A stretch of DNA of 64,000 bases from Vairimorpha necatrix. Taxonomy: Eukaryota. Location of the stretch: contig CP142729.1 of assembly GCA_036630325.1 (NCBI GenBank), positions 248,001-312,000 of the forward strand, in the 5' to 3' direction. This document shows positions 1-64,000 of the stretch, in pieces (the first letter of the stretch is position 1; every line of letters begins with the position of its first letter). Both the position numbers and the translations under genes were made by a program. The notes beneath the pieces were generated by a model, which saw nothing but the letters and a program-made list of their open reading frames with translations, had not been told where the DNA came from and made no database searches.

Positions 1-54
1 AACTACAGTCATAATTATTACCTACAGGTTATTTCCATAACTAATTTGGTAGAA

Positions 55-745
55 CAGATGTCCCGATGTCGTTCATGGGATTCAGATTTTCATAGCTATA
101 AATCTAGCTTATTGTTTATGTATTAAGTTTTAGGCCGTTTGTTCAATACATATACCTCTTCTAAATATTTTGCGGGCTATTTACTGCACTCTATGTAATA
201 TATTCTTCCTCTCCAGCATATTCCTGTGGCGACCCAAAAGATATTTAGTCTTTTTAAGCACAACCCATAAAATGGATGCTTCAATGAACATAGTCTTGTT
301 TTTTGGTGTATTTTATGTGATATTTGGTAACCATTCTTTTAAATGTCAATACATAAAATACTATTTCTGTCAGATAAATGTAAATGCTCTTGGTAATATG
401 ATTTTTACAATGTTAAGTCGATTAAAGTTATTAGTCCAACTTCAACTAAATTATTTCTTTTAACTCAAGAGTATCATATGATCATGTGCGATATTTATAT
501 TTGTAGATACCTTCGTATCTCCTTTTATCTCCGCACGATCAATTTTCATAATTTTAATATCAGGTTCCCGCTTATCAATCAATACCATATTAAATACATA
601 GTAAGAGTTGGAAGGTCTTAACTACCTCGTTGTATCTTTTCATAAAATCTTAGTTCCATTCGATCCCACTTGGTATCTAAATGATATACAGTCTTTATAT
701 AAGATTCATAACGAAAATATGTTCAAAATTGTCCACAGAGAAACA
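55..745 (-). mobile_element. Degraded 3' fragment of RLE-type (R4/Dong-like) non-LTR retrotransposon
   Basis: Broken minus-strand frames give IMKIDRAEIKGDTKVSTNINIAH, LVEVG, TEIVFYVLTFKRMVTKYHIKY and IEASILWVVLKKT, collinear with the protein at 48498..49398. DNA similarity is also visible (CATGGGATTCAG; CTACCTCGTTGT..TCTTTTCATA). Boundaries approximate. Confidence 0.8.
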
Positions 746-1976
746 AAAATTCATAAAATTTATTTTGAACTTGACGATTCTCTGATTTTTTTACATTTGA
801 TGATCTACCCCAATTCAAAAGCTCAAGATATAAAAATATAAAGAAAAGATGTTTTCGGTAAATTTTACTGAAAACTAGTCTATCTAGAACCTTTTATTTC
901 TCTGAGTTATAATAATTTTCGATAAAATTAACATGTCGTAGAAAGACAGTCTACACTAAATATCTACTCGCCAAACTCAGGACATCTTATTGCTTGTTTT
1001 AAAATTAAAACCTGATGCTAATTAAATGTGTGATATTTCTGAGCTCACACATATATTTACAAAAATGTATTTGACACAATAAAATGCATTAAAGAAAAAA
1101 AAACAATTATTAACAATGCAATAACTACTCTGTTCAATAAGACTAAACTATATAGAAGATGCATATTACATATCCCATACAGAACAAGATGCCAAATCTG
1201 AAATGCGTGATTTTGGGTTGTTTATAGCGTCAAACAGTTTTCTATAAATTACACAATTAAATTGTACCTTTTAAGGACAGGGCTAATTAAGAAATGTGTC
1301 TTATAAAATATTACTACAAAATTTATGTTTATAATCATACCTTTCTTTACTATGACTTTGTAAAATATGCTTTGACAAAGTTTGGCACATTTGTCAATAT
1401 TTAGGTATGAATACAGTATTTCTATCTTGTATATTTTTCTAACCCTGTGATTTTGAATTTAAGGAACGGATATTTGATTTGTAAACATTTTTCAGTTTTA
1501 AAAAGTCACTTATTATTTATCTGATTGAATTGATTCTTATATAAGAAAGCACAAATTTTTTCTTGAATATATCTCAAATGATATTTTTGTTTTAGTAAAT
1601 TTCTATTTGTTTATGCTCATTAAATTTTAAACATCTTTAAATTGCATGTTAAATTTCTTTTTGTTAATTTAAACACTGATCTAGAGTGGCTAGATGGTTT
1701 TCAAGTCTTTTATAAACTTGTCTTTCCCGATATACATCTAAATCTTCTCTCATTGGTCATTCAATTTATTTTCTCATTAAATTGACAATATCTATCTTGG
1801 CCTTGTTTTTTTTATTTTTCTCTACACTCAGTTATATTTTAAATTATAAATATTTCTGTTTTACTAGATTACATTCTACTTCTCTTTCTCATGATATCCT
1901 CTTTGTTTCTTTGTGTTTCATGTTTTTATTTGTCTTTTTTTTTATATTTATTTTTCTTTGATTATTTTTTTATACC

Positions 1977-4190
1977 ATGATATCTCAAAACGAAAGAAAA
2001 CAGATAATTCTCCATCTCTTTAAACTGTTAAAAGACTCTCAAATCTTCAGTGACCACCCAGAAGATAAAATGAAAGAAGCTGCTTTAAAGTCCGAGCAGA
2101 AAGTATTTGACACTAGTAAAACCAAAGAAGAATATCTTAAGAGTATGAAGAATAAATGTGATAAGATATTAAAGAATACTAAAATTGTAGAGAATAAGAA
2201 AGAAGATGTTAATTTACATACTAGATTGATAACAGGACCAATGACGAGGAATAATGGGAAAGAGAGTCAGAATGTAGGTCATAGGAATGTGCATCCAGAG
2301 TTTGTAAGGAATAATGAGATGAATATGTATAGAAGAAATAGTGACAATATTAACGACAATGAGAGACAACATGTGGAATATAATAGTAAGACGCCTGATA
2401 TGAATGAAAGATTAAGAAGGCCACCATATGAGAAAGATATGAACTACAATAGAGAAGGAACATATAATAGGGAAGCGAGACCAATATTTCAAGGCAGACT
2501 TATCCATGGCGACAGACTAAATCCAGTAGAAAGGCCACACCATGGCGAGAGACCACTACACGGCGACAGACTACACCATGGCGACAGAATAAACCATGGC
2601 GAGAGACTAAATCCAACAGAAAGGCCAAATCATCACGATAGAGCACCACATGTAAACAGACCGCCACATGTAGACAGACCGCCTTATCAAGACAGACCCC
2701 CATATGTAGAAAGACCACCATATGTAGAAAGACCACCACATGTAAACAGGCAATTATATACAGACAGACACTCTTACCAAGACAAACAATATTTTGAAAC
2801 TAGACACTCTTATCAAGACAGACAACATTATGATCTCCCGCCCCATTTCGCCAGAAAAGGCGCATCTTGTAACTTCGGAGATTTACCAAGTGCAACTCAC
2901 AACTCTGACCAGGCATATTTCTATAAGAAATTTATACAGTCTAACCCACCACAAAATAATATAAAAAGGCCACCAATAGGACAAAGTTATGAGACACAAA
3001 CACCCAACTCAATAGGACAAAGTTATGAAATGAAAAAGCAACCAGTAGAAAATTACATTAATGAGAAATTAATACAGAATGGGTTCAATAAACAACCATC
3101 GGGAGAAAATTACATTAATGAGAAATTAATACAGAATGGATATATGAGAGAAAAAAATTTTGTAAATGAAAAATTAATAGGCAATGGAATATTTAGAGGA
3201 GAAAGGGAACTAGATAAAAATTTTATATCTGAAAAATCAATACAAAATGGATTTAATAGAGAGCGTGAAATAAGTAGCGAAAAATCACTAAAAAATGGAA
3301 TTTTGAGGGGCGAAATTGGTCTAGAAAAAAATTTTATATCTGAAAAAACAATCGGAAGTGGATTTAATAGAGAGCGAGAAATAAGTAATGAAAATAATTT
3401 TATGTCCGAAAAATTAATAGGAAATGGTTTTGTGAGAGACAATCGAAAGAAAATAAATGAAGATTTTATACGAGAAGATATAAAACGAGAAAAAATTACA
3501 AGAGAAGAAAAAAATAATCAAAATTTTATAAGGGAAGAAAATACTTTTAGAAAAGATAATGGACAAGGAAATTCTATACAAGAAAGAAATCTGTTACATG
3601 AAAAAATCAATCAAAATTTTATAAGGGAAGAAAATAATATTAGAAAAGACAGTGGTAGAGGAGATTTAGAACGAGAAAATAATAATTTTATTAATAATGG
3701 AAATAAAAATAGCTCAAATTTTATTAGAGAAGAAATCAAAGGAAATAAAAACATTCCAGATTTTATAGAGCCTCAAAGAAATAATTATAATACAAATGTA
3801 AGAGATAATTATATTAAAGGAGATAATTATATTAAAAGAGATAATATCTTGCCTGTAATGATAAATGACGAATTAGTAGATTTACAGTCTTTTATGTCTA
3901 ATACTCAGAGTATAAATCTGTCCCCTGAAGATATTAAATCTTTATCAGATCTCCTTGCTACACTAGAGGAAGATTCCCCCGTAAGCCCAGAAATATTTAA
4001 GAGATTGAAAATACAGAAGGAATTATTAAAGTATAAATATTATTTCATGACTTATGAAGAAGCTTCTAAGGATCTGCAAGAAGAAATCAAATTTGTAAAG
4101 TACGAGGAGGCACTAGAGACGATCTACTCAGTATTTACAAGTAAAAGGAAGCAAGACGAGGAATGGACACTAGATCTAAGGAAGGAATAA
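1977..4190 (+). CDS. KIX-domain protein, Mediator Med15/Gal11-like, with long repetitive disordered middle
   Basis: 737-aa ORF. The N-terminal ~70 aa (ERKQIILHL...AALKSEQKVFDTSKTKEEYLKSMKNK) fit the three-helix KIX pattern. CC immediately before ATG; AATAAA overlaps the stop. Confidence 0.6.
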   Translation: MISQNERKQIILHLFKLLKDSQIFSDHPEDKMKEAALKSEQKVFDTSKTKEEYLKSMKNKCDKILKNTKIVENKKEDVNLHTRLITGPMTRNNGKESQNVGHRNVHPEFVRNNEMNMYRRNSDNINDNERQHVEYNSKTPDMNERLRRPPYEKDMNYNREGTYNREARPIFQGRLIHGDRLNPVERPHHGERPLHGDRLHHGDRINHGERLNPTERPNHHDRAPHVNRPPHVDRPPYQDRPPYVERPPYVERPPHVNRQLYTDRHSYQDKQYFETRHSYQDRQHYDLPPHFARKGASCNFGDLPSATHNSDQAYFYKKFIQSNPPQNNIKRPPIGQSYETQTPNSIGQSYEMKKQPVENYINEKLIQNGFNKQPSGENYINEKLIQNGYMREKNFVNEKLIGNGIFRGERELDKNFISEKSIQNGFNREREISSEKSLKNGILRGEIGLEKNFISEKTIGSGFNREREISNENNFMSEKLIGNGFVRDNRKKINEDFIREDIKREKITREEKNNQNFIREENTFRKDNGQGNSIQERNLLHEKINQNFIREENNIRKDSGRGDLERENNNFINNGNKNSSNFIREEIKGNKNIPDFIEPQRNNYNTNVRDNYIKGDNYIKRDNILPVMINDELVDLQSFMSNTQSINLSPEDIKSLSDLLATLEEDSPVSPEIFKRLKIQKELLKYKYYFMTYEEASKDLQEEIKFVKYEEALETIYSVFTSKRKQDEEWTLDLRKE
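2503..2830 (+). repeat. In-frame degenerate 18-bp (6-aa) tandem repeat within the KIX-protein gene
   Basis: Units HGDRL/HGERP/PPHVDR/PPYVER/SYQDR in the protein; CATGGCGAC/GAGA and CCACCATATGTAGAAAGA in the DNA. Confidence 0.85.
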
Positions 4191-4394
4191 ATATTATATA
4201 TTGTAACATAAAGTCTAATTATTATCTTCAAATTTATTTAAGTCTTATTAAGTTATGATTAATAATTTGATATGAATTAGTTTTTGAATAAACCTTGTTT
4301 TTTTTACATCTCTTTTTACTTTTTAAAATGCAATATTAAATTCGTAAATGGCTAATAAAAAAGAGTCCTTTCTCTAGTTTAATATATTTGTTTA

Positions 4395-5552
4395 TTAAAT
4401 GCCTATAAGTTCCTCATATTCCTCTTTGCTTATATTCAGGTCTTTATATTCCATCTTCTCTATAAACTCCAGTGCTATCTCCAGTATTTTTATATAATAC
4501 TAGCGTATGCTTTCCCGTTTTAAAAACGGTATTAATATATTTGGTTTATGGCATTTACTTCCTCATATATTTTTTTGAGTTTCCATTTTGGTTTAAATAA
4601 TTGAAAGAAATTGTATTTAGAAATCCAATTTTTAGTAGCATATAAGAAGTAAAGTTGAGTTAAAAACACTTATGAGTCTCATTTAAATAATTCTGGGAAT
4701 TTCTAAGCTCAATTTTCGACACTTATAAACAACTTTTTTTTGGTACATGTTTTGTAAATTTTTTTCGTAGAAGGGTTAAATAAATTCTAAAAAACGATTC
4801 TGACGATATTTTGGAACTGAGTTTTACAAAAATAATAATCAAAATTAAAAAGTATTAACTAATAACATACACACTTACGATAGTCAAAATCCTATATTGG
4901 GTTTATATTTGATATTCAAAAAACACCAAAAGCAAAAAATTTATGGTGTGAAAATTTCAAAACCAAGAAAAAGAAGGGTAAAAAATTAAATAAAATTCTT
5001 TTATATATATGATTCTACTTCTGACTCATTCCTCTTTATTCTGTGCCCGCAATTTATGAAGATTCTCCTTCTATAATCTCTCATGTACTTGACTAGTACT
5101 CTGAGATCTTTTATATTGCTCTTTATTATTGTGTAGACTAGAATATTCAGGAGATCATCTTGTACTTCTTTATTATTTCTAATAATGAAATCCAGATATT
5201 TATTTAATATTTGAGAAGGCGACTTACAAAATTTTATACTTTTAAATATCTCCACATTATTATCTACATCATCTATAACATTATTCAAATTATTTGATCT
5301 TTCTTGAATATTTAAGTGGCGTGGTAGAAGTCTCTCTTTATACAAGTCTATCTTAGTGTTTAATAAATAATCTGACTCGTGTCTGGCGAAATATTCCTCA
5401 TAGAAAGATGAGAATATCTCATCTTCTAATAAGTCAAGAGACTTGTCACAGAGGAACTTGGACTTATTAGAAATATAAAAATCTTGTAGACTGGAAGGAT
5501 TTAGTAAGAGAACATTAAGAGACGGGATAATCGAGGAGGTATTCTTATACAT
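4395..5552 (-). pseudogene. VPS9-domain (Rab5 GEF-like) gene interrupted by a Helitron
   Basis: 5552..5013 encodes ...QDDLLNILVYTIIKSNI...ESEVE. 4499..4395 continues in frame as YYIKILEIALEFIEKMEYKDLNISKEEYEELIGI*. Joined, this gives a 214-aa protein with the VPS9 motifs (DDLL.L.Y.IIK.N; E..YY...LE.AL.FI). Confidence 0.8.
4500..5012 (-). mobile_element. Non-autonomous Helitron, 513 bp
   Basis: On the minus strand it starts TC (5012-5011) and ends CTAG (4503-4500). Palindrome CCGTTTT-A-AAAACGG (4515..4529) lies 11 nt from the CTAG. Inserted between host A and T with no TSD; removing it restores the host ORF exactly. Confidence 0.9.
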
Positions 5553-5656
5553 AGTAAATAAACAAAAAAATAATATAAAAAAATATAAATATTAAAAGAC
5601 AAATTTGTAGTAATATTATATATTAATTCTCTTCTTACCCTTTTTTATATTTTATA

Positions 5657-6025
5657 ATGTACAAAATCATGTTCTTTCTAAATATAAAAAGAGAGTCTTT
5701 ATACTGCCTTCTTATCCAATTTAGTCCAATAAAAGACATAAATTCTAAACATCTCATTGTAGAATATTACAACAAGAAAGACATGAATTACAGTCTAGAA
5801 ATGATAAATGAGACAAAAATAAACGGGAAATATATAAAATATAAAATACTGAATGATACATGTATTTATAAAAAACCAAATACTAAATATTTAGAAATAT
5901 TCGAGAAATTTAGAACTAAAAAGGTAGGGGAGAAAATAAGATTTGAGAATGAAGAAGAAATGGAGAAAGTGAGAGAAATATTAAAAAAGGAATATGTTAA
6001 CCACAAGAAAATTAAAATAAAATGA
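5657..6025 (+). CDS. Small RRM-like protein (divergent U1A/U2B'' or Hsh49/SF3B4-like)
   Basis: 122 aa. RESLYCLLIQFSPIKDI...IVEYYNKKDMNYSLEMINETKINGKYIK resembles the helix1/beta3/helix2 pattern of spliceosomal RRMs. CCC upstream at ~5638. Confidence 0.45.
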   Translation: MYKIMFFLNIKRESLYCLLIQFSPIKDINSKHLIVEYYNKKDMNYSLEMINETKINGKYIKYKILNDTCIYKKPNTKYLEIFEKFRTKKVGEKIRFENEEEMEKVREILKKEYVNHKKIKIK

Positions 6026-6039
6026 ATGAATTCAGTATG

Positions 6040-6240
6040 TTATAATATTAATAAATTTAGTATATAAAATTTGGTATGAATAAATTTAGTATGTTTTAAT
6101 TTGGTATTAATTAAATTTAAAATATATAAATTTAAAATGAATAAATTTAAAATATATAAATTTGTTGTTATTAAAATTTAAAATGAATAAATTTGGTATT
6201 AATAAAATAAATCAGCATGAATAAAATTTAAAAATCAAAT
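6040..6240. repeat. Degenerate AT-rich short tandem repeats (ATAAATTT-based)
   Basis: Repeated AATAAATTTAGTAT / ATGAATAAATTT / AAATTTGGTAT units. Confidence 0.65.
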
Positions 6241-6614
6241 ATTTAAAAAACATAAAAAAAATATTTGGCGTATTTTCCCGAAATTGTGCCAGTGGCAAGA
6301 AAGCATTCAAAAATGAACGGAAATGAAAACCTTCTATTCCCATGGTAGGGGTAAATGTAGATGAATATTGTTAGAGGCGTCATAGGCCTGAGATGTAGTA
6401 TGGCTTTGTAATTCTTAGGCATCGTGTTTAGCCATGAATTTATATAAATTGGAAGTAACCAAGAGAAGTTGAAGTTATTATGAATCTCTAACTGAGAGAG
6501 GTGTTTGACAAATTTGAAATTAGATCGGCATTTCATCATTTATTGGTCACCATAAAACAGCATAAATTCAACATGATCAAAATATTTAATATTTTCATTT
6601 TTTTGGACCCCAAA

Positions 6615-7328
6615 ATGCAGAATAAAAAATTCAACAGAAATGCTAAGGAAGAAGAATGGGTCCCAAAAACCAAACTTGGGAAACTTGTCAAAGATCGTAA
6701 AATACAATCTCTTGACACTATTTTCACTCACTCTCTACAAATCAGAGAAGCAGGAATAGTCGACTTTCTTTTGGGCCAAAATATTAGAGACGAAGTACTC
6801 GCCATAAAATCAGTCCAGAAACAAACAAGAGCTGGCCAAAAAACAAGTATTAAAGCAGTAGTGGCTATAGGTGATGGTAAAGGATATGTAGGCATAGGTA
6901 CATTCAGTAGTAAAGACGCTGCGACTGCTATAAAAACAGCAGCTTCTAAAGCTAAATGTAACATCAGACCAGTCAGGCTGGGCTTATGGCAAGGAGAAAT
7001 GGGACAAGTTCACACTGTCACGACAAGAGCGTCAGGGAAATGTGGGAGCTCAGTGGTGAAAATCATACCTGCTCCTAAAGGGACAGGAATAAGTGCGTCA
7101 AGTGTGCCTAAGACTATATTGGAACTAGCAGGAGTAAAAGATGCGTACACTCAATGTTTTGGGGCGACTTATACGACAGAAAACTTTGCAAAGGCTACTA
7201 TTGAAGCATTAGAGAAGAGTAGTAGTTTATTCTTACCAAGTCAATGGACTGAGCCTATAAAACAACTTAATCCTTTAATGGAGTTTAGTAATCATTTAAA
7301 CAAGCAAGAGAAGATACAATTTAATTAA
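6615..7328 (+). CDS. RPS2: 40S ribosomal protein S2 (uS5)
   Basis: [15 protein letters not shown]...[10 protein letters not shown]...[22 protein letters not shown]. Start placed at ATG 6615 after CCCCAAA. Confidence 0.97.
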
Positions 7329-7444
7329 AATAATTTAATAAACAAAATATCTTTTTAAAGTTTAAATTAGTTTGATTTATATTTTATAAAGAACAGTTAA
7401 TTTCTCTATAAAGTTATGTATTCTTTTATTATATACTACATTGG

Positions 7445-7647
7445 ATGAATTTGTTTGTTTCGTACGGGGACAAAAAATATTTTGCATAAACGCATAAATA
7501 AATAAGACTCTTATTAGATGTATATGAATTTGTTTGTTTTTTTACAGGTACAAAAAATATTTTGCATAAAAAACAAATAAAAAAGACTTTTATTCATGAA
7601 TTTGTTTGTTTCGTACGGGGACAAAAAATATGCTGTATAAAAAACAA
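7445..7647. repeat. Three ~72-79 bp direct repeats upstream of SPT6
   Basis: ATGAATTTGTTTGTTT(CGTACGGGG)ACAAAAAATAT at 7445, 7524 and 7596. Confidence 0.9.
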
Positions 7648-7700
7648 TCCACTTTTATTCTACTTTTCATATTTATTTCTTCTTCAATTTCTGCCCTTAA

Positions 7701-9593
7701 ATGTCAGATTCCACAGACGAGGAAATCATAAAAAGAAGAAGAAAACCATCTACTCATAAAAAACACAAAAATCTCCAAAATCTTTTTGATGACGACTCAA
7801 GTGTCTCATCTTTGGAATATGTCCCAGAAGACACAAAACAGAACAATTTATTCTTTGAATTATTTGGTACAGGAGAAGAATATTTTTACATTTTTCAAGA
7901 AAAAAAACCAGAGGAAAAAATAGAACCAAAACAAGAGACAAATATTGAAGATCTTGTGTCATACATCAAAAATAGGCATAATTATTCTGATATTGAGTCA
8001 ATTTGCGAATTATATTTAAGTGGGTATAATATGAATTATATATTTTTTTATAAAACTGATAATATTGATTTCTATGAATATCTTGATATAATTCAAGATA
8101 TTAAATTTTTTATATCTAAATCTTCTGGTAAATTTAATAAAGAAATATTTAATATTTTCTTTGATAGAATTTATAATGGGAAAATAAGCTTGTGTGAAGG
8201 CGAGAAACTTGTCAGTATCACCAAAGACAAGTCTGTCATAAAAGGCGTCATTTTAGACCATCTTGGGAATTTAGTAGACAAATTTAATTCTTACGATAAT
8301 AAAATCGAGTCTTTTTTAGACGAATTAAATCCGAAATATGTGCTAGTTTCTGGATATAATAATTCAGTAAAGGCACTAGTTCAGTTACTAATAAAATACA
8401 GAATATTTTATATGGAAAGTAAATATTTCCCAAATTTCAATATTTATGAGAAACTGGTACAAGTAGGCAAATTGGGCTTATTTCCAGAAATAACATTCAT
8501 AAAATTATACAGAAATATACATTTTAGAACTAAAAATGACGAAGAAGATCAAACACTTAAATATGATGATCTTTGTTACAAAGAATATCAAAATAATGAA
8601 GAAATGGCAAATACAATAAAAACAGCTATTAGTTCTGTCATAGCAGTCGCAAAAATAAATCTAAAATTTTTATTTCAATCGGAAAATAAACTAGAAATCT
8701 TAGATTTCTTAGGATTAAAAAACTGCACAAGAATCTTTGAAAAAGATTCTTACGAAAACGAAGAAGAAATCAAAAAAATTTTAAAAGACGAAATTTTATA
8801 TAAAAATTTCATGACATTTTTCTCTCTTCATACAAAACACTCAACTACTTTCAAAGGCTTCACTGATAGTTTTATTTTTAAAGAACTAATTAATATAAAA
8901 ATTAATTCTGTAAAAGATTTAATAAACAAAGAAGTAGAAGGTACTATATTCTTAGTAGACGAGTTTTACATCTTAGTAAACATTTTAAACAACATAACTT
9001 GTTATGTAAGAACTACTGATAAATATTATTTAAACCAAATAGTAAAAATCAAAATTATAGAAATTAACGAAGCATTCTTAAGTTTCACTGGTGAAATAAC
9101 AAATAATAATAAATCTGTCCAGAAGATTGTAAAACACCCTTTACTTTATAATTTGAACAGTAAAGAATCAGAAAAAAAATTATTAGAAAATGAAAAAATT
9201 TTTATATTGAGGCAAAGTAACAAAGATGGGAAAATAATAATAGTCCTGAAAATGTATGAAGATATAATTATTCATATAAAAATAGAAGAATACGATAATT
9301 TAGACGAAATTGTCAATAAAAAAGTGAAAAGTATTTTGAGAAACGTGGCTAATATAAAAAAACATAAAAATTTTTATAAAAATGAAGAAGAAGCTGTGAA
9401 TGAAATATCAAGGGAGAGTGAGTTTATAAAATATGGATTTTATCTTACAAAAGATTATCCGGGGAAATTGTGTTTTATTTATAATGGGAAAGGGGTTTGT
9501 AAAGAATATTTAAGTATTGAAAAAATGATAAAATATAAAGGGAAAGAGTTTAATACATTAGAAGAGTTTGTAGAATATAGGAAAAAGATGTAA
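7701..9593 (+). CDS. SPT6: Transcription elongation factor Spt6 (reduced)
   Basis: Acidic N-terminus with ELFGTGEEY, YqgF-like segment, S1-like segment, tandem SH2-like C-terminus (HPLLYNLNSKESEKKL..FILRQS; YDNLDEIV; YGFYLTKDYPGKL). GCCCTTAA before ATG. Confidence 0.85.
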   Translation: MSDSTDEEIIKRRRKPSTHKKHKNLQNLFDDDSSVSSLEYVPEDTKQNNLFFELFGTGEEYFYIFQEKKPEEKIEPKQETNIEDLVSYIKNRHNYSDIESICELYLSGYNMNYIFFYKTDNIDFYEYLDIIQDIKFFISKSSGKFNKEIFNIFFDRIYNGKISLCEGEKLVSITKDKSVIKGVILDHLGNLVDKFNSYDNKIESFLDELNPKYVLVSGYNNSVKALVQLLIKYRIFYMESKYFPNFNIYEKLVQVGKLGLFPEITFIKLYRNIHFRTKNDEEDQTLKYDDLCYKEYQNNEEMANTIKTAISSVIAVAKINLKFLFQSENKLEILDFLGLKNCTRIFEKDSYENEEEIKKILKDEILYKNFMTFFSLHTKHSTTFKGFTDSFIFKELINIKINSVKDLINKEVEGTIFLVDEFYILVNILNNITCYVRTTDKYYLNQIVKIKIIEINEAFLSFTGEITNNNKSVQKIVKHPLLYNLNSKESEKKLLENEKIFILRQSNKDGKIIIVLKMYEDIIIHIKIEEYDNLDEIVNKKVKSILRNVANIKKHKNFYKNEEEAVNEISRESEFIKYGFYLTKDYPGKLCFIYNGKGVCKEYLSIEKMIKYKGKEFNTLEEFVEYRKKM

Positions 9594-11351
9594 TAAAAAA
9601 AGAAACTATTAAACATTAATGATAATATTTAAAACTATAATTTATCATTATATATACTATGAAATTATTTGTTTTTGAAGATTTAATTTCAGAATTAAGT
9701 ATTTGGCTTTTTTTAACAAAAAAAAATTTTAATTAATCCTGAAATTATTTGTTAATCGAATCGTTCAAGTTTTTATAATATTAAAAAACAAAGTTGCCTT
9801 ATAATATTAAAAAACAAATACTTCATGTAAAATTCAATTAAAAAATTTCTTGTGATTTTTTTATACTATGTCTCCGATTTTCTTCGATGAGTGATGAAAT
9901 ATTTCAAATAAACTCTTGAGTTGTAAAAGATAATGTTTAAAATGTATGTAACCTCTTTTAAAAAAAATTAACGGTTTGTCTTGGTTCATTTTAACTTTAA
10001 ATTGCATTTATAAAACAAAATCAAGAATTTAGATTCCTAAAATGGTCCAAAGGTCTTACAATTTTTTTCAATTTAAAAATTACTAATTTTTTTTTCAAAA
10101 GAATAAGTCGATGTTTTATTGTATCATAGCTATTTGGTAGAATTCTCTTTACATTGTTTGAAATGTAAGCATATCAAGATAATAATTTATATACTCTCGT
10201 CATTCTTCATATTTATTAACTAACTTTTTTTAGAAAAATATAATACAATTTATTATATATGACAATGTGATAACTGATTAGCACCAAAATTAGAAAATTG
10301 ATCTCAAACTTGATAGCAGAAGTATATCTCAATTTTTTTCAATATTTTATAATGACACCAATAATTCACTGGAGGCAACATAGAAGCGAAAACAGGCACG
10401 AAAAGACGTTAAATTAAATGAAACGACAGAATAACATTGGTGGAACTATATCTCTGGGACGATATTTATAGGTTTTCTGGCTGATAATACTAAACCTAAT
10501 AGATAAAATGCCTTTGGTTTGAGCTTTAAATATTTCTTATATAAGGTTTGTGTATTTTAAAATTATACAAAGTATAATCAGTTATACGATATTTCATAAT
10601 CGAATTTTGTATATCAATATGTATAGTAAGCATTTATTTTTAAACATAAAACATCTTTAATATTGATTTTATTTTTTTCGCTAAGAATTTATATCTTGGG
10701 AATTATCATGTCGACTTTAAGGCATATAAGCAAGTTCGAAATCTAGAAGTTTAGAAATTGAACGCTGTTCTTTGACTTGCATTGTAAACAGCACATATAT
10801 TATTAATAATTCGATATACAAAAAGCCCCCAAACGCTGACACTGAACTCCATTTTATTCTTGCTCGGAAATAATATTCAAAGACTTAATTATTGTCTTTA
10901 ATATAGCTACAAAATTCTTTATAATCTATAGAATAGAGCTCTGAATGATTTTATTACACTAAAATATTTTGGTCAAAGTATACTCTTCTACACAATATAC
11001 TTATTTTAGAATTTGAATCGTTGTTAATAGATTGTCTTTTCTGCTCTAAGTCAATTTTATTAACAATGATTAAAGCTTAAAGACCCAATATTCAATATTA
11101 ATTTATATGAGAGGCTACCCAAACAAATGCGCTTTTAAATATCTTTGTATTACATAAACACGAGGCTGTAAATTGTTATAGAACAGCGATATTTAACACA
11201 ATTATCATACTAAAAAGATATATGCGAACTAAAAAGTTGCAGTGAAATAAAAATACACTAGATTTTAAAGCAATATCAATAATATTTGCTTTTTTAAAAA
11301 AAAAGGTATGGCGTAATTTTCTCACTAATGAAAATGATAAATAAAAAGAAT

Positions 11352-13655
11352 TTATTTAGATATTTCGTTGTTTTCTAGTGCTTTCACTAGGTTTTCATGT
11401 ATCTCCATTCCAGTCCTATCATTGACCTCTGCCAATATTTCTTTTTCATTTAACTTTTCTTTGATTTTGAATAAAATATTTTTACTTAATTCGATATCAC
11501 TCTCACCATTTTTTATAAACTTTTTAAACAAGGCCATCAATGTTTGAGTAAAATATTTTTTCCTGCTATGTATGACATTTTGTTCTAGATTTTTTGATAT
11601 GTCTTCGTAAAATTTATTTTTTAATTCGGTTTTGCACTCATTTATAAAAATTTCGTCGATATATTTTGGTAGATTTTTTATATTTTTAGTTAGATTCTCA
11701 TACTGTATACATCTATCAATCTCTTCATTTCCATTTTTTTTTAATTCTTCTTCAAATTTATTTCTTACGTCTTCGTCATATAAATTATCAACTTCATTAA
11801 TCAATGCTTCTTTTTTTAATTTAAACAACTTTGAACATAATTCTAATCTTATAATTTTTATAAATATGATTTTTATGTTATTCAAATCGGTAGTTATATT
11901 TTCTTCGTCAATAGGTCTTATAATATTTTTCAATTCATCATAGTATTTTGTTATTGCATTATTTAAATCTTCTTTCATATTTATCGATAATTTTTTACTA
12001 ATTAAATCGTTATTTTTTTCAACTTGATCTATATCGAATTTGAAAAAATTTATAATTTCATCTTTTTTTAATTCAAAACATAGCCGTCCCTGTTTAAAAA
12101 AACAGGTTTCATATCCTGTAACCAAAAAAGTAATTTTAATAATAAATTCGTCAACTTTTTTATGAAAATCTATAATATCTTGCATATGATATTTAATAGC
12201 TTCATGATATATTTTTGATAAATCTATAAATTCATTTTTTGAAGTTACCCCGGGGTCTTTTGTCCTTTTACAGTCTTTTTTTGAAGTAATTAACTGTCCA
12301 ATTTTTTTCAAAGTACCGAATATAGAATCATTGTCCATTTTATTTTCATTTAAATATTGTTCTGCTTCTAAGAATAAACATATTTTCATCAAAAAAGTAC
12401 TTGATAAAATTCTATGATTGGACAAACTTTTTAATATTGAATTTATAAGTTTTGCATGTTCGGTGATTTCAGAGTTGGATTGCATTATAATTTCATTTAA
12501 CTCATTTTCATCTATCAATTTCTCACTAAACACTAGGTGTGCGAACATAATATTTATAGCCGTGCCACAATTATTTAAAATTCTTTGCAAAAGAAATTCT
12601 ACTTTATTATCACTTTCAATTAATCTATAGAACATATCAACTCCGCTTATTAATTCATTATTATCATTTATTGAAAAAATCTTATCAAAAAGCATTTCAA
12701 ACTCAGTGAAGCATTTAGTAGTAATTCGTACATCGGATTTCAGGATATATCCCATGTTTCTTGAATAATAAGTATAACATATGCTATCCTGGATGAAATT
12801 TACATCGGACTTATTTATTCTAATTTTCAAACCACCATTATTTAATTCAATATCATCAATTCGTTCCCTCAGAAGAAATATAAATGAGGATGTACGAATC
12901 TTATCCATATAAGCGTATTTATAAATATGACGGAAAAGATTACTTATTTGTTTGTCTGTTTTATTTTTATGTGATGTTCTAAAATTAGCTGAGTTGAAAA
13001 TATTTTTAAGATTTAGTTCTCTGATATCTATTTCAAAAAAATAATATATATGTTCTAAATTAATAAAGAAACATATAAATACGTTGTTGTTTTTTTTTAT
13101 GAACATGGGAGCTGAGTCAAGAGTTTCCAAATCACCAAGTTTTTTAATAGAATGCTTTTTTATTTTTGAAAACATTATTGCGTAATGAATGCTTTCTTCA
13201 ACAATGTGATCATAGTGTATAGTATTTCGAATTGATGTTTGTGTTCTTGGCCCGTTAAGATTTTTTATTTGATTGATTATTAATTTATAAGTTGGATTAA
13301 TCTCATAATCCATTTTAGAATATAATAATATGATATAATCTGGCAAATAAGTATTACATTCATGTAGCATTTTTTCTTCAAATTCTTCGATGGCTAAAGT
13401 TACACTTTCCTTTTCTTCATTGATAGTTTTTTTAAAAATACATTCTGGTCCAAAACCTTCAAATTCTTTATTAAAATAAAATTCATTTTCAAAATAATCG
13501 AAACACAGGCGAATCCTCATGTATTGTTTCTCTGTGTCAATTACAAGATATTCCTTGTTCTCTATTTTTTTGAGAGTATTAATATATAGTTGATTGTATG
13601 TATTTTGAAATCCTTGTACAATTAAAAATGTGTAAAAAAATTTTATAGTTTCCAT
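11352..13655 (-). CDS. Lineage-specific 767-aa protein, probable signal peptide (family A)
   Basis: Long ORF with hydrophobic N-terminus and AACCCTT-ATG start context. Shares YYFF.I.I and KIC.F.E..Y motifs with 25820..27295 and the decayed copy at 16.4-18.6 kb. Confidence 0.8.
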   Translation of the reverse strand: METIKFFYTFLIVQGFQNTYNQLYINTLKKIENKEYLVIDTEKQYMRIRLCFDYFENEFYFNKEFEGFGPECIFKKTINEEKESVTLAIEEFEEKMLHECNTYLPDYIILLYSKMDYEINPTYKLIINQIKNLNGPRTQTSIRNTIHYDHIVEESIHYAIMFSKIKKHSIKKLGDLETLDSAPMFIKKNNNVFICFFINLEHIYYFFEIDIRELNLKNIFNSANFRTSHKNKTDKQISNLFRHIYKYAYMDKIRTSSFIFLLRERIDDIELNNGGLKIRINKSDVNFIQDSICYTYYSRNMGYILKSDVRITTKCFTEFEMLFDKIFSINDNNELISGVDMFYRLIESDNKVEFLLQRILNNCGTAINIMFAHLVFSEKLIDENELNEIIMQSNSEITEHAKLINSILKSLSNHRILSSTFLMKICLFLEAEQYLNENKMDNDSIFGTLKKIGQLITSKKDCKRTKDPGVTSKNEFIDLSKIYHEAIKYHMQDIIDFHKKVDEFIIKITFLVTGYETCFFKQGRLCFELKKDEIINFFKFDIDQVEKNNDLISKKLSINMKEDLNNAITKYYDELKNIIRPIDEENITTDLNNIKIIFIKIIRLELCSKLFKLKKEALINEVDNLYDEDVRNKFEEELKKNGNEEIDRCIQYENLTKNIKNLPKYIDEIFINECKTELKNKFYEDISKNLEQNVIHSRKKYFTQTLMALFKKFIKNGESDIELSKNILFKIKEKLNEKEILAEVNDRTGMEIHENLVKALENNEISK

Positions 13656-15156
13656 AAGGGTTAACTTTTTTCAATTATATATTAAAATATTAGGAGTTAT
13701 GTTTATTGATAAGATTAAAAATTCTAAAATAAACACCTGTCAACCCTGTCATGTTTTCTGTTTTTTAGATGTCAATAAAATCGTTAAAAACTTCAAACTT
13801 CATCACAAAAAATATGTATATTTACAAGTATAATATTCGATATCTGCATGTTGCCCCCAAAATTGTCTTATTCAAGAAGTGATGACGACAATTAATTAAA
13901 TACTACATTTGTTAATCGATAAGTCACCAAAAAATATGCAACATAAAATACCAGGAATTTGGTTTTTTATATTTATTAATTTAAATTTTTACAAATAATG
14001 ATTTAAAAAAAATATGTAAAATTATTTTATATATTTTTTTTTATAGAAATTAATTAGTAAAAATTAATATTTGGACTAAATTGTATTTTCTTCCCTTCTT
14101 AATTTTATGTTTAAATTTTTGATAATAAGCCAAAATATAATTTCCTAAACTACACATTTCAATAATTTAAATAAGAAAAAAGGTAGAATTATTAAATAGT
14201 TCATAAATAGAAGCAAGTATTTGTTGATAAGTTATTATAATTGGATCTTTGGTGTTTCCTCGACTAATGAATTTCTGTTAAGAATAACATACCATAATTT
14301 TATGTAAGTATTTAAACGTAGTGCAAGTATATTAAAAGTAATTGTCGATGGAGCAATATTATGATAAAATACTAATTGAAAAAAAATTATAAACATTTGT
14401 ATATGTTTTCTTTCATATTAAGCAAGGCGAATTATAAGTATTTTTGTGGTAAGAATATATAACCACTTCCTTTAAAAACTGTAAATTTTGTATTTTTGTC
14501 CAAAAAACGGAATTGAGAAAAGACAAGCAAAAAAAGGCAAAATACTATTCTTTTCAATATTTTAAATAATAACGAAATAATTTTTGTGTACAAAAATATT
14601 TTTTTACTATCTATTAGGGTTAAAACATATATCGATAAATATTTAGTTTTAATTAATATGGAATTTTAGATTTACATAAAAAAGTTTAGAAAGTAAAATC
14701 CGTTGTAAATGTTAAGATCAAATTATAATTATTTTTGTTGAAAAGAGTAAATGAGTCTGAACGAAATTGCATATTTATTTAAAAACTTTATCTTTTATAT
14801 TGTGTTTGAAACAATGGTTTGTGATAACCATGTTGGATTGGTCAAACTTGTGTTAAAACAGTTTGGTATATGATTACAACCAATGATTGGTAACTAGAGT
14901 TACAACAATTTTTTAACATTTTTTGGTTTAAGAGTAGGATTTTGATAAATCATTAACTAAAATACAAAAGCATTATAAATAGGCTACAAAATTAAATGAA
15001 ACAAATTTATGCAATCGCCGTAAACGATAATTGTGAATTGTTTTAACTAGATTGTTGTATGCGAATTTCATTTTTTTGTTGATTTCTAATATTTTTTTTT
15101 AATCGTGAATTTTGTCATCCTTTTTTGCACATTTTAACACCTTAAATTTGGTACAT

Positions 15157-15600
15157 GGCCGTTTGGAACCCGCGACGAAAATTTCAAAAAAAAAGAAAAA
15201 TTAAAAAATTAAGGAAAAAAGACTTAACGATTTATTTTAAATAATAAAAGAAGATGATTTATTCGTTGATTTGGGGGGATTTGGAAAGCCCAGAGGAACT
15301 GTAAAAGGTACTCATAGTGTTCATCCTGGTTAATTCCATGTATTTATCGAATATTTCTTTAGAAATGAGCCAAAACTAACCAAATTATTTGGTATCGTGT
15401 CTCAGAATCGCTAGGTTTGAAGGCATTGATGGAGTGATTCGCAGTTCTATGCTCCATCCCTATGCTTGTCTAATGTGGCCTCGTATGCTACCTATTGATT
15501 AGAGATCATAATAAAAATGGGCTATACTTTCTCTTGTATTACCTCAAGGAAATAGCAGTATTTCTATTAGTTATAAAAACGAGCAAGGCGCACGCCGATT
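15157..15600 (-). mobile_element. Merlin / IS1595(ISXO2)-like DDE transposase remnant
   Basis: Minus-strand fragments EVIQEKV*PIFIMISNQ*VAY and GMEHRTANHSIN match the IS1595/Merlin pattern (I...V.PGS.I.SD.W.AY ... H.TVNHS). Boundaries uncertain. Confidence 0.55.
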
Positions 15601-16434
15601 CAGCATCAAATGTTTCAAAATAAACTTTCTTTGTTTATCCATGTATAAATTCATTTCATCACTAAAAAGCTCATCTGCCTTAACAAACATTGTTTTTGCT
15701 AATTTGGCCATTTTTTGAAAAGGTCTTTTAAAATTTCGAAGCGAAATCCAAACGGTCATGTACCATATTTTTTATCTAAAAAAAACTAATACACCCAAGG
15801 AAAGATCGTAAATTAATCCATACCTTGTTTTTTAAAAAACAGTTTTTCAAGTCCTGTTTTTTTAGTCGACATTAAATATAGTAACTATTTATACACATAC
15901 ACAGTATAGTTGCAATATATATAATTTAATACGACGAAAATAATTGTATATTTACTTACGAACCTTAGTACTAGAAATTATATGCAAATAAAAAACGTTA
16001 TTGGGTTAAGAGTTTTTTATTTCATAACAACAAATCTTTATAAGATCGCAGTAATAAAGATTGAGATATTCAATTATATAAATTATCTATTATTTGAATG
16101 TCTATAGGCAGTCCTGAATATTTATTTTAAACTTGTAAATATATGTTTTGTACATAGTATTTGGTATTATATTTGGTAAAGTTAAAAGTTTTTTTTTAAT
16201 CAAAGTGCTTTTTTATGTTTACATACAGATATTTTTATACATTGTGGCTCGAATAATTTGCAATTGAAGCTCAGAGTTTCATGCACTAAGCTTATAAATA
16301 GCTCAAACAGATGCTAAATTTATTTTTTAAAATTCACAAACATATGTAGTATATTTTATTGTGCAACGTATTTATTATCACGGGCCAATATCCGCGTAGA
16401 TAATCCATAAACTTACCGAAAAGCTATTAATATT

Positions 16435-18600
16435 TTAACGATTGAAGTTTATTTCAGAATTTGAAATTCTTTTCATGTTATATTGACATTCGAGTATTTT
16501 TATCATCTTATAGAACATTTTTTCCCCAGATGTACCATTTAGAAATTCAAGTATATCATTTTCATTCATCACGGAATTTATTGCTTTGAAATTTTTTTCG
16601 CACATTATTTTGTCATTTAAATCAATATTGAAATTACTTTTGAATAATTTTACTAAAGCATCTTGTAAATAGTTTTCTCTATACTTTATTATATTTTTAT
16701 TTATTAAAATACTTATCAGAAGACTCAAAAGCTTTATTTCTTCGTTTTTTAGTTCAATTATTAAATTTGTATTTACAACAGTGATTATATTAATTAATTC
16801 ATTCTATCAAGTCATATTTAAATATTTTAATAATTTCTCTTTTTCCTTCTTTTCTTAATTCATCTTCGAAATTTTTTCTTACTTCATTTTCATAAAGGTT
16901 TAGAATTTTTCTATATAAAACTTTATGTTTAAATATATTAAAGAGATCATTCAGTTTTGATTTAAATGTACTGCGTAAAATAATCTTAACTTCATTTTTA
17001 AAATGTGTTATATCTTTTTCAGTTATTTTTTTACCATTTAACATATTTTGATTTTTTTTTAATTTGAGTTTTATATATTTAATTGCTCTTTTTGTGAGAT
17101 ATTCTCTAGTATTAATAGATAACTTTCTTTTTGTAATATAATTATTCATGTATATTTCATTTTCATTGAATCCTAATGTATCTAAATTTTTTTTTTATTA
17201 GTGCAAATATTGCATGCTCAATTTCACATTTACTGTTTTCTAAGCCTGTAAACAATGATGTTAGCTTTTAAATGCATTTCCAAAGTTTATTCTTAGTCTT
17301 TTTAATATCCCTAAAATGGCAATTTACTGCTTTTTTGTATTTTTCTATTAAATCAATGTTTTCGTTTTTATAATCTAGGATTTGAAGTCTAATACAGTTA
17401 TTACTACATTTTATAAGATTCCCGATTTTTTTAAAGGTACCAAATATAGATTTACTACTAAAATTATATTCATTTATATATTTTTAAGCTCCTAAGAATA
17501 CGCAAATTTTCATAGTAAATCTGCTTGATAACCTCCTGGAGTTCGATAAATTGTTTATTAATAAATTAATGAGCTTTTTCTTATTAGGTCCTACATTTCC
17601 TATAATTTTGGTTCATTCGTTTTCTTTTATCGATTCTTCATATTGTAAAAGATGTGCAAATATTAAATTGATGCCTGTTTTGGGTTTATTTAAAATGTAT
17701 TCTACTTTTTTATCACTTTTAATAATCTTACTAACATTTCAACGCCCCCGAGACACCCAATATTTTGCTTCATTGTATAAAATTTTTTAAAATTTTCTTG
17801 GAATTCAACCAAGCATTCTTTTTTAATAATTTTATTCTTATTAAAGAATTATTTCTCTTTTTTTATAAAATAGTTATATTTGACTGACTTTTGGGTAAAT
17901 AGTCTTGTTTCATTTTCTAACTTGATATAAAAATCTGCTTCTAATTTGATTTGATTAAATGTACAAACATTTAATAATATTTGGTAAAAAGATATAAAAC
18001 GGTCCAAAAGAACAAATTTATATAATTCGTGAAAAAGCAAACTTACATTATTATCGTTTTCATTACTATATGACATATTTATCTTAATTTAAGGATATAA
18101 GTTGCTCGAAATCTATATCTTTCACGTTTATTTTAAAAAAATAAAAAATTTCGTCAAAATTTATACAAAAATTTACATAACGTGCATAGTTTTTTTGCGT
18201 ACATGTATTGGTGGGATTGGAGTAACCAAATTTTCAATGCTATCGTATTTTTTTTTATTTAATTTTGTAAAATGGGTGCCCACAAAACATCTTTTTCAAT
18301 AATGTATTCATATATTATATCCTTGCGATCATTTTCTCCCTTACATTCTACATTAACCTTTTTTATATATTGATTATTTTTTTGTAAATAATTGTATGCT
18401 CAAAACATGATACATTATAAATTAAAACAATATTTCGGGCAAATCATTTTTGTATTCTTTATATAGTTTTTTCTCGAATTTTTTTACAGATTTTTTATTA
18501 CAGTCTACTAATATGCTTTTTACTGCATTTCCATTAGTAGAATTAGAATTATAGATTTTTATCATTAATTTCTAGTATCAGTCTAAAATATCTGTAATCA
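16435..18600 (-). pseudogene. Frameshifted paralogue of the 767-aa family-A gene
   Basis: Fragments ENEVRKNFEDELRKEGKREI (vs DEDVRNKFEEELKKNGNEEI) and RRLSSRFTMKICVFL..SIFGTFKKIG (vs RILSSTFLMKICLFL..SIFGTLKKIG). Many stops and frameshifts; 5' boundary approximate. Confidence 0.75.
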
Positions 18601-18615
18601 TAATTTATTATTTTA

Positions 18616-18653
18616 TGTTGGGTTTGGAACCCTTATGAATAAAGAGACTAACA
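18616..18653 (+). repeat. 5' LTR of element 1 (38 bp)
   Basis: TGTTGGGTTTGGAACCCTTATGAATAAAGAGACTAACA followed by TGG (PBS-like). Confidence 0.9.
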
Positions 18654-19552
18654 TGGCAAACACGAGAGTAAATGGGGTAACAAGTGAGACCGTGGTCAAG
18701 TGGCCAGAAATTTGTAAAAAGGGGCGAAAAGAATAGGAGCAATGACGAGAATTGAGGAAGTATCTTTAAAGCAAACATTGAGACATGCAAGTGTCGAACT
18801 GGAGGATCTGATCATAGAGGAAATTTTAGTAAATTTAAATAATTCGAGTGAAATAATTGAGGAAATGGGAAAGTTGGTTAAAAATGAAGAAGAAAGAATT
18901 GGAAGAGTTAGTCGAAGGTATTAAAGAAAACTTAAGAAATGAGATCAAAGGGGAGCTAGTAAGAAGAATAGCAATACCAGGAAAACATTATCAATGTAAA
19001 AGAAGAGAAGATACGTTTCGTATTTGGAAAAGTAGGACATATAGCTAGAAGCTGTATTAAATATATAGAAAAACATAAAGAAGAAGATGTGAATAGAAAT
19101 TTTAAGTTTTTTGGTATTTATTATAATAATAAGTCAAATAAGAAGAATTTTTTGAAGAAAAACGATTATAAATTAATATTACCATCCGTGGATGGAAGAG
19201 AAAATACAAGAAGAGGCTCGGACAGGAAATATATGAGTAGCAATTCTACTGATAATAGTAACAAGAAGTTTAATTATGGAAGCAAGACAAATAAGTTCGT
19301 GGTTGAGGAGTGAAAAAATTTTTGATTATAATATTAAAAGAGATAAAAAGGGCTTACAATTAGAGGAAGTTGTAGATCAGTTTGCAGTTGTATTAAAACC
19401 ATCATAATAGAAGATAACGTTTGGAACTATAGTAAAAAGTTTTATAAGGACACTTAAAGGTGCTAAGGTCGTGAGAAGAAGTCAAATAATTCCTCGGAGT
19501 GCAAAAAAAGAGATGAGGAGATACTTTCAGAAAAAATTATAGGCGTGATAAG

Positions 19553-19821
19553 TGTCATGTCCTCAAAACCATGACATCTGTGTTTTACTGTGTTAAAACT
19601 TTAATCAGTAAAACACTGCCCCGAACGAATAGTCTAAGGCGGTGATCTCTAACGATCGGACATGAAACGTTATGTTTCATAAATAAATATAAATAGTCCA
19701 AAAAGTTAGAAGACACCGAGCATGAAGAGTAACTTTAATAACAAATCAAATAAAAAGAAATATAATACAAATATTTTAGAAATGTATTTAAAAAACGGAG
19801 ATATTACTCCAGTTCATGTCA
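19553..19821 (+). repeat. 5' LTR of nested element (269 bp)
   Basis: Direct repeat of 22154..22422 with 2 mismatches seen. Confidence 0.95.
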
Positions 19822-21148
19822 TTTTGAATTCAAAGACATTAAATGAACAAAACAAAAAACGAAATAACGAAGATGACTATATACAAGTCAAAATCAAAGT
19901 TCCAGACTCGGACCTGGAATTTACGAAGAAATTAAAAATAATAAAAAACATCGAAGAATTCGATTTCATTCCTTGGTTTAAGGAATTTGAAGAAATAGCC
20001 ACACAGAACAAATGGAATGCTGAACAAGGCATCATGATACTACGAAATCTAATTACTGATCGACGCCTAGAAGCGGATATTTTCATTACAGATGCAGCAA
20101 CAACCAAAAGAAACTTAATTAAACATATTTTTGAGCAAGATGCTAAAGAAATGTTGCAAGAAGCCTTTAAGGTAAAACAAATAGATTTTCTTTTTATAGA
20201 AAACTATTATGAAAAGATTTACAACAAGATAAGTATCTATAGCGCTTATTACGAAATAAGCAAATCGGAATTTAACAGACATTTAAGCGAATGCTTTTAT
20301 CAAGGGTTAGGAAGAAACTCTACGTTTGAAATAATAAAACATAACTTAGGCGAGAACGTCTTAAATGCTTATAATCACCTAAAAAATATTGAGAAAATGA
20401 TTCGAAAGAAAGCAGAAACTAAGAAAATAAACAAGGTGTCTAATGACGAGCCAGTATATCAAGAAAGAGAAGGATCATACAGTAAAAAGTTTTCAAACAA
20501 GACGAATAACCCAAGATCTTCGTATATAAATAAATGGTGTTCTATACACAAAAACACTAGCCACGACACCAAAGACTGTTATTACAATAAAGACCGACAA
20601 AATGAAAATAAGAAGAAAGAAACAAGAGAAAATCTTAAGATAATCAAAGAACCAATAAAAGTAATAAATGGAATTGAATTAGAAGGTTCAATTGAAAAGA
20701 AAGAAACCAGATTTTTAATCGATACAGGTGCCACAAGAAATTTTATTAGTAATAAAAAGATCAAAGAATTGAAATTATCACCCATTGAAGATGTGGAAAT
20801 CCAAAAAAATTTGCCAATGAGCAAAAAGAAATAACTAACAAAACAGTACTTGTTAGAATAACATTAAAGAATCTAATGAAAGAAAAATACGTAAGATTTT
20901 ATATATTAAAAAACAACAGCGATGATGTAATATTAGGAAATGAATTCCTAGTCGCAAATGAAGTAGTAGTAAATTACAAAGAAGGAACAATTTATGTAGG
21001 AAGGGAGAGATTGAAATTTCTACATAACGACGAATGTTGCGAATTAGACGCAATGTTATTTGAGAAAAATAATGTAGCCCACCTTTTGTCAAGATGCTAT
21101 CGTATTAGTGAGACCGACCTGTTAGAACAGGAAATGAAAACAAGGTAG
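19722..21148 (+). pseudogene. Gag + aspartic protease of nested element (frameshift in A-run near 20805)
   Basis: WFKEFEEIATQNKWN (Gag), CSIHKNTSHDTKDC knuckle variant, FLIDTGATRNFIS protease active site, then DVILGNEFL in the next frame. Confidence 0.85.
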
Positions 21149-21225
21149 ATGAATGTGCATTAAAAACAGAAAATAAAAAGAACTTTAAAAAAGATGAAAA
21201 AGAAAGAATTTATATTGACAGAAAA

Positions 21226-22143
21226 ATGACTAAAGAATTTATTAAATTTGTCCACGAATTGTCGGGACATTGCGGGCAAGTAATCATGTATTTAAACTTA
21301 AAAAGATGGTACAACATCATAAACATTAGAACAGTGATCCGCAAGATATGCAATCAGTGTATCGTATGTAAAGAAAACAAGGATTTTAAACAACAGAATC
21401 TAGAAAGAAATAAAATAGATAGCAGTGCACCATTTGAAATAATAAGCACAGATATTTTTGGTCCTTTTCTCCTGGAGGAGTTTGAGGGCGACTCTCTAAA
21501 CCATAAGGGTTATATCTTGACCATAACCGATGTGTTTTCGAGATTCACGAGAATTTGGTTTGGTGAGAAGTTTAGGAGTGAGGAAGTTATTATGTGTTTA
21601 AACGAATGGAGTGATGATTTTGCGAAGCCTAAAGCGCTAATTTCGGACAATGGTCCGCAATATAAAAGTAAAAAAATGAAAGATTATACTAATAAAATAC
21701 AAATCGAACATCGGCTAATACCGATATATTACCCTCAAAGCAATGGAATTTCAGAACGTATAAATCAAACAATTGCAGAAGTGCTGAGAATGAATATAGG
21801 AAAGAATATAAAACACATTATTATGCAAATTGAACATCGGATAAATAATAATGTTAATACCACACTGGGAATTGCGCCTAGAGAAGCAATTTATAAGAAT
21901 AGTTTTTATGACATTGAGAAAAGGGTTAATGTGCCATTTTTGCGAAACATACCTGCAGTTGAAGTGAACTATAAGCGACGTATCGCAGTAAATGACATTG
22001 TATACTTAAAAAATTATAGCAATAATAAACTCGAGCGGAAATACTATGGGCCGTTTAAAGTTATGGAAATCGGTAAGAAAGGAAGTTGGGTTCGACTTAA
22101 AGACATGCCCAACTGGGTTCATATTAAACAGTTGAAGCTGTAG
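21226..22143 (+). CDS. Retroviral-type integrase of nested element
   Basis: HELSGH..CNQCIVC zinc motif, STDIFGP, ISDNGPQY, SNGISER, YGPF (GPY/F) motif. Confidence 0.9.
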   Translation: MTKEFIKFVHELSGHCGQVIMYLNLKRWYNIINIRTVIRKICNQCIVCKENKDFKQQNLERNKIDSSAPFEIISTDIFGPFLLEEFEGDSLNHKGYILTITDVFSRFTRIWFGEKFRSEEVIMCLNEWSDDFAKPKALISDNGPQYKSKKMKDYTNKIQIEHRLIPIYYPQSNGISERINQTIAEVLRMNIGKNIKHIIMQIEHRINNNVNTTLGIAPREAIYKNSFYDIEKRVNVPFLRNIPAVEVNYKRRIAVNDIVYLKNYSNNKLERKYYGPFKVMEIGKKGSWVRLKDMPNWVHIKQLKL

Positions 22144-22153
22144 GGGGGCAGAC

Positions 22154-22422
22154 TGTCATGTCCTCAAAACCATGACATCTGTGTTTTACTGTGTTAAAAC
22201 TTTAATCAGTAAAACACTGCCCCGAACGAATAGTCTAAGGCGGTGATCTCTAACGATCGGACATGAAACGTTATGTTTCATAAATAAATATAAATAGTCC
22301 AAAAAGTTAGAAGACACCGAGCATGAAGAGTAACTTTAATAACAAATCAAATAAAAAGAAATATAATACAAATATTTTAGAATTGTATTTAAAAAACGGA
22401 GATATTACTCCGGTTCATGTCA
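22154..22422 (+). repeat. 3' LTR of nested element (269 bp)
   Basis: Direct repeat of 19553..19821. Confidence 0.95.
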
Positions 22423-24647
22423 ATAAGGAACGAATTCTGATTGGAGGAGTCCGATACGAGCGATTGAGAAGCCTAATGGTGGCGGGACGAATTGTGAGTA
22501 ATTTTATGGGGTTGAATGATTTGATTGAAAAAGGCCCTTATGCGTTACTTACAATAAGATACATTTAAGCAACTCAAGGATCCTCGGTATTTAGTGTGAT
22601 TGATCTTGAAGAAGGGTTCTTCCACATAGCAATTGAAGAGAAACACAGATATAAAACAGCGTTTGAATTTGATGGGAATGTGTACGAGTGGAACAGCATG
22701 GTGATGGAATCTAAGAACGCACCACAGATAATGCAGAAAACAATGAATGGGATTTTAAAGAATTTTAAAGGAAAGGGTGTAAAGGTGTATTTAGACGATA
22801 TAGTTATTCACGCTAAAGATGGCATGCGACACGACGAGTTATTTTTGGGTGTAATGAAAAGTTTCCAAACGCACGTCTCAAGATTAATCTTAAAAAGATA
22901 CAATATAGGAAAGGAGAAGTTTATTTATTGTGAGTGTCAGCCGATGGTAGTAATAAAAAGCCATCAGAAATAACAAGAAATGAAGCGTTAGAATATAAGC
23001 GGAAGGAGTGCGTGAGGAAATTGCGGAGATTTTTGGGTTTGGCGATTGGTTTAGAGAATTTATTAAGAATTTTGCGACAATAACATTAAACCTATTTGAG
23101 GCTTTAAAAACTAGCAGAAAATGGAAGAAGAATACATTTTAATTCAACAAGAGTTAAGCAATTTCAGCTAATAAAGATACCAGACTATATGTTTTGAATT
23201 TAGGTTACGTACAAATGCGTCGGATACGAGGCTTGGAGCAGTCCTTTTACCAAGAATAAAGAAGGGATCTGGATACCTATACAATGGGCCTCAAAAAAAA
23301 TTGACACCAACGGAGAGAAGATATGCTATTTTGAAAAGGAGATGTTAGCGGTTGTATGGGGCATAGAAAAGTTTTTTTACGAGTTGAGAGGAAGGAAATT
23401 TGAGTTAATGATGGACCATAAAGCCTTTGGAGAGCTTAGAAACAACCCCTTCTTTAATTTTAAAGAGTAGATTGGTGGATTATTATAATACAGGAGTATG
23501 ACTTCAACGTGCAATATGTAAAGGTGAATTAATGGCAGATGCGGATGCTTTAAGTAGACAAAATCAAGATGATAAAAATAAAAATGAATCTTTAATATAG
23601 AAAAAAGTTTCTGCACAAATGAAGGGAAAAATTGAAAAACACACAGTGATCAGAGACAAAAAGGAGCATTGGGAATTTGATAATGGAGTACAAAGGGAAA
23701 TCCCAAAATTGAAGAGAGATCAAAAATTGTAAAGGACATACATGAGGGGTTAAACCATAGAGGGGTAAAAGTGACATATTTTGAACTAAAGAAACATTAT
23801 TATTAGCCGAAAATAAAAGATCAGGTAATGTGAAAAAAGAGCATGCTAGATGTGTCAGATAGGTAATAGGAAGAATAAGGATGGTGTTGATTATGTTACA
23901 TCAAGTTATAAAGGCGAGAAATTTGCAATTAATGTCATGGAGATTGGTGATCCTCGAAAGTTGGCTTTAATGGGAATTGACTATTTTACTCGATATTTGT
24001 ATGCTAGTGTTAATAAAATAAAAGTACAAATATGATTTTTGGTGTTTTAATGGATTAGTCTAAAATAGGAGATATCCCCGGATGATTATAAGCGATAACG
24101 CCAAAGAGTTAGTAGGAGAAGACTTTAGGAAGTGGTGTTTCATAAACAAGATTGAGCATAGGAAAGTTAGCGTAGAAACCCACAGAAGCAACGGCCGGAT
24201 AGAAAGGGTGGTAAGAACGATACGTGGAAGCGTATTTAAGCAGCGTATGGTTGATTCTGAAGCTGCAGTGAATAAGACAACGGTGATGTACATTAGGACG
24301 GATCATAGCGGACTTAAGTGTACCCCCTTGGAGGCTGTTAACGTAAGAAATAAACATGTAGAGGCAAAATGGGAAAACTCGGGAGATGAAGAATATGCCA
24401 AGAAATTTATCAAAAGGGCGAGAGAAAAGTTTTCGGCGGGCCAGGCTGTAAGAATTGCGAAAGAGAGAAAATCTTGGTAATGTTAGCAAACAGGATAGTG
24501 GTAGATTCGACAGAAAAGGCGATCAGCTTGAAAGTTGTGGGGAAGATTCTTATCTAGTAAAAACTGAGGATGATAAAATTATCAAAAAGAGACATTATGA
24601 TCTTAAAGGAATTATGGAAAGTAAGACTAACCGTCTCGAGGATAAGA

Positions 24648-24685
24648 TGTTGGGGTTGGAACCCTCATGAATAAAGAGACTAACA
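24648..24685 (+). repeat. 3' LTR of element 1 (38 bp)
   Basis: TGTTGGGGTTGGAACCCTCATGAATAAAGAGACTAACA; 2 differences from the 5' copy; preceded by a decayed purine tract. Confidence 0.9.
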
Positions 24686-25819
24686 TATAATAAAATTTTC
24701 AAATGTATTATATACTAGAGATTGGAATATTTTCATTTTTGAAAAACTACGCATCCTACATTAGTATTATATATAATAGTTGATCTTTTGTATATAACCT
24801 CTATAAAACTAAATAATTGCATGTATAAAAATATAGATTAAACGATATTAATAAAAAGTTAAAAATTTATGATCTATTCAAATACATATATACCTAAAAT
24901 ATGAAAGTCATTTAGTACATGTAAGACTAGAAAGAGCTTGATTCTATAACAACTTCATAGTCATTTTGATTTGGGATCCTCCGTAAGACCTCATGGGAGC
25001 ATTTCTCTTGATTACTCGAGAATCAGTTCAAAGGCTATGAGCAAGGCGGCAGAAGAAGTCCATGTACATGTTTATACTTTCTTAGCCATATTCTACGCTA
25101 AATAAAAAAAAACAAAGTAATAGCCATAATATAAATATCATATTCTATTATAGCATTTTTTTTTAAATAACCAACATGTATCTGCGCATATCTAAGTTTA
25201 TTCGCAAACTTATGTTATTATTTTATTTAAACATATATTTATATTAAAAAAGGTTTCAGGCAAACAAGCCAAAAATTAGTTCAGGTATATAAAATAGTAG
25301 ATACTGTAACAACGACGTTAAACATTAGTAAAGTATCGTAATGTAAAATTTACATATAACTTTCTATTTTTTAATATGTTATTATGTTTTTTAATCAAAA
25401 AATGTCTTTATATATTAAAATCGCCAAAATAATACCATTTTGTGTTTAATATTAAAAATATATTGAATCAAGTATATTTCTAGTAAAAATAATCATATTG
25501 ATCGTAAAGTAAAAGAATAATTATACAGTGTCCTTAGGCACATTAACAATCTAATATGATATATTCAAACAATTCGATGTGTCATCTATTTGTAGTGTTT
25601 TTTATATTACACGTCCCCCGTGAAAGTTTTTAACAGTTGTATTTTCATTAAATTATTTCAGATTTCTTCATTCCATTTTTTATCATCATAAGTAAATCAA
25701 AATTTACATTTTCATGTTAGAGCGTTGTATCATTCAATGATTAGAAAATTTAATGCGTTACAACATTGAAATAGGTTTTCATTATTTTATTACATGCTCA
25801 TTTTTTTTAAAGATACCCA

Positions 25820-27295
25820 ATGATTACTGTCAATATTTTTTTAGCTATTTTATTCACTAGAGCTACTGAAAATTTACAGAAAACACTCAACAACATCGTA
25901 GCTATTAAAAAAGACAAAAAGCAATATTCTACGTATGATATTAACAAATATTACGAGGTGGATTACATTATCTACGATATAAAATCCAATCATGATCAAA
26001 TTGACATAATCAATGATGGAGCCAAAACAACAATAATTACTGATCATTACGAATATGTCTTCGAAAAATGCAAAGAAATGTTGTTTCACAAAAGAAATTC
26101 TACCAAAAGTCCAAGAATATTAATTTTTGACAAAAATTATTGCAATTCTAAAAAATATAAAAGAGTTATCGACAATTTGCAAAGATATAATCTACAAAAC
26201 AAACTAAAGGAAAATAGTTTTTACTATGAAGTTATTGCTGAAAGGGATAGTCTAATATATGACTGTGTTATCGATAATATTTCAGAGTTAAACTTCATAA
26301 AAAGTGATCGTCCATTTTATTACTATTTATGTTACCAAAATCAGGGAATTTACTATTTCTTCAATATTAATATACTTGATTTTAAGCCGCAGAAAATTTT
26401 TACAAAACATCTAAAAAATCAATTTTTGCTTAAAAAATATGACAAACGCTTTCTTTTTCCCATTGTAGTTTTTTTTGATTTTTTAGATCTAAATGAAATA
26501 TACGGCATTCCCCAATACATAAGAAAAGAAACCTATTATGATGGTTTTTTAGATGCATCTATCCACGAAGACAATTTTTCGACTTTTCATTATATAGAAG
26601 ATGCAGTAATACATATACATAAAGAAAATGTTACTTTGTTTTCATATAGAAAAGAAATAGAAAACTTTACTGATATTACAATTAAAAAAATAATTATGGA
26701 GGAAAGTTCATTTATGGATCTTAAAAGGTTAGTGATTTTCAGTAATACAAATCAAAGAAATATGGACGAAATTAATGTGTTATTTAAAATAATCAAGAAC
26801 AACTTCCCTATTATTAGAATCTTAAAAAATATTTTTAGACACAAAGACTCTGCAGTTCATATATTTTTAAAAGAAATTCTTATTTCCTGTAATTTAATTA
26901 ACAATAATGAGTGGGAACTTTTAATGAAGAATATAGATCTTTTAGGTTCAAATATGGCTTCACCTCGAATGAAAAAAAATTTTAAATTATTTATAGCAAA
27001 ATTTATTAATTATATATCCTCAAAAAATATAATTACTTATACAGTAAAAATATGTATTATAATGGAATTTGAAGAGATAATAAATGTAGAGAGTTATATT
27101 CCAGATATATTTATAACCTTAAAAAATTTTCTAAATAGTATTTATGCTAAAGGTAACAAAGAAAAAATTGATCTGATAACAATATTTGAGGAAATGTTAA
27201 AATATAAAGAAATCATATCAAAATCAGTTCATAACACATGGGATGATATTTTTGATGAATTTACAGCATTTGAAAAAAAAGAAAAAAACAAATAA
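25820..27295 (+). CDS. Lineage-specific 491-aa protein with signal peptide (family A)
   Basis: MITVNIFLAILFTRA N-terminus; ACCCA-ATG context; motifs shared with 11352..13655. Confidence 0.8.
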   Translation: MITVNIFLAILFTRATENLQKTLNNIVAIKKDKKQYSTYDINKYYEVDYIIYDIKSNHDQIDIINDGAKTTIITDHYEYVFEKCKEMLFHKRNSTKSPRILIFDKNYCNSKKYKRVIDNLQRYNLQNKLKENSFYYEVIAERDSLIYDCVIDNISELNFIKSDRPFYYYLCYQNQGIYYFFNINILDFKPQKIFTKHLKNQFLLKKYDKRFLFPIVVFFDFLDLNEIYGIPQYIRKETYYDGFLDASIHEDNFSTFHYIEDAVIHIHKENVTLFSYRKEIENFTDITIKKIIMEESSFMDLKRLVIFSNTNQRNMDEINVLFKIIKNNFPIIRILKNIFRHKDSAVHIFLKEILISCNLINNNEWELLMKNIDLLGSNMASPRMKKNFKLFIAKFINYISSKNIITYTVKICIIMEFEEIINVESYIPDIFITLKNFLNSIYAKGNKEKIDLITIFEEMLKYKEIISKSVHNTWDDIFDEFTAFEKKEKNK

Positions 27296-28934
27296 AAATT
27301 AAATGTAATTTTTCTTTCACATTACTTTATCATGAAAATGTATTTTAACATGAATTCAAAACATATAAAAAAAAACGAAATAATAATCTTACATATTTCA
27401 CTAAAATTACACACTGATCTATACAATGAATAATCGTATTATAGAATAAACTCATTTTTAGAAAAATTACATAATTTAGTTTTCATAGAATATTCGATTT
27501 TTATACTGTTGTTATACGAGGATCTAGAACTATGTTATAAAAATCAACTATAATTTGGTTTTAGAATTAAAGTTTTATTTGTATTAGTTGTGTTTTTTAA
27601 TTTTCAGAAAATATAGGATAGTTCAATCAATTTATAGTGTATTATAGATAATTATTGTTCTTTTAGACTCAAGAAATAAAAGAACTATATTTTTAGTCTA
27701 TAGCTCTTTTCAGTGTCTGAATTTTATTCTATTTATGAACGATCTGTAATTTTTTATATGCTTTTGACCCCTCATCTATCCCTCTGTTATTGTTTTCTTC
27801 ATACAGTTTTATTATACATTATTCAATTAAGATTATTTAAGGTACATCATTTCAAAATTATATCTAAGGAGAAAAAAATTAAATAATATGCAATAGAAAA
27901 TCTTTATTCTTCCATAGATTGTCATTTTAATATAGAATCGAGCCAATACACATTATCCGAAAAAAAGTAAATGAAAAAATACTTCTTACGTTTCTGCATT
28001 TTCCACCACATATTAGATAATATTACGTCAATTTAGTCTTTGAGACATTTATTCCCACATTTATTACAAGTTGTTTTATTAATTGGTTGATAAATTCTTA
28101 TATATTAGTCAAACTACATCCTATTTGCTTTAAAAGTTTGCTGAAAATTGACATAATTGACGGGGAAATGTGAAAGGCGGGCTATTACTTATAATAGACA
28201 AAAACTCAAAAATATAACGTTCAGAAAATGAAAAATAAAAACATATTATTTAAGATGTTTATTGAAAAAATATGCCCCTGAGTTTATTTAAATTTTTTTT
28301 CATATTAAAGATAATTGTAAGTTAAGGGTTAAATTTATTGAATATATATTTTCAACTAAATATATAAATATTTAATTAACATCATCACTAAAATTTTTTT
28401 TGCATTTATGTAGGCGTAACATTATTAAAAGGTAGCTGGTTGGGTGGAGCAATTTTATGCAACACATTTCTCGTATTAAACATGTTTTTTTGAATGTAAT
28501 TCATTGGGTTGGTCTTCATGGCGCTTTTTGAGATAAAACCAGATGTAATTTACAGCAATAACTTTTTTTTACCTTACGTTAGTGATTCATTAATTCTAAA
28601 GAATATATATGGTTTACTTGAAAAAAAAATATATTTTAATAAACATTTCATGGATAAATACTTGAAACCCATGGGTAATTAATGTAACTGTATATTTTGT
28701 AATGGAAGCTAATATTTATAGTGTTTCTGAAGCTGTTGCGGACAGGAAATAAAAGTTGATTTAAAACATATTAATTTATGCATGCCAAACGGGCAAATAC
28801 AATAAAAAACGAAGTTTGATATGTGTTTTATCCTCAAAATATAAAGTTTTAAAATAAAAAGAATATTCACGATTTTTGTGTTATATAAATAAAAAATTTA
28901 AAAAACAGAATTACTAGAGATTTTTAATAAATTC

Positions 28935-29462
28935 TTAATGATCAAACCATTCCAAAATTCGAATAAATCGATTAATATTGCTTGGTTTTTTATCTTTATC
29001 TTTTAGGAATGAATCAATCTGTTTCTTAAAAGTCCTAGAGTTCTTTAACAATGCTTTGTTATAATTCCTATAAAGTTCTTTAATTTTTTTATCACATTTC
29101 TTTTGTTCGGATTCAATATTAAACAACATATTTGCAGCTAGATCATTGACTTTGTAGTTATAACTCCACAGTTCTTCTAAACTCATTTCGATAAAATCTT
29201 CATATAAAGATATATTATTTTGATTATTTCTAATGACATATTCTTCGATTTTTCTTTTTATTTCTACGTCTAAATCAGAATTCAGTATTCTAGAAAGGTC
29301 AATTGTGTTTTGTTGACGGGGCGCTGCTTCTTCTAGAAACGCTTTTAGTTTTTCTTCGCTTTCCAAATTATCACTAGTGAAAATTGGTAAAATTTTCTTA
29401 GATTCGAATACAAGAACAATGCTTTTAATAGATATTATTAATAAAGATAGTGAAATAATCAT
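28935..29462 (-). CDS. Small secreted-type protein (family B)
   Basis: Start reassigned to MIISLSLLIISIKS after GCCCCT; similar to 29913..30413. Confidence 0.75.
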   Translation of the reverse strand: MIISLSLLIISIKSIVLVFESKKILPIFTSDNLESEEKLKAFLEEAAPRQQNTIDLSRILNSDLDVEIKRKIEEYVIRNNQNNISLYEDFIEMSLEELWSYNYKVNDLAANMLFNIESEQKKCDKKIKELYRNYNKALLKNSRTFKKQIDSFLKDKDKKPSNINRFIRILEWFDH

Positions 29463-29912
29463 AGGGGCAATTTTCATATTTTTTATATTGTTCGACATTT
29501 GTGAAATTGAAAAAAATCTTTATGTATAAAAGCGTTGTTTTTCACATTATAATATCAAATTGCAAGTATTTATACGATGTTTCGCTACTTAAAAATGTAC
29601 AGATCCGATCAAAAATTTTGCATACGAAATATCAACAATTGATAAAACAAGAAAAAAGGAGCTAGATATTATAGATTATAATAGAAATAAATATGAATAA
29701 TAAATCATAATAGATATTTAATTATAATCTAAGTGATCTTATGATTAATATTAAATAATTGATCAAATGAATATTGATGAAGAATAAACTTTATTTTTAA
29801 AAATAATCTAACGGCAAAACACAAAGATTCTAAATTTTGTTAGTAAACATACATCTCTAATTAAAATTTATGACGTATTATATTAAAAAATTCCAAGTTT
29901 ACACCCATACCC

Positions 29913-30413
29913 ATGAATTTCTTAATTATAATTTTTACAACATTAATTAAATGCAGCAAAGAGAATATTCCTATGTCCATCTTCTCTGGAGAATTTAAGG
30001 AACGGGAAGAAAATTTAAAAACATATTTAGAAGGTTTTCGTCCACCAGCAAAATATGAAATAAATCTTCCGAAAATCAATAACTCCGATATTAAAAATGA
30101 ACTCAATAATAAACTTACAGCAAAATGTCAAGAGTTTATGAAAAAAATGATATCAGCTTATAAGATAATGGAGAAAAGTTGTATGGACGAACTCAGAATT
30201 TACAATGTTAAAGAACAAGAATTTAATGAAGAAGGAAAATTATTTAATAAAAACGAAGAGCAAATTATCATAAAAGAAAAAATGCGTAATTTTTATGATC
30301 ATTATGGTGAAGAAATGAAATTACTTGATGTAACCCTTATGAGAAATATTAATGAACTTAAAATGCATTATAAATATAAAGACAGCGTATCAAAATATAG
30401 GGTTATTCATTAA
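29913..30413 (+). CDS. Small secreted-type protein (family B)
   Basis: MNFLIIIFTTLIKCS; CCC-ATG context; IF...EE.LK..LE...I.L..I.NSD shared with its divergent neighbour. Confidence 0.8.
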   Translation: MNFLIIIFTTLIKCSKENIPMSIFSGEFKEREENLKTYLEGFRPPAKYEINLPKINNSDIKNELNNKLTAKCQEFMKKMISAYKIMEKSCMDELRIYNVKEQEFNEEGKLFNKNEEQIIIKEKMRNFYDHYGEEMKLLDVTLMRNINELKMHYKYKDSVSKYRVIH

Positions 30414-31539
30414 ATACTCTTTGTGTTATATTATTAGCCTTTTATCCAATAAAATAACTTTGTTATAAACATTTTATATTTTGTATATTTATAAATTGAA
30501 TTTTTTGTGTCATTGGTAAAATTTTAATAAAATAAAAACGTTATGAAATTAAAATATTAATTAAATAAATTCAAATTATTAATTGTTGATGTGTTACACA
30601 TATGATTCATTAAAATTATTTCATAATATTTCTTTCTTATGTCTAACGAAACTTTATATAATTAAAAATTTTAAATGACTTTAAACATAATATAACAGGG
30701 GGTTTTTAATATCGCCAGTGCTCATAAATATATTGATATGTTTTATTTCATATCGTCAATGAGGATCTTTTATAAATATCATAAGATTTCTAAAGGCCTT
30801 TCGATGTAGTACTATAAGAATAAGAAAAAAACAACCGCTAGAGAGGTAAATATTATAATATTTTTCAAAAAAAAAAAACGTAACAGAGGTAATAAACATT
30901 TAAATTACAAAATACAGGGTGGCAATATATATCTTAAAAAGATATAAGCTGTAAACCTTTTTAAAATGAAATAATTTTTATGAGTATGTATTTTTAAATA
31001 CTGACAGCAAAAAAAAATTCATTGTAAGACTAATATACACATAGAATAAATCTATAAACATAATAGTAACAAGCTTAAAGTTGAACCTAACATAGACATA
31101 TGATTTTTTTTACCAATGTATATATTATTAAATTCATTTAAAGACATCAAATGCCTAAATACCATTAGATTTGCATTCAAAACATCTTTAATATCTTTGA
31201 AAATACCATGCAAAGTTTTATCATGAAAGTACAAAAGGTTTCATAACTTAAGTGTGGTTTTTTTTCATATAATTCATTTACTTAAGAAAAAATTAGTGAC
31301 AAGATTTATACTTAAGATAGGCTATAGTTGTACATTTTTTGTATAAAACATAAAATTAAAGGATGTATTTTACAAATTAATAAATCTCTTCAAAATGCTT
31401 ATAAAATTGAGATTGATTCGATCTTTTTTATCTTTTGATAATATTAAAACTTTTGCATGTTTAAAAATTTTTTATTGACATAAAAAACCAATATTATAAT
31501 AACATTAACGATTTACAACCTTGTGTAAGTATAATTAAA

Positions 31540-31810
31540 AAACTCTGTAAATACGACCACATTTCAAATGATTTTAGTCGAGTTCATAAATGTGAAATCA
31601 AAATAATTCCATGTTTGCTGGCTCGGCATGGTGTAATCACTAATTAGAACATTGGATACGGGAAAGAGCTTGGAAGTTCTATTACATTTAATCGAAAACA
31701 ACTAAGAAGGCACTTGGTGCGTTTCGCTGGACCATCAGAGAAGATAAGGAAGCTGCCAAAAGGCGTGCTTTAAAACAAGCTCATACTCTAAAGAGATTTT
31801 TTAAGCAGTA
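31540..31810 (+). mobile_element. Short remnant of RLE-type non-LTR retrotransposon C-terminus
   Basis: KLCKYDHISNDFSRVHKCEIKIIPCLLARHGVITN*NIGYGKEL aligns with KLRKYDLLANELGLIHKSRTRIVPYVMTWDGVVTKYHRKYIREL. 3' boundary approximate. Confidence 0.65.
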
Positions 31811-31945
31811 TTGAAATAACTGAACATGAATTTACAAATAAATTATACAGTAGACAAGAGATAACATCTCATATATTTCTAAATAAATTTAATAGCAAAT
31901 AAGAACTATAAGATTTAATATACATACTAAATTATTTTATTTTTT

Positions 31946-32464
31946 TTATAATTTTTCTACATTTATATCTTCACCCTTTTCCATATATTTACCCTCTTTG
32001 TCGTGTATCAGACTTTTTCGCATATCAAATGCGTCTTCGTCGTCATTATAATATCCAAATATTCTTCTATATTCCACATATCCTCGATTTTTATAAAATG
32101 ATATTCCAATTGTGTTACTAACTCGTACAAATAAATCGACAAATTTACAATTATATAAATTACCATTATCTTCTAATATATTCATCAGAAGACTGCCCAA
32201 TTTATATCTTCTAAAGTTGGGGGCTACGCTTATAGCACTAAGATGATTATTGAATGTGTATGATGATCTATCATGTAGTTCCAGTTTACTTAAAACATAC
32301 CCAATAGGAATTCCAGATTCATTTGATACACAAAAGCAGTCTTCTGTGTGGTTTTTTAAATAATACAAATAATAATCAAAGGTGAATGATTCTGAGAAGC
32401 CATCAAGATTTATTTGATCCAATTTGAACAAGGAATCCGGCATGAGCGGATTGACAGTGTACAT
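31946..32464 (-). CDS. NAT3: NatB N-terminal acetyltransferase catalytic subunit (Nat3/Naa20)
   Basis: LFKLDQINLDGFSESF...HLSAISVAPNFRR...FVDLFVRVSN...YRRIFGYY..EDAFDMRKSL. Confidence 0.9.
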   Translation of the reverse strand: MYTVNPLMPDSLFKLDQINLDGFSESFTFDYYLYYLKNHTEDCFCVSNESGIPIGYVLSKLELHDRSSYTFNNHLSAISVAPNFRRYKLGSLLMNILEDNGNLYNCKFVDLFVRVSNTIGISFYKNRGYVEYRRIFGYYNDDEDAFDMRKSLIHDKEGKYMEKGEDINVEKL

Positions 32465-32599
32465 TAAGGGCTAAAAACAACACGACTTTTTCAATATGAT
32501 TGAAAATACTTGTAAAATGAGATGTTATATTTTTTTGTAAAAATTAACGCATAGAAATCGAAAAATAACTTTTTTTTTTATTATATTTAATTGTCAACA

Positions 32600-34486
32600 T
32601 TACACATCTGTCTTTTCAACTGTAAAGTTAATTTTTATGTTTGTACTAAAATATTCTTCTTTCTCTTTAGTTGTAGTCTCTTTAATCCTTAAAATATTCC
32701 CAATATCGGTTTTTAGATATATTTTATCATTTTTTTTCTCGTAATGTTTAATATTTTCTCCAATAAAAACCATACCTAAAATTATAAAATCAAAATTTAA
32801 TATTATGAGATATTGAGAAGTATCATTACAATATATTTTATTATCTGATACATGAAAATTCCTAATATTTCTAGATATCGGGTCTTTTTTCATAAATCCC
32901 GAACTTTTATACATACTAATTCCACTAAAAAAATTTTTATATATAAAATCATTGTATACAAGAATTTGATCGCCCGAAACGAACTTATTATCGATTCTAT
33001 AATCAGCAAATATATTGTCATTCCTATTATTAATAAACGTATCTCCCGAAATATTAAGAGAAATATGAACTTTTTTTATATTTGTGATTTTGTATATTTT
33101 GACAAACAAATTATCATAAACATAAATATATGAATTATCAATATTTAAATATCTCACATCTGATCCTAAATTAACACATAATCCATCTTTGCACAATAAA
33201 AAATCTTGATTTTTTATATCTAATTTAATATTTTTTTCAATAAAAATTTTAAAATTAATTTCTCTGAACAATGAAAATATATTGCTCAAATATAATCCAG
33301 TTTTACTTATTACCTTTTTATAGTTAATATTATTAATATTGTATACATTTACAATATTATTTTTTACAATAATTAAATTGTTATTTTCTCTAATAATATC
33401 CAGAATATCGGCCTTCTTATATTTATATTTGAGATTTAGATCTACGTCATAAATATAATGTGTATTATCTTTTTCATAAAATAAAAATTTATCATTATAA
33501 AATAATATTTTAGATATTATTAGACATTCTAAATAGTGGATTTTATTTTCTACTATTTGATATTTAAATATTTTACTAGCAGTTAAAATAATTACATATT
33601 TATCTGTCTCGTATCCTTTTAACATATTATTCAATTTAATGAAAAAGTTTTTATTTTCATAAATTTCTATTCTATTTCCATTTGAGCTTATCTTGTAATT
33701 AAATGCAAATTTCATATTGAGTTTATTTCTTAATCTTGATTGTTTAACATAATTAAACATGCAAAACATCGGAAATTTAGAAATATTATTATTTGTTATT
33801 AAAAAAGTACAATCTTCATCACAATAATCTACAGTAAAAGCATTATCATAAAATGTCATTGTCTTATTGTCAAAATAAGCAGACTTGTTTTTGTAAATTA
33901 TTATTGTAAAATTTTTATATCGAAAATATCTTTCATAAGAATCAACTACAAGAATATTTTCATCATCAATAAAAACGAGATTTTTATGCTTTTTATCTGA
34001 GGAAATATAAAAATGAACTACAGGCGTCTGTTTTTTCTTCAAAAGAATCTTACTATGATATTCGTAGATAACAACATTTTCTTTTTCAAAAATGAATATA
34101 TTCAAATCATTTACAATTATATCATCAAAAGTCTTTTTATATTCATAATCAAGTTCTATAAATCCATTTTTGTATTTGTAAAATGCAAATTTGTTTGTTC
34201 CTACAAACAAAAGAAAATTTTTATATTTTACCATTTTCTTAAAATTATGCTGAAACAATTTTTTATCTTCTTTAAATACTTTTATAAAATGACTTGGAGT
34301 AAGTATTAATATTTCATTATCTACCACTGTACTAAGTATTTCATCCCTAAAATCAAGTATTTTTATTAAATTCAATTGTTTATCGTATATTTCTACAGTG
34401 GACAAAGTTATAACATAAATCTTATCTTCTATAATGTGAAAATATAAATGTTTTTGGAAATTTGTAACTTTTTTTAATGAGAACAT
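32600..34486 (-). CDS. 628-aa beta-rich protein, possibly a reduced DDB1/CPSF160/SF3B3-type propeller protein
   Basis: Long ORF with GCCCTCTA-ATG context and beta-strand-rich composition. The C-terminal VFIGENI...IYLKTDIGNI is reminiscent of the CPSF_A end; product call is weak. Confidence 0.45.
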   Translation of the reverse strand: MFSLKKVTNFQKHLYFHIIEDKIYVITLSTVEIYDKQLNLIKILDFRDEILSTVVDNEILILTPSHFIKVFKEDKKLFQHNFKKMVKYKNFLLFVGTNKFAFYKYKNGFIELDYEYKKTFDDIIVNDLNIFIFEKENVVIYEYHSKILLKKKQTPVVHFYISSDKKHKNLVFIDDENILVVDSYERYFRYKNFTIIIYKNKSAYFDNKTMTFYDNAFTVDYCDEDCTFLITNNNISKFPMFCMFNYVKQSRLRNKLNMKFAFNYKISSNGNRIEIYENKNFFIKLNNMLKGYETDKYVIILTASKIFKYQIVENKIHYLECLIISKILFYNDKFLFYEKDNTHYIYDVDLNLKYKYKKADILDIIRENNNLIIVKNNIVNVYNINNINYKKVISKTGLYLSNIFSLFREINFKIFIEKNIKLDIKNQDFLLCKDGLCVNLGSDVRYLNIDNSYIYVYDNLFVKIYKITNIKKVHISLNISGDTFINNRNDNIFADYRIDNKFVSGDQILVYNDFIYKNFFSGISMYKSSGFMKKDPISRNIRNFHVSDNKIYCNDTSQYLIILNFDFIILGMVFIGENIKHYEKKNDKIYLKTDIGNILRIKETTTKEKEEYFSTNIKINFTVEKTDV

Positions 34487-35204
34487 TAGAGGGCAATTTA
34501 TACGGAGATATAATTTCTATATTATTTTGCCCTTGTAGGCAGATTTTTTATTTTTGGATTTCTTTAAATTTGCAATAAAAAATTGTAGCAGATAAAATTA
34601 CGGCCTAAATTTGATAAATTATTTGAACTACATTGTGTAAAATTAAAAAGATGAAGAACATTTTGTAAAATTTTTATTTTTCTTTGATTGAAGAAAGAGT
34701 TGTTTGAAATATTTTACATCAAGTTTTTTGTTATATAGTTGGATTTTTGTTTATAACCTGTTCAGTTTATTCTTTTTTTCATCATCCCTTTGTTATGTTT
34801 TTTGTTTACACGATACACAAGTAATTTTTTAAAAAATCGACATATCTATTGATAAAGTAAGTAATAAAAGGGTTGTAGATATGAATGAAGACACTAAATA
34901 AGAAACATAATACATAGAATATATTTTTTTCTAATTCAAATAAATAATTATACAGTGCATTTAGTTTCGATATTAATATGAAAAATCTAAATGTTCATGT
35001 AAATGTTAACCTTTCTCAATGTTTATTTCAATAAAATATAAATTTAACCAATATCTATTAAATTAATTTCATTTAACCTTATGTTATTATTTATTGAAAA
35101 AAATATATATCTCACGACGAAGTTAACAATTAAATTTTAATTAATCGAAATGCAATTTATTCTCTTTCTATCACTAAACTTAAAATTAATGTACTATTAA
35201 TTTA

Positions 35205-35879
35205 TCATAAAACAGACTTTTTAGTCTCATAAACCCCTTCGCATATCGTACATTCAATGTCTCTACATATACAAACTTTTACATTATCATCTGTCTTATA
35301 TTTGTAAACATTTTTAAAAATTATTAAATCTATCATATCTAATTGGCATTCTTCTTTAAAAATCTCATGTAAAGTCTTCTTTTTCAGTATACTAATATAA
35401 TATAATATTTTCTTAATATTCATAACATTTCTTTTATTAGTCTCTTCGTTTAAATTTTCAATATGAAAAAACATACTTTCTTTTAATACAAATTTATCAG
35501 TAAAAACACCATGAAAATATCCTGTAGAATCTACCGTACCATTAAACTCCAATTTATTCCATGGATCTTTATTATTTCTATATATCGCTACTTTATCTAA
35601 AAAAACATCTTTCAATTTATCACTTGTTTTTAACAATTCTAAATTTTTAAAAATTGCACATAGAGCATTTTCACTTAAAAATATGTCGTCGAGCTCTCCC
35701 TTTGTAAGAATAATCTTATTACCATCTTTTATATCTCTTTTTATTCTTTGTGTGCGATTCACTTCTTTTAAAAAAGAAGTGTTTTTATATCTACCATTGA
35801 GCTTCAATTTCAATTTCGAATGCTTGCGATTTAGTTCGTTTTTAGTGAATATCAACAGAAAATATAAAAGATAATTCAT
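35205..35879 (-). CDS. Hypothetical protein with short hydrophobic N-terminus
   Basis: 224-aa ORF starting MNYLLYFLLIFT with a Cys-rich C-terminus (CICRDIECTIC). Confidence 0.7.
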   Translation of the reverse strand: MNYLLYFLLIFTKNELNRKHSKLKLKLNGRYKNTSFLKEVNRTQRIKRDIKDGNKIILTKGELDDIFLSENALCAIFKNLELLKTSDKLKDVFLDKVAIYRNNKDPWNKLEFNGTVDSTGYFHGVFTDKFVLKESMFFHIENLNEETNKRNVMNIKKILYYISILKKKTLHEIFKEECQLDMIDLIIFKNVYKYKTDDNVKVCICRDIECTICEGVYETKKSVL

Positions 35880-36127
35880 CCTTTTATTTATTAATTATTT
35901 ATTTAAAAATGTTTCAGGTGTAAACATGATTAAAAGATAGATATAAAATTACGGAAGGGCCTAAAATATGTCAAGTATTAAAATTATATTTTGTCAGTTA
36001 AACTCTAATCTTAAAATATTAATTAAATTTCAAAATTATTTCAAACAAACACAAACTTATGAAGAAATGTATTTAAAATGTGGTTTTTTCAACGGTAAAC
36101 GTAAAGTTAATACCGTTATTTAATTAT

Positions 36128-36137
36128 TTACCCCATG
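36128..36137 (+). promoter_or_regulatory. Microsporidian CCC initiation motif (example at DCP2; recurs at most genes in the window)
   Basis: An AT-rich tract then CCC(C) within ~0-6 nt of the ATG at RPS2, SPT6, NAT3, DCP2, 13655, 25820, 29462, 29913, 34486, 38386, 40636, 41998, 45174 and 47266. Confidence 0.8.
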
Positions 36138-36965
36138 AAGAACAAGAAAGAAGAAACACAGAAAAAGCTCAATAAAAAGAAAGGACAGAATACAACCCTT
36201 AAAGATGATAATAATGTAAATATGGATTCTTCAAATTCTCCATGTAAAATTACTGAACATGTTCTTGATGATCTAAGTATTAGATTTCTTCTTTTACTTG
36301 ATCCATTAGATGTAGAAAATATTGAAAGATTGTTTTTTATTCTTGAGGAAGCACATTGGTTTTATATCGACAATTATAATATCAAAACTATACCATTCAT
36401 AGACTTTTGTAGACAAATACTTGCACATAATAAAATCAATATTGATCTAATGGAGGGAATAAACATTTTTAGAACATATAAACAAGCTATAAAAGTGTAC
36501 GGTTGTATAATTTTTGATTCAAAATTGGAATCAGTGTTAATTGTTAGAGAAAATGAGAGAATAAATTCTTACGGGTTCCCAAAAGGTAAAAAAAGTAAAG
36601 ATGAGAGCGGATTAGAATGCGCAATACGCGAAGTAAAAGAAGAAATCGGATATGACGTGAGTAATAAAATTATAAAGAATTTTTCTATAAATTTATTTGA
36701 GAAGATGAATTTTTATTTTGTTTTTAATGTAAAAAAATCAACAAAATTTGTTTGTAATATGAAAAATGAAATTATGGATATAATTTGGTTGCCTATTAGT
36801 AAATTAGAGGATGGGAGTCTTGGTAAAAAATTTTCAATTATTACTAAGAGTTATTTATTGTGGAGAGATTTATATTTGAGTATTTATGATCATAGATTTA
36901 AATTCAATAAAAAGAAGTTTGTTGATTTGATAGTCGACAAAACTAAAGTAGACATTGTGAATTGA
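36135..36965 (+). CDS. DCP2: mRNA decapping enzyme Dcp2
   Basis: Box A (LDDLSIRF..ERLFFILEEAHWFYID) plus Nudix box (FPKGKKSKDESGLECAIREVKEEIG). CCCC-ATG context. Confidence 0.95.
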   Translation: MKNKKEETQKKLNKKKGQNTTLKDDNNVNMDSSNSPCKITEHVLDDLSIRFLLLLDPLDVENIERLFFILEEAHWFYIDNYNIKTIPFIDFCRQILAHNKINIDLMEGINIFRTYKQAIKVYGCIIFDSKLESVLIVRENERINSYGFPKGKKSKDESGLECAIREVKEEIGYDVSNKIIKNFSINLFEKMNFYFVFNVKKSTKFVCNMKNEIMDIIWLPISKLEDGSLGKKFSIITKSYLLWRDLYLSIYDHRFKFNKKKFVDLIVDKTKVDIVN

Positions 36966-38385
36966 TGTACATTTAGAAAACAAAAACTTAAATAAAAATG
37001 AAAAAATATGAATAAGAATATATAAGATATCAAAAGTTTATATTAAAAATTACTTGTATTGAATATTTATTGTAATATTTTTTTTATAAAATGTCTTAAT
37101 GTCATAATTTTTTGAATAAATTTACATTGTGATAAATTATCGATAAATAATATACAAATATTATTTTGTAGTAGATCATTAATAGACAAATTACAACTTT
37201 ATTTGTTTCGATAATTTTTTTTTGAATTTTTGTTTGTTGCTATATAACCTAGAACAATATTTATTTATGTTTTTAATCCATCAAAACGATATCATATTGC
37301 TGCCAAATCTTAAATTTTAAATTAAAATCTGTTAATATGTTGTTGTAATTGTTCCAAAGGTCACAGCTTTCTATTCTACAGATTGTTGATGAAAAACCAT
37401 AGAAACGAAACAAAAATTTTTTTATAAACATTTAGAGAAAAAAACTACCCAAAGTCTTTTAGAATTGATTAAAATTTGTCGATTTTCTGTGTTTGTAATG
37501 AAATTTTTAAATCAAATTACATATAAAAACTATAGTATTACTATTTCATTTTTATGATTTTAATGTAAAGCTATGGCATTACCTTAAGATGGTGAGAATA
37601 AAAAGAAGCAGATCCAATATCCTAACCACAAACCAAGATGAATTTTTTTTATTCAGTAAGATAAAAATTATCGCCCTATGTAAAAATTCCCAACAAACGG
37701 ATCGTGTTTCTTCTAAGCGTAAGGGCACGATGTATATAGCGTAGTTAATATTTGAAGATTGAAATATATAGAAAAGTGAGTTATATGAATAATTGATTGT
37801 GGATCATATAGATTTAAGTATAATTCAACGATCTTCTCTATCTAATACATGCAAATATAGCCGATAAACTAAAAAAACAAAATTTTTGAGAGAATTATAT
37901 TTATTGATATGCGATACAGATATTTTGGGGGTATAAAATTTTAAACATGATATATCAAAAAAATAAATGATGATTGCTTAAATGAATCTAATTAATGTAT
38001 CAAATTTTTATTAAAAATCATATAAACGTGAAAAAATAAATAAAACATACACAACTTGAAATATGAGTTAAAACCCCCGAATATTTATTCAATATAAATA
38101 ATTAATATATGTGTCCATAATATTATGTCAAGTGTCAATATATTATAAAAAATTGCCTATATTGTAATTTAAAGATATATTCTTGATAAAACTAGTAAGA
38201 GGTATAACTACTCGATCTTGTCAAAATATTTCTTATTAGTCGACATAGAAATTTCTTAATTTATGAGAGGTTTAATCTCTATCAAGTTACATTATATTAT
38301 ATGTTTCTTTATAGCTTCATATAATTCATAAAAAAGAAGTAAAAAATATGAGTTTTGTATATAAAATTCGTAAATTTTATTGCCC

Positions 38386-39045
38386 ATGTATTTTTCATGT
38401 ATTTTTTTTATATTGGTAATACACAATAAAAAATATCAAGTACTCTTATCATTTAATGTCGATAATATCTGTACTATAACTCTTCCTCTTGATATTGATC
38501 CATTAAATACAGAGAGTTATGTTTATATGTTGACAGAAATACCAATAAAAGAACATGTAGATATTGACGCCTTTCTAAATTACAATTTAATTCATCCCGA
38601 GAGATGTCATTATTTTGATTATAGCAAGTTTGGTCATTACTTTAACAATAAAATTTGTAGGGAAGAACAAACGGATTCTATCAAGAAAAATTATACTGTT
38701 GATAAAATATTTATTGAAAAAAGTATCATAATCAATCCTTCAAATTATTATTATATAACTGGAATACATTCTAGAGACGATAGAACAGTTTCAAATTTAT
38801 ATATAACATCTAGGATACGGTTTATTAAGAGAAAACCTATCTACTCTGTTCACTACATAGATATACTACACCCCGGGTTAAAAAACAAACAGATAATTCC
38901 ATATTTTCATAATAGTCACATAATAAGCCCCCATGTGTTATTAGAGATTCAAAAAAAATACGAAGCGTTTGGACAAGATTTTGCTAGATTTCTAATGTTT
39001 TATGATGGAAAAACTACACCTGAAAACGATTTCAAAATTGAATAA
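38386..39045 (+). CDS. Secreted-type protein (family C)
   Basis: GCCC-ATG; MYFSCIFFILVIH; shares ICTIT.P, YVYMLTEIP, FGHY, NYYYITGI and NLYITS with 40636..41274. Confidence 0.85.
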   Translation: MYFSCIFFILVIHNKKYQVLLSFNVDNICTITLPLDIDPLNTESYVYMLTEIPIKEHVDIDAFLNYNLIHPERCHYFDYSKFGHYFNNKICREEQTDSIKKNYTVDKIFIEKSIIINPSNYYYITGIHSRDDRTVSNLYITSRIRFIKRKPIYSVHYIDILHPGLKNKQIIPYFHNSHIISPHVLLEIQKKYEAFGQDFARFLMFYDGKTTPENDFKIE

Positions 39046-40635
39046 ATTTTTTTAATGATTTTTGTGTTATAATTAAAATAATTTGTTTTTTAGATGTGCA
39101 TAGTTAGGCTTAAATAGATAATTTTTTCTTATGATACTTTTCAAGTTAAAATTTGCTATTTCCGATTTTAAAATATTTTTTACGATCGAAAAAAAATGAA
39201 AATATTGGTTAAAATTATAAACGTCATTATTTATTAGTAACAAATTGCAATTGCATATTTTAAGTAAAAGAAAATTGTCAAATAATTTTAAACTTATCAG
39301 AATTAAATTAACATAAAAATCTTCTGAAATAGAAACAAATTCATCATGTATAGAATTGCTATACACGAGTTAATTTTTTTTCAATAAGTGATATATCATA
39401 AATTCGCTAAAAAAGTATAAAAATGCGTTTTTTAAAATTTTTTGAATTTTCTATACATTAAAAAATAAAATATATGATTTTTATGCATAAAATAAATATA
39501 TTGTATTATTTTTTTCATAGTAATAATTTATTAAATATTTGAATTGAGATGTACATTATAATTGTTTTAAGAGCACAATATTGATTCTGCAACTTTAAAC
39601 ACAAAGAAAAATGACATAAGAGCATCAAATGAGAGAAATGATTTATTGTCAAAAAACATTACGCATTAAAATTTAATAAAATGATTTTCTTAATTGATTT
39701 AAGTACATTTTCTTGAGTCATATTAAAAGCTCAGGAAATCTTGTTTAACTGTATTTCATGTTTCTCTCAATTATCATGTTTCCTCAATACAATATCATCG
39801 ATTGTTATTTAATCAATTTTAAGCCTATACGTTTCATATATGCTTAAATAGATATTATAAGCTTCCGTATGAATATTGAGTGATGTAGAGCCAGAGTAAC
39901 TTTTTCTCGGCATGTATAATTTTGTCTTAAAATTATGCAAATAGACCAAGTGCGTTTCATTTTAAATTTTGCTACTACAAAAATAAAAATAAACGTATAA
40001 TATTTTTATCTTAGGATCGACAAGATCATATAGAATTTTTAAAATTTACATTAAGTCGTTTTACTGTTATTGGACTTTTTCAAATATCTTAACCATCGAT
40101 TTTAATTCTTCTGCTATATATTTTTCAAGCGAATGTGATTGTTGAATGTTTAATATCTTTATATTGTAGTGTTTTGGCATAATAATTGTTTTGCAAATTA
40201 TTGCGCAATCTCTCACAAATATATATTAATGATTTAATTGGATAAGTATAAAAAGTAGACTTATCTATATTTCTATGTCTAAAAACTTTTTTGACATATT
40301 ACTAATTAAAAATTAAAAATACAACTGAAATAACTTATGGCATTAAAACCTCTAAGCTATTGTTACTAACAATTCTCAAAGTTTACTAAATATTACCAAA
40401 ACATTGCAACAAAAACATGAAATGCATCTATGTATAAACTATACTTCTCAATTTTAAGAAAAATAGTATCTGCTAAAGATGTTTCAAAAATATTTGATTT
40501 TTTAAAATTAATTTTTACTGAAACACGGGTAAGCAAAATGTTAAAATAAAGATGTTTCTTTATATTTACTTATAAATTCGATTTGTTTTGAATTTTCTGA
40601 AAATTCATAATAAAAAAAAAAATAATTTTCACCCC

Positions 40636-41274
40636 ATGTTGTTTTGGTACATTGTTTTCATAACTGATATTTTTTGTAAAAAATTACAAATATTATTGTC
40701 TTTAAAACCTTATGGTATATGTACTATAACTATTCCTATCAAATTTAATCCAACGTTCACAGGAAATTATGTTTACATGTTGACGGAAATACCAAATAAT
40801 GAAAATATTAGTATCATCGATAAAATCAATTTTAGTTTAGATATAGAAGAAAGCAGTTTTTACTTTACTTATAGCGGGTTTGGTCATTACTTAAAAAACG
40901 AACTTAGTAAATCTTATCCTGATGATACAACATACTACGACGATAAAATTTTTTTTGAAAAAGATATAATAATCGACCCAACAAAAAATTATTATATTAC
41001 TGGAATATACTCTGAAGATAATAATACGATAACGAACTTATATATTACATCCAATGTAACATTTTCTAGGAAAAAACCTATCTATTATGTAGATTGCCTC
41101 GATTTAATAGAACCAAGCAAAAAAAACATTGAACCAATTCCGAATTATCATATTGGGCACATGTTTTGTCCATATGCAATATTAGAGATACAGAAAATTA
41201 GTGATAGACATGAATTAGAATTTGATATAAACACATATCTTAATGTCAACCCCGGGGAAAACATTAGAAATTAA
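40636..41274 (+). CDS. Secreted-type protein (family C)
   Basis: CCCC-ATG; MLFWYIVFITDIFC; tandem paralogue of 38386..39045. Confidence 0.85.
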   Translation: MLFWYIVFITDIFCKKLQILLSLKPYGICTITIPIKFNPTFTGNYVYMLTEIPNNENISIIDKINFSLDIEESSFYFTYSGFGHYLKNELSKSYPDDTTYYDDKIFFEKDIIIDPTKNYYITGIYSEDNNTITNLYITSNVTFSRKKPIYYVDCLDLIEPSKKNIEPIPNYHIGHMFCPYAILEIQKISDRHELEFDINTYLNVNPGENIRN

Positions 41275-41997
41275 ATAAAAATTTATTGAGTTATTTTTTA
41301 CGTATCTTTCTAGTATATATTTTGTGATTCTAAACGTATTTCATTGAGGTTGTTTAAAAACATAATGAGATATATAAGCATTTTTAAAATCAATTAAAAA
41401 ATTTAAATTAAATTGAAGAAATTTTGTAATTAAAAATCTGCTTCTTTGCACATGAAATAAAATATAATATTATTTTTTCATGTCCCTGTGAATTTCTATA
41501 CTTAGAAAATGAATGTTTGACTATTTTGACTCATTCAAATGTAGACATAAATATTAAAATTTAAGGTTTTATGTGCCTTATATAATTATAAAAGGTATTT
41601 AAATAACCAAAAATTAGTAATTTACTTTTCTATACGACTTTTGTAATCAAAGAAAACTTATAAATTGCTAAAATAATTTTTTTATTCTTGTTTATTTTTA
41701 TTATTACTAAAAAAAAATAGAAATAAAAATAAAATTAGATAAAATTTAAAACAAAAGCATGTAAATATAAAGATATTTAGGAAATCTAATAATACATTTT
41801 ATTAAGACAAATTAGTCCAATAAGAACAAAATATAGTTCCATTCCGTATATTACCCATCCAAATATTCCTCAGCAGTTTTTTTCTTTCAGACATAAGTGT
41901 AATTATATATTATTTCTATTAAAAAATAAAAAGTGTCTCTAATTTACATTTTTCTTCTAATATTCTAGATAAAGTAAAAAATAATAAATTGGCCCAT

Positions 41998-42528
41998 ATG
42001 AATATTTTAAAATTACTTTATTTTTCAATGGCACAAAACGAAAAAAGTGATTTGAGAGCAGATATGATCAAATCAGAATTAGCTGGCATATTACAAAAAA
42101 AGAATCCCGAGATAGCTTTGTCAAATATTTTGTCAGATAAATATCGCGTTGATCCATTTTCAATCTCTTATTTTACTAACAAAGAATATAATTTCGAGGA
42201 TGATGATTTATATTATGAATTTAAAAACACATTCTTTTTAGAATTTGAAAAAATCATAAAATATGAAGAACTTTTGTTTAATAAAATGAAAGAAGAAGTA
42301 ATAAATGATTTAAAGAGAAAAATTGTTTTATCAAATTTTCCTGAATTTGACGACATTAATAATTTGGAGAAATATTTTTTACTATCATTTTTGAATTATG
42401 AAGAATTGTTACACTCGGAATTGACTTTTTTTGATGAGAAAATTAAAGAAATCTTTGATGATTTGCAATACAAAGATAGTAAATTAAAAAGGCAAAGAAG
42501 TTTATTTAACAATAGTAGAGAGAATTAA
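41998..42528 (+). CDS. Small helical protein (family D, divergent member)
   Basis: GCCCAT-ATG; IKSELAGILQKKNPEIALSNILSDKYR matches the family-D motif. Confidence 0.8.
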   Translation: MNILKLLYFSMAQNEKSDLRADMIKSELAGILQKKNPEIALSNILSDKYRVDPFSISYFTNKEYNFEDDDLYYEFKNTFFLEFEKIIKYEELLFNKMKEEVINDLKRKIVLSNFPEFDDINNLEKYFLLSFLNYEELLHSELTFFDEKIKEIFDDLQYKDSKLKRQRSLFNNSREN

Positions 42529-45173
42529 ATTTTTATGAAATGTTATTTTTTTAATATTTTAAAATTTTTATAAAAACATTTTATTAGTTCGATATTTAGT
42601 GTTGCTGTGTATTATTCGGATTTTTTGTGTAGTAAAGAATTTAAAATTAACTGAATATTATGTTATGTTCATAAGTCGTATATAGTTATTTATAATCCAA
42701 ATGAATTACATCTACCAATATCAAATTAAATTTAAACTTGTAAATAGCACACCAAGATCCAAGTACTAAAAAAAAGTATGATTTATAATTGTCTTGGGAA
42801 AACTGATTATTATGAATTGCATTTGGCAATTAGACTATGTATTGCTATTAGTTCGATTATACGATTTACCTCAGTTATACATAAATTTCTCTGTCTAAAT
42901 CATAACAATTTTTACTGCTTTAAATTCTATGTCTTTTTATGAGCAAAAAATTGAATATGTTAAACAGACAACTTGTTTTTTTGTTAGCCATTTATATTGT
43001 GAATTTGATTTATTTCGAATTCAAATTTATAGATCTTATCTAAAACTAATTTTCTAATTTCTAATAGTTCCTATTATCTCGATATAAGGTCATTGTTGTG
43101 TTTTTATGTTTCTATTGTTTGTGCAGCGTCAAAACTCACCCTACAAATTCGTACAATAATTATGAGTGCATTACTTTGTCAATTCAATATCTAGTTTATT
43201 CCGTGCTAATATAGAAGTAATAAAACTGTCTTAGTACGAATTTATGCGTAAATCAATATAATTAAACATTCTTTTCAAATATTTTTAGAAAACAATTGCG
43301 AAATGAATATTTTTAAGTTATTGAAAAGATTCTTTAAAGTATATTTTGACAATACAAAACATACATAAAGAAAAAGGCTCGTTTTTATCTTCTTTTTTTT
43401 TCATAATTAAAAATTCAAATCTTTTTTTACATAACAATAGTTAGATTTTTTCAGTTCTTAATTTATCTCCCAATTCAAGATGAACTGAAGGTTTTATCAG
43501 AAGCTAGTCTAGTTTGGTGCCTTTTTTGCATGCATATTTAAATTGTGTAATTTATAGTTCTTTTATTTTTTCGGCCACAGCTGCGTAATATTCATGACGA
43601 TTCATTCAATTTATTTCTCATGATTTTACATATATCATGTCCAAAGTTTCGCTTTAGATTTTTTTCATGTACTCAACAATTTTAATTATAAAAAAATTGT
43701 AATACTTGTAAAATAGGTTTTCGTGTTGTCGATTATTTATGTAAATAGAACTCTTTTTGTATGTTGAGATGTTAAAATCCAGTCACTCTTTCTTGATGAG
43801 TTTTTATGTGGTTTCCGGGGGTAGATATCTAAAATAATGCTTAAATGCTTTTTTGAGTACAGATATGTGATGTATGTTCTAATTATAATATACATTATAG
43901 CTATTATCTTCCGATTTTATGGTTTACATAATATAAGTTCAATATTAATACATAAATATCTTAATACACAATGACAAAATCATTATCTAAATTTCTTTAT
44001 TATACTGTATTAATTTCTAAAATCTTCAAATTAGTATTTGATATCAACGTAAAAAACACCATTTGCTTGTATACTTATATTTTTTAGAATAATTACATTT
44101 TTTGATTCCATAAAATTTATATGTCTGTTTTCGCTATTTCCCTGTCCATTCAAGAACAAATATATAATTTTATATAAATATTATCTAAATCATATAATTC
44201 ATTTGCAAAAAAAATTTAAATGTGGTTAAGTGTATAATGTTTTTTGTTCTTGATTTTTTATGCACCGTAAAAAATAATTAATTTTAATATAATAACTTTG
44301 TTATATAAGTTTTTCCTTATATAACTAATACTTAAAAATCATATTTAAAAAACTGTACTTAGAATGTTTAAGCAATATACCTGAAATCAATATGAAATTT
44401 ATCATTATTTTTAAAGTTAAATCTGGAAATAAATATATTAGCCTTTTTAACTTATACTTACACCATAAAATCTCTTCATAACCGAAGAAAATTATAAATA
44501 TGAGCTTATTGTCGGATTTGAATAATTAGACCAAATTAGAAAGCTTCATAACATTACGATTGATCTTCATTTGTATTTACAGATTATATAATTAATTTAT
44601 CCAACAATAGCTCTTTTAAGTAACAAACATGTAAAGATAAATTTTATTTTGAGTTATAAGACGTATAACTTAATTTATCTAAATTTAAGCTATATTTTAT
44701 ATTCTATTTGTTGAATTAAAAATTCAAAAATATTTGAGGTTTTTGTTACAAAGTGCATTAAACATACGTCTCTTATTTTTATATTTCATCTACTCTTTAG
44801 ATTTATGTGATACTCTAATACAACACGTCATTTTATGCCAAAGCTCCTCCATAAAATATGACTATCTGACTATTTTTTACAAAAAATTTTTACTAATTAT
44901 TTTCATTTACATAAATAATAAACCGTCTCTTTAATTAAATATTTAAAAAAAACATATAACAATTAACGATATTCTATATTCAAGACCTTCTTTAATATTT
45001 AATTAATTTATCATATTTGCAAAATATTGATTTATTTATAGCGTTTAAAAAAAGAATTATATATACATTTTTGGTGCCAAAGCTTATTATTTAGTCTTCT
45101 TTATTTTATTAAAAATTAAATTAACTAATGTGACGTTACGAAAAACTACAAAAGGCTTTTTGATTTTACCCCA

Positions 45174-45719
45174 ATGAACGTTTTAATTTATTTATGTCTT
45201 CTAAATTGTACCAATGATACGTGTCTCGATAGATTAAACAACATTAGAAAGGATATAGCTAATATTTTTATGAAAGACGATCCTGTGTTTGTATTAAACA
45301 AGTTGTTAATCGAAAAATATCGTACTAAACAAAAAACTCCAAGAATTGCAGATTATACTAAAGATGAGTTTGATTTACGAAATAGTAGCTTTCAGAGAGA
45401 ATGGGAGATGAGATTTGATGCTGAAGTTAAAATATTTTTAGCAGATGAAGAAAAGGGATTTCTTAATGCAAAGGATGATAATATATTATCTGGTTTAAAG
45501 TTCGAAATTGACATGTTAAAAGAAAGGAAATTTGAATCAGTAGAAAATTTAGAGCGTGAATATGATTTAGCAGATATTATACTATCCCATATGCGACGTT
45601 ATGAACAGAAGGTGGACGACGATTTGAATTGTTTTGAGTTAAAAGTTTATATACTTCAAAAAAATCTACATTATGAAAAGCAATTATCTAAAGGTAGGTT
45701 TCATAGCTGTTATATTTAA
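45174..45719 (+). CDS. Small secreted-type protein (family D)
   Basis: CCCCA-ATG; IRKDIANIFMKDDPVFVLNKLLIEKYRT...FQREWEMRF. Confidence 0.85.
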   Translation: MNVLIYLCLLNCTNDTCLDRLNNIRKDIANIFMKDDPVFVLNKLLIEKYRTKQKTPRIADYTKDEFDLRNSSFQREWEMRFDAEVKIFLADEEKGFLNAKDDNILSGLKFEIDMLKERKFESVENLEREYDLADIILSHMRRYEQKVDDDLNCFELKVYILQKNLHYEKQLSKGRFHSCYI

Positions 45720-47265
45720 AAATAAATCTTAATATCGTATGATTTCTTTTATTTGTAGATAAATATCTTTTTATTCATATTTAGTCAATGTCGTTAATTT
45801 AATTTTTGTTTTTTAGGCGTTTAAATTTAGTGTAAATGGTGGATAAATAAGTCATTGTTGTAGGATAGAGATTATCAGAATATGTAACATCCCTAACCAA
45901 GGCGGCTAGTCTAATACACCTCATTCCTAAGCAGATTTTATAAGTCATGATGCCTCATTATACAGTCCATTATATAATTATTAATTTTTTCTTTTTAGCT
46001 TTGTTTCACGAAAGTAGAAGTGTCCAGAAAGAATTGAACGAAAAAATTTACAAATGAATAAATGGTCTTATAAATTTATAATTGGTTAATTACTATGGAA
46101 ACATTATTTTAAATTTTTATAATTATACATTGATCTAAGGTAGTGATTTATTATAGACTAAAATACCAAATGTCTCTTAATATTTTTTATTCTTTTTTTC
46201 AGCACATATGAGGTTGTCATTATTACTAAGTTTCAATCTGTTTTTATTGTTAAAGACAGATTCTAGTCTTGGTCGTTATTGTTTAAAGTATATATTTATA
46301 TATTAATTTGGTCTTTTTAGTACTTCAATGATTTATATAGACAAAATATAAGGATACTACATATTTATGCTCTTTAAAGCATTCTTAAATCAAAATATTC
46401 ATCAATTATATGAGATATGTAATATTTTCAATTCAAAGTTTAATAAAACTATTTATACGATTGATTAATTCATAAAAAATATCTTTTATTACAATATAAA
46501 TTCCTTATATAAAATGGCTTATAAGTATATTTATCAAAACTCATCTATATAAAATAAGTAAAAGAAAGAAATATTTGACAATTTCGAAAATGAATTAATG
46601 GGGCTTATATTATTTATTCTTTTTTAAAACTTTATTTTTTTGTTTACGTTCCTTATTATTAATTCCGTTTCGATAAGAAAAGAAAGGTTTAATAGAAAAT
46701 TCTGAAAATTATGGTTAAGTGAGCTAAAGTGGAAACTCTCTAACACTTTTTATTTTGTTTTATGTATTAAAACATTTTAAAAGTCTCTAAATTCTGATAA
46801 TTGTTAAATTTCAAAATTTCTTGTAAAGTAAATATTTATTGCATCACATTGAAGTTACAATATAAATAGATAATAAATTGATTGTGATATGTGTAAACTA
46901 TGTTTCTTATTCGAAAAAAGCCTATTTCCAAAAATTGTTTCTTTTGTATTTATATAACATTTTACGAACCCTGGAAATCTTTACTAATTCTTTTCATTAC
47001 TCTTAATTGAAATTCGATTTTTAAGTAAAATAAGAGATAAAGTTATATAAAACTATAATAAATGGTCAAAACTTATATTTTAACTAATCAAATCAATATT
47101 AATTTATCAAAAATTACTAATTATTTGAAATTTCTTACGCTTACCATAATATTATATGTTTCTTATAAATTAATATGCGATTGATATTTTCTAATTGTTT
47201 AATTATAATTTATTTTTGTACGTGTTGGAAAAAAAATTAAAAAAAACGCATGGGCTTCCCCCTTT

Positions 47266-47793
47266 ATGAACATTTTATTTTATTTATGTGTTATTTTTTT
47301 GTCTTCTAACAAAAATATTAACAGATTGAACTGTATTAGAGAAGATATAGCTGATATTTTTTTTAAAGACGATCCTGTGTCTGTATTAAACAAGTTGTTA
47401 GTTGAAAAGTATCGTACTAAACAAAATACTCCTAAAATAGAGGATTTCACTGAAGATAAATATAATTTGCAAAATAGCGTTTTTCAAAGAGAATGGGAAT
47501 TGAGATTCGATCACGAAGTTAAAAAATTTTTAGATAAGGAAGAAGAAAATTTTATATGTACAAAAAACAATATTATACTTTTTCACATGAAAACTGCGAT
47601 TAACAAGTCAAAATTTCTAAACTTTGAAAAAGAACAAATTAAAAAACTTGAGTACACTTTGGCAGATACTATACTTGTAAAAGTCTTGCATTATGAAGAA
47701 GATGTTGATGACATGTTAAAATGTTTTAGAAGAGCAATCAGTAAGATCCAAGAAAATCTATATATTAAAAAGCAATTACTTGAAGTAAGATAG
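47266..47793 (+). CDS. Small secreted-type protein (family D)
   Basis: CCCCCTTT-ATG; IREDIADIFFKDDPVSVLNKLLVEKYRT...FQREWELRF. Confidence 0.85.
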   Translation: MNILFYLCVIFLSSNKNINRLNCIREDIADIFFKDDPVSVLNKLLVEKYRTKQNTPKIEDFTEDKYNLQNSVFQREWELRFDHEVKKFLDKEEENFICTKNNIILFHMKTAINKSKFLNFEKEQIKKLEYTLADTILVKVLHYEEDVDDMLKCFRRAISKIQENLYIKKQLLEVR

Positions 47794-48467
47794 TTTGGTC
47801 TGTTTTTTAATTTTAAATAAATTCAATTTTTGTATGTCTTTTTTATATTGACTTTTAATCTTTGCATTTACACTGATTTGTATATGTCGACAGAACTATT
47901 ATATTTTTGTTTTTTATGCATAACGAACGTGAAATGATACTTTTTCTCTAGATTAACGTTATTAGTTAATTACTAAAACTATTGTATTTACACATTTTAT
48001 AACTGCAAGCTACAAGTTCATTAATATTTTTAAATTGTTTAATTTTTAGTAGTATATATATACAAAATTTTCTAGAATCTTTGGTTTAAAGCGCTTTTAT
48101 TTATATTTGACCTTTGGTCAAAACCAAACCGAGACAACACTAATTACGCAGACATCAACAAACAATCCCTTCAAGTGGTCGATAACAATAGTAGAATTCA
48201 GCAGATTAGAAATCTTTTTCTGAATGCCACATCACTTAAAGGCACACCACTTAAAGAGCTAGCTTTAACAAAGTCTTGCATTAAACCCAAAGTTGGTCAT
48301 AATTTTGTTTAATTAGAAAAAAATGTATAGCTTGAGTCGTATAGTAATTTGTTTTTTTCGTTGTTTAAAATTATATTAGGTGTAACGTTTTGAGGTTAAA
48401 GAAAAAAAATATGTTTATATAATAGACCTTTGACTTATATCTAATAACAATTTTACTGAAAATATAA

Positions 48468-49398
48468 AAGATTTATTGAGTTAATTTTCAATTATGTTTA
48501 GATATTCATAGCACAGCTTTCCCCGGTATCGCTCATGGGATTCAGCTCTTCACAGACTTTGGTTTCTGTGGAATTATTAATGTTTTCCAACTTCACTTTA
48601 GCAGCTTCATTCCCCTTTGCCGACACCACTTCTTTAACAGTCGCCATATTCGCTAGTGCGCTTACAGCTCTAGCCACTTCTTCTTCTCCTGCATCCTCCT
48701 GATCGTATCCTCGTCGTCGTTCCAAAGAGATGGACTCTAGAGTCTTCTTCATCACAATAGACTGGATATATGCTTCCAGGTAGGGTTGGATTTCTAGCTC
48801 CCTGATGTACTTTCTGTGATATTTGGTCACCACTCCATCCCATGTCATTACATAAGGAACTATTCTTGTCCGGGATTTATGTATTAGTCCCAGTTCATTT
48901 GCAAGAAGGTCATATTTTCTTAGTTTTTCATTCTCAACTATAGTAAGTCGATCCTGGTTGGTTATACCAACTTCAACTATTAAAATTTCTTTCTTCTTCT
49001 TGTCAAACACAAGAATATCAGGCTTATTATGGGTTACCTTTATATTAGTGGATATTCTCGTATCTACTCTTATTTCTGCACGATCATTTTCCATGATCTC
49101 TTGTACTGAGTGTCCACGTATTTTCTTTGTCTTCTTAAACCCATATTTAATACATAGTAAGAGATGAATGCATCTAACTACCTCGTTGTGTCTTTTCATA
49201 TAATCAAAACCCAACATTCGATCACACTTGGTAGCTAAATGATCCACGGTCTTCCTATGAGATCCACAATGGGGACATTGTCCCTCTTGTCCACAGAAGA
49301 TATTTCTATCCTGTAGGAAGCAGTAAATTGCTTCGGATCTAGCCTGATTGTTTCCTTTAACCAGCCAGGTAGAAGAGTCCCTAATGCTTACTAAGTCA
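48468..49398 (-). mobile_element. 5'-truncated RLE-type (R4/Dong-like) non-LTR retrotransposon with ~15-bp TSD
   Basis: Open frame SSTWLVKG..LQDRN..CPHCGSHRKTVDHLATKC (CCHC)..RHN..KPDILVFD..IVEVGIT..KLRKY (restriction-like endonuclease). Flanked by TTACTGAAAATATAA at 48453..48467 and 49399..49413. Confidence 0.9.
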
Positions 49399-50920
49399 TT
49401 ACTGAAAATATAATATATAAATATAAATAAAAAAATAAATAATTGTCCTAATTCACTGCCTTAAAATTTTGCAAAAGATCTTTAATGATCTTCTAACCAT
49501 ATATATAAATATATATATATCTATTTTGCCTATACTACTAAAAAAATAACTCCTATTAACATCATACAGTTTTCACAGTGATATCTTTTTAAATTTTGAA
49601 AAAAAAATTTATTCAAATAAGATTGGTTTATTATATATTGCTTGTAATAAATACAAAAATGGTGATCATTATTTTTAAAAGATAAAAAAGGGATACATAT
49701 TTAACTAGCATTTTATGTAATTCTAACCTTAAATTTTTAAAATATATCATATGGTCTTGTATATGACAGAAAAAAATCTTATTAATATCATTTAAGTGTG
49801 GTATCAACTTTATTGTCAATATTTGTTTAATTTATAAAGTGATATGTTTGGCGGAAAATTCTCATAATCCTTAGTTTCTAAAAATAGTACATAAACTTAT
49901 CAACTACCAATGTCCAAATGAGTCAATTCAAGCTAAAAACCATGTTTTTTCTCTTTGTAGAAATAAGTAAGCGTAATTCCTCTACTTGAGTTTTTAGAAA
50001 AAAACCATTACATTACTTATATATAACGTATAAGAGACAAAAAAGGTAGTATTTCCGGAATAGCATAATTAATAAAGTATGAAATGGTATTTTTATCTAT
50101 ATTACACTTATCCACTCGTAAAAAATACTCTTTATCCTTCGAATAATATTAGTTGTCAAAACCGCCAAAATAGAAAGATTAAGATTGTTTTGTATGTTCA
50201 CTTTCTCATATAAATTGTAATTAGATGTAATAATGTATTACATGTATAGAGATATGACAAATAAATAACCAACAAAATTGCTAGTCCTACAAGAGATTAT
50301 ATTTAGTTCAAAAGCTAACATTGGTATTTTGAACTCGGTTCTATCGTCTTTATGTCATATCTGTAATCTATCACAAAAATATAGATCAAAATTGTTACAA
50401 AAAATCCGAAAAGTCTAGTATTGTTATGGAATAACCAAAATAATTAGAAAATAAATAGATTTCGTTAATAACTATTTGCCTATATGATGAATGCTTAGAA
50501 ATTCAAAACATCCAGGGCTACCTGAGTTCTTTTTGCTCTATATAAGATCTGGAAATTTAATAGTATAGTTGAACCTTAATAAACATGACTAAAATAAAAT
50601 TAAGAAATTTTTTCTTAGAAGGCCGAATTTTTACGGTTAATTACGTTGTTTTTTTTAGATGGAAAATCTAAAAAAAGCATCTAATTCTAAAACAGTTATA
50701 ACGATCCTATTGATATTATTGTATATTACTTTGTGGTCCCCTCTAGTGAGGGCAAAACAAAAATATTGCTCCAACGGGGAGCGAATGCAAATTTGTTTTT
50801 TAAATGATTTATTAATGGTGGAACTAATCTTTGTGGTACTAATGTTGCCTTTATTGTTGTAAAAATTATTCTTGTTCATTTCTATTTTTGTCGTACCTTT
50901 TTTTAATATTTTTTATTTTT

Positions 50921-50958
50921 TGTTAACCATTTATTTATTAAGGGTTCTAAACCCTACA
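50921..50958 (-). repeat. 3' LTR of element 2 (38 bp)
   Basis: Minus strand TGTAGGGTTTAGAACCCTTAATAAATAAATGGTTAACA directly after the PPT. Confidence 0.95.
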
Positions 50959-53947
50959 TCCCCCCTCCAGACGGGTAGTCTCTCCATCTTCTAAACAACT
51001 CTTCCTTATCTCTTTCAAATCATAATGCCTCTTTTTAACAATTTTACCATCCAGTAGTCTCACAATATATGAATCATTTTCACTTATAGCTACGATCCTT
51101 CCGCGACCCGTGAATCTTCCCTTGTCTGTTTTCGCACGTGTACCTAAATTTTCTCTCCTAGCGATTCTTACCTCTTGGCCTACTGTAAATGTCTCTCTGT
51201 GTCTTCTCTTGAACCGACCAGCATATTTTCCATTTTCATCATTTTCAATTATAACTTCAGCAGTTTGATCTCTCCACGCTTCCATCGGCGTACATTTTAT
51301 TGCTGTATGTAGTGTATTATTATATCCTTTGATTGCTCTTTCTATCTTTTCAGAAATATTCCCATCATTTTGCTTTATCAATGTCTCTCTTATAGTTCTG
51401 ATGCATCTCTCGATTATACCATTACTCCTATGAGCTTCTAAGCCCACTTTCCTATGTTTAATATCATTAATACTACACCATTCTTTAAATCTATTACTTA
51501 CAAACTCTTTTCCGTTGTCTGTCACATATTCCTCTGGAAATCCATCTTCCCTTATCCACTTTTGTAATACCTCTATAACTTCACTACTCTCTTTACATCT
51601 CAAATTCGAACCCCACAACCTTCTAGTAAAGTAATCAATACCCAGTAACACATACCTATTCTCTCCACCTATGTCCATTAAATCCAACGCCACTTTCTCC
51701 AATTTCTTTCTAGTTACTACGAAATCACATCCTCCTGTGTTTTTCCTATTGTTAATCCCACATATTTCACAATTCTTAATTACCTTATTAATATGATCTT
51801 TCATACCAGGCCAATACCATCTTTGTTTAATGTTATAATAAGTGCCTTTGACACCTCTATGGTTTAACTCCTCATGTACTCTTGTTATTTCATGTTCTCT
51901 ACTATCTAGGCTCAATATCTCTTTCACCTCACCTGTGGAAAATTCCCATTACTGTTTACCGTCCTTTTCTTTAATATGTTTCTGCTTTTTTCCCAAAATT
52001 TGTTTTTCGATCACTTCTTTTCTCTTGTTGTCCTTTTCTTTTTGTTCATCCGAAACTTCTACCTGATCATACTGCCTGCTTAACGCATCTGCATCTGTCA
52101 TCAACTCCCCTTTCACATACTCTATTGTAAAGTCAAACTCTTGTATCTGTTCTACCCATCTGTTTATTCTGTTATTATTGAAGTATGGCTTATTTCTGAT
52201 CTCTGCTAATGCTTTATGATCCGTCATCAAATGAAATTTCCTTCCTCTAAAATCACTTTCAAACTTCTTTATTCCAAAAAACACCGCCAACATCTCTTTC
52301 TCACTTATCGTATATCTTCGCTCGGTAGGAGTCAACATTTTCGATGCCCATTGTATCGGAATCCACTCACCCTCTTTATTTTCTTGTAATAGAATTGCTC
52401 CGATCCCCGTATCACACGCATCAGTTCTTACTCTAAATAGCTTTTTTCCGTCCGGAATCTTCAACTTTTTCATATCTCTCAAGCCTTGCTTCATATCCTC
52501 AAGGCTCTTTCCATATCCTCCGTCCAATTCCACTTAACATCTTTCTTTAAAGCCTCAGTAAGCCTTACTGTTCTATACGCATAGTTGGGAATAAAGTCTC
52601 TAAACCAACCAGTTAGTCCTAAAAATCTTCTTAACTCTCTAACATTCTCAGGTTTTCTATATTCCAATGTCTCCTGCTTTTTAATCTCATTCGGTCCCAT
52701 GACCTCCCTATTAATTGTTACTCCCAGCAACATCACCTCATCTTTTTTGTATTGTATCTTTGTTTGGTTTATTCTCAACCCACACTCTTTAAACTTTTTA
52801 ATTACCCTCTCTAGTAACTCGTCATGCACTCTTACGTCTTTACCATGAATAACTATATCATCCATATATACTTCCACGCCTTTACCTCTGAATTCATCTA
52901 AAACTCTGTTCATTACTCTCTGCATTATATGAGGCGAATTCTTAAACCCCATAACCATACTATTCCATTCGTATACTCGACCATTCACTTCAAATGCTGT
53001 TTTGTGCTTATGGTGCTCCTCAATCTCAATATGATAAAATCCTTCTTTTAAGTCGATAACCGTAAATACTTTTGACCCCTGTGTGGCTCTCATAATATCC
53101 TTAATTAACGGTAGTGAGTACGGGTCCTTGTCAACCAAATCGTTTAACGCCATCAAATTGCTTACCAATCTTACGTCCCCATTTGGTTTTTCAAGTGCTC
53201 TTATTGGACTCCTCCACTCACTTTTGGAACGTCTTATAACCCCTCTATTTTCCAACTTATTCAAGTACTCCTCAAATTTCACCCTAAGGTAGTATGGCAC
53301 ATTCTGCCCTCTTTTCACAACCTTTTCACCTTGCTTAGTATTTATTGGACACTTCTCTCCTGTGAGATATTTTATCTTTTCTTCTGATTCTTTAAAAACT
53401 TCCGGATACTTTTCAATTAAATTTTCTAACTTATTTACTGTTTTACATCTTTTCCCTTCATTGTTGATAATTGGTTCTTTCTGTAAAACTTGTTCCTTTT
53501 TAATTTTATATTTTTCCCTACCAGCTACACTTTCATGACATTCTCTAGCGTAATGCCCTTCTTTCTTACATATAAAACATTTTGTAGTTTCTCTGATTTC
53601 TCTTCTTTTCCTATACATCCTAAGATTTTCTTTTCTTTCTTCCCTAAACTCTTTCAACACTTTATCCATAATCTCTTTAATCATTTCTTGTCTTTCTTCT
53701 GACTCTCTCTCAAATTCTGCTCCTTTTTGTAAGCCTTTATAAATTTCCTCCCAACTGCTCCTTCCGTCACAAAAATTTTCAAAAATATAATCCTGCAAGT
53801 TCGCAGATGCCAAATCCATAACATCTTTCCACTCAACTTTCAATATTAACTTTAGTCTCTTATCTATCCTAATTGCCTCTTTCTCTAATGTTCTAGCCTC
53901 TTGACTACGGGACTCTCTTGTTTCCCTGTTCATCCTTGTGTTCGCCA

Positions 53948-53985
53948 TGTTAACCATTTATTTATTAAGGGTTCTAAACCCTACA
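53948..53985 (-). repeat. 5' LTR of element 2 (38 bp)
   Basis: Identical to 50921..50958; followed by TGGCG. Confidence 0.95.
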
Positions 53986-55384
53986 TTTTTTAAAAAAAAA
54001 TTTCTAGAAAATGCATGTTTGTTAAATATTAAAATGAATTAAAAAATATAGAAATGTAACTATTTTGTGGTAGGATACTACATACTTATAATTTGTTTTC
54101 TGAAAATTGATAAATATTTTGTTCATGAGAATTAAATAAGTTTGTTTTGGGTGGTTACAAAAATACAGGTCCTAGGTGAGTTTTTCAAAGTGCATTGGAT
54201 TAATTAATTTTTTAGTAAGCTACGTGTTTTTTATCTAATATATGTAGTCTTAAAGGTTTCTTCAAATTATTACGATAGAATTAGCTTCTCTTAATTCATA
54301 ATTTAATGTGCCTTTCGGTATGTTGTAGCTAGGCCGTTAAATTGAGACATATCAAAGAAAATTTTTTCACAACGCTGAGCCCCTTTGATAGATAATGGCT
54401 ATTAGATGCGTATTCTGTTTTGGTCTGCTTGCTGCAAATCATAATATAGTCACGCTGATCTCAATTATTAGAATTTATTTTGTTTTTTATCACTATATGT
54501 TTTTTTTATTTTTATATCTATATATACTTCCGCTTTTATTTTTATGAATTCATTTCACATCCAGTTATCTGATTGAAAATATTTTTTATTTAAGTTTTTC
54601 ATTTTACCCATTACACGCCAGCAGAAATATTCTTTGACTATCATATTTTGTCTCTAAATGTCCGCCCTACCCTTTTAACCACTTATAAATAAGAAGGAAT
54701 ATGCTTTAATAAAAAAAATTATTTATATAGATGCTCTGAAAATATTATTACCTCTAAAACTTAAAAGTAAATCTTACAAATTAATAAAGTTTCTTACATA
54801 ATTTGGGTATTAATTATGAGTTATGGCGTCAATAGTTAAAAAAGTAATGCATTTACTTTTATTTATGACAAATCGTTAAAATTATATTATCGTCATAAAA
54901 AACAACTTTAAGTGCCAATAATATTCTGAAAAATCTATAATATAATGTTTGAATTAAATTTCTAATTGCTTATGAAAGCTCGAAATCGTTTTTAAGTTTA
55001 CTGTAATGTTGTGCTAGACAAAATAATTCAAAAAAATTATGTTTAAAAAATAGAAGTATAAAAACTTAAGTCCCTAGCATTGTATTCATGCAAATAAAAT
55101 ATTTAGACAGATTAAAATTTTGACAAATAATGACCAGAAGGTAAATACGTTGTGACACATAATAAGTAAAATTAATGCATGTGTATTTAATATGTAATTC
55201 TTTTGATATGTTTTTTTTACTAACAAAATATTTATTATATCATTTTAATTTATCAAAAGTCAGTAAAATTTGCTTTTTATAAAACACATAATTATTTCTA
55301 AAATTCATTCTATACATAAAAATCTCTGAAACATTGTTTGTTATGTAAAAGCAAACTTTAAACGGAGAAGGGATACTTAGAGCT

Positions 55385-56145
55385 GCATTTGAGAGTGTAC
55401 GATTTTTTTCGTACCCCCAAAATGAATGCAAAAAAGAGGAGCAAGCAAGGGACAAAAATTACTAAGCACCTTTGATAATAAAAATATTTTTAGATACAGA
55501 AATTATTTTAAATAACTTTTATAGTCAAAAAAATTATTTTGCATCTTTTACACTTCCGATTTTTGTATTTTTTTTTAAGTGTTTGTTCATTTTAAAAGGA
55601 GATTTTTTCATAAATTTTCTTTAATAAGAACAAAAAATTAAAAAGTAATATGTTAGAAAAAAAAACTAAATACATATTCTAAAATCTTAACAAAGTTTTT
55701 AATCAAAAATTGTATATAAAAAATGTTAAATAAATTCGAAATATATATATACAGTTTGGTAGAGAAATTCTTTATAAAATTAAATTTTATATATAAATAC
55801 ATGTTTATTTGTTTTTTTTAATGTTTAAAAATGTAAGTAATTTGAGTGTTAATGTTATCTTCTTTCTTTTTTGCACTATATTTTCCTTGTGGTTCGAAAA
55901 TATAAAGGGAACACCCTCCGAGAAGGGGCATTTTGGACCCCAACTCCAAAAAATCGATAGGTAAAAATGCATAATCATTTAAATGAATATAAATATTAAT
56001 TTAAAAATAATCTTTGTATTTAAAAATAGAATAATTTGGTAGGTTCATTGTCATAAGTGCTTAGTAAAATTTGTCCCTTGCTTGCTTCTCATTTTTTTGC
56101 ACTTCATTTTTAAGGTCCGAAAAAAAATCGTACACTCTCAAATGC
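55385..56145. mobile_element. MITE-like / non-autonomous DNA transposon with ~85-90 bp imperfect terminal inverted repeats
   Basis: GCATTTGAGAGTGTACGATTTTTTTC...GCAAGCAAGGGACAAA..TTACTAAGCAC at 55385..55469, and its reverse complement at ~56057..56145. AT-rich non-coding interior; no clear TSD. Confidence 0.75.
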
Positions 56146-56348
56146 GAGGCTGTTAGTTCTCTTTAGCCTTTTAAACTACGGATTATAAGTATTTTAATCA
56201 TATTCTACATTTAAACAGTTAGGCATTTAGTTTTTAATAAATCTTCAATTAAATAAATTAAATTTTGGCTTAAAGAATTTTTTAAAAATATATTTACTTT
56301 AATAATTCATTACAGAAACAGAAATTATATTTGGGAGCCTTTAATTAA

Positions 56349-56397
56349 TATAAGTGCTTAACATAATTGGGGTTTAATATTATTACTGATTATAACA
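56349..56397 (-). repeat. 3' LTR of element 3 (49 bp)
   Basis: Minus strand TGTTATAATCAGTAATAATATTAAACCCCAATTATGTTAAGCACTTATA. Confidence 0.95.
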
Positions 56398-56413
56398 TCC
56401 CCCCTCCAGACGG

Positions 56414-59400
56414 TTAGTCTCCTTCAACATACTTTAAATCCCCTACACCCTTAAGATCATAATGCCTTTTTTTCACCAACCTTCCATTCTCTAATCTCAC
56501 TATATATGAATCCCCTGGACATAGCTCAATCACTCTTCCCATGTCTAAAAATCGACCCTTACTATACTTACTACATCCCTTTAAATTCTCATTCTTGGCA
56601 ACCCTAACTATCTGGTTCCTTTTGAACTTTTCTCTAAACCAACTTTTAAACTGTTGCGCATACTTTCCCTCTGGACTATTCTCCATACTAACATTTCCTG
56701 TATTATCGGTTAAAGCTTCTACTGGCGTGCACTTAATACCAGCATGAAAACTTAAATTATATTTCTCAATAGCTTCATAAACCTTGTTCTCGAATTTTTC
56801 TTTTTGGCTCTTTAAAATACTATCTCTTACAGTTCTAATAACTCTTTCTACTCTTCCATTACTTCTGTGCGACTCAACGCTGACCTTTCTATGACTAATA
56901 TCCAAATTTCTACATAGCTCGGTAACTTTTTCGTTGCAAAACTCTTTACCATTATCCGTAATGATTTCCTCTGGTTTTCTACCCTGTTTACACAAATCCT
57001 TGATAAATTCGGCAATTCCAGATGCGTGCTTGCTCTTCAATACTCTGCCCCATAATCTCCTTGTAAAGTAATCAACTGCCAAAACAATAAACGCTTTCTC
57101 ATCCCTAAATTCTATTAAATCTAAGCCAACCTTCTCTAAATATCTTGTCGTGTTCACTAAATCAGTACCGCCACTCGTTTTTCTATTAAAAATCTGACAA
57201 GTCTCGCAATTCTTAAGGACCTTTTCGATCTGATCCTTAATTCCTGGCCAATAATACTGTTTCCTCAACTCATAATATACCGTTGTTCTGCTTCTGTGGC
57301 TCAAATTTACATGACAATCCATTATTAATCTCTCTCTGTCTTGTTCCAAAGGCATCTCGCCTTCTCTACCACTATCAAATACCCAGTATTCTTTACCTTC
57401 TACAATTTTTACATGCTTATTTCTTTTCCCTTCTTTTTGTCTATCACGGCGTGTTTCATTTCTCTTTTTCTTTGCATCTTTTTCTTTTGTATATACCCTA
57501 CTTAGCGCATCGGCTACGACCATATTTTCTGGAGTTCTATACTCTATCACGAAATCAAATTCCTGAATCTTCTCGACCCATCTATTAATTCTAGCATTCT
57601 TAAAGTCGGGCTTGTTTCTTATTTCGCCCAACGCTTTATGATCAGTTTCTATTCTAAATTTCCTACCTCTTAATTCATATTCAAACTTTTTAACGCCCCA
57701 AAAAACTGCGTACATTTCTTTTTCTGATATACCATAATTAACTTCCGTAACGGTAAACTTCTTAGACGCCCACTGTACTGGCACCCATTCTCCTTGATTA
57801 TTTTTCTGTAACAGTACTGCGCCCATGCCTACATTACTAGCGTCAGTCCTCAACAAAAATTCTTTATCATAGTCTGCTATTTTCAGCTTTCCTAGGCCTT
57901 TCAATACTTCTTTTAAATTATTAAACTCGTTTTTCATATCATCCGTCCACTTCCAATTATCATTCTTCCCTTTTAAACTATCTGTCAACCTAACTGTCAA
58001 TCCAGCGTAATTCTTAATAAAATCTCTGAACCAACCCGTCATTCCTAAAAATCTTCTTACATCTGACACGCATGTTGGTATCGGAAACTCTAGGGCTTCA
58101 TTTTTCTTTATCTCTGACGGTATTATATCTTCTCCATTTAAAGTGACTCCCAATAATTTAACTTCCCGTTGACAAAACTGAACTTTATTTGCATTCAGCT
58201 TCAAATTGTTTTCCTTCAGTCTATTTAATACCCTTTTCACTAATTGCTCGTGTTCTCCTATCGTTCGGCTGTACAACACAATATCGTCCATATACACCTC
58301 TACTCCTTTGCCTTTCATATCTCTAAAAATCCTATCCATAATTCTCTGCAATATCTGCGGGCTATTCTTATATCCCATAACCATAGAGTTCCATTCATAA
58401 ACCTTGCCATTAAAATCAAACGCCGTCTTATGTTTATCCTCCTCCTCTATCTCAATACTATAGAAGGCCTCTTTTAAGTCGAAAACCGTCATATATTTTG
58501 CACCTTGTGTAGCTCTTACAACATCTCTTATGTTAGACAATCTATACTCGTCCTTTTGTACAATATCGTTCAATGCCATCAAATTACTAACCAGTCTTAT
58601 CTCACCATTTGGCTTTCTGATCGACCTTATAGGATTCCTCCAACTTGAATTTGACTCTCTTATCACTTTCCTTTTTAATAAATCTTCTAGATGTAGCTCT
58701 GTATCTTTTATCAACGCCTGCGGAACCATTTGTCCCTTTTTAAATACCTTCATACCCGCTTCAGTATTAATTTTACATTTTTCCAGTTTACAATATTTTA
58801 TCTCCTCTTTTCCTAACTTAAAAACCTCTCCAAAACTCTTAGCATACTTATCTAAATTTAATCTGATTCTCTTACTCTCCTCTTTAACGGCATATTCTTT
58901 TTGATTTTTCTCAAATTTGACTCTAAGTCCTCTTTTTGATCTTCTAAAATCTCGCTCCTGACTTGACTCTGATTCACTACCTACTTCCATTTTGCAACTG
59001 TTATCCTTGTTATTCTTTTTATAATAATTATCTCTATTAATCTTCAGTCTGCATTCAAACACCCTATGCCCTTGTCTATCACAATAGAAGCATCTCGGTA
59101 CTCTCGATTTTTGTCTTGGTTGTTCTCTACTAATTTCTTCATTTATAGTCCTAGAAATAATTTTTCTCATTTCCTCATATATCTTTTCTTTTTCCTCTAC
59201 TTCCTTAATCCTTAACAATAGCTTCTTCCTTATTCCTTCAATATTTTCTTCCTTTTTGATATTTCTCACAATAAAATCTTTTAAATCCATCGAAGCCAAC
59301 TTGAACAGCTCACTCTTCCATTTCACTCTATCTACATCTCTCAAATCCAATTCATACAATATACGCTCTAACTCCTGTAACATCTTTCTGACCACTTGGC

Positions 59401-59458
59401 CACAGTCCTCTCTTGTGAACTCTTCTTTAGGTATCGCCCCCATATAAGTGCTTAACAT
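56414..59458 (-). CDS. Single Gag-RT-RNaseH-integrase polyprotein (1014 aa), no recognisable protease
   Basis: CFYCDRQGHRVFEC knuckle; FDLKEAFY, MVMGYKNSP, VYMDDIV (RT); RTDAS..GAVLLQ, ETDHKAL, VADALSR (RNase H); H..LSH..CETC, ITDNG, SNGRVER (integrase). Confidence 0.95.
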   Translation of the reverse strand: MLSTYMGAIPKEEFTREDCGQVVRKMLQELERILYELDLRDVDRVKWKSELFKLASMDLKDFIVRNIKKEENIEGIRKKLLLRIKEVEEKEKIYEEMRKIISRTINEEISREQPRQKSRVPRCFYCDRQGHRVFECRLKINRDNYYKKNNKDNSCKMEVGSESESSQERDFRRSKRGLRVKFEKNQKEYAVKEESKRIRLNLDKYAKSFGEVFKLGKEEIKYCKLEKCKINTEAGMKVFKKGQMVPQALIKDTELHLEDLLKRKVIRESNSSWRNPIRSIRKPNGEIRLVSNLMALNDIVQKDEYRLSNIRDVVRATQGAKYMTVFDLKEAFYSIEIEEEDKHKTAFDFNGKVYEWNSMVMGYKNSPQILQRIMDRIFRDMKGKGVEVYMDDIVLYSRTIGEHEQLVKRVLNRLKENNLKLNANKVQFCQREVKLLGVTLNGEDIIPSEIKKNEALEFPIPTCVSDVRRFLGMTGWFRDFIKNYAGLTVRLTDSLKGKNDNWKWTDDMKNEFNNLKEVLKGLGKLKIADYDKEFLLRTDASNVGMGAVLLQKNNQGEWVPVQWASKKFTVTEVNYGISEKEMYAVFWGVKKFEYELRGRKFRIETDHKALGEIRNKPDFKNARINRWVEKIQEFDFVIEYRTPENMVVADALSRVYTKEKDAKKKRNETRRDRQKEGKRNKHVKIVEGKEYWVFDSGREGEMPLEQDRERLIMDCHVNLSHRSRTTVYYELRKQYYWPGIKDQIEKVLKNCETCQIFNRKTSGGTDLVNTTRYLEKVGLDLIEFRDEKAFIVLAVDYFTRRLWGRVLKSKHASGIAEFIKDLCKQGRKPEEIITDNGKEFCNEKVTELCRNLDISHRKVSVESHRSNGRVERVIRTVRDSILKSQKEKFENKVYEAIEKYNLSFHAGIKCTPVEALTDNTGNVSMENSPEGKYAQQFKSWFREKFKRNQIVRVAKNENLKGCSKYSKGRFLDMGRVIELCPGDSYIVRLENGRLVKKRHYDLKGVGDLKYVEGD

Positions 59459-59491
59459 AATTGGGGTTTAATATTATTACTGATTATAACA
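59443..59491 (-). repeat. 5' LTR of element 3 (49 bp)
   Basis: Identical to 56349..56397. Confidence 0.95.
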
Positions 59492-59661
59492 ATTAATAAT
59501 AAAAAAGGAATACTAGCAGGAAAATCATATTAATAAATAATTACTATCAGATTACACACGATTTATTTTAACAACCATTTAATTTTTATATTTTTTATTA
59601 AATATTGATTTTACATCAATCAATACTGTTTAAAAAACTAAAAAAAGAATTCTTATCGACT

Positions 59662-60213
59662 ATGAATAATTTATTTTATTTGTGTGCTGTTTTTTTATCT
59701 TCTAAAGGATGTCCGGATCGTATAAATATGATTAGAAAAGACGTAGCTGGTATCTTCATAAAAGACAATCCTAAATCTGTATTAAATAACTTGTTAATCG
59801 AGAAATATCGTACTAGACAATCTGCTCCGAGAATCGAAGATTATACTAAAAAAGAATATAATATTAAAAATAACAGTTTTCAGGTAGAATGGGAATTAAG
59901 ATTTGAAAACGAAGTCAAAAGTTTTTTAGAAAAAGAAAAAGAAAATTTTATTTGTGCAAAAAATGGAAGTATTTTACTAGATTTAAGCAAGAAAATTGAG
60001 ATTTCTAAGGAAAATAACTTTAGCAATTATCAAAATTTAAAACTAGAGTACGAATTGGCAGATCTTATTTTGTGGAGAATAAAGCTATATGAAAAAATTG
60101 TGAAAAGAGAACTGAGGTCGTTTAAAAAAATAGTTTATAATATTCAGGAAAATTTACACAGTGAAAATGAATTACTCAAAACAAAATATTGTGAATGTCA
60201 TGGTTGCGAATAA
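59662..60213 (+). CDS. Small secreted-type protein (family D)
   Basis: Start reassigned to MNNLFYLCAVFLSS; IRKDVAGIFIKDNPKSVLNNLLIEKYRT...FQVEWELRF. Confidence 0.85.
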   Translation: MNNLFYLCAVFLSSKGCPDRINMIRKDVAGIFIKDNPKSVLNNLLIEKYRTRQSAPRIEDYTKKEYNIKNNSFQVEWELRFENEVKSFLEKEKENFICAKNGSILLDLSKKIEISKENNFSNYQNLKLEYELADLILWRIKLYEKIVKRELRSFKKIVYNIQENLHSENELLKTKYCECHGCE

Positions 60214-61069
60214 TATAATTAAAAGATCGATTTGTAAAGAATTTTTATCGTATATAATTTGTAATTTTGACATAAAGTTGAAAGAAAACTTTTTTTTTTT
60301 TGTTCATAATTATAGCTTTTACAATAAATGATATTACAAATAGTTTTGTATCAGTGTTGTACTTACAAGCATAATATAAATTTAATCTGTTTATTTTTGA
60401 ATACTAAAAGTACTTAAAGCACCTACATTGTTGACATCCCATTTGAGATTACACTTAATTTATTTTTGAATTACTAGGACGACATTATAAATCAGAACTT
60501 CTTCTTCATATTTTCTCCTTTTCCGAGCACCTTTCTTCATGGCCTGTTCTCTCAGCTGATAATTTTAAATCCACCACATGATATTTTAGAATTGACTGTT
60601 TAATATTTGTCTTCGTCTCAAAAGAAAAGCTCAATAGTCTTTTTAACCGAGTCTACGGGATATCCTGTTCGACTACTTAAATGTCGTCTTTCTGACTTCA
60701 GATGTACTTGTTCGGATATTATGTCCGCAATTGGTCTCATTTATTACATAATAAAAATTTTGTTTTACTCCACATTCCTTTGCAAATTATATATTCGGTT
60801 GAATATATTTACGACAATATTAAGTCTATCCTTCTTAGTTAAAACAACATATCTATAAGTAGTAGTTTTTGCTTCTTGTCACATACAATTTTTTTGATTT
60901 TATAATAAATACAATATAATAATATTTTTATCTCCAATACAATATCGGAAGTCATCATAATATCGACTGTCCATATGTTCGACCTATCATTTTGTCTTCT
61001 TAGAACCTAAAACATTAGAAAAACCATAAATCAAATAAAAAAAATGGAGAATTGTTGGATTTTTTTTTC

Positions 61070-61690
61070 TTGCAAGTAAGAGGTAGGAGGATACCTTACA
61101 TGGGGACCAAAGGGATTTGGGTGTGGTCCTCATCTAACTGGTACTGTGAGATTCTTACTCACTAAAACTCCTTCCATACAACTTGCCGGTGCAGCAAGCT
61201 CCGCCGTATCCATTGGACTTGGCTCCAGGAGAACACTTTCCATTTATACCTCAAATCGCGTCCAGAGTGACCTCACGGCGGATATACTCAACGGACAAGG
61301 TTATCTATAACCCGAGGAGAGACATCATCGTACTGACTCAAAGGTCTCTACAATCATCTGTATTGCACACACGGCCCCCTACACGATCACATCATCAGCC
61401 CGGCGTTTTTATTGGGCTGCGTTGACCACCAGTCTCCCACTAGTTTCGGCCACCGTGTTACAGAATCTTGTAGGATAGGGTCCACGGGAACTTATATTGC
61501 CCTACTTCGTCTAGTCTCTTAGTTAGCTCCAGGATCCCACTCTAGAGTGCACCAGTCATGGGCTCCAACTAGGCCGTACCCATTAGATACTTTTATGTAT
61601 CATGAAGTCCCCCGCAAGAGTGATAATGTTTTTTTTGGCTTTGAGGTGCGTTTCTACACTAGATGCTAATCCCCTTGTGGCTGGACACAC
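61070..61690. other. GC-enriched, hairpin-rich non-coding island of unknown identity
   Basis: Visibly much higher GC than its flanks, no convincing ORF, several stems (ATGGGGACCA/TGGTCCTCAT, GTGAG/CTCAC, CCGCCGT/ACGGCGG, CAGCCC/GGGCTG). Confidence 0.5.
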
Positions 61691-64000
61691 ATAAGTTTCA
61701 TTGAATCAACTTAATGATTATCGTTGACATTTTCATCATCTGAGTTGTTCTAACTACATCATAGAAAGTGGGGATTTGTTGGATATTAGTATATAATGTC
61801 ATCAGTTCAATATTATTTTGATACATATCGAAATTTGTAAATTCTCTAAGTTTATACACTCAAGATACCTTATACTGATAAACATAGCAATTAGATCTAG
61901 ATTTATAGCAATCAATATATAAATTTATGAAAAGGCGATTTTTAGATCATAAATGTATTGTGTTTCTTAACCCTGATAGTAAAATATTTTTTATCTGCCG
62001 AAAAAATTTATGACTGCGATGAATGAAAGAACGTTACAATGAAGACCCTATGTATATATATATGACCGATATTGTGTGCAGGCGCTTTATAAAAATTAAT
62101 TAATTTTTAACTTTTATGGGTAACATAAAAAAATATTGCCTTTGTACAAGACAAAATTTAGTTAGAACACCTTGTATGTAATATTCTACGTGCTTTAATA
62201 TTTCAAATGCTAGGTAAAATAAATCATGTTTGGTATAATTAAATTGAGCAACTTAAATAATATTAATTTCCCTACAAAGACTTTAGTTTTATGTGAGTAT
62301 TACTCACATATCATGTTGTGGGGTTACATGTATTTCTTTTTAATACAAAATATATTGGATTATAAGTAGAAAAGGGGCAGAAGCAAATATCATATGGTCG
62401 TTTGGTATGTAAGGTAATTAGCTGTAATTTCAAAATACTTTTACCGAGGTAATAAAAAAAATCAAATAATTAAATTCATTAAAAAGATCTTAAAGTTAGA
62501 AGGCAAACACGGAGAGGACGAACAAAAAGTGGATTTACTGGCCGAAGAACTCCACTAAATGCAAGAACGACCGAGCTACCCAAAGCCATGGACAATCCTT
62601 AATTAACTATGTCAATGTGTATATTTTATATTTGATTAGGCTTATTTTGGAAAAACAAACATATATATATATATATATTAGAAATTTATAAAAGCCGTTT
62701 GGTTTTTTTAATAATTTCTTATCTATTTATTTGAATTTACCATTAGGCTCAACTACTATGTCCTTTTATGTGATTTTAAAAACAAATGTTGTAATCTGAG
62801 AAACAGTAATTGTTTGAAATACTTAAGGAATTTTACTCTAAAAATAATCAAGTTGATTATCACATTGAAGTCAATTGTCCTAAAAATATTCTAATAATGC
62901 TTTAGTAGTCAAAATTAAAAAAAAATATAAACAATCGCATATGTGTTAAAACTAATGTATATATACGACCGAAATTTACTTATTAACAGGATGTTATTGG
63001 TTTGTGATATAACACACAATTATTAAGTGAATTCCGTGGGTTAATAACTTTATTCGGCCTTGTATCATATAAAAATTTAAAAGCCTTTAGCGTATATCTT
63101 TGATACTGGCGGATATTACTAGAAAGTGTACTCACGTAAGACATAGAAAATGTATCGATAAAGCGATCCAATTTTATAATTGCGCTAAAAATTGCATAAA
63201 TGTATTTGTAATGGTTACAAAATAGCCGCTAAAAATATTTTTTGTAGTAAATATATACCAACGAGATATGTATAGCTAAATAAAAATAGTTAAACTAGAA
63301 TTGCCTTTAACAATAAATTTGTCATATTTTTCCGTCATAATTTATATGTTTAATGAGTTTTTAAATTCTCTTTTTCCAATTGATCGTAAAAAATAAATTA
63401 TATTCGCAAAAAACCTTTTAATCGGTGTGAAAAAAATGTACTAATGAAATTGAAACAATATTTTTAAGCAATAACATAAAATAAATATGTTTTATAAATT
63501 ATTCATCATTAATTTCCAGCTAAGATCTTTGAATACATTTTTTACTAATTATTTTCTTTTATTTAATTAAAATAGTAAATGTAATCATAATTTGCTATTT
63601 TTTAATTAAATAAACTTTTTAATTTGAAATGTACCATATAATTTCAACAGAATACATAATAAAGATTTTTTTGTTTAGTTTTTAAATTTTTTGTCTGAAG
63701 ACAAAATTTGTAAATTAATTTGTCAGACAATTAAGATTCTCTCATATTTGATTTCACGTCATTTACTCTTTACATATACATTAAAAATTTAATTAATATT
63801 TTTTGAAAATATTCTGTGTTAAGAATGTATATAAAAAGAATTCCAATGATTGCCCTTCTAATGTATTTGATGTTTTATTTATGTGTTATACTAACAAATA
63901 GAGATCATGAGTTAATCGAAAGCCTTCGAATTGATTTATCTGGTTTGTTCAGTGTAAAAAAATATATTCAAAAATTAGATGGTATTTTGAGCGAGTACGA

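Follow-up and report, generated by a model that had tools for sequence, protein, structure and literature searches.

The 64-kb window, that is, the whole stretch of DNA analysed, contains three LTR retrotransposons of the Ty3/gypsy type (E1, E2 and E3), and the presence of a start codon and a CCC signal within their LTRs was confirmed. These LTRs are real but extremely short: with 38-49 bp they are shorter than the usual lower bound, around 100 bp, of an LTR holding U3, R and U5. At the level of sequence, the ACCC and the ATG of the LTR match the start context of the genome's own genes, and the in-LTR ATG next to the CCC is a better candidate for the main gag start than the ATG formed at the junction between the LTR and the primer binding site (PBS). 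The elements belong to an ultra-compact Ty3/gypsy family in a Nosema/Vairimorpha-like microsporidian genome; on balance, it is somewhat more likely than not that the mini-LTR acts as a host-type CCC promoter and that gag starts at the in-LTR ATG. The miniaturisation (3.07-3.16 kb, no protease and near-total coding) is a more striking feature than the overlap of the start codon.

Three compact elements with very short LTRs

The elements of this family measure 3065-3163 bp and almost all of their bases are coding. The search of the window with the LTR pattern gave four matches, where 0.01 were expected from shuffles. Short LTRs were delimited in four complete elements, and 5-bp target duplications were found in three of them: E2, E3 and L003, a metagenome relative with an LTR of 39 bp and the duplication TTATA. 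E1, which is an older element, shows no clear target duplication at its flanks. The LTRs read TGT...ACA in E1, E2 and L003 and TGT...ATA in E3, which ends in TA and not in CA. The length of 38 bp given in the original prediction is correct for E1 and E2, whereas the LTRs of E3 have 49 bp (Table 1).

The TGG of the putative PBS adjoins the 5' LTR with no spacer in 4/4 5' LTRs; the three or four types of this stretch begin with TGGC, TGGGGGC or TGGCACC. The polypurine tracts all abut the TGT: GGAGGGGGGA in E2 and E3, GGAGGAGGGGA in L005, and GGCGGGGA in L003 and L004. In E1, the purine-rich tract adjoining the 3' LTR is GAGGATAAGA, which is degenerate, unlike the G-rich tracts of E2 and E3. The tRNA scan of the window found 0 tRNA genes. 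Inspection by eye revealed no part of the LTR that could pair with the PBS, as would be expected of Tf1-like self-priming.

Concerning the coding content, the Pfam domains of the E3 ORF follow the order RVT_1, RT_RNaseH, Integrase_H2C2 and rve. The gag-pol frame of E2 also encodes a CCHC knuckle, RT, RNase H and integrase, with no protease; it is interrupted at two places and its stop codon (50947-50949) lies within the 3' LTR. The reading frame of E1 meets a stop 33 codons past the in-LTR ATG. Residues 1-280 of E3 and E2 gave no match to a protease family, even at E values up to 10, and no invariant Asp was found between the CCHC knuckle and the RT in 22 aligned relatives.

The four sequencing runs examined consist of DNA contigs. 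In the contigs of two DNA runs, the depth of the element bodies is far above that of the flanks, and the contigs stop inside the LTRs. In run X2, one low-depth row links both flanks of E2 and may correspond to an empty site; these flanks are A/T runs and the row was not relied on.

Table 1. Positions of the element features and of the host gene start in the window
Feature	Position	Strand	Remarks
E1 5' LTR	18616..18653	+	38 bp; direct repeat of 24648-24685
E1 3' LTR	24648..24685	+	38 bp; 2 mismatches to the 5' LTR
E1 5' LTR motifs	CCC 18630-18632; AATAAA 18638-18643	+	GGGTT-TGG-AACCC
E1 in-LTR ATG	18635-18637	+	ORF opens at 18635 and runs through TGG
E1 junction ATG	18653-18655	+	
E2 5' LTR	53948..53985	-	38 bp, TGTA...AACA; identical to 50921-50958
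E2 3' LTR	50921..50958	-	38 bp; identical to the 5' LTR
E2 5' LTR motifs	CCC 53969-53971	-	GGGTT-TAG-AACCC; AATAAATAAA
E2 in-LTR ATG	53955-53957	-	
E2 junction ATG	53946..53948	-	last LTR base A + TG of TGG; in frame with gag; ORF 53957..52491 spans the junction
E2 PBS-like stretch	53934..53947	-	begins TGG, directly 3' of LTR; translated A-N-T-R after the junction Met (M-A-N-T-R)
E2 gag-pol frame	50947..53957	-	3 pieces: 53957-52491, 52494-51949, 51804-50947
E2 polypurine tract	50959..50968	-	GGAGGGGGGA; adjoins the 3' LTR; inside the coding frame
E2 target duplication	50916-50920 and 53986-53990		AAAAA, 5 bp
E3 5' LTR	59443..59491	-	49 bp, TGTT...TATA; identical to 56349-56397
E3 3' LTR	56349..56397	-	49 bp; identical to the 5' LTR
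E3 5' LTR motifs	CCCC 59463-59466	-	ATTAAA
E3 in-LTR ATG	59456-59458	-	
E3 junction ATG	59441-59443	-	
E3 PBS-like stretch	59430..59442	-	TGGGGGCGATACC; translated G-A-I-P after the junction Met (M-G-A-I-P)
E3 polyprotein ORF	56414..59458	-	intact, 1014 aa; gag with CCHC knuckle, RT, RNase H, integrase; no protease
E3 polypurine tract	56398-56407	-	GGAGGGGGGA; abuts the 3' LTR
E3 target duplication	56344-56348 and 59492-59496		TTAAT, 5 bp
Host gene start	13646..13665	-	context AACCCTTATG; ATG 13653-13655

Start signals shared by LTRs and host genes

The original prediction took it as established that microsporidian genes have very short 5' UTRs with CCC/GGG motifs near the ATG. For E. cuniculi, passages of PMC2803860 agree with this, describing 5' UTRs of <7 nt and a CCC-like motif just upstream of the starts, as well as AAUAAA or AUUAAA near the stop codons. 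Furthermore, an ACCCTT motif is reported for N. apis, and CCC motifs have been linked to expression across the genus Nosema (both in excerpts of PMC11592040). Of the 18 host ORFs in the window with 150 aa or more, 12 have the CCC 3-9 nt before the ATG (a gap of 0-6 nt); considering all the ATGs of the window, 95 of 2294 (4%) have a CCC at most 12 nt upstream. Contexts of the CCCTTA type are common to LTRs and host starts, and the host gene at 13655 (minus strand) does read AACCCTTATG, as had been claimed.

ACCC is present in 6/6 LTR types with DNA (E1, E2, E3, L003, L004 and L005), which represent fewer than six independent cases because the types share kinship. On the sense strand of the element bodies, the frequency of CCC is 0-0.18 per 40 nt. 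In all six LTR types an ATG is located 0-11 nt behind the CCC. The CCC is separated from the in-LTR ATG by 2 nt in E1, 4 in E3, 0 in L004, 3 in the 3' LTR copy of L003, and 10-11 in E2 and L005, the last two exceeding the host gap of 0-6 nt. The in-LTR ATG shares the frame of the junction ATG in the five judgeable cases (5/5), for L003 only in the 3' LTR copy, since in its 5' LTR the nearest ATG behind the CCC is out of frame. In E1 the two ATGs are 18 nt apart and therefore in frame. Both start codons of the original prediction were recovered: the junction ATG, made of the last LTR base and TG, agrees in letters and coordinates in E1, E2 and E3 and is in frame with gag, and the second in-frame ATG behind a CCC run, 2-5 codons further upstream, is present inside the LTRs of all three. 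The gag ORFs open inside the 5' LTRs, at predicted starts 59458 (E3), 53957 (E2) and 18635 (E1), and read through the TGG.

The other LTR motifs are less uniform. AATAAA had been expected throughout and was found in the LTRs of E1 and E2, whereas E3 carries ATTAAA. The hexamer is upstream of the CCC in E3, L003 and L004 and downstream in E1, E2 and L005, so a single fixed U3/R layout does not fit all the types. The GGGTT-N3-AACCC stem appears in E1, E2 and L005 only and is absent from E3 and L003. The proposed hairpin was rejected as a supported feature (z from -0.08 to -0.24; 78-89 of 200 shuffles fold equally well or better). The interpretation of these signals as overprinted is partly supported: the last bases of the LTR and the TGG of the putative PBS are at the same time the opening codons of gag. 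The hairpin is not supported.

It could be argued that short A/T-rich repeats contain the hexamer, the CCC and the second ATG by chance, with no role for any of them. AATAAA is indeed common in the genome (0.125 per 40 nt per strand) and the hairpin folds no better than shuffles do, but chance would have had to place ACCC in every LTR type despite the rarity of CCC on the sense strand of the elements, and the in-frame upstream ATG recurs among relatives that are 43-72% identical. This explanation is considered very improbable.

Two candidate gag starts and the proposed role of the mini-LTR

To this set of relatives, scans of prokaryote-genome and viral collections contributed a single useful family member, L005; the remaining matches belonged to different gypsy-type elements or resembled pararetroviruses. 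No LTR could be recovered from L001 and L002, whose sequences are truncated or rearranged, and the search of protein representatives with the family profile returned mostly long fused Ty3/gypsy proteins, adding no N-termini. The named sources of the relatives are Nosema granulosis, Vairimorpha necatrix and Enteropsectra breve.

From the proteins P0001-P0041, 13 without an alignable N-terminus were left out and 28 were kept. Met occupies the junction column in 24/28, the next residue being A (17), G (6) or V (1), which corresponds to ATG-G. An upstream in-frame Met is present in 21/28, with the caveat that a gene caller's choice of an alternative start codon could account for the initial Met of database predictions. 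The MANTR N-terminus of E2 is seen again in relatives. Together with the ACCC of the six LTR types, these counts bear out the conservation of the motifs in the family. Seven of the 28 proteins have the junction Met itself as N-terminus, with no upstream in-frame Met. In P0013 and P0040 the junction column contains D-G or H-G, which fits a CATGG read in another frame that would leave the in-LTR ATG as the sole start. P0025 and P0030 have no Met at the junction either, and these four proteins all start 5-6 residues upstream.

These data can be read in favour of the junction ATG as the true gag start, as in the title of the original prediction, the in-LTR ATG being incidental, with transcription starting between the two ATGs or with the first ATG skipped for being too near the cap. 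Conservation is higher for the junction Met than for the upstream one, seven relatives begin directly at the junction, and the upstream ATG of the L003 5' LTR is out of frame. Nevertheless, its conservation is forced by CA+TGG, and the presence of the junction ATG alone means little because the LTR-final A followed by TGG gives ATG automatically. Moreover, the four proteins lacking the junction Met start upstream of it, and the upstream ATG keeps fixed distances of 3, 5 or 6 codon steps from the junction Met, is in frame in all the judgeable LTRs and occupies a host-like place behind the CCC. A true start at the junction seems unlikely. The frame of the junction ATG may be simply inherited.

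Another explanation is that the mini-LTR lacks a promoter and that the element depends on read-through from neighbouring host genes, the ACCC being kept, for instance, for strand transfer or integrase binding. The room for a promoter in 38 bp is very small and read-through is common in microsporidia, with transcriptional overrun and multi-gene transcripts documented for E. cuniculi in passages of PMC2803860. However, following the standard LTR replication scheme, a transcript started in the flank would yield a strong-stop DNA with flank sequence at its end, and this lack of homology should impede the first strand transfer. The ACCC and ATG module also matches the host start contexts in spacing and sequence, and the family is multicopy at many sites, which argues against reliance on chance neighbours. 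Dependence on read-through is regarded as quite improbable.

According to the preferred reading, in which the mini-LTR is a host-type promoter, the A/T-rich stretch and the ACCC would constitute a minimal core promoter of the host type, and transcription would begin just behind the CCC, resembling that of host genes whose leaders are a few bases long. The LTR would then be divided into a U3 of ~17-29 nt (containing the att end and, for some types, also the CCC and the hexamer), an R of ~10-20 nt and an almost nil U5. Gag would start at the in-LTR ATG. The junction ATG would be a second in-frame Met, arising automatically from CA+TGG, which could serve as a back-up start and as the sole start where lineages lack the first ATG. 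The hexamer of the 3' LTR could direct cleavage at or just past the LTR end, generating a short R for the first strand transfer, and both the PBS and the polypurine tract would be translated.

A broader and more tentative proposal is that this is the smallest self-sufficient design of an LTR retroelement: 3.07-3.16 kb, 38-49-bp LTRs with U3, R and U5 collapsed onto the 10-20-bp CCC initiator of the host, no protease, and the att end, start codon, PBS, polypurine tract and stop inside or against one ORF, in a family that would extend across Nosematidae and microsporidia of the Enterocytozoon group. As part of it, an LTR this small could be a promoter only because microsporidian core promoters are equally small. 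Taken as a whole, the proposal is possible but doubtful.

If an LTR of 38-49 bp does provide the promoter, the start codon, R and the poly(A) signal, a new lower bound for a functional LTR would be set, a mobile element would be copying the minimal gene-start signal of an extremely reduced genome, and the microsporidian CCC motif could be tested as a portable promoter module. Standard LTR finders require repeats of at least 100 bp, and with such a requirement they would overlook this family. In microsporidian assemblies its elements are likely to be wrongly annotated as polyprotein genes without LTRs, and the estimates of transposable-element content and activity would therefore be distorted.

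Comparison with known systems

A gag start in the LTR and a PBS in the ORF are already known from Ty1. Translation of Ty1 Gag starts within the 5' LTR, and Ty1 LTRs measure several hundred bp. Ty1, which belongs to the Ty1/copia group, differs in that it encodes a protease, follows the copia gene order and is laid out as two ORFs with a frameshift, whereas the mini-LTR family has LTRs of 38-49 bp and a single protease-free ORF that opens in the 5' LTR and reaches the polypurine tract or ends within the 3' LTR. Regarding the likeness, the PBS of Ty1 from Saccharomyces cerevisiae lies inside the GAG ORF (PMC4974528, in part), like the PBS-like stretch of E1, E2 and E3.

Among microsporidia, the Ty3/gypsy groups specific to these organisms described by Parisot et al. 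(2014; PMC4202319, in part) present one polyprotein ORF and not separate gag and pol, like the mini-LTR family; the passages and supplement rows consulted give no LTR lengths and have 0 occurrences of protease. The CCC-like start signal has been described for host genes (passages of PMC2803860 and PMC11592040), and the same contexts are found here in the LTRs and in the host ORFs of the window. The literature search found neither a CCC start signal within an LTR nor a description of very short LTRs in microsporidia.

The plant elements SMART/FRetro129 and TRIM resemble the mini-LTR family in their very short repeats, TG..CA ends and 5-bp target duplications. FRetro129 differs in its 85-bp repeats and its lack of coding capacity (PMC3281118, in part); compared to it, the mini-LTR family has repeats about half as long and encodes its own RT, RNase H and integrase. 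Finally, according to passages of PMC3601003, the R region can measure as little as 11 bp in MMTV and 21 bp in RSV, and integrase specificity resides in the terminal 8-15 bp. These retroviruses show that strand transfer is feasible with an R of 11-21 nt (same source), but they differ from the mini-LTR family in having whole LTRs of hundreds of bp with separate U3 promoters.

Structure and copies of the three elements

The window is A/T-rich, with a G+C content of about 22-25% outside the elements, and holds compact eukaryotic genes (ribosomal protein S5 domains, DCP2/NUDIX, VPS9, GNAT acetyltransferase). The three LTR retrotransposons E1, E2 and E3 show most of the features of Ty3/gypsy elements and depart from them in two, the protease and the LTR size. 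The structural description of these elements, and of the overlap at their LTR ends, is close to certain.

Coordinates of the elements, their parts and the LTRs of two relatives
Feature	Position	Strand	Remarks
E1 element	18616-24685	+	38-bp LTRs, 2 mismatches
Nested LTR element inside E1, unrelated	19553-22422	+	2870 bp
E2 element	50921-53985	-	3065 bp
E2 5' LTR	53948-53985	-	38 bp, identical to 3' LTR
E2 3' LTR	50921-50958	-	38 bp, identical to 5' LTR
E2 target duplication AAAAA	53986-53990 and 50916-50920		5 bp
E2 purine tract GGAGGGGGGA	50959-50968	-	abuts 3' LTR
E2 stop codon	50947-50949	-	inside 3' LTR
E3 element	56349-59491	-	3143 bp; identical 49-bp LTRs
E3 intact ORF	59458 to 56414	-	1014 aa
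L003 LTRs	540-578 and 3664-3702		39 bp; complete metagenome relative
L005 LTR	2724-2761		38 bp; 3' end only

The reading frame of E2 encodes a CCHC knuckle, reverse transcriptase (RT), RNase H and integrase, and it is broken near 52494-52503 and at 51949-51951 (-) by a frameshift and a premature stop, despite the identical LTRs; contigs of other copies from four DNA runs differ from E2 at exactly these two places. E3 is flanked by the target duplication TTAAT and carries the same purine tract as E2. The frame of E1 meets a stop 33 codons past the ATG inside its LTR, and the element has no clear target duplication. The element nested in E1 has 269-bp LTRs (about 97% identical), a 5-bp target duplication (ATAAG, 19548-19552 and 22423-22427) and matches to aspartic protease and integrase without RT. 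Its first ORF, from 19722, likewise begins within the 5' LTR and continues past the end of that repeat.

In two DNA runs, coverage was far deeper over the element bodies than over the flanks (in run X2, about 60-5400 versus about 30-47). Contigs stop inside the LTRs (in run X1, pieces 50930-52593, 52564-53965, 56370-57691 and 57662-59462), and near the LTR ends loose contig ends continue into other flanking DNA. Depth and contig ends fit an element present in many copies, each bounded by the short LTRs.

Candidate start codons and the CCC motif at the LTR end

A 20-nt LTR pattern has four matches in the window versus 0.01 expected from shuffles. As originally predicted, the last LTR base (A) directly precedes the TGG of the putative primer-binding site (PBS) in all three elements and forms a junction ATG (18653-18655, 53948-53946 and 59443-59441), which is in frame with gag in each. 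The prediction also held for a second in-frame ATG inside each LTR (18635, 53957 and 59458), preceded in every case by a CCC run. This ATG lies 6, 3 and 5 codons before the junction in E1, E2 and E3, respectively, and is closely preceded by a stop codon. The ORF opens inside the LTR, where the LTR end, the TGG and the first gag codons overlap, and the translated frame takes in the PBS as well as the purine tract.

The identity claimed between an LTR and the start of the host gene at 13655 (-) was confirmed for the E1 LTR, which shares the exact context AACCCTTATG. Among the host starts, taken as the first ATG after a stop in every ORF of 150 aa or more that lies outside the elements (n = 18), CCC lies 3-9 nt upstream in 12, and CCCTT(A)(A)ATG is the start context of several. 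By comparison, just 95 of the 2294 ATGs on both strands of the window have CCC within 12 nt upstream.

Other parts of the predicted LTR anatomy stood only for some elements. A length of 38 bp applies to E1 and E2 and not to E3, which carries ATTAAA instead of AATAAA and has no GGGTT/AACCC stem. This hairpin, present in E1 and E2, was rejected as a supported feature, since the stems of E1, E2 and the relative L005 (-4.6 to -5.9 kcal/mol) are no better than those of shuffles (z from -0.08 to -0.24; equalled or beaten by 78-89 of 200 shuffles). As a separate observation, the palindrome GGGTT-N3-AACCC (18620-18632 +; 53969-53981 -) places AACCC on the opposite strand of the 38-bp LTRs too, pointing outward from the 5' end of the element, where it might conceivably serve as a start signal for the flanking DNA.

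Conservation among relatives

The LTRs of E1-E3 were compared with those of L003, L004 (3' end only recovered) and L005. L003 has the target duplication TTATA, TGG after its 5' LTR and GGCGGGGA before its 3' LTR. The motif proved to be conserved: ACCC is present in 6/6 LTR types, which amount to about two or three lineages and not six independent cases, and it is the sole invariant internal block of the alignment. Within the bodies of the elements, sense-strand CCC is scarce, at 0 to 0.18 per 40 nt. All six types also have AATAAA or ATTAAA, and an ATG 0-11 nt behind the CCC; this ATG shares its frame with the junction ATG in 5/5 LTRs of known end, counting the 3' LTR copy of L003, as a one-base difference leaves it out of frame in the 5' copy. 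That CCC, ATG and hexamer came together by chance is very improbable.

About 40 relatives with 34-72% identity (mostly 43-72%) came up in the protein search, under the source names Nosema granulosis, Vairimorpha necatrix and Enteropsectra breve; the majority span about 1000 aa, on contigs of 3.0-3.2 kb. Together with the gene content of the window, these names led to the host being treated as a Nosema/Vairimorpha-like microsporidian. After 13 cut or unalignable sequences were set aside from the family proteins P0001-P0041, 28 N-termini remained (E3 and 27 database proteins). Methionine occupies the junction column in 24/28, these being predicted proteins whose first Met may reflect an alternative start codon chosen by the gene caller. 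The next residue always has a codon starting with G (A in 17, G in 6, V in 1), the hallmark of A|TGG. An upstream in-frame Met is also present in 17 of the 24, at a fixed offset of 3, 5 or 6 codon steps in 16 and with a long extension in one. The remaining seven start at the junction Met, as they would if the junction ATG were the real gag start, which we consider unlikely. The four proteins without a junction Met start 5-6 residues upstream, and in two of these the junction column holds D-G and H-G; this matches CATGG read in another frame and would leave the in-LTR ATG as the only start.

At the other end, the purine tract is coding, and in E2 (tract and stop codon at 50947-50968 -) and L005 (2712-2737) the pol frame ends only within the 3' LTR, so that about 98% of the element is ORF.

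Three side observations concern the relatives. Directly before the polypurine tract, E1, E2, E3, L003, L004 and L005 share a stretch whose DNA sequence is conserved. A gag stretch about 30 nt behind the PBS is also conserved (TGGCCAAGTGGTCAGA in E3, 59385-59410 -; similar in E1, 18676-18700 +); it encodes the G-Q motif of the family and could be a second primer-tRNA contact, comparable to Ty1's extra boxes, or reflect no more than protein constraint. Lastly, bins labelled as Clostridium sp. and Turicibacter sp. MAGs (G001, G002) contain many eukaryotic gypsy-type contigs (L005, L006, L016-L042), one of them a member of the mini-LTR family, which are most likely binning contaminants.

Possible expression of the elements and comparison with known systems

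In Encephalitozoon cuniculi, leaders are shorter than 7 nt, a CCC-like motif closely precedes the starts, and AAUAAA or AUUAAA occurs near stop codons (PMC2803860). For N. apis an ACCCTT motif is reported, and across Nosema an association of CCC motifs with expression (PMC11592040). On this basis, the A/T-rich stretch and ACCC may form a host-type core promoter, with transcripts beginning a few bases behind the CCC. R would then be the 10-20 nt from that start to the end of the LTR, leaving almost no U5. So short an R is workable, with R at 11 bp in MMTV and 21 bp in RSV; the terminal 8-15 bp suffice for integrase specificity (both PMC3601003). The hexamer lies behind the CCC in E1, E2 and L005 and before it in E3, L003 and L004, giving two layouts and not one: the former would put the cleavage site close to the end of the LTR or past it, and in the latter only the 3' copy would be transcribed. 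The in-LTR ATG would be the main gag start, and the junction ATG a second in-frame Met forced by CA+TGG and used where the first is missing. We lean modestly towards this model. Elements that lack an LTR promoter and depend on read-through are a quite unlikely alternative. Of the overprinting originally proposed, the overlap of LTR end, PBS and gag is real and conserved, and the ACCC-ATG module is host-like; the promoter and poly(A) roles are putative.

Ty1 Gag starts within the LTR. The Ty1 PBS lies in the GAG ORF (PMC4974528), as the putative PBS does in E1-E3. As a principle, a gag that opens in the 5' LTR and takes in the PBS is already known. For microsporidia, gypsy elements that encode one polyprotein ORF have been described (PMC4202319); the available text mentions no protease, and neither it nor the supplement rows examined give LTR lengths. 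A search limited to freely accessible papers, without Repbase, turned up no description of very short LTRs in microsporidia.

The protease gave no Pfam match even at E up to 10, and the knuckle-to-RT interval has no invariant Asp in 22 relatives. The domain is missing from the whole family (56414-59458 -; P0002-P0041), with a knuckle-RT gap of only about 65-90 residues. The LTRs of 38-49 bp are far below the usual size; the shortest LTR repeats found in print measure 85 bp and belong to the non-coding FRetro129 (PMC3281118). This is an autonomous-looking 3.1-kb LTR element without a protease, whose 38-49-bp LTRs mimic host gene starts, and this design, beyond the start-codon overlap itself, is the part most worth following up.

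Follow-up and report, generated by a model that had tools for sequence, protein, structure and literature searches.

Ty3 of Saccharomyces cerevisiae (Metaviridae; Gag3-Pol3) is about 5.4 kb long, has 340-bp long terminal repeats (LTRs), and encodes a capsid domain and a protease. Its GAG3 and POL3 lie in separate frames linked by a frameshift. Tf1 of Schizosaccharomyces pombe has LTRs of about 350 bp and a protease, and it is self-primed by its own 5' end. The LTRs of the plant TRIM, SMART, and TR-GAG elements are still about 100 bp or more. Among microsporidia, the Nbr elements of Nosema bombycis, reportedly described by Xu et al. in 2006, may bear on the novelty of what follows. TR-GAG elements are put at less than 4 kb in a passage of one account (PMC4350172). 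Passages of Parisot et al. (2014; PMC4202319) describe microsporidian Ty3/gypsy elements as encoding a single polyprotein and falling into three microsporidia-specific groups. Supplementary Table S1 of that paper lists for Anncaliia algerae a complete element of 3127 bp, 'retro L', with 50-bp LTRs and an ORF from base 32 to 3049, and a second element, 'retro S', whose LTRs are 45 bp. Per strain, 'retro L' occurs 19-45 times (Table S2).

The window, meaning the whole 64-kb stretch of DNA that was analysed, holds an element of the 'retro L' type, called element 3 here, with a single polyprotein ORF that starts in the LTR, LTRs of about 50 bp, and a length of about 3.1 kb. Element 3 differs slightly from 'retro L' in LTR size (49 vs 50 bp), total length (3143 vs 3127 bp), and ORF start (LTR position 34 vs base 32). 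'Retro L' belongs to another genus and another family, and the two were likened by the table values and the printed 5' end. By eye, that end has its parts in the order seen in element 3: TGT, AATAAA, ACCC directly before the ATG, five further codons, AACA, and TGGCG, with a CCHC knuckle downstream. We consider it very probable that element 3, of a multi-copy family, is intact and belongs to a clade of minimal microsporidian Ty3/gypsy-type LTR retrotransposons of about 3.0-3.2 kb, that it has no protease, and that its 49-bp repeats are whole LTRs shrunk to host signals. Its features are as follows.

56344..56348, unstranded: left copy of the target-site duplication ATTAA (flank comparison)
56349..59491, minus strand: element 3, complete (LTR-ORF-LTR, 3143 bp; repeat search and flank reading)
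56349..56397, minus strand: 3' LTR, 49 bp, identical to the 5' LTR (repeat search)
56398..56407, minus strand: polypurine tract, the end of the GAGACTAACCGTCTGGAGGGGGGA box
56398..56421, minus strand: conserved 24-nt box GAGACTAACCGTCTGGAGGGGGGA, with the polypurine tract at its end, overlapping the stop codon
56414..59458, minus strand: single ORF, 1014 aa, 3045 nt, 96.9% of the element (ORF list)
56888..57343, minus strand: integrase, HHCC zinc domain (residues 706-759) and DDE core (779-857) (Integrase_H2C2, rve)
57557..57949, minus strand: RNase H, residues 504-634 (RT_RNaseH E 2.7e-32; RT_RNaseH_2 E 2.3e-27)
58139..58621, minus strand: reverse transcriptase (RT), residues 280-440 (RVT_1 E 7.8e-37; Ty3 RT 4ol8 E 4e-90)
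59051..59092, minus strand: CCHC zinc knuckle, residues 123-136, the sole recognisable Gag/NC feature (clade alignment)
59440..59442, minus strand: TGG adjoining the 5' LTR, start of the presumed primer-binding site inside the ORF
59443..59491, minus strand: 5' LTR, 49 bp, TG..TA (repeat search)
59492..59496, unstranded: right copy of the target-site duplication ATTAA (flank comparison)

The repeat search found direct repeats that are identical over 50 nt (56348-56397 and 59442-59491). The LTR was set at 49 bp because the fiftieth shared base is the T that opens TGG at one repeat and the T that opens the target duplication at the other. Searched at up to 3 mismatches, this 49-mer has exactly two occurrences in the window against 0 expected (100 shuffles), and it terminates in TG..TA, the canonical form being TG..CA. 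In element orientation, the duplication ATTAA reads TTAAT and GGAGGGGGGA stands directly before the 3' LTR. The length, identical LTRs, and ORF given in an earlier note on this DNA were borne out by the repeat search and the ORF list. So, on inspection, were its TGG after the 5' LTR and GGAGGGGGGA before the 3' LTR in both element 3 and a second element, element 2, and the 5-bp duplications of the two (ATTAA and TTTTT) were both recovered in the flanks.

Two further tiny-LTR elements and a nested one lie in the window.

18616..24685, plus strand: element 1, a decayed relative of element 2, split by the nested element
18616..18653 and 24648..24685, plus strand: LTRs of element 1, 38 bp, 2 mismatches (repeat search)
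19553..22422, plus strand: nested, unrelated LTR element inside element 1, not of the tiny-LTR kind
50921..53985, minus strand: element 2, 3065 bp, of another family than element 3 (repeat search, protein comparison)
50921..50958 and 53948..53985, minus strand: LTRs of element 2, identical, 38 bp, TG..CA (repeat search)

The 38-mer of element 2 occurs twice in the window, with 0 occurrences expected by chance, and its target duplication, TTTTT, is of low complexity. Its ORF is broken at two places into three pieces. Element 1 is heavily decayed in its coding region, its polypurine tract is degenerate, and its flanks do not match (TTTTA vs TATAA). The nested element has LTRs of about 270 bp, the duplication ATAAG, a protease, and an integrase, but no RT. 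With up to 3 mismatches allowed, the window showed no solo LTR of element 2 or element 3. GC-richer patches at 48-50 kb and 60-62 kb contain ORFs without a meaningful Pfam match. The three elements had been described as three diverged copies. Their 38-, 38-, and 49-bp repeats were confirmed but a single family was not, as element 3 shares about 45-50% protein identity with element 2 and about 28-48% with the pieces of element 1 (two very short pieces ignored). By protein comparison, elements 1-3 belong to at least two families.

The ORF of element 3 begins at the first ATG, within the 5' LTR, and a second in-frame ATG is formed by the last A of the 5' LTR and the TG of TGG. Its Pfam domain order, together with Ty3 as the best solved relative (Gag-Pol polyprotein 7q5b, E 6e-109, and the RT 4ol8 listed above), agrees with the Ty3/gypsy class first proposed. 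Judged by sequence, element 3 and its clade are Ty3/gypsy-type LTR retrotransposons. The RT_RNaseH match covers residues 529-634. Residues H716, H721, C751, C754, D780, D835, and E871 of the integrase are invariant in the clade, and the ORF retains every catalytic residue that is invariant there. In the knuckle, C123, C126, and H131 are nearly invariant and C136 is invariant. The zf-CCHC match of element 3 (E 0.024) is under the cut-off, and the profile was matched in 14 of 28 relatives. The nearest neighbours of residues 1-215 in the ESM Atlas were Gag/zf-CCHC clusters, with scores of 0.82-0.87 that are under the 0.9 lead level. No Retrotrans_gag or Ty3_capsid match was found in the clade proteins or in residues 1-220 of element 3.

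About 50 relatives of about 1000 aa were found, and those that carry a species name are microsporidian. All named relatives down to E 6e-122 are microsporidian, and after them come animal elements, which match 45% of the query at about 33-35% identity. The named relatives carry database labels such as 'endonuclease', 'reverse transcriptase', and 'hypothetical protein'. Among the 55 best matches, 28 sit on contigs of 2991-3283 bp. A single-protein query found no related loci in three collections, and an alignment query recovered them. One metagenome relative, L001, has 39-bp TG..CA LTRs with 1 mismatch, its own target duplication (TTATA), and TGGCACCC. The 3' ends of three others (L002, L081, and L083) carry the same conserved box, polypurine tract, and TGT..AATAAA..CCC..ATG..CA, and purine-rich equivalents of GGAGGGGGGA occur in all four. 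Ten of 28 protein tails read via the polypurine tract into the LTR, and the motif M-x(2-5)-M[AG] is present in 12 of the 26 proteins with an M start.

None of 28 clade proteins (element 3 and 27 relatives) matched any aspartic protease family at E <= 0.01, and in the N-terminal 220 aa of element 3 zf-CCHC was the sole match even at E <= 10. The gap between the knuckle and the RT motif is 99-148 aa across the clade, and about 60 aa of this gap is the conserved RT N-terminus. D[ST]G is absent from it in 25 of 26 clade proteins. These results weaken the first description of the elements as apparently autonomous, and the lack of a protease speaks against full autonomy of element 3. With no protease encoded, its polyprotein would either function uncleaved or depend for cleavage on a helper element or an enzyme of the host.

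One possibility, which we regard as doubtful, is that loss of the protease and most of Gag has left element 3 non-autonomous, and that larger microsporidian Ty3/gypsy elements or a host aspartic protease supply particle formation and processing. The clade-wide lack of a protease is consistent with this, as is the nested element, a protease-bearing LTR element (Asp_protease_2 match) in the same genome. A 3.95-kb relative, L005, also gave a weak RVP match (E 7e-4, 20.2 bits vs a cut-off of 20.7), and Table S1 of Parisot et al. lists for A. algerae many elements of about 4 kb beside a class of about 3.1-3.7 kb. However, about 50 relatives, with identity falling to about 40%, keep the protease-less design with intact ORFs of about 1000 aa, and a parasite of other elements would not usually persist so long. 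Identity between possible helpers and clients, over the integrase or polyprotein, is low (about 21% for the nested element, about 35% for L005), and thus cleavage sites would need to be recognised across a great distance. The only protease-bearing element in the window is itself defective, lacking RT.

Another reading, which we put forward tentatively, is that the clade, without its own protease and most of the capsid, transposes autonomously as an uncleaved knuckle-RT-RNase H-integrase fusion, with an LTR that is merely the host's gene-end/gene-start module of about 40 nt and an R of about 10-20 nt. If true, this would be the smallest known autonomous LTR retroelement design, at 3.0-3.2 kb and about 97% coding. 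In some members the ORF would span the element from one LTR to the other, and the design would be Microsporidia-wide and systematically overlooked by LTR finders. The absence of a protease throughout a long-lived clade raises the question of whether polyprotein processing is needed for an LTR retroelement to replicate, and the small element 3 offers a testable case.

Contigs of two public sequencing runs, X1 and X2, were compared with the window. Four X1 contigs that cover the elements end inside LTRs. Loose ends unlike the window start at 56346 (before element 3), 59493 (behind it), 50958, 53947, and 53993/53994, and for element 3 the divergence begins within 2 nt of the outer LTR ends. The depth of the X1 contigs was 34.5-37 for element 3, 60.6-65.3 for element 2, and 2.7-4.2 for the flanks, and in both runs the elements were about 10-20 times deeper than the flanks, although contig depth is not copy number. 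The divergence at the repeat ends and the excess depth therefore indicate that the repeats are whole LTRs and that the families are multi-copy at different sites. The 38- to 49-bp repeats are whole LTRs, as first proposed, and the adjoining TGG and polypurine tract and the 39-bp LTRs of L001 agree with this. From copies with different flanks, we infer mobility of the element 3 family. The contig joints listed were short internal skips and one A/T-rich back-joint that is probably spurious.

It is unlikely that the families are extinct, with element 3 an intact-looking fossil whose LTRs are identical merely from shortness. A divergence of 1-2% is often invisible in 38-49 bp, and the LTRs of element 2 are identical although its ORF is broken. 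One variant X2 contig has two stop codons, and no joint of an empty site, solo LTR, or LTR-LTR circle was seen among the X1 and X2 contigs. Extinction sits poorly, however, with the 1014-aa ORF of element 3 and its full set of clade-invariant catalytic residues. The X1 contigs are about 99.6% identical to element 3, and 6 of the 11 differences listed are synonymous, a small sample. Finally, only the window copy of element 2 has its two frame breaks, since the X1 and X2 contigs differ from it at exactly those sites.

The LTR of element 3 contains ATTAAA, a CCCC box, and the ATG at position 34. Of 12 host ORFs examined, 8 have CCC no more than 7 nt from the ATG, and passages of Peyretaillade et al. 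report that such upstream CCC-type signals are shared by Nosema ceranae and Anncaliia algerae. These gene starts and the microsporidian origin of the named relatives point to a microsporidian host. The order of signals is not uniform, as AATAAA in element 1 stands after the first ATG and not before the CCC box, and L001 has two ATGs that are mutually out of frame. TGG adjoins the 5' LTR in elements 1-3, L001, and L005, and the sequence after it varies between families (TGGGGGCG, TGGCGAAC, TGGCACCC). A tRNA scan found no tRNA genes in the window.

In the mechanism we propose, shrinkage would have reduced the LTR to the compact signals with which the host starts and ends its own genes. In 5' to 3' order, the LTR would hold a TGT end recognised by integrase, a poly(A) signal (ATTAAA or AATAAA), the CCC box, the start codon, about five codons, and a terminal (C/T)A. 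Microsporidian genes have 5' UTRs of less than 7 nt, and by analogy the transcription start would fall after the CCC box but ahead of the ATG. This would place the poly(A) signal in U3. Only the copy in the 3' LTR would then be used, and cleavage would fall close to the end of the LTR. The positions of the CCC box, ATG, and AATAAA suggest a U3 of about 25-30 nt and an R of about 10-20 nt, with little or no U5. Synthesis of minus-strand DNA would begin from a primer at the TGG-led site, itself part of the ORF, and the product would transfer by way of the short R. The GGAGGGGGGA tract would prime the plus strand, and integrase would insert the copy into AT-rich DNA with a 5-bp duplication. Self-priming like that of Tf1 was considered and rejected by eye, as a 5-nt complement between LTR and primer-binding site (CCCCA vs TGGGG) is found only in element 3 and none was seen in elements 1, 2, or L001.

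The LTR could instead lack a promoter of its own, with transcripts starting in the upstream flank and running on to end downstream, and with the whole 38- to 49-bp repeat serving as R without U3 or U5. Passages of a study of Encephalitozoon cuniculi report transcriptional overrun and blurred 3' end formation (PMC2803860), and 25-30 nt is a very small promoter. We nevertheless think this improbable. A CCC box stands 0-12 nt before the in-LTR ATG in all five LTRs compared and in the printed start of 'retro L', as in host genes. An LTR that is no more than a homology block would leave this arrangement unexplained, which counts against a promoterless LTR. By the general rules of reverse transcription, strong-stop DNA with flank-derived 5' tails would also be hindered in the strand jump. 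That the short repeats are what remains of longer LTRs, or a product of chance or assembly, has almost no probability and is refuted as far as the contigs, L001, and Table S1 can show: nothing favours it beyond the general expectation of LTRs of at least 100 bp, whereas 0 chance matches are expected, the target duplication, TGG, and polypurine tract adjoin the repeats, independent contigs diverge at the repeat ends, and like sizes occur in L001 and the A. algerae consensus.

Returning to an LTR shrunk to host signals, it is plausible that this shrinkage mirrors host compaction, because the LTR content matches the host's gene-start and gene-end signals. The data suggest that LTRs track the size of host transcription signals, and tiny-LTR elements set a lower bound on necessary LTR content. 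The statement that common LTR finders skip repeats under about 100 bp by default proved correct for LTRharvest, which has a default minimum LTR length (minlenltr) of 100 bp. Since LTRs of 38-50 bp are under this default, structure-based annotation of microsporidian genomes would miss such elements or call them plain 'polyprotein' genes.

The possible novelty of the lineage, raised in the earlier note, did not hold, as the kind was already catalogued with 'retro L' (PMC4202319, Table S1). The gain is limited because the architecture has been tabulated for Anncaliia algerae since 2014. The word 'protease' has 0 occurrences in the main text of that paper, and neither its main-text passages nor those of the other literature searched discuss tiny LTRs or protease loss in microsporidian elements. 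The tiny-LTR, 3.1-kb kind is known but under-described, and element 3 adds a member.

Compared with the well-studied systems, element 3 is like Ty3 in its order of RT, RNase H, and integrase, its HHCC and DDE integrase, its CCHC nucleocapsid knuckle, and its 5-bp target duplication. The matched RT part starts at residue 602 in the Ty3 chain (7q5b) vs profile position 237 for element 3, and therefore about 365 residues of upstream content are missing compared to Ty3. The single continuous gag-pol ORF is shared with Tf1 and Tf2 of S. pombe. TRIM, SMART, and TR-GAG elements are likewise very small LTR elements, but they are non-autonomous and without RT or integrase. A place for element 3 among such non-autonomous miniatures (TRIM, LARD, or TR-GAG) was rejected, as it encodes RT, RNase H, and integrase, all of them intact.

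Three Ty3/gypsy-type elements with very short LTRs lie in the window, as listed below together with the open reading frame of element 3.

Short-LTR elements in the window
56349..59491, minus strand: element 3, 3143 bp
56414..59458, minus strand: ORF of element 3, 1014 aa, 96.9% of the element
50921..53985, minus strand: element 2, with identical 38-bp TG..CA LTRs (0 expected by chance)
18616..24685, plus strand: element 1, with 38-bp LTRs carrying two mismatches

A repeat search returned identical direct repeats of 50 nt in element 3 (56348-56397 and 59442-59491). Base 50 is the T of TGG at the 5′ copy and the first T of the target duplication at the 3′ copy and, therefore, the LTR is 49 bp long. 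With up to 3 mismatches allowed, the window contains two occurrences of this 49-mer and no more, against 0 expected from 100 shuffles. Read in its own orientation, element 3 is flanked on both sides by TTAAT, a 5-bp target duplication. TGG directly follows the 5′ LTR, and GGAGGGGGGA directly precedes the 3′ LTR. The ORF begins at an ATG at position 34 of the 5′ LTR, and just 16 nt of the sequence between the LTRs lie outside it, 10 of which form the polypurine tract.

The earlier note had taken such short repeats to be complete LTRs and had named beforehand homology running past them as the finding that would speak against this. Contigs of two public sequencing runs, X1 (word share 0.83) and X2 (0.67), were placed on positions 50500-60000. 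The X1 contigs over the elements end within the LTRs (50930-52593, 52564-53965, 56370-57691 and 57662-59462), and a flank contig begins at 59491. Contig ends unlike the window begin at 56346 before element 3 and at 59493 behind it and, for element 2, at 50958, 53947 and 53993/53994; these loose ends therefore represent other copies in different flanks. For element 3, homology among the X1 and X2 copies stops no more than 2 nt from the repeat ends. The X1 contig depth was 34.5-37 for element 3 and 60.6-65.3 for element 2, compared to 2.7-4.2 for flank contigs, which is a sign of multiple copies and not a copy number.

Relatives show the same design. L001, a metagenome contig with 50% protein identity, carries an element of 3163 bp with 39-bp TG..CA LTRs (1 mismatch) and a 5-bp duplication of its own (TTATA); TGGCACCC directly follows the 5′ LTR, and a purine tract lies ahead of the 3′ LTR. 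Only the 3′ end is present on three other public contigs (L002, L081 and L083), each with a conserved box, a purine tract and the LTR pattern TGT...AATAAA...CCC...ATG...CA over 38-49 nt. Also, 28 of the 55 best protein matches are on contigs of 2991-3283 bp with ORFs of about 1000 aa. Contigs of this size leave little room for long LTRs, but this is only a hint since a cut inside the repeat is possible. The claim of complete LTRs is thus borne out by the priming signals directly adjoining the repeats (TGG and the polypurine tract), by the contig ends and by the design of the relatives.

Element 2 has TGG and GGAGGGGGGA as in element 3, a low-complexity target duplication (TTTTT) and an ORF split into three pieces. 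Its two frame breaks occur in the window copy only, as the X1 and X2 contigs differ from it at these very sites. Element 1 has a decayed coding region with a second LTR element inserted within it, and comparison of its flanks (TTTTA and TATAA) gave no clean duplication. Protein identity to element 3 is about 45-50% for element 2 and about 28-48% for the pieces of element 1, with two very short pieces left out. The LTRs of elements 1 and 2 are alike, so these two are closer to each other. Given the protein identities, the three do not make up a single family, and the idea that they are copies of one element was abandoned. The nested element in element 1 (19553-22422, plus strand) is unrelated to the tiny-LTR elements. 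Its LTRs are about 270 bp long (282 nt at 97% in the repeat search), a 5-bp duplication (ATAAG) lies at both sides, and its ORF, too, starts within its own LTR. Its ORFs match an aspartic protease (Asp_protease_2) and an integrase, with neither RT nor RNase H, which marks it as a deletion derivative, about 2.9 kb long.

A microsporidian host is well supported by the intron-less, eukaryotic housekeeping genes of the window (ribosomal protein uS5, an Spt6-type SH2 domain, Dcp2, and GNAT and VPS9 domains), by its GC content of 22-25% and by the named relatives of element 3, which come from Nosema granulosis, Vairimorpha necatrix, V. apis, Enteropsectra breve and Pancytospora philotis. Some element-bearing sequences (L081-L083 and P0022) are filed under bacterial MAGs labelled Clostridium sp. 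or Turicibacter sp.; these contigs most probably derive from eukaryotes and reached the bins as contaminants. In the comparison with two more public runs (X3 and X4), small pieces at least 99% alike to element 2 were seen at a depth of 2-5 in a bat gut metagenome run, and short element pieces also appeared in freshwater metagenome runs.

Five LTRs were compared in orientation, namely those of elements 1-3, L001 and L005, a larger relative. All five start with TGT and contain AATAAA or ATTAAA and a CCC box 3-12 nt 5′ of an ATG; after this ATG come 2-5 codons, then (C/T)A, then TGG. The terminal A of the LTR and the TG of TGG make a second ATG; the two ATGs share a frame in elements 1-3 and L005 and not in L001. 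Among the clade proteins with an M start, 12/26 open with M-x(2-5)-M[A/G] and 7/26 directly with M[A/G]. At the other end, the C-terminal tails of 10 of the 28 aligned members (of the ...ETPSGGGDV... type) are the translated conserved box and polypurine tract, continuing into the TGT of the 3′ LTR, and thus the ORF spans LTR to LTR in those members. The conserved box, of about 24 nt and reading GAGACTA(A/C)CCGTCT(G/C)GAGGGGGGA, lies directly 5′ of the 3′ LTR at the following positions.

Positions of the 24-nt box
56398-56421, minus strand: element 3
50959-50982, minus strand: element 2
24624-24647, plus strand: element 1
3641-3663: L001
about 3200-3222: L002
2707-2735: L081
1537-1560: L083

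The nucleotide sequence of the box is conserved even where the proteins of the elements are only about 45-50% alike, which suggests that it acts in cis during plus-strand priming. Its GAGAC and GTCT(C) are able to pair as a small hairpin, and this hairpin may be a cis signal beside the polypurine tract.

Of the 12 host ORFs examined, which include those starting at 13655 (minus), 25820 (plus), 32464 (minus), 36135 (plus) and 40636 (plus), eight have CCC at most 7 nt 5′ of the ATG, e.g. aaccctt-ATG. This is the microsporidian "CCC-like motif", and it can aid start-codon annotation in this genome. Encephalitozoon cuniculi has 5′ UTRs shorter than 7 nt and the poly(A) signals AAUAAA and AUUAAA, and the upstream signals, of the CCC type, are shared by Nosema ceranae and Anncaliia algerae (Peyretaillade et al. 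2009, PMC2803860). Judged by sequence, the content of the LTRs matches the host gene-start and gene-end signals.

The LTR is then most likely a compact module of a host gene end and gene start, placed between two ends recognized by integrase. Transcripts would begin within the 5′ LTR, 3′ of its CCC box and ahead of its ATG. The poly(A) signal lies 5′ of this start and would hence fall in U3; just the copy in the 3′ LTR would be used, and the RNA would be cleaved close to where that LTR ends. U3 would then measure about 25-30 nt and R about 10-20 nt, leaving U5 very short or absent. The shortest natural retroviral R regions are about 15 nt, so a strand jump via an R of this size seems feasible. 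The primer site and polypurine tract would lie inside or adjoining the coding sequence. Insertion leaves a 5-bp duplication in AT-rich DNA, and the protease-less polyprotein would either work uncleaved or need a helper.

The protein of element 3 matches the Pfam families RVT_1 (280-440), RT_RNaseH (529-634), Integrase_H2C2 (706-759) and rve (779-857). With a profile of the 28 clade members, the best solved structures were Ty3 Gag-Pol (7q5b, E 6e-109) and Ty3 RT (4ol8, E 4e-90). The YMDD motif, RNase H acidic residues, HHCC and D780/D835/E871 are invariant alignment columns, all present in element 3, where they are taken to be catalytic. The region 5′ of RT consists of about 120 poorly conserved residues, a conserved CCHC knuckle (C123, C126, H131, C136) and a variable, gap-rich linker. 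Residues 1-120 may be what is left of a capsid; ESM Atlas neighbours of the N-terminal region are Gag/knuckle clusters with scores below 0.9.

None of the 28 members matched an aspartic-protease family at E ≤ 0.01, and zf-CCHC was the sole match to residues 1-220 even at E ≤ 10. D[ST]G is absent between the knuckle and the RT motif in 25 of 26 members; this stretch is 99-148 aa long, of which about 60 are the conserved RT N-terminus. L005 (a metagenome contig of 3993 bp; element about 3.95 kb) has 66-bp TG..CA LTRs, TGGCACCCGAGC directly after the 5′ LTR and a weak protease (RVP) match slightly under the cut-off. It seems to be a transitional form that falls between the ordinary elements of microsporidia and the protease-less 3.1-kb type. 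The protease and part of Gag seem to have been lost in the 3.1-kb clade. The earlier note had called the elements apparently autonomous; with the protease missing, full autonomy of element 3 seems to us somewhat doubtful.

As for recent function, the X1 contigs showed 11 listed differences from element 3 in about 3.1 kb, 6 of which are synonymous, a small sample. One variant X2 contig had two stops. The contigs placed on 50500-60000 showed no empty site, solo LTR or circle junction, and the window has no solo LTR at up to 3 mismatches.

The domain matches, Ty3 as the best solved relative and the contig ends establish a Ty3/gypsy-type element with real, complete tiny LTRs. The default minimum LTR length of LTRharvest is 100 (PMC2253517, Table 1), so default LTR finders do miss such elements, as had been supposed. 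In Anncaliia algerae, 97 LTR-retrotransposon consensus sequences have been described, and microsporidian Ty3/gypsy elements were found to encode a single polyprotein and to form three microsporidia-specific groups (Parisot et al. 2014, PMC4202319). The part of that main text available to us does not comment on tiny LTRs and contains the word "protease" 0 times; a 2026 genome paper (PMC13174016), in its available part, cites only the single-polyprotein point. Nowhere in the literature covered were tiny LTRs or the loss of a protease discussed for microsporidian elements. What this analysis adds is the confirmation of the LTR ends from independent copies, the clade-wide design including ORFs that span LTR to LTR, the consistent absence of a protease and the match of LTR content to host gene-start and gene-end signals.

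The kind of element itself is not new, since LTRs of such sizes are already catalogued (PMC4202319, Supplementary Table S1). Retro S has a 45-bp LTR, an ORF at 81-3719 and a total of 3806 bp, and retro CK a 73-bp LTR, an ORF at 45-3464 and a total of 3752 bp; the other complete A. algerae elements have LTRs of 90-272 bp, with varying ORFs and totals. Element 3 is therefore a tiny-LTR Ty3/gypsy-type element of an under-described but already tabulated sort. Retro L, a complete element, has a 50-bp LTR, an ORF at 32-3049 and a total of 3127 bp, with 19-45 occurrences per strain (PMC4202319, Table S2). Its 5′ end as printed, compared by eye and unaligned, has the same anatomy as that of element 3.

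Follow-up and report, generated by a model that had tools for sequence, protein, structure and literature searches.

The stretch of DNA analysed here, a window of 64,000 nucleotides from the Vairimorpha necatrix genome, is AT-rich and its genes are short. At 56349-59491 on the minus strand it holds an LTR retroelement of ~3.1 kb (element 3), decoded as LTR, TSD, primer site and single ORF; all features of this element are given on that strand. The 5' LTR (59443..59491; 49 bp, TG...TA) carries an AT-rich stretch, a CCC motif at 26 and an ATG at 34, and its sequence recurs in the 49-bp 3' LTR (56349..56397); LTR termini in the element 3 subfamily are TA, not CA. The insertion is bounded by a 5-bp TSD, TTAAT (59492..59496, partner 56344-56348). 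Over 13 nt, the primer-binding site (59430..59442) is the complement of the CCA-bearing 3' terminus of a tRNA-Pro(AGG) whose gene was found once in the same genome, and a polypurine tract lies at 56398..56407. The ORF (56414..59458) encodes 1014 aa from the first ATG, with no frameshift and no protease. It starts at the LTR-internal ATG directly after the CCC motif and continues through the primer site; another ATG in the same frame has its A as the last base of the 5' LTR. Passages of PMC2803860 describe a microsporidian promoter type with CCC directly before the start codon and 5' UTRs of <7 nt.

The encoded protein begins with a four-helix lobe (59201..59410), most likely the counterpart of the capsid-type first domain in the two-domain Gags of sister elements. 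A long, charged extension of helix 4, likely a coiled coil, follows in the place of the second Gag domain (59123..59200) and leads to a CCHC zinc knuckle (59051..59092). Where a protease would be expected stands a charged, poorly ordered linker (58856..59050) that ends in a basic KRIR patch (58873-58862). Reverse transcriptase with its lead-in (58139..58855; YMDD at 58294), RNase H (57557..57949, by Pfam) and an integrase with HHCC, catalytic core and C-terminal part (56417..57343) complete the ORF. The order of knuckle (after ~120 aa), charged linker and RT lead-in given by the first-pass annotation is borne out, with the knuckle at residues 123-136, the lead-in from residue 202 (58855) and a charged stretch of 65 residues between them. 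Pfam assigned zf-CCHC (weak, E 0.055), RVT_1, RNase H and integrase to element 3 and no protease, and it did recognise one in a different element of the window. The closest named homologues are from Nosema granulosis and Vairimorpha necatrix.

Two relatives share the window. Element 2 (50921-53985, minus strand) has the same design with 38-bp LTRs and is 59% identical to element 3 in RT. Its copy in the window has one frameshift and one stop; among 37 copies at ≥98% identity, 15 retain an open frame of 1003-1011 aa. The gap between its knuckle and LIEKYPEVF is short as claimed earlier, but by count amounts to 39 residues instead of ~35. Element 1 (18616..24685, plus strand) is a decayed member with 38-bp LTRs and flanks TTTTA/TATAA. 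The fresh LTR and TSD signatures ascribed to these copies are found in element 3, with identical LTRs and its perfect TTAAT repeat, but not in element 1, whose LTRs differ at 2 of 38 bases. Element 1 is interrupted by a nested, RT-less Gag-protease-integrase element (19553-22422, TSD ATAAG), which is akin to the canonical families of the genome (Gag ~45-54% identical to L038). The idea that element 3 and this RT-less element form a two-part system is not supported: they have no LTR in common and the latter groups with canonical families.

Protease absence, copy integrity and descent

A retropepsin profile built from 29 retropepsins of microsporidian relatives was run against the closest 53 database proteins (P0001-P0053, some of them N-terminally cut). 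Of these, 52 gave no match (≤0.6 bits); the sole scorer, P0049, is itself a training member of the profile. In six frames of 37 element DNAs there was likewise no match, and an added positive control alone scored (38 sequences in total). Across the whole window, again in six frames, the only match was 20670-21019, which belongs to the nested RT-less element; elements 1-3 gave none. The earlier observation that elements 1-3 lack a protease motif is thus confirmed by a purpose-built profile, and a protease in another frame or strand is rejected. Pfam assignments listing the five best families per protein were kept out of the evidence for absence.

The fold level gives the same picture. An AlphaFold2 model of 210 N-terminal residues, computed with 36 sequences, shows four helices followed by the knuckle and a linker of low confidence, and no fold match to retropepsins was obtained from the predicted N-terminal fold, while the identical procedure applied to the sister protein P0123 found retropepsins at once. 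The cryptic retropepsin for which a fold check had been proposed is therefore absent from sequence profile, six-frame search and predicted fold alike. Nor do the linkers conceal one: they measure 25-109 aa and are 42% charged (the set of 40 includes P0021, mis-parsed as 4 aa), only two of the 40 reach 95 aa, and neither of these matches the profile. Between subfamilies the linker drifts (pN/pS 0.71-1.02), whereas the enzymes stay at 0.20-0.37 and lobe plus knuckle at 0.44-0.50; all values are uncorrected, and synonymous sites are near saturation.

No longer, protease-bearing master was found behind these copies. Matches to the element 3 LTR in the genome number 42, resolved into 16 pairs and 10 singles, and in 16 of 16 pairs the spacing is 3092-3094 bp; with all pairs ~3.09 kb apart, the element 3 subfamily has no longer master. 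The equal length of these 16 pairs, together with the many sources of the relatives, also rules out an assembly or deletion artefact. An uninterrupted frame of ≥1007 aa is present in 32 of the 45 genome matches scored out of 1702 candidates. Both LTRs were found in 27 of 30 fetched loci; the LTR pairs are identical in 24 of these 27 and the TSD is perfect in 25, with 22 distinct TSDs. In run X1, element coverage is ~10x the coverage of the flanks, and in one contig 13 letters of left flank run directly into the right flank, as expected of an empty site, although this is a single contig at low depth and could represent another strain or haplotype. The lineage, which uses a tRNA primer and a polypurine tract and leaves identical LTRs and 5-bp TSDs, still transposes by the LTR route.

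Derivatives of the TRIM, LARD or deletion type are defined by a complete partner that shares their LTRs and by lost or decaying enzymes. For the present lineage no complete, near-identical, LTR-sharing partner exists in the material searched, and RT, RNase H and integrase are intact and under constraint (pN/pS 0.2-0.37). The nearest protease-bearing relative has 41% identity in RT-RH; the sister lineage nearest to the present one has three matches in the genome, all broken by stops, and RT-RH identity to the intact canonical families is 30-32%. A protease-bearing master nearly identical to the copies, named by the first-pass annotation as the result that would overturn its claim, was not found. 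The claim itself, that the loss is a property of the lineage, stands: 52 of 53 relatives are protease-less, they fall into one clade, and the absence of the protease is confirmed for the lineage as a whole. Viral contigs contained no relatives of the element 3 lineage. Matches in the Atlas all lie below 0.9 and serve as leads only.

The relatives form a graded series. In the outgroups Gag is full, and both knuckle and protease are present. A compact sister lineage (P0049, P0121-P0132), with a single ORF of ~1100 aa, has a two-domain Gag and a protease but no knuckle; in 5 of 11 of its members DRG, DLG, DAG or DPG puts R, L, A or P for the T/S of the catalytic triad, and alignment shows all to be without the strands that follow the ILG helix in canonical proteases. 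Next come protease-less lineages with a two-domain Gag, from Pseudoloma, Pancytospora and other contigs. Last is the mini-Gag lineage of Nosema, Vairimorpha, Enteropsectra and many contigs of 3.0-3.2 kb. A fast IQ-TREE phylogeny of RT-RH (65 chosen rows, 427 columns, 22 of about 50 mini-Gag members) places the lineage's RT among protease-bearing gypsy-like relatives and unites all protease-less rows in one clade (SH-aLRT 98.4 / aBayes 1); the tree has no Copia or BEL outgroup and includes N-terminally cut rows. The compact lineage (100/1) is sister to the protease-less clade, the two being joined at 94.5/1, and support for the mini-Gag group is 76.6/0.999, rising to 93.6/1 if P0048, a cut protein of Nematocida, is counted in. 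On these sequence comparisons the tree shows a single loss of the protease, and a later loss of the second Gag domain, in a monophyletic group of microsporidian Ty3/Gypsy-derived elements of ~3.1 kb. We regard the descriptive statement, that a monophyletic protease-less lineage of Ty3/Gypsy descent continues to transpose by the LTR route, as practically certain.

Mini-Gag, the signal behind the knuckle and the fate of the polyprotein

Searched with a profile made from the first Gag domain of the sisters, 3 of 38 N-termini scored 17-20 bits (maximum of 6.5 in 760 shuffles), and in profile-profile comparison this profile met the clade profile at a probability of 62% (E 7.7e-5). The corresponding profile of the second domain matched none of the 38 N-termini and reached a profile-profile probability of 0.2%. 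In the P0123 model the first domain resembles the capsid lobes of PEG10, dArc1, Copia and Ty1 (Z 7.5-9.3), and the sisters' second domain gave no capsid match in the fold comparison. Compared directly, the mini-Gag lobe matches Arc lobes at Z 4.6-4.9, not above unrelated bundles; fold searches with mini-Gag gave no specific match, a blank that shows nothing. From the first-domain match and the missing second-domain match, mini-Gag most likely consists of one capsid lobe, a coil and the knuckle. In the solved shells of Ty3 and Arc the second capsid domain links the capsomers, and a closed particle from a single-lobe Gag lacking it is thus doubtful.

Behind the knuckle lies a recurrent signal. 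Of 44 proteins, 26 have an N-K pair no more than 25 aa from the knuckle (2000 shuffles: mean 15, max 24). In 20 of these 26 the fifth position past the K is a Tyr, compared with 6 of 175 N-K pairs elsewhere, and the residues in between are free. In five of ten further members N-K-x4 recurs, the next residue being Y in three, F in one and C in one. Among the subfamilies with DNA available, the N-K codons are AATAAA in 10 of 11, while for all N-K pairs the figure is 12 of 28 (binomial 0.002 at 0.45), a statistic to be read knowing that the rows are related and the motif was found post hoc. If in-frame A[AT]TAAA hexamers up to 45 nt from the knuckle are considered, the last of them has TA 12 nt on in 7 of 11 cases vs 0 of 24 pol hexamers, a count not independent of that for Tyr; in three subfamilies the hexamer has no T at +13. 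Two of 13 subfamilies, those of element 3 and L068, have no in-frame A[AT]TAAA near the knuckle. At the signal position of element 3 (58994..59041) there are only one-mismatch in-frame hexamers (AAC AAG, no exact hexamer), one at 59041-59036 with TAT 12 nt later and one at 59014-59009 followed by TGC; this subfamily is among the youngest.

The protease-bearing P0136, P0147 and L055 have the same motif 11-24 residues ahead of their catalytic Asp, so that N-K-x4-Y could be a protein relic or a cleavage site. Its variable distance from the Asp, combined with the fixed codon spelling, favours an RNA signal older than the loss of the protease. AATAAA+12+TA is probably an internal poly(A) site, at which the tail would complete a UAA stop and yield a Gag-only mRNA. 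Passages of PMC2803860 report that AAUAAA recognition is leaky in Encephalitozoon, and a portion of PMC5580714 ascribes Gag excess in plant Copia to prematurely terminated RNA. Gag-only proteins ending at the proposed site found no match among 1757 candidates of 52-329 aa, and none ends there among 10 of the 12 single-stretch full-profile matches (from at least 150 profile matches; the other two are P0040 and P0047); this null is weak, since gene calls on short contigs would rarely preserve such an end.

The first-pass annotation had offered an uncleaved protein, a host protease or a protease borrowed in trans. The evidence favours the uncleaved protein and disfavours a host retropepsin, with borrowing in trans as a possible route. 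We tentatively prefer a self-sufficient cycle that combines the uncut polyprotein with a Gag-only RNA and would need no cleavage. The 49-bp LTR would act as a complete microsporidian promoter, and a leaky poly(A) signal just past the knuckle would end most transcripts. Cleavage at the TA of the Tyr codon would allow the tail to complete an in-frame UAA, resulting in an excess of a ~145-aa lobe-coil-knuckle protein. Read-through transcripts would furnish the genome RNA and the uncut Gag-RT-RH-IN protein, which could join the Gag oligomer via its own lobe and coil, reverse-transcribe, enter the nucleus via the basic patch before RT and integrate in one piece. This patch, K[KR]x[KR], is present in 23 of 40 linkers (shuffles 7.5, max 15; the window was chosen after the patch had been seen) and by its consensus is presumably a nuclear import signal. 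The RNase H/integrase junction has 0.84 hydrophobics per 7 in the clade (n=44) and 2.34 in other gypsy-like elements (n=107), but at 0.92 (n=12) the protease-bearing sisters have a charged junction too, and the support for an uncut protein is accordingly weak.

Borrowing in trans, in which the polyprotein would co-assemble in the particles of protease-bearing or RT-less Gag-protease families, obtain both capsid and protease from them and retain N-K-x4-Y as a cleavage site, appears rather unlikely. Potential donors abound: the genome has at least 150 retropepsin matches, many within intact frames of 1250-1340 aa, and its RT-less Gag-protease(-integrase) families are multi-copy; Enteropsectra and Nematocida harbour protease-bearing relatives alongside the protease-less lineage, and the motif lies at the Gag/protease border of some such relatives. 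However, no helper was found with a common LTR, primer site or close Gag; the abundant candidates are the distant canonical families (30-32%), and of the nearest sister there are just three broken copies. All enzymes except the protease are constrained across at least six microsporidian genera, and a protein site would not predict a fixed AATAAA spelling. The same spelling, with its fixed 12-nt spacing across free residues, is left unexplained if the uncut protein works alone without Gag excess, binding its own mRNA in cis and oligomerizing through lobe and coil into a capsid-less RNP, with the motif as an extension of the knuckle. This account, which we consider unlikely, draws on the single ORF without frameshift, on the loss of half of Gag, on the absence of the strict motif from 24 of 44 proteins, that of element 3 included, and on a model that places a predicted helix over the motif segment of element 3. 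Release of RT and integrase by a host protease cutting the long, charged, poorly ordered linkers is most improbable, given linker lengths of 25-109 aa with no conserved site besides N-K-x4-Y and a search for Ddi1-type PF09668 that returned weak matches only (best 38 bits, mostly at retroelement places), although a divergent host gene could escape it.

Significance and relation to known systems

Maturation by a protease inside the capsid is regarded as obligatory for LTR retroelements that bear an integrase. Here, an old and very active lineage has done away with the protease and with one half of its capsid, and the intermediates survive in databases. Because an active element of 3.1 kb with a single ORF is at hand, the minimum for LTR retrotransposition becomes directly testable. 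The self-sufficient cycle, if true, would compress a minimal LTR replication cycle into 3.1 kb and add a further means of setting the Gag:Pol ratio; a stop made by poly(A), if true, may explain Gag excess in single-ORF microsporidian elements generally. The full characterization as an autonomous LTR retrotransposon with no need of a protease or of a closed two-domain capsid, based on the uncut Gag-RT-RH-IN protein, a one-lobe Gag from an internally polyadenylated mRNA and a stop codon written by poly(A), is the bolder claim, and we put it forward as possible. For annotation, elements with LTRs of 38-49 bp are easily filed as broken.

Direct LTRs with TSD, a tRNA primer with polypurine tract and the order RT-RNase H-integrase are those of canonical Ty3/Gypsy; an aspartic protease between Gag and RT and a capsid of two helical domains, both defining features, are lacking. 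Given its Ty3/Gypsy descent, the lineage is therefore best described as a derived variant and not as a canonical member. With canonical elements (Ty3 and the 1250-1340-aa families of the same genome) it probably shares a capsid-type first lobe, and it differs from them in LTRs of 38-49 bp and in an ORF that starts inside the LTR and runs through the primer site. Like the compact sisters, it has a single ORF and a homologous first Gag lobe; unlike it, they keep the second Gag domain and the retropepsin fold and have no knuckle. DIRS and Ngaro elements combine a gypsy-like RT-RNase H with the absence of a protease, and they employ a tyrosine recombinase, separate ORFs and unusual repeats. The present lineage, in contrast, has a DDE integrase (rve and H2C2 by Pfam), direct LTRs and 5-bp TSDs.

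The plant Ty1/Copia element EVD, as described in parts of PMC5580714, is likewise a single-ORF element and gains its Gag excess from prematurely terminated RNA, as is proposed here; EVD couples its short RNA to splicing and keeps the protease, whereas the mechanism proposed here would require no splicing and the tail would supply the stop. A literature search, mostly outside subscription journals, returned no account of a protease-less LTR lineage or of the post-knuckle signal. Parisot et al. 2014 (PMC4202319) distinguish, in the sections available, three microsporidian Ty3/gypsy groups with one polyprotein; the word 'protease' occurs 0 times in its main text and 0 times in the text of its supplement, where only the single polyprotein is remarked upon, and passages of PMC13174016 restate the latter for microsporidian elements. 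Among the elements documented there (PMC4202319, Table S1, File S1) is Aalg retro L of Anncaliia algerae, with a 50-bp LTR, an ORF at 32-3049 and a length of 3127 bp, placed in the region of Microsporidia Group 1 in Fig. S1. Compared by eye, its first 600 bases have the same LTR, a start with the ATG running through the primer site, a short Gag, the knuckle and AATAAA+12+TAT. By these sequence features, Aalg retro L is very likely a member of the protease-less mini-Gag lineage.

Protease and Gag reduction across relatives

Among the sister elements, the compact protease-bearing lineage placed nearest to the protease-less clade in the RT tree, the retropepsin region is retained in the proteins P0049, P0121, P0127, P0129 and P0130, with a catalytic triad that reads DRG, DLG, DAG or DPG. 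Judged from these altered triads, the protease may already have been dying ahead of its deletion. Protease-less lineages represented by P0133, P0135, P0137, P0139, P0141 and P0053 possess either a second Gag domain or the CCHC zinc knuckle, never both. The 309-aa protein P0303, in which the mini-Gag is followed by an apparent integrase remnant, is possibly a deletion derivative of the mini-Gag lineage. Members of the lineage are also encountered within assemblies labelled bacterial (the loci L065 and L068 and the protein P0036; Clostridium, Turicibacter), most likely explained by eukaryotic contamination of the bins.

LTR termini and the AATAAA motif

The LTR of element 3 terminates in TA, not CA (59443-59444), as it does in all copies of the subfamily, and these copies are nonetheless flanked by clean 5-bp TSDs. 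An AATAAA lies close to the LTR end in the LTRs at 53948-53985 (element 2) and 18616-18653 (element 1), as well as at the loci L017 and L025; the proximity is such that poly(A) addition would land just beyond the 3' LTR. In the 5' LTR, the in-frame reading of this AATAAA is N-K. Behind the knuckle of the copy L064, a genomic TAG is found 12 nt after an AATAAA, exactly at the position of the Tyr codon in other subfamilies; it may be due to chance, given that the copy is decayed.

RT-less elements and other features of the window

Inside element 1 there resides a Gag-protease-integrase element without RT (19553-22422, plus strand; also L039-L041 and L046), bounded by 280-bp LTRs and present in the genome in at least six near-full copies that are 96-100% identical, with the 791-aa frame intact in L040 and L041. 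Further multi-copy Gag-protease elements (L031, L032, L036, L037, L042; 628-651 aa) are devoid of RT and of most of the integrase.

Three paralogous genes of ~200 aa each (45129-45719, 47209-47793 and 59602-60213) are 70-73% alike and have hydrophobic N-termini; the insertion point of element 3 is situated ~170 bp upstream of the likely start of the third. A stretch richer in G+C and without a long ORF (61030-61700) is perhaps another element remnant. Lastly, a minus-strand fragment at 48498-49460, to which a stretch at the window start (304-649) is related, resembles the terminal endonuclease region of a non-LTR retrotransposon.
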